In this document: piece by piece, positions 1 through 32,000 of the stretch
How positions within the stretch are numbered: position 1 is the stretch's first letter
How the letters are laid out: every line of letters starts with the position of its first letter
Assembly (NCBI GenBank): GCA_963931495.1
Contig: OZ007020.1
Span: 840,001-872,000 of the forward strand
Reading direction: 5' to 3'
Length of the DNA stretch: 32,000 bases
Origin: an uncultured Alphaproteobacteria bacterium
GTDB lineage: Bacteria > Pseudomonadota > Alphaproteobacteria > Rs-D84
Program-made: the position numbers and the translations under genes
Notes under the pieces: model-generated
What the model saw: only the letters and a program-made list of their open reading frames with translations
Database searches by the model: none
What the model was told of the DNA's origin: nothing

Positions 1-702
1 AACAGCAAAAAAGAATTGGAAGGCGAGGACGATACAGCTGAATCAGAATTGAAGTATCTAACAGTAATACGTGATGTGCGTGATAAGGACCCTGCTTTAT
101 TTGAGAAAGTGAAACGCTTACCACGAAAAGCTCGTACTGCAACCGTTTCTGAAGATAGACCAAACAGCCTTATTAGCTTCTTCCGCAAAGGGGCATTGAA
201 AAAATTTGTTTATTCTGATGACAAGCGATCTGATGAGATTGACTTTATGACCGCCGCCAAGGCCTTTGAATGTACCAGCGCACAAGAAAAAAAGCCTATA
301 CCAAAGGAATTCTTTAATTTGTTAAATCGTAACAAGGCGTTCTTAGATGCTCTGACACACACTGAAGAACACATGCCAACAATCCGTTCCGGTCGTTCCA
401 ATGATTCAAATATTTTGACTGTGGTTAAATTTCTAATGAAAGACACCACCACATTCACAGAGGAAGACGAAGAATTTTTACAGGCTTTACGCAAAACCAT
501 TGAAATGGGCATGCTGCCAAAAAAGACTGCTCAGGACACGAATAAAGAATTAAAAAAGCACAACCTGAATGACCGTATCAAAGTTCTGGGGTTGCTAAAA
601 AGCCGTTTGTCCAAATCAGTCAATTATCGTACAAACACCCCGGAAAAACCTGCTGGGGACGTTCGTGAAATCATATTGTCTGAATACTTTTATGGAGAAT
701 AA
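1..702 (+). CDS. 3' end of a large upstream gene (5' end lies left of the window). Function is not assignable from this tail; context suggests a partner subunit of the downstream methyltransferase
   Basis: Frame 1 is open from base 1 to TAA at 700-702. The ~230-aa tail is charged and helix-rich. The stop lies 3 nt before the ATG (706) of the 1122-aa methyltransferase, indicating translational coupling. Confidence 0.6.
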   Translation, partial: NSKKELEGEDDTAESELKYLTVIRDVRDKDPALFEKVKRLPRKARTATVSEDRPNSLISFFRKGALKKFVYSDDKRSDEIDFMTAAKAFECTSAQEKKPIPKEFFNLLNRNKAFLDALTHTEEHMPTIRSGRSNDSNILTVVKFLMKDTTTFTEEDEEFLQALRKTIEMGMLPKKTAQDTNKELKKHNLNDRIKVLGLLKSRLSKSVNYRTNTPEKPAGDVREIILSEYFYGE

Positions 703-705
703 GTC

Positions 706-3700
706 ATGCGTATAGATGAAGCCAAACAATTAGTGACCAACGTATTAAAAAACGGATACGACGAAAATAAATTCCGTGAATTGGTGCGTAATCTGTTCAC
801 AGACTTTACACCAAAAGATGATGTATACCGTGGCACCCTTATTTGGGAGGCTTTTCGTGAGCACATTTCTTCGTATAAACGTTTGGCGAAATACGAGAAT
901 AATGGTCAGTCTATTGATGTCTTGGCCGTTTGTGTAAAAAGCGCCAACAAGTTGGAACATGCTCGCACTATGCTGCGTAATTTTGTGTCTAAATACCTGA
1001 ATGGTGGCCGTGGCGGTGTTACTAAAGATGCTGCTTTGGTCGCATTCTATGCACCAGAATGTTCTGATTGGCGATTATCATTGGTCAAAATGGATTACAA
1101 TTACAACGAGGAAAAACAAAGGATTCAAACCGATTTTACACCTGCACGACGCTACTCTTTCTTGGTTGGGGCCAACGAACAAGTTCATACAGCCTGCAAA
1201 CAGTTTTTAGACGTACTTGTAACTGGCGGCAATCCAACTCTACACGAGCTGGAACAGGTATTTAGCATTGAAACTGTATCCAAAGAATTCTTTGAAAAAT
1301 ATAAGGAGCTATTCCTGCGTTTGGTTGATTCTGTCAATGATATCCGTGAGAAAAATGCACGCATCAACTCTGATTTTGAACTCAATAACATAAGCACATC
1401 TTTGTTCTGCAAAAAACTATTGGGACAGATTGTTTTCCTGTATTTTTTGCAGAAAAAGGGTTGGCTAGGTGTAGAAAAAGGCAACCTGTGGGGTACTGGC
1501 GACAAGCACTTCTTGCGTTCTCTGTTTACTATGGCTATATCCAAGGGCGCAAATTATTTCAATGATTATCTCGAACATTTATTCTATGAGGCTATCGCTC
1601 AAAAACGTCCGAATGACTATTTCCCTCTATTTGAATGCAAAATTCCTTTCTTAAACGGAGGCTTGTTTGATCCTATAAAAGATTATGACTGGCGAGGATT
1701 TGACGTTTTAATACCTAATGAGATCTTCTCAAACAAAAATCCGACCAATGAAGGTGATATTGGGGACGGTATACTGGACGTATTTGATCGCTATAATTTC
1801 ACAGTTCGTGAAGATGAAGCGCTGGAAAAAGAAGTGGCTGTCGACCCAGAAATGTTGGGCAAGGTATTTGAAAACTTGTTGGAAGTCAACGATCGAAAAT
1901 CTAAAGGGGCATTCTATACTCCACGTGAAGTTGTTCATTTTATGTGCCAAGAATCCCTCATAAACTATCTGTATAACAAGGTCAATTGTGTTCAAAAAGA
2001 ACTGGTACAGGACCAACAGCCATCGTTCTGCATGTTTCCAAAGCAACAACTAACATTGGCTGAAGATGTATGTGATGAACGAGTTAGCAAGCAGGCTCTG
2101 GCTGATTTTGTCCGATACGGTGATATATTCCGTGAACATGAGCGTTTATCCGCTGAAAAGAACAGCGAAACATACACACATAAAATTGATGCATCCATCA
2201 AGAAATATGCTGAAGATATTGACCAAGCATTGGCTGATGTTTTGATTTTGGATCCTGCTATTGGTTCTGGAGCTTTCCCCGTTGGCATGATGAACGAGAT
2301 TGTTCGAGCAAGATTGAATCTGTTAGAATATGGATATATTTGTTGCAAGGGCGAAATTCGCAACTCCTATACCTATAAACGCCACGCTATTGAGCATTCA
2401 TTATATGGTGTAGATATTGAAGATTCTGCTGTTGAAATCGCAAAATTGCGTTTTTGGTTGTCTTTGATTGTTGATGAGTATGAACCCAAACAAATCAATC
2501 CGTTGCCAAATTTGGACTATAAAATTAGATGTGCCAACTCCCTGTTGAGTATACATGCAGGCTTGTTGAATTACAAAGATTTATCTGATTTGGAACAATT
2601 AAAAGAAAAATTTGTACAGGAATCTGACGGTCGTATCAAAAAGGGTTTAAAAAGTAAAATTGATACATTGTTAGCAAAATTCGCACAAGACGGTGAATTT
2701 GACTATAACATTTTCTTTTCAGAGGTATTCCGTCAGAATGCCGGTTTTGATATAGTAATCGGTAATCCTCCATATGTTCAGTTACAAAAGCTGAAGAATG
2801 ACATTGTTAAACGTGGTGTTCATGCTGGTAAATCGTTCCAAGATTTGTATCGTGAGCAAAACTTTAAAACATTTGAGGGGAATGGGGATCTTTATTGTTT
2901 ATTTTATGAAAAAGGAATTTCCTTATTACGCAACAGGGGTGTCCTGTGTTATATAACTTCTAACAAATGGATGAGAGCCGGTTATGGAGAAAGCATACGT
3001 GATTTCTTTGTGCACTATAACCCCTTGTTATTGATTGACTTAGGAGCCAATGTGTTTACAACGGCCACGGTAGACACTAACATCCTGCTTGTCGAGAAAA
3101 AAGGGTATGACAGAAAGACCTTGTCTTGCGTTATGAAAGACCGTACACAAGATATGAGCGTTTTTGTTAAACAGCGTGCTGTAGATATGTATTTTGATAA
3201 AGAGGCCTGGGTTATTTTAGACCCAATTGAGCAATCTATAAGAAATAAAATTGAAAAGTACGGTACCCCATTAAAAGATTGGGATGTTAATATTTACAGA
3301 GGAATCCTGACCGGCTGTAATGAGGCTTTCATTATAGACGGTGCGAAACGTGCTGAATTGATTGCTGCCGATCCAAAATCTGACGAGATAATACGACCGA
3401 TTTTACGTGGCAGAGATATAAAACGTTATGGCTATGATTTTGCAAATTTATATATGATTTGTACTTTCCCTAGCAAAGGATATAACATTGAAAATTATCC
3501 TGCTATAAAAGATTGGCTTATTAACGGCGATTGGGGTGGAGATGAGATTCCTGTAGGTGCAGGCAAGCTACGCTTGGAACAGACAGGGGAAGAACATTCT
3601 GTAAACGGAGTGAAATTCAGATCTCGTAAAAAGACAAATAATAAATGGTTTGAAACACAGGATAGTATAGGTTATTGGAACGATTTTGCTAAACAAAAAA

Positions 3701-4074
3701 TTATGTACAGCGAAATTGTTAGATCACCACGTTTTTTCCTTGATAATGAGGGGAAATTTTACCCAGAAGCAACCAGCTTTATAATGGTAGGTAATCACTT
3801 AGAATATTTAGTAATGGCTTTGCATTCAAAGATATTAACCTATGCATTTAAAACATTTTATGCAGGTGGTGGCTTAGGAGATGATGGCTATCGGTACAAA
3901 AAAGCATTCTTAGAAAAATTACCAATATACGTTCCAACAGATGCGGATTCTGTTTTTAAGAATTGGCTAGAATCTAATAACGATGCTAAAATAGAGAATT
4001 ATCTGCAAAAAGCATACAAATTAACAGATGATGAACTAGATTTTATTTACGAACAAACGATTTTTTGTGAATAA
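706..4074 (+). CDS. Large gamma-class N6-adenine DNA methyltransferase with fused C-terminal target-recognition domain (Eco57I / Type IIG / BREX PglX-like architecture)
   Basis: Motifs in gamma-class order: GAFYTPREVV (FxTP), LDPAIGSGAFP (SAM-binding motif I), VIGNPPYV (catalytic NPPY motif IV), then RGILTGCNEAFII, the entry of a TaqI_C-type TRD. Single 1122-aa ORF. Confidence 0.9.
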   Translation: MRIDEAKQLVTNVLKNGYDENKFRELVRNLFTDFTPKDDVYRGTLIWEAFREHISSYKRLAKYENNGQSIDVLAVCVKSANKLEHARTMLRNFVSKYLNGGRGGVTKDAALVAFYAPECSDWRLSLVKMDYNYNEEKQRIQTDFTPARRYSFLVGANEQVHTACKQFLDVLVTGGNPTLHELEQVFSIETVSKEFFEKYKELFLRLVDSVNDIREKNARINSDFELNNISTSLFCKKLLGQIVFLYFLQKKGWLGVEKGNLWGTGDKHFLRSLFTMAISKGANYFNDYLEHLFYEAIAQKRPNDYFPLFECKIPFLNGGLFDPIKDYDWRGFDVLIPNEIFSNKNPTNEGDIGDGILDVFDRYNFTVREDEALEKEVAVDPEMLGKVFENLLEVNDRKSKGAFYTPREVVHFMCQESLINYLYNKVNCVQKELVQDQQPSFCMFPKQQLTLAEDVCDERVSKQALADFVRYGDIFREHERLSAEKNSETYTHKIDASIKKYAEDIDQALADVLILDPAIGSGAFPVGMMNEIVRARLNLLEYGYICCKGEIRNSYTYKRHAIEHSLYGVDIEDSAVEIAKLRFWLSLIVDEYEPKQINPLPNLDYKIRCANSLLSIHAGLLNYKDLSDLEQLKEKFVQESDGRIKKGLKSKIDTLLAKFAQDGEFDYNIFFSEVFRQNAGFDIVIGNPPYVQLQKLKNDIVKRGVHAGKSFQDLYREQNFKTFEGNGDLYCLFYEKGISLLRNRGVLCYITSNKWMRAGYGESIRDFFVHYNPLLLIDLGANVFTTATVDTNILLVEKKGYDRKTLSCVMKDRTQDMSVFVKQRAVDMYFDKEAWVILDPIEQSIRNKIEKYGTPLKDWDVNIYRGILTGCNEAFIIDGAKRAELIAADPKSDEIIRPILRGRDIKRYGYDFANLYMICTFPSKGYNIENYPAIKDWLINGDWGGDEIPVGAGKLRLEQTGEEHSVNGVKFRSRKKTNNKWFETQDSIGYWNDFAKQKIMYSEIVRSPRFFLDNEGKFYPEATSFIMVGNHLEYLVMALHSKILTYAFKTFYAGGGLGDDGYRYKKAFLEKLPIYVPTDADSVFKNWLESNNDAKIENYLQKAYKLTDDELDFIYEQTIFCE
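3313..3412. repeat. Left copy of a 100-bp perfect inverted repeat inside the methyltransferase gene
   Basis: Base-by-base identical to the reverse complement of 4702-4801. Encodes GCNEAFIIDGAKRAELIAADPKSDEIIRPILRG and starts at codon position 1 ((3313-706) is divisible by 3). Confidence 0.95.
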
Positions 4075-4960
4075 AATCAACTTCCTCATCGGTTAAGTGA
4101 TAAGCTTCGACCACTAGTTTTTCTATTTGGTTGTCTAGTAGAGAAATATCGGCTCCAACTTGTTTGTTTTCAATGAGATTAGAAACCAATTCATCAAAAA
4201 GAGATTCATTTTCTGAAGGTCTTGGCACAGGTAATATCAGCAATCTGTTTGTTTTTAATTCGCCTTCTATACCGCCACCCATATAAAATTCACGCAAAGC
4301 AAAGTAACATACTTTAGAACATAAGAAACCGAGCAAGTATTTTAAATGTTGCCCCGTTATAATATTACCTGGTGCAGGTGGAAAATGCTGGTCTTCATCT
4401 AACATAAAACAAGGTTCTTGTGCCATAATGCAAGGATACACAATTTTTTGTTTATAAAAATCGTTCATATAAGCACAACTACGTAATTCCCACCAATAGT
4501 CCCCTTTGTCATCACGATCAACCAAACCCTTGCCCTTAGTTGGTCGATTGGCAACATCTGTAAAATGCTGATATACCGCAGGATATGTGCTTTTTATAAA
4601 CACCTCTGGTTTCATATTGCCTCGATTTGAATTTGTGAAACCGCACTCTATGTTTATTAACCACTTGTCATCAAAATCATACCCGTATCTTTTTATGTCT
4701 TTGCCACGTAAAATCGGTCGTATTATCTCGTCAGATTTTGGATCGGCAGCAATCAATTCAGCACGTTTCGCACCGTCTATAATGAAAGCCTCATTACAGC
4801 CAGTTTTAATACCATAGTTGATTGCTATATCCCAATCGCGTAATGGAGTTCCATACTTTTCAATCTTGGCACGTATTGACTGTTCGATAGGATCTAAAAT
4901 AACCCAAGCATCTTTGTCAAAGTACATGTATGTAGCATGGTGTCTAACAAAAACGCTCAT
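4043..4960 (-). CDS. Alternative C-terminal target-recognition cassette of the methyltransferase (partial paralog of residues ~812-1122, probably silent in this orientation)
   Basis: The 305-aa ORF aligns to the methyltransferase tail (MSVFV..YFDK.AWVILDPIEQSIR.KIEKYGTPL.DWD...TGCNEAFIIDGAKRAELIAADPKSDEIIRPILRG.DIKRYGYDF). It then diverges and re-converges at ..LTD.E.DFI. It has no methyltransferase motifs and no convincing RBS upstream. Confidence 0.8.
   Translation of the reverse strand: MSVFVRHHATYMYFDKDAWVILDPIEQSIRAKIEKYGTPLRDWDIAINYGIKTGCNEAFIIDGAKRAELIAADPKSDEIIRPILRGKDIKRYGYDFDDKWLINIECGFTNSNRGNMKPEVFIKSTYPAVYQHFTDVANRPTKGKGLVDRDDKGDYWWELRSCAYMNDFYKQKIVYPCIMAQEPCFMLDEDQHFPPAPGNIITGQHLKYLLGFLCSKVCYFALREFYMGGGIEGELKTNRLLILPVPRPSENESLFDELVSNLIENKQVGADISLLDNQIEKLVVEAYHLTDEEVDFIHKKSFVRK
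4702..4801. repeat. Right copy of the 100-bp perfect inverted repeat inside the silent TRD cassette
   Basis: Reverse complement equals 3313-3412 exactly. Starts at codon position 1 of the minus-strand ORF ((4960-4801) is divisible by 3). Confidence 0.95.
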
Positions 4961-5022
4961 ATTCCCTATTTAATTATTGTCACTAAAATGTAAGGCGTAT
5001 AAACAACAAAAAGGAGTACGTC

Positions 5023-5622
5023 ATGATTTATGGTTATATTAGAGTCAGTACTGACAAACAAACCACAGAAAACCAACGTTTCGAAATCGAGCAGTTCGTA
5101 AACAAAAACAGTATGATTATAGACCAATGGATCAATGAAACTATCAGTGCCACCAAGGCATTAAACAAACGACAATTGGGAAAATTATTGAACAGACTAC
5201 AGACTGGAGATGTATTGATAGCCTCTGAATTATCACGTCTGGGTCGTAATCTATTACAGGTTATGAGCATTTTACATATGTGTATGGATAAGGAGGTACA
5301 AGTTTGGACAATAAAAGATAATTATCGTTTAGGGGCAGACATTCAATCTAAGGTGTTGGCTTTTGCCTTTGGTTTATCTGCGGAGATAGAACGAAATTTA
5401 ATTAGCCAGCGTACCAAGGAGGCATTATTACGTATCAAGGCGGAGGGCAAAGTTTTAGGGAGGCCTATCGGTCGGCGTAGCACCTATGTAAAACTCAGCG
5501 GAAAGGAGACATTAGTCAGAGAATTGTTGAATAATAACATATCAAAAAGCGGCATTGCTCGAATAACAGGCGTACATAGAATAACGGTTGCAAAATTCAT
5601 TCGAGAACGTGTGATCTTATAA
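5023..5622 (+). CDS. Small serine recombinase, DNA invertase/resolvase family (Hin/Gin-like size and layout)
   Basis: 199 aa. N-terminal YGYIRVSTDKQ with the catalytic Ser, then SRLGRN and ERNLISQRTKEAL motifs, and a C-terminal helix-turn-helix (ISKSGIARITGVHRITVAKFI). AAGGAG RBS upstream. Confidence 0.9.
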   Translation: MIYGYIRVSTDKQTTENQRFEIEQFVNKNSMIIDQWINETISATKALNKRQLGKLLNRLQTGDVLIASELSRLGRNLLQVMSILHMCMDKEVQVWTIKDNYRLGADIQSKVLAFAFGLSAEIERNLISQRTKEALLRIKAEGKVLGRPIGRRSTYVKLSGKETLVRELLNNNISKSGIARITGVHRITVAKFIRERVIL

Positions 5623-5631
5623 AATTTCGTA

Positions 5632-5660
5632 TTGTTTTTTTTTCATTTTTATGATATAAT
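5632..5660 (+). promoter_or_regulatory. Candidate sigma70 promoter with extended -10 (TTGTTT-N17-TGaTATAAT). The spacer contains part of a T9 run.
   Basis: TTGTTT at 5632-5637, TG at 5652-5653, perfect TATAAT at 5655-5660, T9 tract at 5635-5643. The background is AT-rich, so this could be fortuitous. Confidence 0.4.
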
Positions 5661-5676
5661 AGTGTCAAGTTATATG

Positions 5677-5700
5677 GACGACATTAGTCGTCTTTTTTTA
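5677..5700 (+). terminator. Intrinsic terminator-like hairpin 1
   Basis: GACGAC-atta-GTCGTC followed by TTTTTTTA. Confidence 0.55.
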
Positions 5701-5702
5701 TT

Positions 5703-5729
5703 GCCTCAGATCTGCTGAGGCTTTTTCTT
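5703..5729 (+). terminator. Intrinsic terminator-like hairpin 2
   Basis: GCCTCAG-atctg-CTGAGGC followed by TTTTTCTT. Ends directly at the GGAGG RBS of the next gene. Confidence 0.6.
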
Positions 5730-5741
5730 GTGGGAGGTTCC

Positions 5742-6539
5742 ATGGCAATTGCAAAGTTATTGCGAGCCAAAAAGGCAAAGAACGACGAATTTTATACGCA
5801 ATATAAAGATGTAAAATCTGAGTGCGACCACTATAGGTTGCATTTTTTTAATAAAATTATTTACTGTAACTGCGATACTGCAGATAGTGCTTTTGTACGA
5901 TATTTTTCTGAATTAAAAGCTCAAGGGCTGATACGTGATATCTGGTTCAGTGGCGGATTGGGCGGTGCTGATTTTCGCAGTCCAGAATCAATAGAACGAT
6001 TAAAACAGGCGGATTTAATTATAACGAATCCGCCTTTTTCTTTGTTTCGTGAGTTTATAGAACTGCTATTTACCAACAATAAACAGTTTCTAATTCTTGG
6101 TAACAGAAGCGCAATAGTTTACAAATACATATTTCCTAAAATAAAAGCCAACGAACTTTGGTTCGGTGTTCGTAGGTGGAGTGGTGGAATAGATTTTATA
6201 ACAGAAAATGGTCTACGTGGTGTTCCTGCTATATGGTTTACCAATATTAAACACGGTTTTGTGCCACCCGATTTACCCTTTAAGAAATCGGTTTTTATGC
6301 CACAATATGACAATGCGAATGCAGTAAACATCGATAAATCAGCTTATTTTCCACCTGACTACACAGGTATTGTAGGTGTACCGATAACTTTTTTAGAATG
6401 GTATAACCCAGAAAAATTCGAGTTGTTGGGTAGAGACAAAGATTTTACAACAGATGGTGACATTTGCAGAATAAACGGAAAACCTGTTTATATTCGCTTA
6501 TTCGTTCGAAGAATAAAAGATTTGCATAAATGTGAATAA
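5742..6539 (+). CDS. EcoRI-methylase-family adenine-specific DNA methyltransferase (no cognate endonuclease evident)
   Basis: N-terminal KAKNDEFYTQYKDV motif, IYCNCD, and catalytic IITNPPFSLFREFI, matching the EcoRI_methylase family as I recall it. The ORF track starts at GTG 5730; ATG 5742 follows a GGAGG. Confidence 0.75.
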   Translation: MAIAKLLRAKKAKNDEFYTQYKDVKSECDHYRLHFFNKIIYCNCDTADSAFVRYFSELKAQGLIRDIWFSGGLGGADFRSPESIERLKQADLIITNPPFSLFREFIELLFTNNKQFLILGNRSAIVYKYIFPKIKANELWFGVRRWSGGIDFITENGLRGVPAIWFTNIKHGFVPPDLPFKKSVFMPQYDNANAVNIDKSAYFPPDYTGIVGVPITFLEWYNPEKFELLGRDKDFTTDGDICRINGKPVYIRLFVRRIKDLHKCE

Positions 6540-6559
6540 AAACATTATACTATCATATT

Positions 6560-7729
6560 ATGAAGCATTTAATTGTCTTGTTGCTATTGCTACTACCAGT
6601 AAGTGGGTTTGCATTTGATGTGAGTCAATTAAATGAATGCTCTTTTGTGACGACAAAAACTTTCACAAAAAGTGATAGTATGGAAGTAAATAGATATATT
6701 CAAAGCACACAAGGGCTAGTCGATTTATTCGGTACAAAACGAGTAGATTCAAAAACTCGTTATGTTTATCAAGGCAATGAGCAAATTGAGCTGGTCAGCG
6801 ATTCTAGCTGGCGATATTTCTTTCCTGATTCATGGAATGGTCGTGGTAAAGGAAAGCTAATATATGACCAAAATGAGGTCATGCGTTCTGGTGCAGCCGG
6901 TGATATGCTTGTTGTCGCAAATTGTGACGAAGAAATTTTATTGTTACTGATTAAACAAAACCACCCAATGTCAAAAGAAGTGTATAGTTTTATCGGTATC
7001 AATGAAATGATTGATAATGAACCACAATCAAAACCATCTTTTTTTGAACGGTTATTTGGCACTAAAAAATCAGAAGCTAAGCAAGCAGAAAAATTGGCAA
7101 AGGTTGAATTATCCGTTTCTGATGAAAAACCAGCGCAGAAAAAGCAACGCAAACGAAAATATTCTGAACCAGATATGGATTTGTCACCAACCGCCTATGA
7201 ACAGATAGATTTTGAAGCAATGCGCCATAAAACGAATAAAAATATTGTAATTATCGGTGAAGCTCGGGTTGTTGATGGCGATACGTTAGTTATTGAAGAC
7301 TTATTTAATATTAGAATGGTCGGGATTGATGCGCCAGAAAGCAAACAAACATGCAAAGATGCGAAAGGTAAAGAATACGCATGTGGTGAACAATCTACAA
7401 AACATTTACAGACCCTAATCGGTCGAGGACGTGTTAAATGCGAAATGCGTGGAACTGGTAAATATGGCCGTCATACAGCATTATGCTATAATTCTAAAAA
7501 CGAAAATTTGAACAGGAAAATGGTTGAGGACGGTTATGCTGTTGTTTCTACATATCCCCCCATCTTGTTTGCCGACTCTGAAAAGAACGCCATAGAAAAT
7601 AAGCTAGGCATTTGGCAAGGGGATTTTGTACACCCGAACTGTTTCCGCCATAAAAAGAATGAGGACTGGGATAAATCCGTTTGCGATGGATATAAAAATT
7701 ATCGCGGTTGGTCAACCATTGAAAAATAA
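6560..7729 (+). CDS. Secreted/periplasmic protein with a C-terminal staphylococcal (thermo)nuclease-fold domain
   Basis: Signal peptide MKHLIVLLLLLLPVSGFA. An unassigned ~150-aa N-terminal domain, then a K/E-rich linker. The SNase signature follows: VVDGDTL...IRMVGIDAPES...GKYGRHTALCY...LNRKMVEDGYAVV. Confidence 0.8.
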   Translation: MKHLIVLLLLLLPVSGFAFDVSQLNECSFVTTKTFTKSDSMEVNRYIQSTQGLVDLFGTKRVDSKTRYVYQGNEQIELVSDSSWRYFFPDSWNGRGKGKLIYDQNEVMRSGAAGDMLVVANCDEEILLLLIKQNHPMSKEVYSFIGINEMIDNEPQSKPSFFERLFGTKKSEAKQAEKLAKVELSVSDEKPAQKKQRKRKYSEPDMDLSPTAYEQIDFEAMRHKTNKNIVIIGEARVVDGDTLVIEDLFNIRMVGIDAPESKQTCKDAKGKEYACGEQSTKHLQTLIGRGRVKCEMRGTGKYGRHTALCYNSKNENLNRKMVEDGYAVVSTYPPILFADSEKNAIENKLGIWQGDFVHPNCFRHKKNEDWDKSVCDGYKNYRGWSTIEK

Positions 7730-7795
7730 TTACACTTATAATTTTTTGTGTGATAATCCCCCACTACCAAAATGCCAAGTACTGCTCTAATTTAA

Positions 7796-8128
7796 TTAAA
7801 ACGTAGCTAATTGTACTTGTCCTGGGTAATTTTCAGACGGGGGTTTACGAAAGAAATACCAAGAAGCCGCAATAACAGCTAAACCTATACCAACCGAAAC
7901 CAACATCATTGTATTATTATTTTTGTCACTCGATACAGATTTTGCACCACCAGATTTATAACACCAAACCGTATCACCTTGAAATGTTCCACAATCAGAC
8001 CAAGAACTTGGCGCACTATTACATGGGCTAATTCCTCCACCTGAGACATTACGACACCAATCAGCAGAGGCGTTAAAAGTGAACAATATACAAAAACAAG
8101 TTATAAAAACTGACAACAATTTCGTCAT
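7796..8128 (-). CDS. Small Cys-rich exported protein with a single C-terminal transmembrane anchor, function unknown
   Basis: Signal peptide ending FNASA, four Cys in the ~45-aa ectodomain, TM helix MMLVSVGIGLAVIAASWYFF. Same strand as the Slam gene and 85 bp downstream of it. Confidence 0.55.
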   Translation of the reverse strand: MTKLLSVFITCFCILFTFNASADWCRNVSGGGISPCNSAPSSWSDCGTFQGDTVWCYKSGGAKSVSSDKNNNTMMLVSVGIGLAVIAASWYFFRKPPSENYPGQVQLATF

Positions 8129-8213
8129 TTTCCTTTCCTTATGTTTTTGTTAATTATATACATAGCAACTATTTACTTCTGTTGCAAGTGTTTTAACTGT
8201 TAATGTAAGAAAT

Positions 8214-9563
8214 CTAAAACCTTTGCATCATAGAAAATTCTATACCCCATTTATCAAATTCACGTTGCCATATATTTGAATCACGGCGCATATAACTAAA
8301 TGTGAAAGTTGGAACAAAATTCCATACCTCCAATTTACTATTTGAAATTGATACCGCATACCTTTGTGTTAAACTGCTTTCTGCAATTTGTTCAAACTTT
8401 CCGTCTTTTACAACCCAGCGCATATCATCATAATCCTGCAAATACGCAGATACATCAAAATATACATTGAACTGTGCCGGCAAATCTATCCCAAAACCTA
8501 TTCCTAAACTTGGTCGCCAATTTGAATACACTCTATCCTTTGTAACCTCTCTTGCAACTCCTAGTCGCAACATTACATATTTTGAGGAATCAAACGAATG
8601 TATAAAGCGACTTGTAGCGTCATACGTTTGACCATCTAAAATCAATCCAAAATCATCGTATGTATTATCACTAACAAGAAGCGACAGTTGCCCAGATGTC
8701 TTACGTGTAAAATCATAGTTTATATTTAAACGCCCACCAGCAGACCAATTATAAGGGTTCCAACCATACCACCGCCTGCTTGCCGTTGCAGCAAACCATA
8801 CATCGCCGTTTTCCCATACATACCTTGGTCCTGAACTTACAAATAATAACAAGTCATCAAAATCGTGCTTATTATAGATATTTGCATAAATATTCGCATC
8901 CGATTTCCAACGCCACTGTTCTGACAATCGAAACTCGTAATCACCACCTAAAACGAAGTTAAGCCCAACTGCTTTTTCTGGCTCAGGTAATTGTCTACAT
9001 AATGGTCCAAAAATCGTATCGACACATTCTTCCCCACCAACAGAAGTGTTAATATTATTATCTGGTGCCATGCCTAAGTTTAAATACACATTCCAGTTTT
9101 TGTTCTGACGAATTACGTATCTCATATAATTCATCACATTTTTTATATCGTCTGGTAAGTCTTTACCTGCCATGGCACGACGTAACTGATAATCTGCCTG
9201 CCGCCATTGTTTTGTGTTCATATAGCAAATTGCTAATTCAAATCTAACTCTTGCTAAATCTGGATATTTATCAAGGATTTTGCGATATATTTTTATCGCT
9301 TCTTCATAATCTTTGTTTGCGGCTGCAACTCGTCCCCGTAGAAAATTTTGTTCTATATTTAACGCAACATTATCAGCTTCAGGCAACTGCTTTAATATCT
9401 CATCTGCATCTTTAATATTTCCAGCATCTATCAAAGCACCCGTTATTTTTAGGGCATCAACCATAGAAACAGTAACTTCATGTTGTTTTTCGGAACCAAC
9501 ATTCTCTGCCCAGCATACTTCTGGCAATAAATAGACAATAATTGCAAGTATAGCTTTTCTCAC
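8214..9563 (-). CDS. Slam-type surface lipoprotein assembly modulator / DUF560 outer-membrane protein (type 11 secretion system)
   Basis: Signal peptide, N-terminal TPR-like helices (YEEAIKIYRKILDKYPDLARVRFELAICYMNTKQW). The C-terminal ~280 aa is aromatic- and Gly-rich with alternating pattern and a terminal Phe (..FSMMQRF), typical of a beta-barrel. Flanked by TbpB-barrel-like lipoprotein genes. Confidence 0.75.
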   Translation of the reverse strand: MRKAILAIIVYLLPEVCWAENVGSEKQHEVTVSMVDALKITGALIDAGNIKDADEILKQLPEADNVALNIEQNFLRGRVAAANKDYEEAIKIYRKILDKYPDLARVRFELAICYMNTKQWRQADYQLRRAMAGKDLPDDIKNVMNYMRYVIRQNKNWNVYLNLGMAPDNNINTSVGGEECVDTIFGPLCRQLPEPEKAVGLNFVLGGDYEFRLSEQWRWKSDANIYANIYNKHDFDDLLLFVSSGPRYVWENGDVWFAATASRRWYGWNPYNWSAGGRLNINYDFTRKTSGQLSLLVSDNTYDDFGLILDGQTYDATSRFIHSFDSSKYVMLRLGVAREVTKDRVYSNWRPSLGIGFGIDLPAQFNVYFDVSAYLQDYDDMRWVVKDGKFEQIAESSLTQRYAVSISNSKLEVWNFVPTFTFSYMRRDSNIWQREFDKWGIEFSMMQRF

Positions 9564-9654
9564 TATATTACACCAATTTTAGTAACTATATTCTAAGTAT
9601 ATGTTAATTTTTATTACACAAATATCAATCGTATTTTTACCAATAATATAAAAA

Positions 9655-9690
9655 GTAAAAAGCCACCTTATTTATGGTGGCTTTTATTTT
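9655..9690 (-). terminator. Bidirectional intrinsic terminator downstream of lipoprotein SLP1
   Basis: AGCCACC-8 nt-GGTGGCT with T-runs on both strands, 7 nt beyond the SLP1 stop codon. Confidence 0.7.
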
Positions 9691-9696
9691 TAACAA

Positions 9697-10659
9697 TTAC
9701 TTTGCTCCAAATGCAACATCTAGTTTTATACCAGATTCATGTTCTTGAAACTGAAGCAAACCATTTGCCTCTGTTGGTATACCATTTTCTGGCTTCGGAG
9801 CATAATAATTCACATCCATGTTTGCACCGGACATAATAATATCCCCGTTTGCGTCTGGCTGGGTTCCAAACTTTACTAAATCTTCCTTATTTTTATAGTT
9901 GCTAAACACAATTGTACCAGTAGCATTATCTTGCACATTTATATCGTACCAATTCCCAAACGTGGCCCCAAGGCTACTAATACCACTTGCACTATCAAAA
10001 CGAAGAGTCGCCTCGCCATCTAAGCTAACTTTAGCAGAATTCGAACTAGCTTGTCCAACCGCTCTACCAGTAAATTTTACATTAGTAGCAATGTTTGAAG
10101 TATCAACTCTATTTGCAACATTAACATCTATAAATGGAATATTTTCGCTTATATTATTTTGTTCGCCTGTGATGTTTATTTTATCTATTTTATACGTTCC
10201 AAAATTAGAATACGACAATCCCAATTCTTTTCCTAGATAATCATATTCTTTTATATCTTCAATGTTTATTTCGTCTACATATCTTAAACCAGAAACCCTA
10301 CGAGACGGTCTTCCTCCAGTATCTTCTTTAGGCACATAGTCTGTTTTATCGCCACGATCGTCATTTGGTGAACGTTCCGAACTATCACCTCTTCCATCAC
10401 TAGGCACATAATTTGTACTATTTCCTCGACCACCTGTCGGATTACGTCCCCCAGTGTCACCCCGATCATCTTCTGGTGTATGAGGCACTTCACCACGATC
10501 ATCGCTTGGTGTACGATTTGCTGAATCGCCTCGATCATCAGTTGGAATATGTGGACTACAACCTCGCCCAGTATCTACACAAGTTGGAGAATATCCTCTG
10601 TCTCCGCCACCACAGGCACTCAACAACATAACGATTATCAAGCAAGTTATTTTTTTCAC
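9697..10659 (-). CDS. Surface-lipoprotein candidate SLP1: lipobox, DDRGD-repeat linker, TbpB-like C-terminal beta-barrel
   Basis: GTG start at 10659 preceded by GGGAGAG; the ORF track's upstream extension lacks a signal peptide. Lipobox LLSAC. C-terminal paralog motifs YLGKELGLSYSNFG, KFTGRAVG, GEATLRFD, NWYDI, VNYYAP, PTEANG, and terminal AFGAK. Confidence 0.75.
   Translation of the reverse strand: MKKITCLIIVMLLSACGGGDRGYSPTCVDTGRGCSPHIPTDDRGDSANRTPSDDRGEVPHTPEDDRGDTGGRNPTGGRGNSTNYVPSDGRGDSSERSPNDDRGDKTDYVPKEDTGGRPSRRVSGLRYVDEINIEDIKEYDYLGKELGLSYSNFGTYKIDKINITGEQNNISENIPFIDVNVANRVDTSNIATNVKFTGRAVGQASSNSAKVSLDGEATLRFDSASGISSLGATFGNWYDINVQDNATGTIVFSNYKNKEDLVKFGTQPDANGDIIMSGANMDVNYYAPKPENGIPTEANGLLQFQEHESGIKLDVAFGAK
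10300..10608 (-). repeat. Degenerate tandem coding repeat (P-x-DDRG-D/E-x5-6) forming a low-complexity linker
   Basis: Protein segment GGGDRGYSPT..TDDRGDSANRTPSDDRGEVPHTPEDDRGDTGGRNPTGGRGNSTNYVPSDGRGDSSERSPNDDRGDKTDYVP contains four RGD plus RGE, RGN and RGC variants. Confidence 0.8.
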
Positions 10660-10748
10660 TTCTCTCTCCCAACTTATTTGTGAGTTCCTATCTCTTTGCT
10701 TTAAGTATACCACAAAAACACAGTACAAACAAGCCCATTAAACAAGAA

Positions 10749-10801
10749 ACGGCTAATCTGAAAACAATCTACAAATAACTTAGACTGTTATGATTAGCCG
10801 T
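10749..10801 (-). terminator. Long hairpin downstream of the glycine-rich gene (possible terminator)
   Basis: 10-bp stem ACGGCTAATC / GATTAGCCGT with a 33-nt loop, followed by TTCTTGTTT on the minus strand. Weak U-tract. Confidence 0.3.
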
Positions 10802-10823
10802 CTTTTCTAACTATATTACGATA

Positions 10824-11720
10824 TTAGCGAACTTTTTCTTGCGCCTTTCTCAGCTGTTCTATTTTTAACAACCAAACCGCTCCTGTTCCACCAACACCGC
10901 CGGCACCACCTTGACCATTGATGCCTCTACCAGGTGAAGTCGGGTTAACCCCATTTTGACCAGATGTCCAGGCGCCGCCGCCACCGCCACCTTTTCCACC
11001 GGCAACTCCTGTCATACTCGGTCTGCTTGCTGGAGCAGTACCATTAGATCCATTTCCGCCTGCAATATACTGTGCGATATCGTCTGCAGAAAGAGTCATT
11101 ATATTGCTCTCTGTAATAGACAGCCCATTGACACTTGCTCCACGACCACCTAACCCAGCACCGTCAATATTTTCAGCACCTTTGCCACCAGTACCTCCTG
11201 CTCTAACAGTTCATCTTACTGCACCAACCGTTGAACTTTCACCACTACCGTTACTGCCTTGTCCTCCAGGTATTGGGCTGATGGATGGCATTGTACCAGA
11301 GGATACTCTTATCCCCGGATTTCCCCCAGCACCACCACCACGAGATCCAACGTAACCCTGCGCTCCAACAGAGTCACCAGGAATAGCTGGAGTATTTCCT
11401 ACCCCTCCAACTGTGGATCCAGAGCCTGCTTTTGGTATACTAAGATTTATCGCACCAACTAAACGGGTAACGTTTTCACTAATCTCAATGTTTAAAGCCC
11501 CGGCCTCAACATTTTGATAAGTATTTACAAAAACATATGCTCCGCCACCGCCGCCACCGCCAGCTGCGCCATCATCACGAGTAGCAGGTCTATAGTTATT
11601 TGCCCTAGAAGTTCCACCTTTCGCACCGTTACCTCCAGGTCCAATAACCACAACCCTATAGGTACCGGCTTCAAGTGTTGTTGAATACTGTCCAGCTGAT
11701 TTATAACTTAACAACGCCAT
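10824..11720 (-). pseudogene. Glycine-rich-domain protein gene interrupted by one in-frame TGA (11211-11213); a nonsense pseudogene or a read-through gene
   Basis: ATG 11720 has a perfect AAGGAGG RBS. ORFs 11211..11831 and 10824..11099 are in the same frame. The 37 codons between them (TVRAGGTGGKGAENIDGAGLGGRGASVNGLSITESNI) contain no stop. Domain start (GTYRVVVIGPGGNGA) and end (GAVWLLKIE) motifs lie on opposite sides of the TGA. Confidence 0.7.
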
Positions 11721-11842
11721 TTTGCCCTCCTTATTTTTGCTTTTTGTGACTATGAAAACCGTATCATAGCCTTCACTAAAAAGATTACATTCATAAATAA
11801 ATCCCACAAGTTTTTTATTTTTAAAAGTCAAACTTTATTCAC

Positions 11843-11870
11843 TTGAAAAAATGCTTTTTACAGTTATAAT
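11843..11870 (+). promoter_or_regulatory. Candidate sigma70 promoter for SLP2
   Basis: TTGAAA (11843-11848), a 16-nt spacer, then a perfect TATAAT (11865-11870), about 60 nt upstream of ATG 11931. Confidence 0.45.
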
Positions 11871-11930
11871 TATTACTTGTCAAAACCGCAAAAAACAAGA
11901 CTTTTTTCCTATTTTCAAAGGAGAAATAGA

Positions 11931-13163
11931 ATGAAAAAAATTATCTTACTAATTACTTGTAATCTCTTAGCTGCATGTAGTTTATGGAATGAAGATATAA
12001 GTAAATATTCTTCAAACTCCGGCTCCAATCGTGACCCATATGATCCAAGTGTAGAAGTTCCATATAAAAACATTGCTCACGAGAGCAATAAAAAGGTTAC
12101 GAATATGGTATCTACAACTTATGACCAATTAAACAGATTTATTGCACACAGAATGGGCGGTTATTCTGCTTTCCCTATAAACGATTATCAAGAAATCGCA
12201 AAACTAGCCGTTTGGCTAACTTCAGAAGAAAGAACTGCAAAAGAAATTGAAGATAAGTTTTATGAGAATGCTGTTTTGCTGCATAATGCTATGTATGTTG
12301 TTAATAAAAAATTAGCAGGCTGTGTAAATTTCACCGCTTCAAGCTCAGGCGCAGATGCAGGGGCCTGTTTTGTTAAGTGGAGAGAAGAAAATGCAGATAA
12401 ATTTGACAAAGCTGCCCAAGATATTCGTGACAATGCGGACTTAATCAGTCTTCAGGAAGCAAGCTTTTCAACTAACAACGATACGGTTTTACGTTTCCTG
12501 TTAAATGACGCATCGCCGAATGGTGCAGATGGTGAAATAACAAAAATCGAAGTAAATGGGACACGATATACTCGCATTGATGACAGTAACTCATTCCAAA
12601 ATGGGGATGCTATTTTAACGTATAATTCACTTGGGAAAGAATTAGGACTTTCTTACTCTGATTTTGGAAGTTACTATATATTGAATAAAAAAACGGACAA
12701 AATCTTAACAAACAATACACCTTTTGCCGGTGGTTACGAAGCCCGTGAAGTTACTAACATTTCTCAAGATATGAAATTCACAGGTCGTGCTGTTGGTGTG
12801 GTAACAAACAATAAAAATTCTTCCGAGCGCATAGATATATCTGGAACGGCCACATTAAACTTTGACCAGAAATCTGGCGTAAGTACTTTAGGTGCCAATT
12901 TTTCCAATTGGTACGACATAGTTGTTCAAAACGATTCCGCAGGAACAATCAAGTTTAATAATTATAAGAACAATGCGAATAACTACGACATGCAGGTTTC
13001 TGGCAGTCCAGTTGAGGGAACAATAACTGCAAATGGTGCAGATTTAAATGTTAAATATTATGGTCAAGTACCAACAACTGGGATACCAACAGAAGCCTCT
13101 GGCTTAGTTCAATACAATGACCCTAACAGCATAAAATTAGATATGGCTTTCGGTGCAAAGTAA
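11931..13163 (+). CDS. Surface-lipoprotein candidate SLP2: lipobox, helical N-terminal domain, TbpB-like C-terminal barrel
   Basis: GGAG RBS then MKKIILLITCNLLAAC lipobox. The N-domain (AVWLTSEERTAKEIE...CFVKWRE) is shared with SLP3. C-terminal motifs YNSLGKELGLSYSDFG, NTPFAGGY, KFTGRAVG, GTATLNFD, NWYDI, VKYYG, PTEASG, AFGAK. Confidence 0.8.
   Translation: MKKIILLITCNLLAACSLWNEDISKYSSNSGSNRDPYDPSVEVPYKNIAHESNKKVTNMVSTTYDQLNRFIAHRMGGYSAFPINDYQEIAKLAVWLTSEERTAKEIEDKFYENAVLLHNAMYVVNKKLAGCVNFTASSSGADAGACFVKWREENADKFDKAAQDIRDNADLISLQEASFSTNNDTVLRFLLNDASPNGADGEITKIEVNGTRYTRIDDSNSFQNGDAILTYNSLGKELGLSYSDFGSYYILNKKTDKILTNNTPFAGGYEAREVTNISQDMKFTGRAVGVVTNNKNSSERIDISGTATLNFDQKSGVSTLGANFSNWYDIVVQNDSAGTIKFNNYKNNANNYDMQVSGSPVEGTITANGADLNVKYYGQVPTTGIPTEASGLVQYNDPNSIKLDMAFGAK
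12615..12667. repeat. 53-bp perfect inverted repeat, copy in SLP2
   Basis: TTAACGTATAATTCACTTGGGAAAGAATTAGGACTTTCTTACTCTGATTTTGG equals the reverse complement of 13752-13804. Starts at codon position 1 and encodes LTYNSLGKELGLSYSDFG. Confidence 0.95.
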
Positions 13164-13246
13164 TCAGCAAGCGACCGTTTTTGAAATATCGTGTGCTTAT
13201 TGATTATAACTATATTGCTTTTCGATTAGCGAAAAACTACCTTGTT

Positions 13247-14509
13247 TTACTTTGCTCCGAACGCAATATCCATTTTTACATTTGAACCGTTTTCTTGAAA
13301 ATGTACCAAGCCGGTTGCCTCCGTTGGCACACCAGTTGCGGGCATTGGTGCATAATAATTCACGTTCATTTCTGCATTAGAATAAACTATAGGACCTTTC
13401 CCATCCCCTGTATCCGCTTGTAGCTTTACAAGCCCATCCGCATTCTTGTAGTTATCAAACTCAATAGAACCATTAGTATTAACTAATACATCATACCAAT
13501 TATTAAACGAGGCCCCAAGTGTACTACCTCCTGTGTTTGAATTAAACGTTAATGTGGCTTCACCCTTTAAATCTACGACTTGACTATCCGATGATGCAAC
13601 ACCAACAGCAACACCACTAAAGTCTACATTTTGTTTAATATCTTCTTCTGCCACTTTATGCATTGAATAACCACCAGCGAAAGGCGTATTATCAGCGATC
13701 ACTTGCTTCACTTCACCAGAGTCTTGATATTTATCTACCACATTATAGATACCAAAATCAGAGTAAGAAAGTCCTAATTCTTTCCCAAGTGAATTATACG
13801 TTAATGTTTGTTTTATAAATGAGCCATCCTGGAATAAAATACTATAAAACTCATTATTATTCTCACGATTTGCATACTCTGTATTTTCCGAATTATTTTT
13901 AAGTTTTATACCTGTTATACTTCCTGTTTCTTCATCAACAACGAAGCTTAGTTGCATATTATTAGCAGCTTCAAACAATGCATTGCTAGCATCTAACTTA
14001 AATGTGTTTTGATATATATCATTTGAAATATAATTAAATTCATCGGGGTGTGTATCACGCCATCTCACGAAACATTGCGCGGCCCCGTTAACTCCGCCAG
14101 ATTTAAAACAAGAATTCAATCTGTTGTCTACCACATACACAACCATATGCATTAGAGTCAAATTATCTGCAAAATATTGTTCTATCTCATTAACTGTTCT
14201 ATTACCGCTAGTAAGCCAGACAGCCGCTTCAGCAATATCAACTTGAGAAATATCTTCACCTGTGTTTGGGTTATAATCATTCCACTTATTTAATCTATAA
14301 GTTATATAGTCAACAATCTGGCTATCTGTCCGTGACAATATTCCAGTCAATTTGGAGTTTTCTTCAACAGCAGAATTTACAAAGGGACCGCTAGGATTTG
14401 TAGGATTTCCTACAGAGCCATTACCACCTGAAGGATAGGATATTGTTTTGTCACTTCCAGCACACGCACTTAAGGTTAGTAACAAAAGGATCAAGAGTTC
14501 TTTTCTCAT
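13247..14509 (-). CDS. Surface-lipoprotein candidate SLP3 (paralog of SLP2)
   Basis: AAGGTGG RBS then MRKELLILLLLTLSAC lipobox. N-domain AVWLTSGNRTVNEIE...CFVRWRD. The same C-terminal barrel motifs, ending IAFGAK. Confidence 0.8.
   Translation of the reverse strand: MRKELLILLLLTLSACAGSDKTISYPSGGNGSVGNPTNPSGPFVNSAVEENSKLTGILSRTDSQIVDYITYRLNKWNDYNPNTGEDISQVDIAEAAVWLTSGNRTVNEIEQYFADNLTLMHMVVYVVDNRLNSCFKSGGVNGAAQCFVRWRDTHPDEFNYISNDIYQNTFKLDASNALFEAANNMQLSFVVDEETGSITGIKLKNNSENTEYANRENNNEFYSILFQDGSFIKQTLTYNSLGKELGLSYSDFGIYNVVDKYQDSGEVKQVIADNTPFAGGYSMHKVAEEDIKQNVDFSGVAVGVASSDSQVVDLKGEATLTFNSNTGGSTLGASFNNWYDVLVNTNGSIEFDNYKNADGLVKLQADTGDGKGPIVYSNAEMNVNYYAPMPATGVPTEATGLVHFQENGSNVKMDIAFGAK
13752..13804. 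repeat. 53-bp perfect inverted repeat, copy in SLP3
   Basis: Reverse complement identical to 12615-12667. Codon position 1 in SLP3 ((14509-13804) is divisible by 3). Confidence 0.95.
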
Positions 14510-14671
14510 AGGTCCACCTTTTTTCGCATAATATATCAAACAACTATTCTCATTGATCCTATATATTTTAATAAAACACAGCTTTATTATACGATAGCTT
14601 TAATCCGCACAATTCTCTTACTACTTTAAAACAAACCTTTCAAAAATCATTCTAATAATATACTGTTACGC

Positions 14672-15610
14672 CTACTTTTTTACACCAAAATTTATAATGG
14701 CGTTTACATTTTCATCCTCTAAACCGATAAAACCAACTGCCTCCGTCGGAACCCCATCACCATAATAATTAGTTTTCATATCTGTAACGGTAGGTTTTTC
14801 CATACCGAACATTTCATCTTTACCGGTGGGATTATCCTCACTATAGTTTTTTAGAGTCACACTTTGCACATTGCTTCCTTGACATTCCACATCAACATCA
14901 TACCAATTATCAAAATTTGCTTTTATTTGCTCCACACCATCATAAAATGTAAGTTCTGCGTCACCAGCCAACTCTAAAACATCAACTTCATTCGTTTCTA
15001 CATCACTTGTCGCAGTAACTCTACCTATCGCTTTCCCTGAAAACACTAATCTATCTTGCGTATTTATTTCTTCTTTGGATATTTGTTTAATTTTATAGCC
15101 ACCAGCAAAAAATGGTTTATCTCTAATCTCTATTCCATCTGACAATCTTTCAACATATACATCTAAAGTACCAAAGTCTGCATATGTTAATCCCAATTCT
15201 TTTCCTAAGCTATTATAAGTTATTTCCCCCCGAATCCCGCCAGAGTTTTCATTATATACAACCAAAAACGTATTTGCTTCGCCTTTTCTAACGGCTTCTA
15301 TATCATAAACACCAACATCATTTCCCAATTCAAAATCTTCTAATACAATTTTTTCAACTTTACCATAATCGCCAACACCAAAACTAATATCTTTCACCTT
15401 GCTTACATCATCTTCAAAAAGAGCATATAACCCCACATCATCTAAATGTAACACATTTTCATCAACAACTATCCTTGTCATCATACCTGTTATTTGTTTA
15501 TTACTCATAACCGCAATATCTCTAGGTGGTATAGAGCCGGAGGGAACCGTTGTTCCTCCACCACATGCAACCAACAAAGAAACAAACAAAATGGCTATTC
15601 CTTTTCTCAT
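14672..15610 (-). CDS. Surface-lipoprotein candidate SLP4 (shorter paralog)
   Basis: MRKGIAILFVSLLVAC lipobox. Motifs YNSLGKELGLTYADFG, FFAGGY, VFSGKAIG, GDAELTF, NWYDV, TNYYG, PTEAVG, terminal NFGVKK. Confidence 0.75.
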   Translation of the reverse strand: MRKGIAILFVSLLVACGGGTTVPSGSIPPRDIAVMSNKQITGMMTRIVVDENVLHLDDVGLYALFEDDVSKVKDISFGVGDYGKVEKIVLEDFELGNDVGVYDIEAVRKGEANTFLVVYNENSGGIRGEITYNSLGKELGLTYADFGTLDVYVERLSDGIEIRDKPFFAGGYKIKQISKEEINTQDRLVFSGKAIGRVTATSDVETNEVDVLELAGDAELTFYDGVEQIKANFDNWYDVDVECQGSNVQSVTLKNYSEDNPTGKDEMFGMEKPTVTDMKTNYYGDGVPTEAVGFIGLEDENVNAIINFGVKK

Positions 15611-15663
15611 TTTATATTTTGAAAGTGGCTACAAATAGTGCAACCACTTTCTCATCCTACTTA

Positions 15664-16836
15664 TTACAGCGTTTCTAACCATGGTATATTCTTTTGAACG
15701 ACTGGTGTAACATTGTTCTGTTCTTGCCCAGTTTGAGGTGTATAAGCTACCATCTCATTTTCTGTTCCAGGTTTCTTATAATATATACCATTATAATTTT
15801 TTATAAACAACGATTTTTCCAAGTTATTTCCATAGCGTATACCATCTGCTGATCTAGAAGGGTATAAACTATGTTCAGAATTAGGCAACGACGCAAAACC
15901 GCCCCAACCGTTGTATGTAGTTACTGCAATTTGATTTACAGCAACCTGTTGGCCACTAGCTCTGTATCCTATAACGCCAGCATAACTTAAATCTGCCGGC
16001 TGAGAATTTATAGATGTACCAGTCCCTGTAATAGGCGCACACCTACATCTTCCAACAGGATTTGCACGATTTGACTGTTGAGATATCATTGCTGCATAAG
16101 GCACCGGTTTGTCATAAAGAGAAGCAGAGCCATTGCCAAGCTTATTAAGCTTAACACCTGCAGAAATAAGCCCTTCATACAATGGCTGATCAGAATCAAC
16201 TACATTGTTATGTCCCATATAAAAACGACGTGTCTTGTAGTTGCCTGAAATATAATATCCTGCCCCATTATATTTATAGGCGCTGGTACCAGTTGAGTCA
16301 CGAGGTGCCGTCCACTTTACGCCGTCAACAACACTTCTGTAAACAATTGGAGAATCTTGTGACACACCTGTTTTCCAATTTGTTGGTCCCATAACACCAT
16401 GATATACCGGATATATAAACGCAAACTTACATGACGAACTCTCATCAACAAGTTGTGTTTCACTCGTAATATCTACTGGCATATGGTAAAATTTATTTCC
16501 ATTACATACACCAAATCTTGTATCTGTGTCAAAATCTCCGAATATACACATTCTATTTCTTGTGTTATTACCAGAAGGCAAACTACTACCAAACGGGGTA
16601 TCTAACGAAACAACCAAGTTCAATTCTGTACCAGTAAATTTATAAACATAAACATTTGTGGTAGTAACTATAAAGAAGGTGTCGTTATAAAGCTCAAGCC
16701 CCACAAAATTACCGACTGTTATATTCGTTGTAAACGAAAAAGGACCCGCCCATGTCAAATCTGTTCCATCAAAATACGCCACATCTAATGAGGGGACAGA
16801 GGTATTGAAATACATTAACCCATATACTGCATTCAT
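15664..16836 (-). CDS. Hypothetical beta-rich protein without signal peptide (N/G/Y/T-rich; lectin- or receptor-binding-protein-like composition)
   Basis: Start moved to ATG 16836, which follows AAGGAG. 390 aa with no recognisable motif. Directly upstream of SLP4 and SLP3 on the same strand. Confidence 0.6.
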   Translation of the reverse strand: MNAVYGLMYFNTSVPSLDVAYFDGTDLTWAGPFSFTTNITVGNFVGLELYNDTFFIVTTTNVYVYKFTGTELNLVVSLDTPFGSSLPSGNNTRNRMCIFGDFDTDTRFGVCNGNKFYHMPVDITSETQLVDESSSCKFAFIYPVYHGVMGPTNWKTGVSQDSPIVYRSVVDGVKWTAPRDSTGTSAYKYNGAGYYISGNYKTRRFYMGHNNVVDSDQPLYEGLISAGVKLNKLGNGSASLYDKPVPYAAMISQQSNRANPVGRCRCAPITGTGTSINSQPADLSYAGVIGYRASGQQVAVNQIAVTTYNGWGGFASLPNSEHSLYPSRSADGIRYGNNLEKSLFIKNYNGIYYKKPGTENEMVAYTPQTGQEQNNVTPVVQKNIPWLETL

Positions 16837-16980
16837 AATTTTCTCCTTTGTTTCAATTATCCTTGCCACCTATCCGAATGTATAGCACAAAAAACTATAT
16901 AAAAAAAACTTTTATGTGACCAAAATACAGAAAAACAACTTGCTTGTAGCTATGTTTAATGTTAGACTTACTTAAGTATT

Positions 16981-17844
16981 ATGACTATAAAAAAAGCAAT
17001 TTCCTTTTCCGTACTATTTTTTACTATTTCAACTAGTAATTTGATGGCGTCTTGGCAAGATTTAAACACCCCAGACTCTTTGAAATTTATATTAAATCTT
17101 CGTGGTGGTGGAACTCTTGGAAAAGCAAAATTTCAGAACGATTTAGGCAATATATATATCCCCTATTCAACCTCTCAAGAGGATACTATAAATATAGGAA
17201 CTTTAGAAATCCAAGAGAATTTTTTTGAAAAATCGCTTGTAGGCAATATTGCTTTAGGTTTTTCTTTTCCGTATTTTCCGCAAATAAGAGTCGTTGCCGA
17301 TTGGCTACACATATCTAGTACATCTTATGAAATATCCCCCTTGTTCAATGGCCCCACAAATACAACAGATGGAGAACAAATCGCAATAGGAATGTCAGAC
17401 GCAGATTTTTCCACTGATACTTTTTCTGCATTTGTATATCTTGATGTTTTTAGTGGCAACTTAAGACAAAAAAACTCCTTTATTCCTTATTTGGGTGTTG
17501 GTATAGGGGTTGCCTCTTCTGATACTTTTTTGACTTTGATTGATAAGGATGGTTTTTTATTTTCTAGCGAGGAACTTGCGCCTTTTTATGAAAAAAACGA
17601 GTTTTATCCGTCACAAAACACATCAACAAATATTACAGGTAGTGTAGAATTGGGTTTTGCGTATCGTATTACACAGCATGCATACATTGATTTTGGTACT
17701 AGGTTGACATATATTCCTGGGATCAGTTGGGCTTTAAACAATCGACTTAGTGAGCTAGCTACAACAGAAGAAAAGAAAGATGTATACAACACAAGAAATA
17801 TGTTATACACATCTGTTTTACTTGGAATACGTTTAGAGTTTTAA
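16981..17844 (+). CDS. Outer-membrane beta-barrel protein (OMP_b-brl / Opa-like class)
   Basis: Signal peptide MTIKKAISFSVLFFTISTSNLMA, alternating hydrophobic beta-strand pattern, C-terminal LLGIRLEF with terminal Phe. Confidence 0.7.
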   Translation: MTIKKAISFSVLFFTISTSNLMASWQDLNTPDSLKFILNLRGGGTLGKAKFQNDLGNIYIPYSTSQEDTINIGTLEIQENFFEKSLVGNIALGFSFPYFPQIRVVADWLHISSTSYEISPLFNGPTNTTDGEQIAIGMSDADFSTDTFSAFVYLDVFSGNLRQKNSFIPYLGVGIGVASSDTFLTLIDKDGFLFSSEELAPFYEKNEFYPSQNTSTNITGSVELGFAYRITQHAYIDFGTRLTYIPGISWALNNRLSELATTEEKKDVYNTRNMLYTSVLLGIRLEF

Positions 17845-18005
17845 TTTACTCTTGTGCTCTTTATATTTCGTAATATAAATAGAACGAAAAATATTATCTC
17901 ATACAAGAAAGTTTTTTTATAGTTTCTTTAAAATAAACTTCATAAAAACAATGATCCGGCATCAAATGATGACAGATCATTGTGGGTATTACATATTTTT
18001 TCAAA

Positions 18006-18242
18006 TTATCTAATACAAATTGTATCATAAACAATATTATTTGAATCTATTTGTTTTATCGTTTCTGGTGTATCGTTGTCATAATCTGCATAGACAGGTC
18101 TATATAACAAGCAATAATCACTTACGCTTATATTTCTTGTGCAACCTGTCACGCACAGCAGGATCAGTATCAAGGCTATTCCTAGCACGATTACCGCTTT
18201 CCATGTTCGCCAAAATCTTATTAGTTTGATGTGTTTTTTCAT
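18006..18242 (-). CDS. o-spanin (Rz1/LysC-like outer-membrane lipoprotein), overlapping the i-spanin gene in another frame
   Basis: Lipobox LLCVTGC after a hydrophobic leader. Starts inside and extends past the 3' end of the preceding gene, as in overlapped spanin pairs. Confidence 0.6.
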   Translation of the reverse strand: MKKHIKLIRFWRTWKAVIVLGIALILILLCVTGCTRNISVSDYCLLYRPVYADYDNDTPETIKQIDSNNIVYDTICIR

Positions 18243-18333
18243 TTTCTTTTCCTTTCTTTATTCCAAAAAAATAAGCCAATGCAATTGCACCAGCTATAAT
18301 GTAGCCCCAAAATTGTTTTATGTATTTTAGCAT
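18118..18333 (-). CDS. i-spanin candidate (Rz/LysB-like, unusually short)
   Basis: N-terminal TM helix GYIIAGAIALAYFFGI and a charged C-terminal part. The ATG overlaps the endolysin stop (AGATGCTAA). Confidence 0.5.
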   Translation of the reverse strand: MLKYIKQFWGYIIAGAIALAYFFGIKKGKENEKTHQTNKILANMESGNRARNSLDTDPAVRDRLHKKYKRK

Positions 18334-18731
18334 CTTAACCCCTCGATTATTTCTTTATCTGTGTACGGCTGTTTCCCGTTTTCGTGTTTTATGATGGATT
18401 TTACTAGTGCAAGCAACACTTTTTCATCTGCTAGATTCAATTTTGACGTTGCATTAAAACCTGTCTGCTGACATATGCTGCGAATGTATGCATTCGTATC
18501 ATTTTCACATGGAGGAGCCCATCGTTTAACTATTCCTGCAACTGTATTTATCCCATACTTTGTATTATATACTTTTATTATTCTTGCCAGCGCACGTATT
18601 CCATACTTTGGCTCTGTAAAAACGCAAAACTCACCGTCACTTGGGGGTAGTGCTAACCCAACCCAACCTATTGCATTATAGCGTATATTACCTGGGTTGT
18701 TGTTTCTTATTCCTCTTGGTTCATGTTTCAT
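18327..18731 (-). CDS. Putative endolysin / peptidoglycan hydrolase of a non-canonical family
   Basis: Sits between holin-like and spanin genes. The GIRNNNPGNIR motif is one I recall from phage lytic 'P5-like' proteins. No TM segment. Confidence 0.55.
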   Translation of the reverse strand: MKHEPRGIRNNNPGNIRYNAIGWVGLALPPSDGEFCVFTEPKYGIRALARIIKVYNTKYGINTVAGIVKRWAPPCENDTNAYIRSICQQTGFNATSKLNLADEKVLLALVKSIIKHENGKQPYTDKEIIEGLRC

Positions 18732-18939
18732 TTTTTCCTCGTTTTCTACTAAATATGTTGATTATGTTTTCGCCAAATGCTGCTGCAACAAATACCCCCA
18801 CTAATTCAATATCGTAGTTTAAAAAGGCTAAAACTATTGCAGTAATACCAAACAAAGCACAAGCATATCTTCTTGCTAGCGGATTTCCATTCTGATCTGA
18901 AAACATCCTGCCCAAATATGTAAAAAATTTTCGCATCAA
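18721..18939 (-). CDS. Holin-like small membrane protein (two TM segments)
   Basis: 72 aa with TM1 ACALFGITAIVLAFL and TM2 LVGVFVAAAFG, and a charged C-terminus. Lies immediately upstream of the endolysin. Confidence 0.45.
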   Translation of the reverse strand: MMRKFFTYLGRMFSDQNGNPLARRYACALFGITAIVLAFLNYDIELVGVFVAAAFGENIINIFSRKRGKNET

Positions 18940-19181
18940 TTTACCCCCTTTATCAATATCTTCACATCGCCTTTTATCTCGTACAACGACTCTTTAATTA
19001 TTTTTAAATCCGACTCTAAGGTATCAGTTCTTTGCTCCAACTGTTCTAACCTAGTATTAACTGATGAGTGGTGAGATTCTGCCCTAATTACAAAACCTAT
19101 CAATGCCACTATTACTCCGTATAAGATCCGACCATCTATCCGCATCTTAAACCCCTCTCGTTCCTGCTGATGTTTAACCAT
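18936..19181 (-). CDS. Small membrane protein with coiled-coil tail (second holin, antiholin or lysis regulator candidate)
   Basis: One TM helix (ILYGVIVALIGFVI) then LEQLEQRTDTLESDLKIIKE. An alternative start at Met13 is possible. Confidence 0.35.
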   Translation of the reverse strand: MVKHQQEREGFKMRIDGRILYGVIVALIGFVIRAESHHSSVNTRLEQLEQRTDTLESDLKIIKESLYEIKGDVKILIKGVN

Positions 19182-19184
19182 TGA

Positions 19185-20168
19185 CTACTCCCTTGGTTTA
19201 GTTGCCTCTATACTTGTCTTATAACCCGAAGAATTCAGTACGTGCATAGCTGCTTTAACAATCCAGGTCCCTAGTATTTCTTCGGCTCCAGTCTGAATAT
19301 CGAGCACGCTTTCCGCTGACAACAACGGGTTTCCTGGCATATCTATATTTAAGGTATATATACCTGTACGCATATTTGCCAACTTGGCATTTGCCCTACT
19401 CTTTGCTTGAATTTCGCTATTAAATGTTTCTCGAAAAGTGTATGTCGGGCTTTGATTACCAATCGTAACCTCTTTTTCTTCCCCGGCATCGAAATCATAA
19501 TATTTGGCAACCACTCTGCCATACTTATTGCGCTCGGTTATTCGTAATGAATAATCAGACAATTCAACAACTTGTATTGCAGGCAGCGGAGTACCATCTG
19601 GAAATTGGCCTGTATAGGGGTCAATAAACAATAATTTTCCACCGGATATTTTTACTGACCCGCCATATTCTGTTGCTAAACGCTGAATGAAAGCACAATC
19701 ACTTTCACACGTTTGGTCTATATGGTCTATAAATATGCCTTTATATGCGCTTGATAGCTCCGCTTGCATACCATATGCATTTGCTAATGCACTAACTATT
19801 GATGATAAATTTTGATTTTCCCAAGATTTGCTTTTAGGGCTTCTAAAACTTCCTAAATCATGCAACATCGAATTTGATGCTCTAGCGGTTATAGTCAAAG
19901 TTTCTGGCGGTGCGTTGAGCTCTATTTCATCAACTACAAACTGCCCCATTGAATATATATCACTATCATATCCTAATGAAATCTGTAAATTTGCGCCACA
20001 AGAAGGAATCTCAAAAACAGAATCTCTGTTATCTAATTTTATCGTAAGTGTATCAGATACAAGTCCTATTTCATCACTGATACTTAGTGACAATAACCTT
20101 GACTGTAATAAATCTGTTACGTCTTTATTATCGGCTATGATTGAAAAGTTAGGTTTCATTATTGCCAA
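19185..20168 (-). CDS. Phage late control gene D-like tail protein (gpD)
   Basis: 327 aa at the end of the U-X-D block. N-terminus KPNFSIIADNKDVTDLLQSRLLSLSISDEIGLVSDTLTIKLDN is typical of gpD. Confidence 0.85.
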   Translation of the reverse strand: MAIMKPNFSIIADNKDVTDLLQSRLLSLSISDEIGLVSDTLTIKLDNRDSVFEIPSCGANLQISLGYDSDIYSMGQFVVDEIELNAPPETLTITARASNSMLHDLGSFRSPKSKSWENQNLSSIVSALANAYGMQAELSSAYKGIFIDHIDQTCESDCAFIQRLATEYGGSVKISGGKLLFIDPYTGQFPDGTPLPAIQVVELSDYSLRITERNKYGRVVAKYYDFDAGEEKEVTIGNQSPTYTFRETFNSEIQAKSRANAKLANMRTGIYTLNIDMPGNPLLSAESVLDIQTGAEEILGTWIVKAAMHVLNSSGYKTSIEATKPRE

Positions 20169-20365
20169 ATTTTAATTTTCTGTTTTTGATTTTTTTCTGG
20201 AATTATCGGTAAAGTTATTTGTACTCCGGCCGGCAATACCGCATCATAGTGTCTTAAATGTCGATTTTGTTCTAAAACCTGTTCCAACACACCACTAGTT
20301 TTTCCATAATGTCGCCAAACTATATAATCTAACGTATCGCCATCAACTGTTACATATACCGTCAT
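20159..20365 (-). CDS. Tail protein X (gpX, LysM-like)
   Basis: 68 aa. VDGDTLDYIVWRHYG...VLEQVLEQN..L....LPAGVQITLP matches the gpX pattern. Confidence 0.8.
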   Translation of the reverse strand: MTVYVTVDGDTLDYIVWRHYGKTSGVLEQVLEQNRHLRHYDAVLPAGVQITLPIIPEKNQKQKIKIWQ

Positions 20366-20862
20366 AACGCACCTGCTACTTGTTGAACAATACCTAATAA
20401 CCCCTGTTGTTGTTCTTCACCATATCGTTTAAGAGCTAATGTGAAGGACACCTTGCGTGCTGTGCCATCCTTTAGGAAAGTTGTTTGAACTTCATTTATA
20501 GAGGTTATGCACCAACGCCCGAAAGCTGTTCCATTTCCGCTTATAAGCATTAAAGGAAGCCCTAAACCGGCTTCAGCACGCATCAGGCTAACTTGACGTA
20601 TTCCACCCTTGAACTGCGGATATATTTCGCCTTGCAACGTAATACTGTCCATACCCGGTCCGACAAATTGCATTGCTGGCGTAGTACCAAGCCTTTGTTG
20701 TTCTTGCCAGTTATATTCCGTGTTGCGAGCTAACAAGTTATACGCTGCATTGGAAATACAGAATCTGTATACCCCCAATATCATCATCATGTTGATATTA
20801 AGGGCAGAATTCAGATTTATTTTTCCACCTACACTTTGTAATACATCGCCTACACTTGACAT
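20362..20862 (-). CDS. Tail protein U (gpU-like)
   Basis: 166 aa. YNWQEQQRLGTTPAMQFVGPGMDSITLQGEIYPQFKGG is characteristic of P2 gpU, and the gene sits just before X and D. Confidence 0.8.
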   Translation of the reverse strand: MSSVGDVLQSVGGKINLNSALNINMMMILGVYRFCISNAAYNLLARNTEYNWQEQQRLGTTPAMQFVGPGMDSITLQGEIYPQFKGGIRQVSLMRAEAGLGLPLMLISGNGTAFGRWCITSINEVQTTFLKDGTARKVSFTLALKRYGEEQQQGLLGIVQQVAGAL

Positions 20863-20914
20863 TTCTTATTCTCATTCCTATATGAGTAAAACTTAATTTA
20901 AAAAGAGGTCTATC

Positions 20915-21187
20915 ATGAATTTTGTTTTAATCATAAATTTAACGACAGAAACAGCAGAGTTTTTAAACAGCATAAAATCTAACGGTCTGTGGTTAAAAAT
21001 TGAAGGTCAAGCAGAAGAATGTCGCGAATTAAATAAATGCGCCGATCATCATAGTAAAATTTATTACAGGGCTTTTTATTTTAACAAAATTGAGCCCAAT
21101 ACACCGATAAAAGTCATGCTGGGCGAAACTTTAAAAGCCGAGTTAAAAGTTCCTGAAACAGACGATGTTAGCGTCATTATTATCTAA
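20915..21187 (+). CDS. Antisense-oriented moron, hypothetical 90-aa protein
   Basis: The only plus-strand ORF in the tail module. AGAGG RBS 6 nt before the ATG. Fills the otherwise unexplained 321-bp gap between tape measure and gpU, and its stop overlaps the tape-measure stop. Confidence 0.5.
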   Translation: MNFVLIINLTTETAEFLNSIKSNGLWLKIEGQAEECRELNKCADHHSKIYYRAFYFNKIEPNTPIKVMLGETLKAELKVPETDDVSVIII

Positions 21188-23445
21188 TCATAATTCACGC
21201 TACGTTGTTTTCGGTTGCTGTCCGCTTCTCGCTTATCTAGCTCTGATTTAACAGCAACCGCTACATCTTCTGCTGACATTCCTGGTGCTGCATTTATTGT
21301 GATTGGTGCAGATATTTCTACGTTAGAACTATTGTTATTTGCAGGTATCTTACTATGCGGCAATTGAGTTGCTGGTTGCCCCTGCAAAATGTTCTCAACA
21401 GACACAGTATCACCAACCTTTGACATCTGTCCAAGATTGTTTGCACTCTCTGTTTCATTAGAACCAAACGCCCAATTCCATGCGCTACCCACCCAAGAGT
21501 TCTTGACCCATTCTTTAATACCTCCAAAGATTTCTCTGGCTTTATTCCATAAATTCGAAATCCAATTCCACACACGTTTGAAAACTTCTACAACAGGCTC
21601 AAACAAACGCTTAAAGAATGCTGATATCGGTTTCCAATATCTAATAATCAATGCCGCACCTATAGCAATTGCTGTTATTATCAATCCTATTGGGTTAGCA
21701 ATAAAAGCGGTACCAACCGCCTTGATTATAGGTATTAAACCGACTAGACCAAGCCTAACAAATGAGAATATTGTACGAGCTTGTGTAAAAACGCTTATAA
21801 TGCTTAAAACACCACCTTTAAGAAAGGTGAAACCGTACCCCAACGCAAATGTTGCCAATTTAGCAGATGTCAATCCTGCTACCGCTAAACCAATGTATTT
21901 AACCAAAGTAGGATGCTTTTCCGCAAACTCTGCTAAACTATGTGCTGCTTGACCAAATATTCCTACAACAGAATTTATTGCAGGTAATAGTGTTGAGCCG
22001 ATATTTGTTGCTAAAACAGCCATCTGGTTTTTCAACAATTGAATATTATTTTCAGTTGTTGCCGAACGTGCCGCAAACTCCCGTTGCATACTACCCGTAT
22101 ATTCAGTTTCATCTGCAACTAATTGAAAGTTTGTTTTCAACATATCCAAACTTTCAACCAACGAGTTTACATGTCTGGTTGCCTCCTCGCCAAACATATC
22201 TTTCATGATTTGAGAGCGTTTGATTCCTTGAACCCTTGTCAAAGCTTCAAGCACTGTCATCAAAGCCTCTTTCCCGTTACCACTTTCAATCAGTTTGGTA
22301 TAATCTTTCATAGATATCCCCAACTGATCAAATGCTTCACGTGCCGCCCCCGATGATACAGGAATTAGCTTTAAACGGCTTGTCATCATATTTATCGCGG
22401 TACCAGCTATTTCTGGACTTTTCCCCATGGCAATAAAAGCCCCAGCCAATGCAGACAATTCGTTATACGCCAAACCAAACGACTTGCCCATTGCGCCAGC
22501 ACGTAGATCTACTTCTACAATTTCTGGAGCCGTTGCCGCTATGTTATTTGACAAATGGTTTATCACGTCCCCCACAAGCCCCATTTGCTCAATCGGCATC
22601 TGCAAAACATTAGAAAGTTTCGCCATTGATTGCCCTGCCTCATCAGCTGAAAAATCAAAGGCAACAGACATTTGTGATGCAGTCTTTGCAAAATCTGCAA
22701 GTTTTTCTTTAGGGACCCCCAACTGCCCCCCAGCTGCAACAATTTGTGCCAACCCATCAAGAGACAGCGGAATTGTCTTTGATAGTTCTTTAATATCCGA
22801 CCCCATCTGCCGAATTTCTTCAGGGCTATCAAAATCTACCACTTTTTTTACATCTGCCATAGCAGATTCAAAAGCCACAGCAGGTTTAACGAGTCCGTAC
22901 AAACTTGTTCCCAGCGCAACCACATCCACTATTTGGCTACGATATGCAGCACGTTTTGCTAGGTTGGCTTGACGCTTGTTTTCAATATTAGAAAGAGACG
23001 TATATCTTGCCTTTAACACATCTATCGCATTCCCAAGCTGGTTTTGTTCTTTTCCCAACTGCTTGGTATTTATTCCTGCTTGTTTCAAAGTACTTGATAA
23101 TTCAGCAAGGCTATTACGATTTTGTGTATATGCGGTCTTAGCTAATAAGGCGTCTTTCTTTGCATTTCGAAATTCATTATTAAGTTGCTTAGATGGTCTT
23201 TCCGTAGCTTTAATTTGCTGTGCAAGTTTAGCAACCTGCTGTTCAGCATTCTTCCACGTTTGGTAAGAAGTCAATGTTTCATTACGCAACTGCTTAAATG
23301 CGGATATATTTTCACTTCTCTTATTCAAACCCTTTATTGCACTACCTAATGTAGATAATTGCTTTTCTGCGGTTCCAAACGCTCCTTTGAACGTTCCTCC
23401 AAGCTCTGCACCAATGATTACCGATACTGCCGTTTGAACACCCAT
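21184..23445 (-). CDS. Tail tape measure protein
   Basis: 753 aa, long helical and coiled regions plus a hydrophobic central segment. Located right after the E/E' chaperone. Confidence 0.9.
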   Translation of the reverse strand: MGVQTAVSVIIGAELGGTFKGAFGTAEKQLSTLGSAIKGLNKRSENISAFKQLRNETLTSYQTWKNAEQQVAKLAQQIKATERPSKQLNNEFRNAKKDALLAKTAYTQNRNSLAELSSTLKQAGINTKQLGKEQNQLGNAIDVLKARYTSLSNIENKRQANLAKRAAYRSQIVDVVALGTSLYGLVKPAVAFESAMADVKKVVDFDSPEEIRQMGSDIKELSKTIPLSLDGLAQIVAAGGQLGVPKEKLADFAKTASQMSVAFDFSADEAGQSMAKLSNVLQMPIEQMGLVGDVINHLSNNIAATAPEIVEVDLRAGAMGKSFGLAYNELSALAGAFIAMGKSPEIAGTAINMMTSRLKLIPVSSGAAREAFDQLGISMKDYTKLIESGNGKEALMTVLEALTRVQGIKRSQIMKDMFGEEATRHVNSLVESLDMLKTNFQLVADETEYTGSMQREFAARSATTENNIQLLKNQMAVLATNIGSTLLPAINSVVGIFGQAAHSLAEFAEKHPTLVKYIGLAVAGLTSAKLATFALGYGFTFLKGGVLSIISVFTQARTIFSFVRLGLVGLIPIIKAVGTAFIANPIGLIITAIAIGAALIIRYWKPISAFFKRLFEPVVEVFKRVWNWISNLWNKAREIFGGIKEWVKNSWVGSAWNWAFGSNETESANNLGQMSKVGDTVSVENILQGQPATQLPHSKIPANNNSSNVEISAPITINAAPGMSAEDVAVAVKSELDKREADSNRKQRSVNYD

Positions 23446-23446
23446 A

Positions 23447-23826
23447 TCAACCTACCATTTCTTTCTGCACCATAACCGCCGTTTGGTGCCAGTTATAAAA
23501 ATCTTCTTCATCTAATTCTAATATTTCATGCAACGACCAGTGGGTTATGATCGATAACACTACTATTTCTCTATGGATATCACCTGCGAGTCGAAAAAAC
23601 CGATGTATACCTTTTGTAGTTTCGTATAATCTGTTTCATCAAGTTCCTCAAGAACAGCAGGTGCTACATTACATAAGTTTGCAAATAAATGTATTTCTTT
23701 ATTCTCATCTGATGTTTTCATGCTAGATACTGCTAAACGATCTTTGACTTTGCTACGCCGCATTTCTATTTCTTTATATTCCACCCCGTCCACAGTAACT
23801 GGGTATTTTAATTGTATTTTTTCCAT
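23447..23826 (-). CDS. gpE+E'-like -1 frameshift product of the tail assembly chaperone
   Basis: After GGT TTT TTC, the -1 frame reads RLAGDIHREIVVLSIITHWSLHEILELDEEDFYNWHQTAVMVQKEMVG* with no stop. It ends at TGA 23447-23449, 1 nt before the tape-measure ATG. Confidence 0.7.
23563..23826 (-). CDS. Tail assembly chaperone gpE-like (zero-frame product)
   Basis: 87 aa between the tube and tape measure genes. Contains the slippery site near its 3' end. Confidence 0.75.
   Translation of the reverse strand: MEKIQLKYPVTVDGVEYKEIEMRRSKVKDRLAVSSMKTSDENKEIHLFANLCNVAPAVLEELDETDYTKLQKVYIGFFDSQVISIEK
23593..23599 (-). promoter_or_regulatory. Slippery heptamer T_TTT_TTC for programmed -1 ribosomal frameshifting
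   Basis: X_XXY_YYZ pattern in the correct zero frame (codon GGT starts at 23601, and (23826-23601) is divisible by 3). Confidence 0.7.
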
Positions 23827-23837
23827 AGTTTTTTTCC

Positions 23838-24335
23838 TTATAATCCTATCGCCTCACGAACAGCTGCCAATTGGTCTGTACCATCTATAACTCTGGTCAT
23901 ATTGTCTACGTCTATTTCAATGAGTCTGTTACCGCCTATATCCAAACTATAATACCGGCATGCTACAGTACATTGCAGAGTCGATTTGTCACCTGCCTTG
24001 AACTTCCCCATATCAACTTCAGTAAACATGCCTCTTAAACCGATTACCATAGGTGTTGTTGAAGTTTCATCAACCAGCGCACCACGTAATGTCAATTGCA
24101 CACTATTTCCTGAAACTAAACCAAATTGTTTTAATAGTTCTGGGTCATATTCAATCAAAACAAATTGACATTCCAGTTTTTCCATTCCCAAATCAACAGA
24201 AATGGGGGCATCCATGCCCCCTGCTCTTATTTCTTCTGTCTTGATTGTAAGTTTTGGTGGTGTAACTTCCTCAGCACGACCAGCATAACCACGTCCGTCA
24301 ACAAATAAGTTAAAGTTTTTTAATATTTTGCTCAT
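23838..24335 (-). CDS. Major tail tube protein (P2 FII-like)
   Basis: N-terminus LKNFNLFVDGRGYAGRAEEVTPPKLTIKTEE is typical of FII tube proteins. Follows the sheath gene. Confidence 0.9.
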   Translation of the reverse strand: MSKILKNFNLFVDGRGYAGRAEEVTPPKLTIKTEEIRAGGMDAPISVDLGMEKLECQFVLIEYDPELLKQFGLVSGNSVQLTLRGALVDETSTTPMVIGLRGMFTEVDMGKFKAGDKSTLQCTVACRYYSLDIGGNRLIEIDVDNMTRVIDGTDQLAAVREAIGL

Positions 24336-24346
24336 CTGGTTACCTC

Positions 24347-25552
24347 TTATTCAAAGATTTCTTCTAAATAATTGTTGACCATTCTTGAACGGAATGTGAT
24401 GTGTTCCGCTGGATACGGTGCAGTAAAATCAAAATCAAACACTATTTTTCCTTGTTGTATCTGATCAGGAGTATTTAAACTGCCATCGGTCCAACATTCT
24501 CCGCCAATAATCGCCCCAATATTTTTTAAATAGCGCAAATAATTATTCACACTTTCACATACATCATCGCAATATGTCTTTGTAATGTTGCGATCTACCG
24601 CCCATAAGTGTGCGCTTAACAAACTATCATTTATGATATCTGCTGTACGACGAACACTTAAAAAGCACCATTTGCTATCCTCTGTTGCACTACGGTTACC
24701 CCATAATCTAAAACCATCTTGTTGGATTATTGTTGCAACATTATTTTCATTGAGATAATTTGCTACACAAGCCGTATCCCCAAGTGTGAAATCTATAGGC
24801 TTTGAAATACCTGATATTCCGTTGATAGTCAAATTTGACGGTGACCACCAAAAACCACGATCATTATCTGATTTTGCAATAACCCCAGCCACATGAGCAC
24901 TAGCAGGTTCTTCCGTTATTTGGTCGCCTTTATAAACCTTAACCCACGGATATATGCAATATACACGAGACGAAGCAACGGTTTTAGCATGCTGTACTGC
25001 ATCTTCTTTCGTAGAATTTGGGCAATCTACAACCGCTATTGCTCTCAAACGTTCTGCAACCGTCTTTAACGCCGTAACAACAGCATTTGTGGTTTCATCA
25101 GATGTTTGATGAGTAAAACCAGGTGCTATCAAAATACGTGGTTGAACTGCACATTCTGATTGTGAAGCCAGCAAACATTGTACGCCACGATAAGTACCGT
25201 CAGCATTTGTGCCACCTACTACATCTGCCTCATTTATCTTTGAGGCATCTAATTCGCCCTCTTCGTTCAAAAACTCTTCGTTTTCTGGATCTGCTACGTT
25301 AACCACCACAACCACTGCACCAGTTTGATCAAAAATAGCATTTAACGCTGCAGGTATTGTATAGCCCTTGGTGTCTTCGCCAAATATCTTTACCGCCTCG
25401 CTTTTAGACCCCAATACAAGTGTTGGTGTATTAACTGGTCCTTGAGGTGCTGTACCTACTAACCCTATAACCGATGATGTCACAGTAGTCACAGGTCTGG
25501 ACCCACTATCTAGTTCTATTACTTCTATACCGTGTAAAAAAGTTTCTGCCAT
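24347..25552 (-). CDS. Contractile tail sheath protein (P2 FI-like)
   Basis: 401 aa. N-terminus FLHGIEVIELDSGSRPVTTVTSSVIGLVGTAP is typical of sheath proteins. Confidence 0.9.
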   Translation of the reverse strand: MAETFLHGIEVIELDSGSRPVTTVTSSVIGLVGTAPQGPVNTPTLVLGSKSEAVKIFGEDTKGYTIPAALNAIFDQTGAVVVVVNVADPENEEFLNEEGELDASKINEADVVGGTNADGTYRGVQCLLASQSECAVQPRILIAPGFTHQTSDETTNAVVTALKTVAERLRAIAVVDCPNSTKEDAVQHAKTVASSRVYCIYPWVKVYKGDQITEEPASAHVAGVIAKSDNDRGFWWSPSNLTINGISGISKPIDFTLGDTACVANYLNENNVATIIQQDGFRLWGNRSATEDSKWCFLSVRRTADIINDSLLSAHLWAVDRNITKTYCDDVCESVNNYLRYLKNIGAIIGGECWTDGSLNTPDQIQQGKIVFDFDFTAPYPAEHITFRSRMVNNYLEEIFE

Positions 25553-25573
25553 GTTGTTTACTCCTTTGATTCC

Positions 25574-26164
25574 TTATGAAATGAGATTATATTTTCTTAA
25601 AGTGTCTTCAATGTCGCTTAAAAGTGCCATTGTTCCTGCTTTTTGTGGAACATCTATGTCCGCACCGTTATTTATTTTTTGTGTAAACGTTTTTGGCCAT
25701 GGCCCCTTTTCATATCCAAGAGTAGCCGTCTTTTTTACTGGGAATATACCTAGTACCGGTGAAACACCTATAATATCTTCTGAATTATACCGTATATAAA
25801 AAGTTGTACCTACCGTTGATATTCCTAATTTCCATTCGTATCCCGAAGTTGTTTCAGAATATTTACCTTTTATTGTTACTGGATATATTTTCCCTCCATT
25901 TCCAGGTGGTATATCTAGTACCAAATTTCCAATAAACGTGTCACCATTTTTAGAAGCTTTTTCATTCAAGGCGTTTGAAACAAATTCTGTTGTTGCAAAC
26001 TGTTTGCTTTGCGTACCAGGTTCTGCTGTTGGTCCAAGTGGTATCCCCGTAAAATTTGGTGAATCCACATCTGCTTTCTTTTCTAGTTCTTGTATTATTT
26101 CTTTTGCAAAAACCTTGTGTTTATCCCTGGTCCATGAACAAAATAACCATTTTGCTAAACTCAT
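25574..26164 (-). CDS. Second tail-fibre-like protein (fibre repeat plus distinct C-terminal tip)
   Basis: Contains one copy of the fibre repeat (DSPNFTGIPLGPTAEPGTQSKQFATTEFV) and the KASKNGDTFIGNLVL fibre motif, followed by a unique ~120-aa tip. Confidence 0.6.
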   Translation of the reverse strand: MSLAKWLFCSWTRDKHKVFAKEIIQELEKKADVDSPNFTGIPLGPTAEPGTQSKQFATTEFVSNALNEKASKNGDTFIGNLVLDIPPGNGGKIYPVTIKGKYSETTSGYEWKLGISTVGTTFYIRYNSEDIIGVSPVLGIFPVKKTATLGYEKGPWPKTFTQKINNGADIDVPQKAGTMALLSDIEDTLRKYNLIS

Positions 26165-26179
26165 TTAATATCCTTTCTT

Positions 26180-26953
26180 TTAAAGTTTTTTTATTCTTAA
26201 AAGACCTGCACCTGGTGTCATAGATACAAATGCCGTACTACGCCATCCACTGTCACCGCCTTTGCCAATACTTGTATCTTCGGGCCAGTTTGTATTTGAA
26301 CAACCAGAAGGTGTTCTACTGGGACTTGTAGATGAAGATTGACGGCCAGTAATTGTGGTTGGATTGTTTATCAATACTTCAACAACACTTGAACCAGATA
26401 TTGTATTTGTTCCCATTGCGCCTGCTGTTCTGGTGCTGCCCGAAGATGAAGAAGAAACTATTTTTGCACCGCCTCCGCCTCCTGCTTTTGCGGTCAAGTC
26501 CCCAAATCCTATTATATTTGCAAAACCACCGTTCGTTCCATTGATCGTCGTTCCAGAGTTACCAAATGTTCCTATTTTTGTTTGCCCTTTATCCCCTAAA
26601 TTCAGTGTAACTGTGGCATTTGCATTTAATTTTGCTACAAATTGTAATGTGCCACCAACTCCACCTTGGGCATAATGATGATTATTAACAACAACACTAC
26701 GAGCCCCAGCCCCCCCACCACCACTACCAATTAAAGTGATTTCATATAATCCCGATGCCAATGATTGAGTATATGTTCCAGGAGTTTTCGTTTCAAATAT
26801 CAAAACTGGCTCACTACTGTAAAACTCTTTGGCTAGGTTATTTATACCTATATACCCCCGGACAACTTTACGTGCTAAATTAGCAACCCCGATATAAATA
26901 GTCGGTACTCGCTTTGATAAATTTGCTATACCTATATAAACATTCTTAGCCAT
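26180..26953 (-). CDS. Glycine-rich-domain protein of the tail-fibre module
   Basis: Three N-terminal YIG(I/V)(A/N)NL(S/A)(K/R)(R/K/E) repeats. Then GLYEITLIGSGGGGAG...GGGGAKI...GAGLLRIKKL. No Gly-X-Y periodicity. Confidence 0.6.
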   Translation of the reverse strand: MAKNVYIGIANLSKRVPTIYIGVANLARKVVRGYIGINNLAKEFYSSEPVLIFETKTPGTYTQSLASGLYEITLIGSGGGGAGARSVVVNNHHYAQGGVGGTLQFVAKLNANATVTLNLGDKGQTKIGTFGNSGTTINGTNGGFANIIGFGDLTAKAGGGGGAKIVSSSSSGSTRTAGAMGTNTISGSSVVEVLINNPTTITGRQSSSTSPSRTPSGCSNTNWPEDTSIGKGGDSGWRSTAFVSMTPGAGLLRIKKL

Positions 26954-26959
26954 GTATTA

Positions 26960-28084
26960 TCACTCTTCATAAATTAAAAGGACATTACCTGTTGCTAATG
27001 TAGTTCCTGCACCTGGGTCATTTGTCTGGGTTTTGATATTACGAACTTCAAAAGCACCTGTAGGGTCTTTACCTGCAACCACTATTGTATCGCCATTTTT
27101 TGATGCCTTTTGAGCAATATCATTTTGAATTGTTGTTACAAAATCTGCATCATTATCAATAGCACTAGCTATTTTTTCTAACGTGTTCAAATCATCTGGT
27201 GTTTCCCCTACTAAACCGTTAACAGCATCTGTAACAGCTTTAGCAATTGCGTTCGCAACAAAAGCAGTTGTTGCTATTTGGGTTGTACTAACACCTGCGT
27301 TTGCCGTTGGGGCTGTTGGAACACCCGTAAAATTAGGTGAAGCAATATTTGCTTTTAAGCCCAATTGATTTGCAATAGTTGTTGCAAAATTTGGGTCATC
27401 ACCTAAAGCTTGTGCCAATTCATTAAGGGTATCCAAAGCTTCTGGCGAAGAATCAACTAATGATGAAATTGCGTTTGACACAGCATTTGCAATCGCATTT
27501 ACAACAAATGCTGTTGTTGCCAACTGGTCTGAATTAGTTCCTGGTTCTGCGGTGGGAGCCGAAGGCTCGCCGACAAAATTCGGAGAATCTAAATCTGCCT
27601 TATCATCAAATTTCTTTTGCCCTTGAAATGTCAAATTGCTTAAGTCCGTGTTTGCAGCCCCGTCCATAATCCCATTGTTATACGTCACAATGGTGCTACT
27701 TGCATTTGACACCCGTAAAATCATACGAACACCAAGTTCTTTGACAGTTCCCTCTTCGCTAATTGGTTTATAAGTAGCTGGATATTTTCCAACAGCGAAC
27801 AAATCACCATCACTATCAAAAATACCAACTTCTCGTATCCAAAAGCCACCATGTTCAGCAGTTATGATTGCCTCGGCAACAATGCAATCTGGTTCATTGT
27901 CTATATTTGCGACCTTGGTTAATGCACAACGATATTGCTCACTATTAAGTGCTGTCTGATCTTCGTACGGTGTTAGCGTACTATTACCAAACGCCATATG
28001 CGTCAATGTTAAGGTATTTCCTACTGGTAAAGACGCCAATTTCGCTAAACCAGTACTTGTTATAATTGAGAAAAATTCAGCCAT
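26960..28084 (-). CDS. Tail fibre protein (P2 gpH-like N-terminus)
   Basis: The ATG at 28084 lies 1 nt after the gpI stop (TAAcATG). N-terminus FSIITSTGLAKLAS...MAFGN resembles the gpH baseplate-attachment domain. Two ~82-aa tandem fibre repeats. Confidence 0.8.
   Translation of the reverse strand: MAEFFSIITSTGLAKLASLPVGNTLTLTHMAFGNSTLTPYEDQTALNSEQYRCALTKVANIDNEPDCIVAEAIITAEHGGFWIREVGIFDSDGDLFAVGKYPATYKPISEEGTVKELGVRMILRVSNASSTIVTYNNGIMDGAANTDLSNLTFQGQKKFDDKADLDSPNFVGEPSAPTAEPGTNSDQLATTAFVVNAIANAVSNAISSLVDSSPEALDTLNELAQALGDDPNFATTIANQLGLKANIASPNFTGVPTAPTANAGVSTTQIATTAFVANAIAKAVTDAVNGLVGETPDDLNTLEKIASAIDNDADFVTTIQNDIAQKASKNGDTIVVAGKDPTGAFEVRNIKTQTNDPGAGTTLATGNVLLIYEE
27095..27586 (-). repeat. 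Tandem duplication of a ~82-aa fibre unit within the tail fibre gene
   Basis: SPNFVGEPSAPTAEPGTNSDQLATTAFVVNAIANAV...DTLNELAQALGDDPNFATTI is followed by SPNFTGVPTAPTANAGVSTTQIATTAFVANAIAKAV...NTLEKIASAIDNDADFVTTI. Confidence 0.8.
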
Positions 28085-28085
28085 G

Positions 28086-28634
28086 TTATTCCCTCGGATA
28101 AATAGTCGTTGTTTCAAGATGCCCAAACGCTATACCATATGTCGGGCGATTACTTATCGTTTCTATTTCTGGTCTAAATTGATCTAGATGAGAACGTAAA
28201 TTTTTCGTTTGCATAATGCTCGCATGAATCAAACTTGCCTCTTCAATAGATAAACCATCTTCTTGAAAAATCGCATAAACTCGAAATGTAAACGGTTTAC
28301 CTCCATATTCAAACCATTCTTCTATACGAATATCAGCGAAACCAAAACTTGCCAGCGCACGCCTTAACGCCCCAATTGTCCCTTTAAGCTTATGAACTTG
28401 TATGCTCTCTTTAATAACTGAACGTTTGGTTTCTATGGACCAATTATTATCCCAAACATCAACTGATACTGCCCAAGCCAGCCACGGCAATATCTCTTCT
28501 GGACAATTATCAGCATTATTCATCCTACTAATTACATCAATATTCAAAGAAAGAAGCCGTTCTGTTATAACGGCTTCTACATCTTTCTGTAAAATTGATG
28601 CATTTGGTGGTAATATGCTTTTAATCTGAGTCAT
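28086..28634 (-). CDS. Baseplate/tail protein I (gpI-like)
   Basis: ILPPNAS..E..........CPEEILPWLAWAVSVDVWDNNW pattern, and position after gpJ. Confidence 0.8.
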   Translation of the reverse strand: MTQIKSILPPNASILQKDVEAVITERLLSLNIDVISRMNNADNCPEEILPWLAWAVSVDVWDNNWSIETKRSVIKESIQVHKLKGTIGALRRALASFGFADIRIEEWFEYGGKPFTFRVYAIFQEDGLSIEEASLIHASIMQTKNLRSHLDQFRPEIETISNRPTYGIAFGHLETTTIYPRE

Positions 28635-29511
28635 TTATTATCACAAATTCTAAATTGATATTTTTACACACAGGTGCTTGTTCTTTATCAGTGCTTATAT
28701 CTTGTTGTGGTGACAACAATTCAACTTTTTGAACACCCTCTGTATGCAAGGCATCAAAAATGCCAGACCGAGCAATCAAGTTACCTATAGTTGTATGCTT
28801 TTTGATATAAATATCTAATGCAGCTCGACATTCTTGTTCAGTAACTGTCATGCTCGGGGCAATAAATATATAAATCTTAGCTTCTATATCATATTCTACT
28901 AATTTGGCACTTTGAACTGTTACTTGGTCCGTCAAAGGTCGCTTATCTTCAGACGTTATATAATCACTTACCGTTTTGACCAACTCTTCACCGGCCGTTC
29001 CGCCATCTTCTGTAGATAATATAGATATCAGCACTTTTCCTGGTGATGGGGATTGAACGCTAGCGGATGCGACCCTTGAATCAGCCGTCAAAGTGTGAAA
29101 CAAATAGGCTTTTTCCGAACCGGCTGTAGTCAAAGCCTCCAATCCCAATTGCGCTCTATATCTTAGTCGTTCGTCTGTTTCATTTTCCAAACGTATCAGA
29201 CCATAAAATGATGCTAAATTATCTAAATCAGCCCCTGTCGCATAAGCTAACATATTTGCTTTTGCAGCCTCATTTATACGTTGGCGCAATAACAACTCAC
29301 GATACGCAGCACATTCTAGTATAATTATGACCGGATCTGATTCTAGTAGAGCATCATAATCGGGGCAACGAGATCTAAAATCTGTCAACAAACTTTGAAA
29401 TATGTTTTCAAAAGACAGTTCTTCAACCACATTAGGAAAAGGTAAAAGCGACATATCAACGTGTGTCGGTGTTATCAAACTTTGAATATCGTCTTTGTTC
29501 GCTGTACTCAT
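28621..29511 (-). CDS. Baseplate protein J (gpJ/gp47 family)
   Basis: 296 aa. Motif ECAAYRELLLRQRINEAAKANMLAYATGADLDNLASFYG. Confidence 0.85.
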   Translation of the reverse strand: MSTANKDDIQSLITPTHVDMSLLPFPNVVEELSFENIFQSLLTDFRSRCPDYDALLESDPVIIILECAAYRELLLRQRINEAAKANMLAYATGADLDNLASFYGLIRLENETDERLRYRAQLGLEALTTAGSEKAYLFHTLTADSRVASASVQSPSPGKVLISILSTEDGGTAGEELVKTVSDYITSEDKRPLTDQVTVQSAKLVEYDIEAKIYIFIAPSMTVTEQECRAALDIYIKKHTTIGNLIARSGIFDALHTEGVQKVELLSPQQDISTDKEQAPVCKNINLEFVIINDSD

Positions 29512-29846
29512 TGTATCGTTATCCCATTGATATTTATTATTTCCCCAGTCGGGATATATACCCCGTCCAAAGTCAGAACTATCTTCCCCGGTATAAGTTC
29601 GGTTACTGTCACGGCTGTTACTTTTATGCGTGGTTCATAATTAAAAAGTGCCTCTACAACATCTGAATAAATCTCGGCAACCAGATCCCCAGTCAAAGGT
29701 GCGTCTAGCCGTTGAAATAACCTTGACCCATAATCACGCCGCATTGGTCTAGACCCTATCGGTGTGCTTAAAATATCCATTATTGATTGTTGAAGATGCG
29801 AAAAATCAGCCAGTGGTTTTCCACTGGCTTTATCCATTCCGTTCAT
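29508..29846 (-). CDS. Baseplate wedge protein W (GPW/gp25 family)
   Basis: 112 aa. SIMDILSTPIGSRPMRRDYGSRL is the hallmark of gp25-like proteins. Confidence 0.85.
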   Translation of the reverse strand: MNGMDKASGKPLADFSHLQQSIMDILSTPIGSRPMRRDYGSRLFQRLDAPLTGDLVAEIYSDVVEALFNYEPRIKVTAVTVTELIPGKIVLTLDGVYIPTGEIININGITIQ

Positions 29847-29856
29847 TTACATTACT

Positions 29857-30435
29857 CTATGAAGGTATCATTGTTGTTGAAGTTGCAGGAACATTGCCTC
29901 CATTGTATGCAAACTTGTGTGTATGCGTAGACAATTTCACGTTTTTACCCGTAACTTCGCCTGTTGCTTTTAACTCACCAGACGTGTTTATATCGCCATC
30001 AGCAGTTAAATTACCAGATGTTTTCATATCGCCAATAGCTTCAACATTACCATCTACTTTCATGTTGCCGGTACAGCTTATATTCCCATTGTTTTTTACT
30101 TCGCCTGTTTGCTCAATATCGCTATTTAGAACTATTTTCTTATCATCGGCACTTGGCGCTGGCATAGAACTTTGATACAATGCTGGTAATATCATACCCA
30201 TTCGTAAATCACCATTTGGTGACAAAACAACCACTTGTTCACCCATTTTTAATGGTATCCATGCCGAGGTGCTTGGTGTTAACCATGGCAAATAGCCTGT
30301 GGTTATTTCACCGATTTTTACCCGTGCTTTAGCTTTATTGTAGTCTACTGTCACAACTTTTCCCATGCGAACTATATTACTAACCCTACGTAACAATTCG
30401 CTAATTTGTCTGCCTTGTTCAATCGATGTCATCAT
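29857..30435 (-). CDS. Baseplate assembly/spike protein V (gpV-like)
   Basis: 192 aa. GKVVTVDYNKAKARVKIGEITTGYLPWL OB-fold region followed by a repetitive beta-helix-like tail. Confidence 0.85.
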   Translation of the reverse strand: MMTSIEQGRQISELLRRVSNIVRMGKVVTVDYNKAKARVKIGEITTGYLPWLTPSTSAWIPLKMGEQVVVLSPNGDLRMGMILPALYQSSMPAPSADDKKIVLNSDIEQTGEVKNNGNISCTGNMKVDGNVEAIGDMKTSGNLTADGDINTSGELKATGEVTGKNVKLSTHTHKFAYNGGNVPATSTTMIPS

Positions 30436-30859
30436 TGTGTGTTTCCGTCATATATGTAAGAGAATATTCTAATAGAATTGCACCATATATTTTATTTCCG
30501 ACAATATTATGCTCAACCTGCGTACGTTTAAAGCGTAAAATTGCGTTTTTTCTATTGGGTATTGTCCAACCGTCCAAAGACTTTTCTATTTTCTCGGCAA
30601 TATCATCCAAAATGTTATCCAAATCGTCACGACCACTTGATATTGCCTCTATGAATATTTCTAATTCACGGGTTAGTTCCCCACACCCGTCAGCATCCCA
30701 ACGTTCTGCTATAATCTGTTCATTGTTTGTATAAACTAAAATTGCAGGTAAATCTTGGTCGAACATAGGAATTGAACGACCAGAAAATATTTTTACGTTT
30801 GGAACTTTTTTAAGCTGTTCTGCTATTTTATCCCGAATGTCTGATCTTGGGTGTGTCAT
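30419..30859 (-). CDS. Neck / tail-completion protein candidate
   Basis: 146 aa between the head-tail joining gene and the baseplate genes. No motif I can name; the call is positional. Confidence 0.4.
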   Translation of the reverse strand: MTHPRSDIRDKIAEQLKKVPNVKIFSGRSIPMFDQDLPAILVYTNNEQIIAERWDADGCGELTRELEIFIEAISSGRDDLDNILDDIAEKIEKSLDGWTIPNRKNAILRFKRTQVEHNIVGNKIYGAILLEYSLTYMTETHNDDID

Positions 30860-31188
30860 GCTGTTTCGTGTAGTACTAGTTTTCTTGATCCAGGTATATG
30901 ATGCTCTATATCAATAACTTGATATTCTATGTCCCAAATCTTTACATAATCACCTTGTAATGGTGTCGGATATTCTGGCGGAAAATTTACAAGTCGCACA
31001 AAAAGTACTATTTTTGCGCTAGATATATCTGCACCAGCGTTTTTTAATTCAACTTCCATATAACTTTTATGAAAGTCACCAATTATTTCAAACGGAAGAA
31101 AAGCCTTATTCTTTGGGCGGTACATTACTCGCCGCCCAAAGATTGCCATATTTGGTTTATTAACAAAGTTATCAAAATCAAATGGCAT
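30856..31188 (-). CDS. Head-tail joining protein candidate (lambda gpFII-like pattern)
   Basis: 110 aa. M.FDFDNF start, ..GDYVKI.., and overall spacing resemble gpFII-type connectors. Lies immediately after the capsid gene. Confidence 0.45.
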   Translation of the reverse strand: MPFDFDNFVNKPNMAIFGRRVMYRPKNKAFLPFEIIGDFHKSYMEVELKNAGADISSAKIVLFVRLVNFPPEYPTPLQGDYVKIWDIEYQVIDIEHHIPGSRKLVLHETA

Positions 31189-31189
31189 T

Positions 31190-32000
31190 TTATGAACCTG
31201 ATTTTGTCAGAGTTACTTGACAAGCGTGTTGCCAATAGCCGTATCCAACGTTGCGCCATGTATCTACTCCATACTGGTGGGCATCGTTATCAAATTCATA
31301 TTCTGAACCCTCGGCCTTGGCTTTTACTTGTACCTTTGTTTCTTCCTGACGGATAAATGCTTTTACATCACCGTCCGCTCGAAAAACATAGATTTTACTT
31401 CCATTCAAACGTGGATTTGCCGCAACAGCGATATCCAAATCTGCCAAAACCTTTACAGGGTTAGTTGCACCACCTGTAGTCAATGGAACCGCCAGCGCAG
31501 CTTTGGCTACGAACCACAAATTTACTGGAACCATCACAACAAAACGAGTTGCGTTTTCATTTGTTGGTTCACCTTGATCATCCTTAAAACTGATAATTTG
31601 CTGAATACCTGCCAATATCGCCTCACGCAATGCGGCTTCAGTTGGTGCGGTTACTGTGCCAACCTCCCCATTGATACCTGCTGACATCAAATTAAAGTCT
31701 ATTTTATTTGATTGTACACCGGACTTACCCTCTTTGTGATTTTCTGCAAAGAAAGGTTTCCCGTCATAGCATTCGCCGGTTTCGCCATTTATTATCAGTT
31801 TAGATAATAACAATGCCCAATGAGAATTTGTACGTGTGGCCAATTCACCAATACGGGCTTTGATTTGACCAGTTTTATCACGGCGCAAATGTTTTACAGG
31901 AATATCTAATGTAGCCTCAAAATGCTTATTCTCAATTGAGATACCGTTAGATGTAAAACCCTTAGAATGACGACCTCCAATCCATTCACGCATTACTGGG
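31190..32000 (-). CDS. Major capsid protein, Mu gpT-like (N-terminus outside the window)
   Basis: The frame stays open to base 32000. MREWIGGR...F.ATL.....L..D..G........L......H......L.....CYDG..FF...H resembles my memory of Mu gpT. Confidence 0.75.
   Translation of the reverse strand, partial: PVMREWIGGRHSKGFTSNGISIENKHFEATLDIPVKHLRRDKTGQIKARIGELATRTNSHWALLLSKLIINGETGECYDGKPFFAENHKEGKSGVQSNKIDFNLMSAGINGEVGTVTAPTEAALREAILAGIQQIISFKDDQGEPTNENATRFVVMVPVNLWFVAKAALAVPLTTGGATNPVKVLADLDIAVAANPRLNGSKIYVFRADGDVKAFIRQEETKVQVKAKAEGSEYEFDNDAHQYGVDTWRNVGYGYWQHACQVTLTKSGS

Follow-up and report, generated by a model that had tools for sequence, protein, structure and literature searches.

A probable three-site nested inversion shufflon for the recognition domain of a two-gene methyltransferase system from an uncultured alphaproteobacterium

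The window, a 32,000-nt stretch of DNA from an uncultured alphaproteobacterium, most probably contains a three-site nested inversion shufflon for the recognition domain (TRD) of a two-gene methyltransferase (MTase) system; we put the probability of this reading at about 0.78. Three modules (A, M, and C) make up both the final 306 codons of the MTase gene and a promoterless inverted cassette, parted by the crossover sites S1, S2, and S3, each of which is present once per orientation. Inversion at any one site, between its two copies, would swap all distal sequence in frame, so the expressed MTase may pair either m1 or m2 with either c1 or c2. Four TRDs would be possible, in proteins of 1122, 1112, 1131, and 1121 aa, with either A allele besides; three nested sites would thus permit combinatorial shuffling of half-TRD modules. 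The first-pass annotation had already proposed that a serine recombinase swaps the MTase tail by means of an inverted TRD cassette, and this core claim is supported by identical modules, reciprocal inversions, and intact ORFs. Its model of one invertible segment (3413–4701) bounded by a 100-nt block is replaced here by the three nested sites.

The MTase ORF (positions 706–4074, forward strand, 1122 aa), which would be the expression site of the shufflon, encodes an expressed gamma-class N6-adenine MTase with a C-terminal TaqI_C-type TRD. It contains Eco57I, N6_Mtase, TaqI_C, and MmeI_Mtase domains (Pfam), matches REase_MTase_IIG (PADLOC PDLC03596, E = 3e-304), and carries the motifs DPAIGSG (residues 516–522) and NPPY (687–690). 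Its nearest folds are CamA, PglX/BrxX, M.BseCI, and MmeI (Foldseek). In the CamA, PglX, and MmeI families, the TaqI_C domain is the reader of the DNA sequence. Directly upstream lies the 3′ end (16–702, forward strand, last 228 codons) of a PLD-nuclease/SNF2-helicase gene that is cut by the window start. A full-length homologue in the related locus L002 (966–4139) encodes 1057 aa with PLDc_2, SNF2-rel_dom, and Helicase_C domains (NCBIfam), and in 69 of 80 GTDB loci the MTase is preceded by a helicase homologue on the same strand. The two genes are best explained as a restriction/defence-type system composed of a PLD-SNF2 helicase-nuclease and the 1122-aa MTase-TRD.

The cassette ORF (4043–4960, reverse strand, 305 aa) is silent, consists of a TRD only in the order a2-m2-c2, and converges with the MTase ORF, which it overlaps by 32 nt; these coordinates, and those of the recombinase ORF at 5023–5622, are as first annotated. 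The proposed paralogy of the MTase tail and the opposite-strand ORF is borne out by BLASTP, in which MTase residues 817–1118 align with cassette residues 1–301 at 44% identity (E = 2e-75). The swapped part was rightly identified as a TaqI_C-type TRD, since Pfam detects TaqI_C in both proteins.

The MTase tail and the cassette form an inverted repeat with arms of 291 nt (3152–3442 and 4672–4962) that are 82% complementary. Arm alignment confirms the 18-nt perfect match at 3152–3169 and the 100-nt perfect block (3313–3412 versus 4702–4801) noted previously, and both copies of the block begin at codon position 1, as 3313 − 706 and 4960 − 4801 are divisible by 3. When the two arms of the window are aligned with those of L002, identity across the four arms is limited to two stretches, of 18 nt and 22 nt. 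The former is S1 (ATATGAGCGTTTTTGTTA, 3152–3169, forward strand; inverted partner 4945–4962; core GAGCGTTTTT, 3156–3165). The latter, S2 (ATACGACCGATTTTACGTGGCA, 3391–3412, forward strand; inverted partner 4702–4723; core GACCGATTTT, 3395–3404), lies inside the 100-nt block and is the sole part of it common to the four arms; the remainder, 3313–3390, is identical in both window arms. The block is therefore best read, from these alignments, as a probable gene-conversion tract beside S2 and not as the site itself. The block is strain-specific and not conserved.

Between S1 and S2 lies module A, with allele a1 (3170–3390, forward strand, residues ~823–896, including the conserved TGCNEAF entry of the TRD) in the MTase and its partner a2 (4724–4944, reverse strand) in the cassette. 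Module M follows as m1 (3413–3677, forward strand, 267 nt), which forms the first half of the TaqI_C domain and is currently expressed, and as m2 (4467–4701, reverse strand, 237 nt), which is silent in the window; m1 and m2 share just 52% identity. Past the 100-nt block the tails had been considered essentially unrelated. A second inverted repeat of 45 nt (3663–3707 and 4437–4481) is, however, present there and constitutes the third crossover site, S3 (GAACGATTTT, 3678–3687, forward strand; inverted partner 4457–4466), a 10-nt sequence encoding (W)NDF. Between the S3 copies, the central segment E (3688–4456) comprises two convergent C-terminal modules, the expressed c1 (3688–4074, forward strand) and the silent c2 (4043–4456, reverse strand).

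Four near-identical loci from independent samples were compared: the window (same as ERZ21549424 and others), L002 (SRR26717814), L003 (JGI 3300000304), and L004 (ERZ16268206). They are ~99% identical outside the shufflon, where context is shared. The MTase carries a1-m1-E(+) in the window, a3-m2-E(+) in L002, a1-m1-E(−) in L003, and a1-m2-E(+) in L004, and the respective cassettes carry a2-m2, a1-m1, a1-m2, and a3′-m1. Each complete locus has one m1, one m2, one c1, and one c2. Between samples, modules M and E keep 100% identity while differing in position and orientation: m1 lies in the cassette of L002 and L004 and in the MTase of L003; m2 occupies the expression site in L002 (1112-aa ORF) and L004; and segment E, which is oriented alike in the window, L002, L004, and L005, is inverted in L003. 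All four left/right flank combinations occur at the S3 junctions across the four loci, with the switch within 10 nt; all four combinations of A and M occur at S2, with the switch within 22 nt; and A modules are reciprocal on either side of S1 in L002 and L004, with the switch within 18 nt. Three different tails (1122, 1112, and 1131 aa) are present at the expression site among the four loci. The variant MTase ORFs of 1112 and 1131 aa are intact, the variant cassettes encode 315 and 296 aa, and the m2-c2 combination was not found at the expression site among the loci compared.

At the level of assembled sequence, these junctions demonstrate that modules have changed places reciprocally between MTase and cassette in natural relatives, each breakpoint falling inside one of three short cores. 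The arrangements of L002, L003, and L004 are unlikely to be assembly artefacts, as the decisive repeats (10–22 nt perfect) should be shorter than the usual assembler k-mer. Switching may take place within a population as well. The alleles a1, a2, a3, and a3′ differ in their distribution among the loci, and a1, a2, and a3 are not plainly permuted between strains; judging from these alleles, conversion or allelic replacement also acts on module A.

S1, S2, and S3 share the core GANCGWTTTT. It has seven matches in the 32 kb, against 0.9 expected, and six of the seven make up the three site pairs. When S1 and S2 were each tested against the S3 10-mer, a fairer comparison, p was 0.009 and 0.0013, respectively. 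Since S2 is in a different reading frame, the shared core is a DNA-level motif. In the locus L006, the same three 10-mers occur in forward and reverse orientation, confined to its shufflon; its recombinase is 78% identical to that of the window, whereas the MTase is only about 42% identical. The shufflons of L008, L048, and L081 lack the core, and in that of L024 it is unpaired. No dyad symmetry of the kind characteristic of sites for serine recombinases was found around the cores. A palindrome, TTTTCT-N4-AGAAAA, is located at the S3 position in other loci and falls outside the mapped crossover interval in the window.

The presumed catalyst is a small serine invertase (5023–5622, forward strand, 199 aa) with a Resolvase domain (Pfam), the catalytic motif YIRVSTDKQ, and a strong RBS (AAGGAG, 7 nt upstream). 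It had been placed in the Hin/Gin class, but NCBIfam NF009949 (316 bits versus a cutoff of 272) assigns it to the Mpi family and no hix/gix-like 26-bp dyad was seen, so Hin/Gin membership is rejected; Gin is its closest solved structure by sequence (E = 8e-13). Homologues with 58–89% identity adjoin equivalent cassettes in loci of Firmicutes, Desulfovibrionaceae, and Alphaproteobacteria. Of 80 metagenomic loci carrying this recombinase clade, at least 55 have an adjacent TaqI_C TRD, and the clade is present in four of six cassette-bearing GTDB loci. In L010, a member of the family, a tyrosine recombinase takes the place of the serine invertase. From this association, the window recombinase probably catalyses the exchange.

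Alternatively, the inversions might be real and yet arise by general homologous recombination or conversion between the repeats, the recombinase being irrelevant or one of several routes. Long near-perfect arms in some strains (the 100-nt block of the window, 291-nt arms at 98% in L003, and arms of 136 and 149 nt in L006) fit this explanation, as do the conversion on module A and the L069 cassette, near which no recombinase was found. In pneumococcus, moreover, recombination at the spnIII locus is reportedly independent of all known pneumococcal site-specific recombinases. Nevertheless, the S3 exchanges in three independent loci fall within a mismatch-flanked core of 10 nt, a length too short for RecA-type recombination, and the L002 arms are 74% identical with a longest perfect stretch of 22 nt. 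Together with the motif common to all three cores and the recombinase clade that accompanies such cassettes across phyla, these observations make homologous recombination an unlikely route.

The cassette might also be expressed as a stand-alone TRD-only protein, either an alternative specificity subunit or an MTase competitor, with inversion secondary. Indeed, the cassette is an intact ORF whose own ATG lies exactly where the homology begins, the ATG and the sequence upstream of S1 stay constant under any inversion, and the best 120 of 4050 cassette homologues are mostly stand-alone ORFs of ~280–310 aa. However, an intact ORF is needed anyway for the modules to function once swapped in, and the ATG, which is located within S1 and matches an internal methionine of the MTase (Met817), could be conserved on account of the site itself. 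As first annotated, the cassette lacks both MTase motifs, with TaqI_C as its only Pfam domain, and a convincing RBS: its Shine–Dalgarno sequence (AGGGA) is weak and badly spaced, 3 nt from the ATG, and no promoter-like site was found. A stand-alone role is accordingly quite improbable. It is more improbable still that the locus is a frozen relic of an old partial TRD duplication that sits beside an unrelated recombinase, with sample differences due to horizontal allelic exchange: a single arrangement in all long-read assemblies from the window's own sample series, A-allele differences between strains beyond what inversion alone can make, and a 23-nt duplication that frameshifts the L004 MTase, and so attests that decay does occur, would suit it, but modules M and E retain 100% identity despite having moved or turned, each genome has a complete reciprocal set, the architecture and recombinase clade are kept across phyla, and a locus whose published description gives it the same architecture has been validated by long reads (PMC9881135).

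That locus, a Cj0031-like MTase gene of Bacteroides ovatus (CP083813.1, 5322008–5329826), was reported by Milman, Yelin and Kishony (NAR 2023) within a class of Type II RM gene-altering programmed inversions in which a Cj0031 homologue adjoins a PLD and SNF2 helicase CDS, with Mpi-family serine recombinases among the enriched neighbours of inversion targets (PMC9881135). As published, the locus has a target gene of 3369 nt, as in the window, a PLD-SNF2 helicase gene directly upstream, a short partial paralogue in inverse orientation, inverted repeats that overlap the target and the paralogue, and homologues in several phyla; the host differs, and the likeness is to the published description alone. 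The novelty initially estimated was therefore too high, as inversions in the same MTase family, with the same partner and target length, are on record. The window is a well-documented new example of a switch type already described in 2023. The three-site structure, the shared 10-nt core, and the link between recombinase clade and cassette lie outside the description of that locus in the parts of PMC9881135 cited here.

Type I hsdS invertons (pneumococcal SpnD39III/ivr, B. fragilis, Mycoplasma) likewise have silent inverted half-specificity genes and nested repeat pairs, by which two recognition half-modules are joined combinatorially and alternative methylation/restriction specificities are expected. 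They act on a separate HsdS subunit (Methylase_S), whereas the window switch targets a TRD of the TaqI_C type at the C-terminus of a single-chain MTase; the ivr recombinase is a tyrosine recombinase (CreX/PsrA) and that of the window a small serine invertase. BREX type 1 pglX inversion loci, reportedly described by Goldfarb et al. in 2015, share a related MTase fold (PglX/BrxX being among the best structural matches) and an inverted partial copy adjoining a recombinase. An internal-module swap takes two nested inversions there, as between the window and L002. Unlike these loci, the window also swaps the C-terminus itself; no BREX genes were found at the window locus, where NCBIfam PglX models score far below cutoff. 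The PglX C-terminus is missing from single-inversion variants of the Lacticaseibacillus rhamnosus BREX locus as described in PMC9881135, while the shufflon arrangements observed here all retain an intact ORF.

Mpi, the master DNA invertase of Bacteroides fragilis, is likewise an NF009949 small serine recombinase with short inverted repeats of ~10 bp (ARACGTTCGTN; GTTCGTTTAA in B. intestinalis; PMC8375218), a sequence different from GANCGWTTTT. Mpi flips promoters at many distant loci in trans, whereas the window clade adjoins its target and would act within coding sequence at three in-frame sites. Hin/Gin/Cin and the R64 shufflon resemble the window in that site-specific inversion swaps C-terminal parts of proteins (tail fibre, PilV). 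The R64 recombinase, Rci, is of the tyrosine type.

Each M/C combination would be expected to methylate, and direct restriction to, a different sequence. If the combinations do differ in target, the shufflon could serve phage-defence bet-hedging and possibly act as a phasevarion. The first-pass annotation also pointed to a nearby tailed prophage; a myovirus-type prophage with sheath, tape measure, and GPD genes is indeed present from ~19 kb onward, although it is irrelevant to the switch, the recombinase being of the Mpi family.

The switch locus is composed of three ORFs. The first (706..4074, + strand) encodes the 1122-aa MTase, in which Pfam detects Eco57I, N6_Mtase, MmeI_Mtase and TaqI_C. 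The second (4043..4960, − strand) is a silent inverted cassette of 305 aa that matches TaqI_C alone, and the third (5023..5622, + strand) encodes a 199-aa recombinase with a Resolvase match. The MTase and the much shorter cassette are convergent, and the similarity between them (44% identity, MTase 817–1118 versus cassette 1–301, BLASTP E = 2e-75) spans the last 302 residues. No promoter-like site was seen on the 5′ side of the cassette, where only AGGGA is located 3 nt before the ATG. Between the starts of the cassette and the recombinase lie 62 nt, and the recombinase has AAGGAG 7 nt upstream. The repeat finder returned one large inverted repeat, I1 (arms 3152–3442 and 4672–4962; 291 nt, 82% complementary), and two smaller ones, I2 (3663–3707 and 4437–4481) and I3 (4010–4056 and 4061–4107). 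I1 and I2 overlap both coding sequences in the same reading register. Alignment of the I1 arms revealed an 18-nt perfect start, ATATGAGCGTTTTTGTTA, at 3152–3169 and a perfect block at 3313–3412. The sequence statements of the first-pass annotation were thus all borne out by the ORF list, repeat finder, arm alignment, BLASTP and Pfam. I3 was considered as a fourth crossover site and rejected: its arms are 4 nt apart and reflect a conserved C-terminal helix common to both tails.

A search with the MTase identified a 1112-aa homologue, P0121, that is 90% identical and has a mosaic tail, the middle being that of the window's silent cassette and the end that of the window's expressed tail. The contig encoding it (L002, from SRR26717814) has the same gene order as the window. 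By blastn, window positions 3152–3687 are 100% identical, in inverted orientation, to the cassette position of L002, and the MTase position of L002 holds a sequence identical to the window cassette (4723–4469), while the central part (3672–4472) has the same orientation in both. Look-ups of cassette homologues yielded two further loci of the same lineage, L003 (JGI 3300000304) and L004 (ERZ16268206), and a fragment, L005. Three short sequences, S1 (ATATGAGCGTTTTTGTTA), S2 (CGACCGATTTTACGTGG) and S3 (GAACGATTTT), occur once forward and once reversed in every locus. Cuts at these sites define modules A and M and a central segment E, which contains the convergent C-terminal parts c1 and c2. The window carries a1-m1-E(+) at the MTase position and a2-m2 at the cassette position; the corresponding arrangements are a3-m2-E(+) and a1-m1 in L002, a1-m1-E(−) and a1-m2 in L003, and a1-m2-E(+) and a3′-m1 in L004.

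Four arrangements were therefore present in four independent samples, with M and E modules 100% identical between samples and exactly one m1, m2, c1 and c2 per complete locus. The window and L003 are one S3 inversion apart, and the window differs from L002 or L004 by an outer and an inner inversion; between L002 and L004 the A modules are exchanged, which needs S1 plus S2. In a listing of the junctions, S3 and S2 each occur with all four combinations of flanks and S1 with reciprocal ones, and the switch points always lie inside the 10-nt (S3), 22-nt (S2) and 18-nt (S1) cores. The ORFs are intact in each combination: 1122 aa (m1c1), 1112 aa (m2c1) and 1131 aa (m1c2), and the corresponding cassettes measure 305, 315 and 296 aa. 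Three of the four possible tails were caught at the expression site; the m2c2 tail (predicted 1121 aa) was found neither at the expression site of these loci nor among the public proteins searched. Reciprocal exchange at three short sites has taken place in nature.

Every assembly of the ERZ215494xx/ERZ21564551 series has the window arrangement. A search of metagenome_contigs with the exact S1-junction pattern gave 0 matches, in a collection without the JGI contig, which is known from another index. The decisive repeats in L002, L003 and L004 are perfect over no more than 22 nt, below the usual k-mer sizes of assemblers, so that mis-assembly is an unlikely source of the arrangements in these three loci. 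Five independent short-read contigs of the same species (L094–L098) end inside the cassette repeat, 90–310 nt upstream of the recombinase, and were considered as a sign of heterogeneity. This was rejected: such ends are explained by a perfect repeat of 100 nt that exceeds the assembler's k, and thus give no evidence of mixed orientation.

The two L002 arms share just 74% identity, and only 3152–3169 and 3391–3412 are common to all four arms of the window and L002; in L003, allele a1 is present on both arms. From this comparison, the 100-nt perfect block of the window consists of S2 plus a 78-nt stretch along which the cassette arm has become identical with a1, and this stretch beside S2 is best read as a conversion tract. 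The proposal of ongoing recombination or conversion at the block is upheld, but the conserved site is not the block as such.

An inversion at S1, S2 or S3, between the forward and the reversed copy of the site, would swap all sequence distal to it. Such swaps would be in frame: the codon phase of each site, computed from the coordinates, is identical between its two copies. Inversions at the three sites could generate as many as eight arrangements, with four different M/C tails. Both M (residues about 904–990) and C (about 995–1122) fall inside the Pfam TaqI_C match (898–1074), and it is plausible that each may supply part of the sequence recognition. The outcome would be a switch of methylation specificity and, via a PLD-SNF2 partner, of restriction specificity. 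We infer which enzyme is responsible, that switching occurs within a clone, and that the motif changes. The observation in the first-pass annotation is borne out and its interpretation is supported, with corrections: the sites are three and short, the recombinase belongs to the Mpi family, and the block is best read as a conversion tract.

The recombinase scores 316.1 bits against NF009949 (Mpi family, NCBIfam; cutoff 272), covering 1–197 of 203 profile positions. The YIRVSTDKQ motif with S9 is present, and the Pfam Resolvase match covers residues 2–143. HTH_7 was undetected at E ≤ 0.01 but was detected in the aligned homologues of two other loci (L024 and L081). Gin, the closest solved structure, is distant (E = 8e-13, catalytic domain only), and inspection by eye of the mapped cores gave no convincing dyad symmetry typical of serine-recombinase sites and no 26-bp dyad; the earlier placement in the Hin/Gin class is accordingly replaced by the Mpi family assignment. 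Recombinases with 58–89% identity adjoin equivalent cassettes in other loci, namely L006, L007, L008 (an Erysipelotrichaceae MAG), L018 (Christensenellales), L024 (Mailhella), L048 (Bacillota) and L081 (an alphaproteobacterium). When metagenome contigs were scanned with a profile built from these recombinases, 80 loci were returned at 63–76% identity, and a TaqI_C-type TRD lies immediately beside the recombinase in at least 55 of them; the neighbours of the others vary, with SusC-like receptors and HsdS among them. From the side of the MTase, a cassette flanked by inverted repeats occurs in only 6 of 80 representative loci, of which four have this recombinase clade, one a tyrosine recombinase and one none nearby. 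The link between this Mpi-like clade and TaqI_C cassettes is strong. From this association and the short cores, the recombinase is the presumed catalyst of the inversion.

The three cores (GAGCGTTTTT, GACCGATTTT and GAACGATTTT) share the motif GANCGWTTTT. Seven matches to it occur in the 32-kb window, where 0.9 would be expected, and six of the seven are the three site pairs; this count is partly circular, because the pattern was derived from the same sites. A second test was therefore made, in which random 18-mers and 22-mers of the window were matched to the S3 10-mer. The value was 0.009 for a random 18-mer matching as well as S1 and 0.0013 for a random 22-mer matching as well as S2. S1 and S3 are read in one frame and S2 in another, so the similarity of the cores is at the DNA level. 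The same three 10-mers are present in L006, forward and reversed and confined to its shufflon; its recombinase is 78% identical to that of the window, versus only ~42% for the MTase. In L018, the S2 pair is kept. GANCGWTTTT is absent from the shufflons of the more distant loci L008, L048 and L081, and L024 has an unpaired copy only, so the motif was rejected as a universal core. A palindrome, TTTTCT-N4-AGAAAA, is found at the S3 position in L006, L018 and L069, and was dropped as the crossover centre, because in the window lineage the crossover maps 5′ of it and it lies just outside the mapped interval. Published Mpi-type sites (ARACGTTCGTN, and GTTCGTTTAA in B. intestinalis; PMC8375218) are similarly short in length to the cores of the window.

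The MTase contains DPAIGSG and NPPY, and thus combines the motifs of a gamma-class N6A MTase with a TaqI_C/MmeI-type TRD in one chain. REase_MTase_IIG is its best PADLOC model (E = 3e-304). Residues 1–400 have no Pfam family match and no detectable nuclease domain. The gene upstream is cut by the window start; related contigs show its product to be a protein of 1057 aa with PLDc_2, SNF2 and Helicase_C domains, and the PLD domain of this separate helicase protein is likely to be the nuclease; the system may hence be two-component rather than a true Type IIG enzyme. Among 80 species-representative loci for this MTase family, 69 have a helicase homologue upstream of the MTase and in the same orientation, indicating that the core system is a two-gene unit of helicase/nuclease and MTase-TRD. 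The AlphaFold model of the MTase is moderate (pLDDT 69.6) and was used for the fold family only; the fold matches CamA, PglX/BrxX, M.BseCI, MmeI, BpuSI and DrdV, which make up the gamma-class N6A MTase/TaqI-like TRD superfamily. Low-confidence stretches of the model in the TRD (residues 865–872, 901–912 and 985–1002; window about 3298–3321, 3406–3441 and 3658–3711) adjoin S2 and S3, and the crossover sites may thus coincide with linkers between modules, although a model of this moderate quality gives weak evidence for it. In a GTDB scan with the MTase profile, the best match was 51% identical. Exact copies of the MTase are found on 8 public contigs, and exact copies of the recombinase on at least 23; some of these contigs are about 0.96 Mb long.

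The locus was also compared with known systems. As a BREX PglX it is a poor candidate, the models scoring 34–48 bits on the MTase against cutoffs of 400–900, and the DISARM DrmD model reaches 154 bits against a cutoff of 610; no BrxC/PglZ or DrmA/DrmB was found in L002, L003 and L004, and assignment as PglX or as DISARM DrmMI was rejected. A Type I hsdS inverton was likewise rejected: there the target is HsdS (Methylase_S), whereas the target in the window is TaqI_C, with no Methylase_S domain. The closest likeness is to the gene-altering programmed inversion loci of Milman, Yelin and Kishony (NAR 2023), of which more than 11,000 were predicted and 22 confirmed by long reads (PMC9881135). The window shares with them, as described there, the size asymmetry, the overlapping in-register repeats, the adjacent recombinase, and different variants among genomes of one species. 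One confirmed locus, in B. ovatus (CP083813.1), has a target coding sequence at 5324991–5328359, i.e., 3369 nt, equal in length to that of the window; this target is homologous to Cj0031, lies directly downstream of a PLD + SNF helicase gene and has homologues in three phyla (PMC9881135), the likeness being drawn from the published description. Ni et al. also reported that MTase gene fragments are rearranged by inversion in gut bacteria, in systems of Types I, II and III (bioRxiv 2025; PMC11741434). This kind of system is thus already known. The view that a serine-invertase-linked switch of a single-chain MTase is unusual does not hold, since the phenomenon and the gene architecture appear in the 2023 survey (PMC9881135), and a specialist aware of it would not be surprised.

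What the window locus adds is a natural variant set mapping the crossovers, a three-site, two-half-TRD design, a candidate core motif, and the tight link of one Mpi-like clade to TaqI_C cassettes. It is a clean, naturally "sampled" case of specificity switching in a single-chain MTase-TRD defence enzyme, with breakpoints mapped to 10–22 nt. Taken together, the data may be read as a portable specificity-switch module that moves between phyla, formed by a dedicated Mpi-like invertase clade and a TaqI_C-type TRD cassette. The invertase would recognise a ~10-nt core (GANCGWTTTT in this lineage) at three fixed in-frame positions of the TRD, and the TRD halves M and C, split at a W-N-D-F motif, would assort independently, each setting part of the recognition sequence and together giving four or more methylation/restriction specificities per gene. 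We hold this joint reading tentatively, at a probability of roughly 30%. The locus makes testable the action of an Mpi-type serine invertase at short intragenic sites; the joint analysis of adjacent recombinases and their repeat sequences is named by Milman et al. as further work to find target motifs (PMC9881135). It also makes testable the separate reading of target parts by the two halves of a TaqI_C-type TRD, which, if it occurs, would aid the rational re-engineering of Type IIG/IIL and PglX-like enzymes. The locus is thus a test bed for Mpi-type site recognition and TaqI_C TRD modularity, and the general picture of such systems is unchanged.

Several features of L004 deserve mention. At 7895–7940 (window about 3071), ~80 nt upstream of S1, its MTase (ERZ16268206 scaffold_1188) has a 23-nt tandem duplication, TAGACACTAACATCCTGCTTGTC, which breaks the gene into two ORFs (796 and 296 aa) and represents a natural knockout or else an error of assembly. 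Relative to L003, the helicase-MTase-cassette part is ~98.7% identical, versus only ~72% (DNA) in the recombinase region; at the protein level, the L004 recombinase is 89% identical to that of the window. Downstream, L004 has Peptidase_S51 in place of EcoRI_methylase/SNase, and a phage-type integrase is found at its left end. From these differing surroundings, the module is probably mobile.

In the window, the recombinase and two terminator-like hairpins (5676–5721) are followed by two genes (5730–7729). One encodes an adenine MTase of the EcoRI_methylase family (269 aa by ORF, 265 aa as called) and the other a secreted protein of 389 aa with an SNase domain; these genes are absent from L004, L006 and L008 and thus lie outside the switch module. 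The next stretch (8214–17844), the most divergent between strains (93% versus L003), contains a Slam (SlipAM/TPR_Slam) gene and then ~8 kb of ORFs without Pfam matches, presumably Slam-dependent surface lipoproteins. The nearest named relatives of the Slam protein are from Rickettsiales/Alphaproteobacteria MAGs (~60% identity), and the placement of the host is based on these homologues. Downstream of the Slam gene, two convergent paralogous lipoprotein-like genes (11877–14539; 428 and 430 aa by ORF) share 38% identity and lipobox-like N-termini. They carry a 75-nt inverted repeat (12615–12689 and 13730–13804) with a 53-nt perfect core encoding LTYNSLGKELGLSYSDFG, and the 83-nt gap between them contains the sole GANCGWTTTT match outside the MTase shufflon (13173–13182). 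The pair may form a further gene-altering inversion, in which surface lipoproteins exchange their C-terminal halves. The prophage named in the first-pass annotation is real, with tail sheath, tape measure and GPD genes from ~19 kb; it had no near match in the phage collection searched and has no part in the switch. Finally, in L090 (ERZ21564551 s287.ctg000449c) the locus lies on a 958,617-bp hifiasm contig, and another contig with the same proteins is 968,759 bp long. A hifiasm contig name ending in "c" usually marks a circular contig, and the genome or replicon of the host may be about 1 Mb, with about 37–38% GC.
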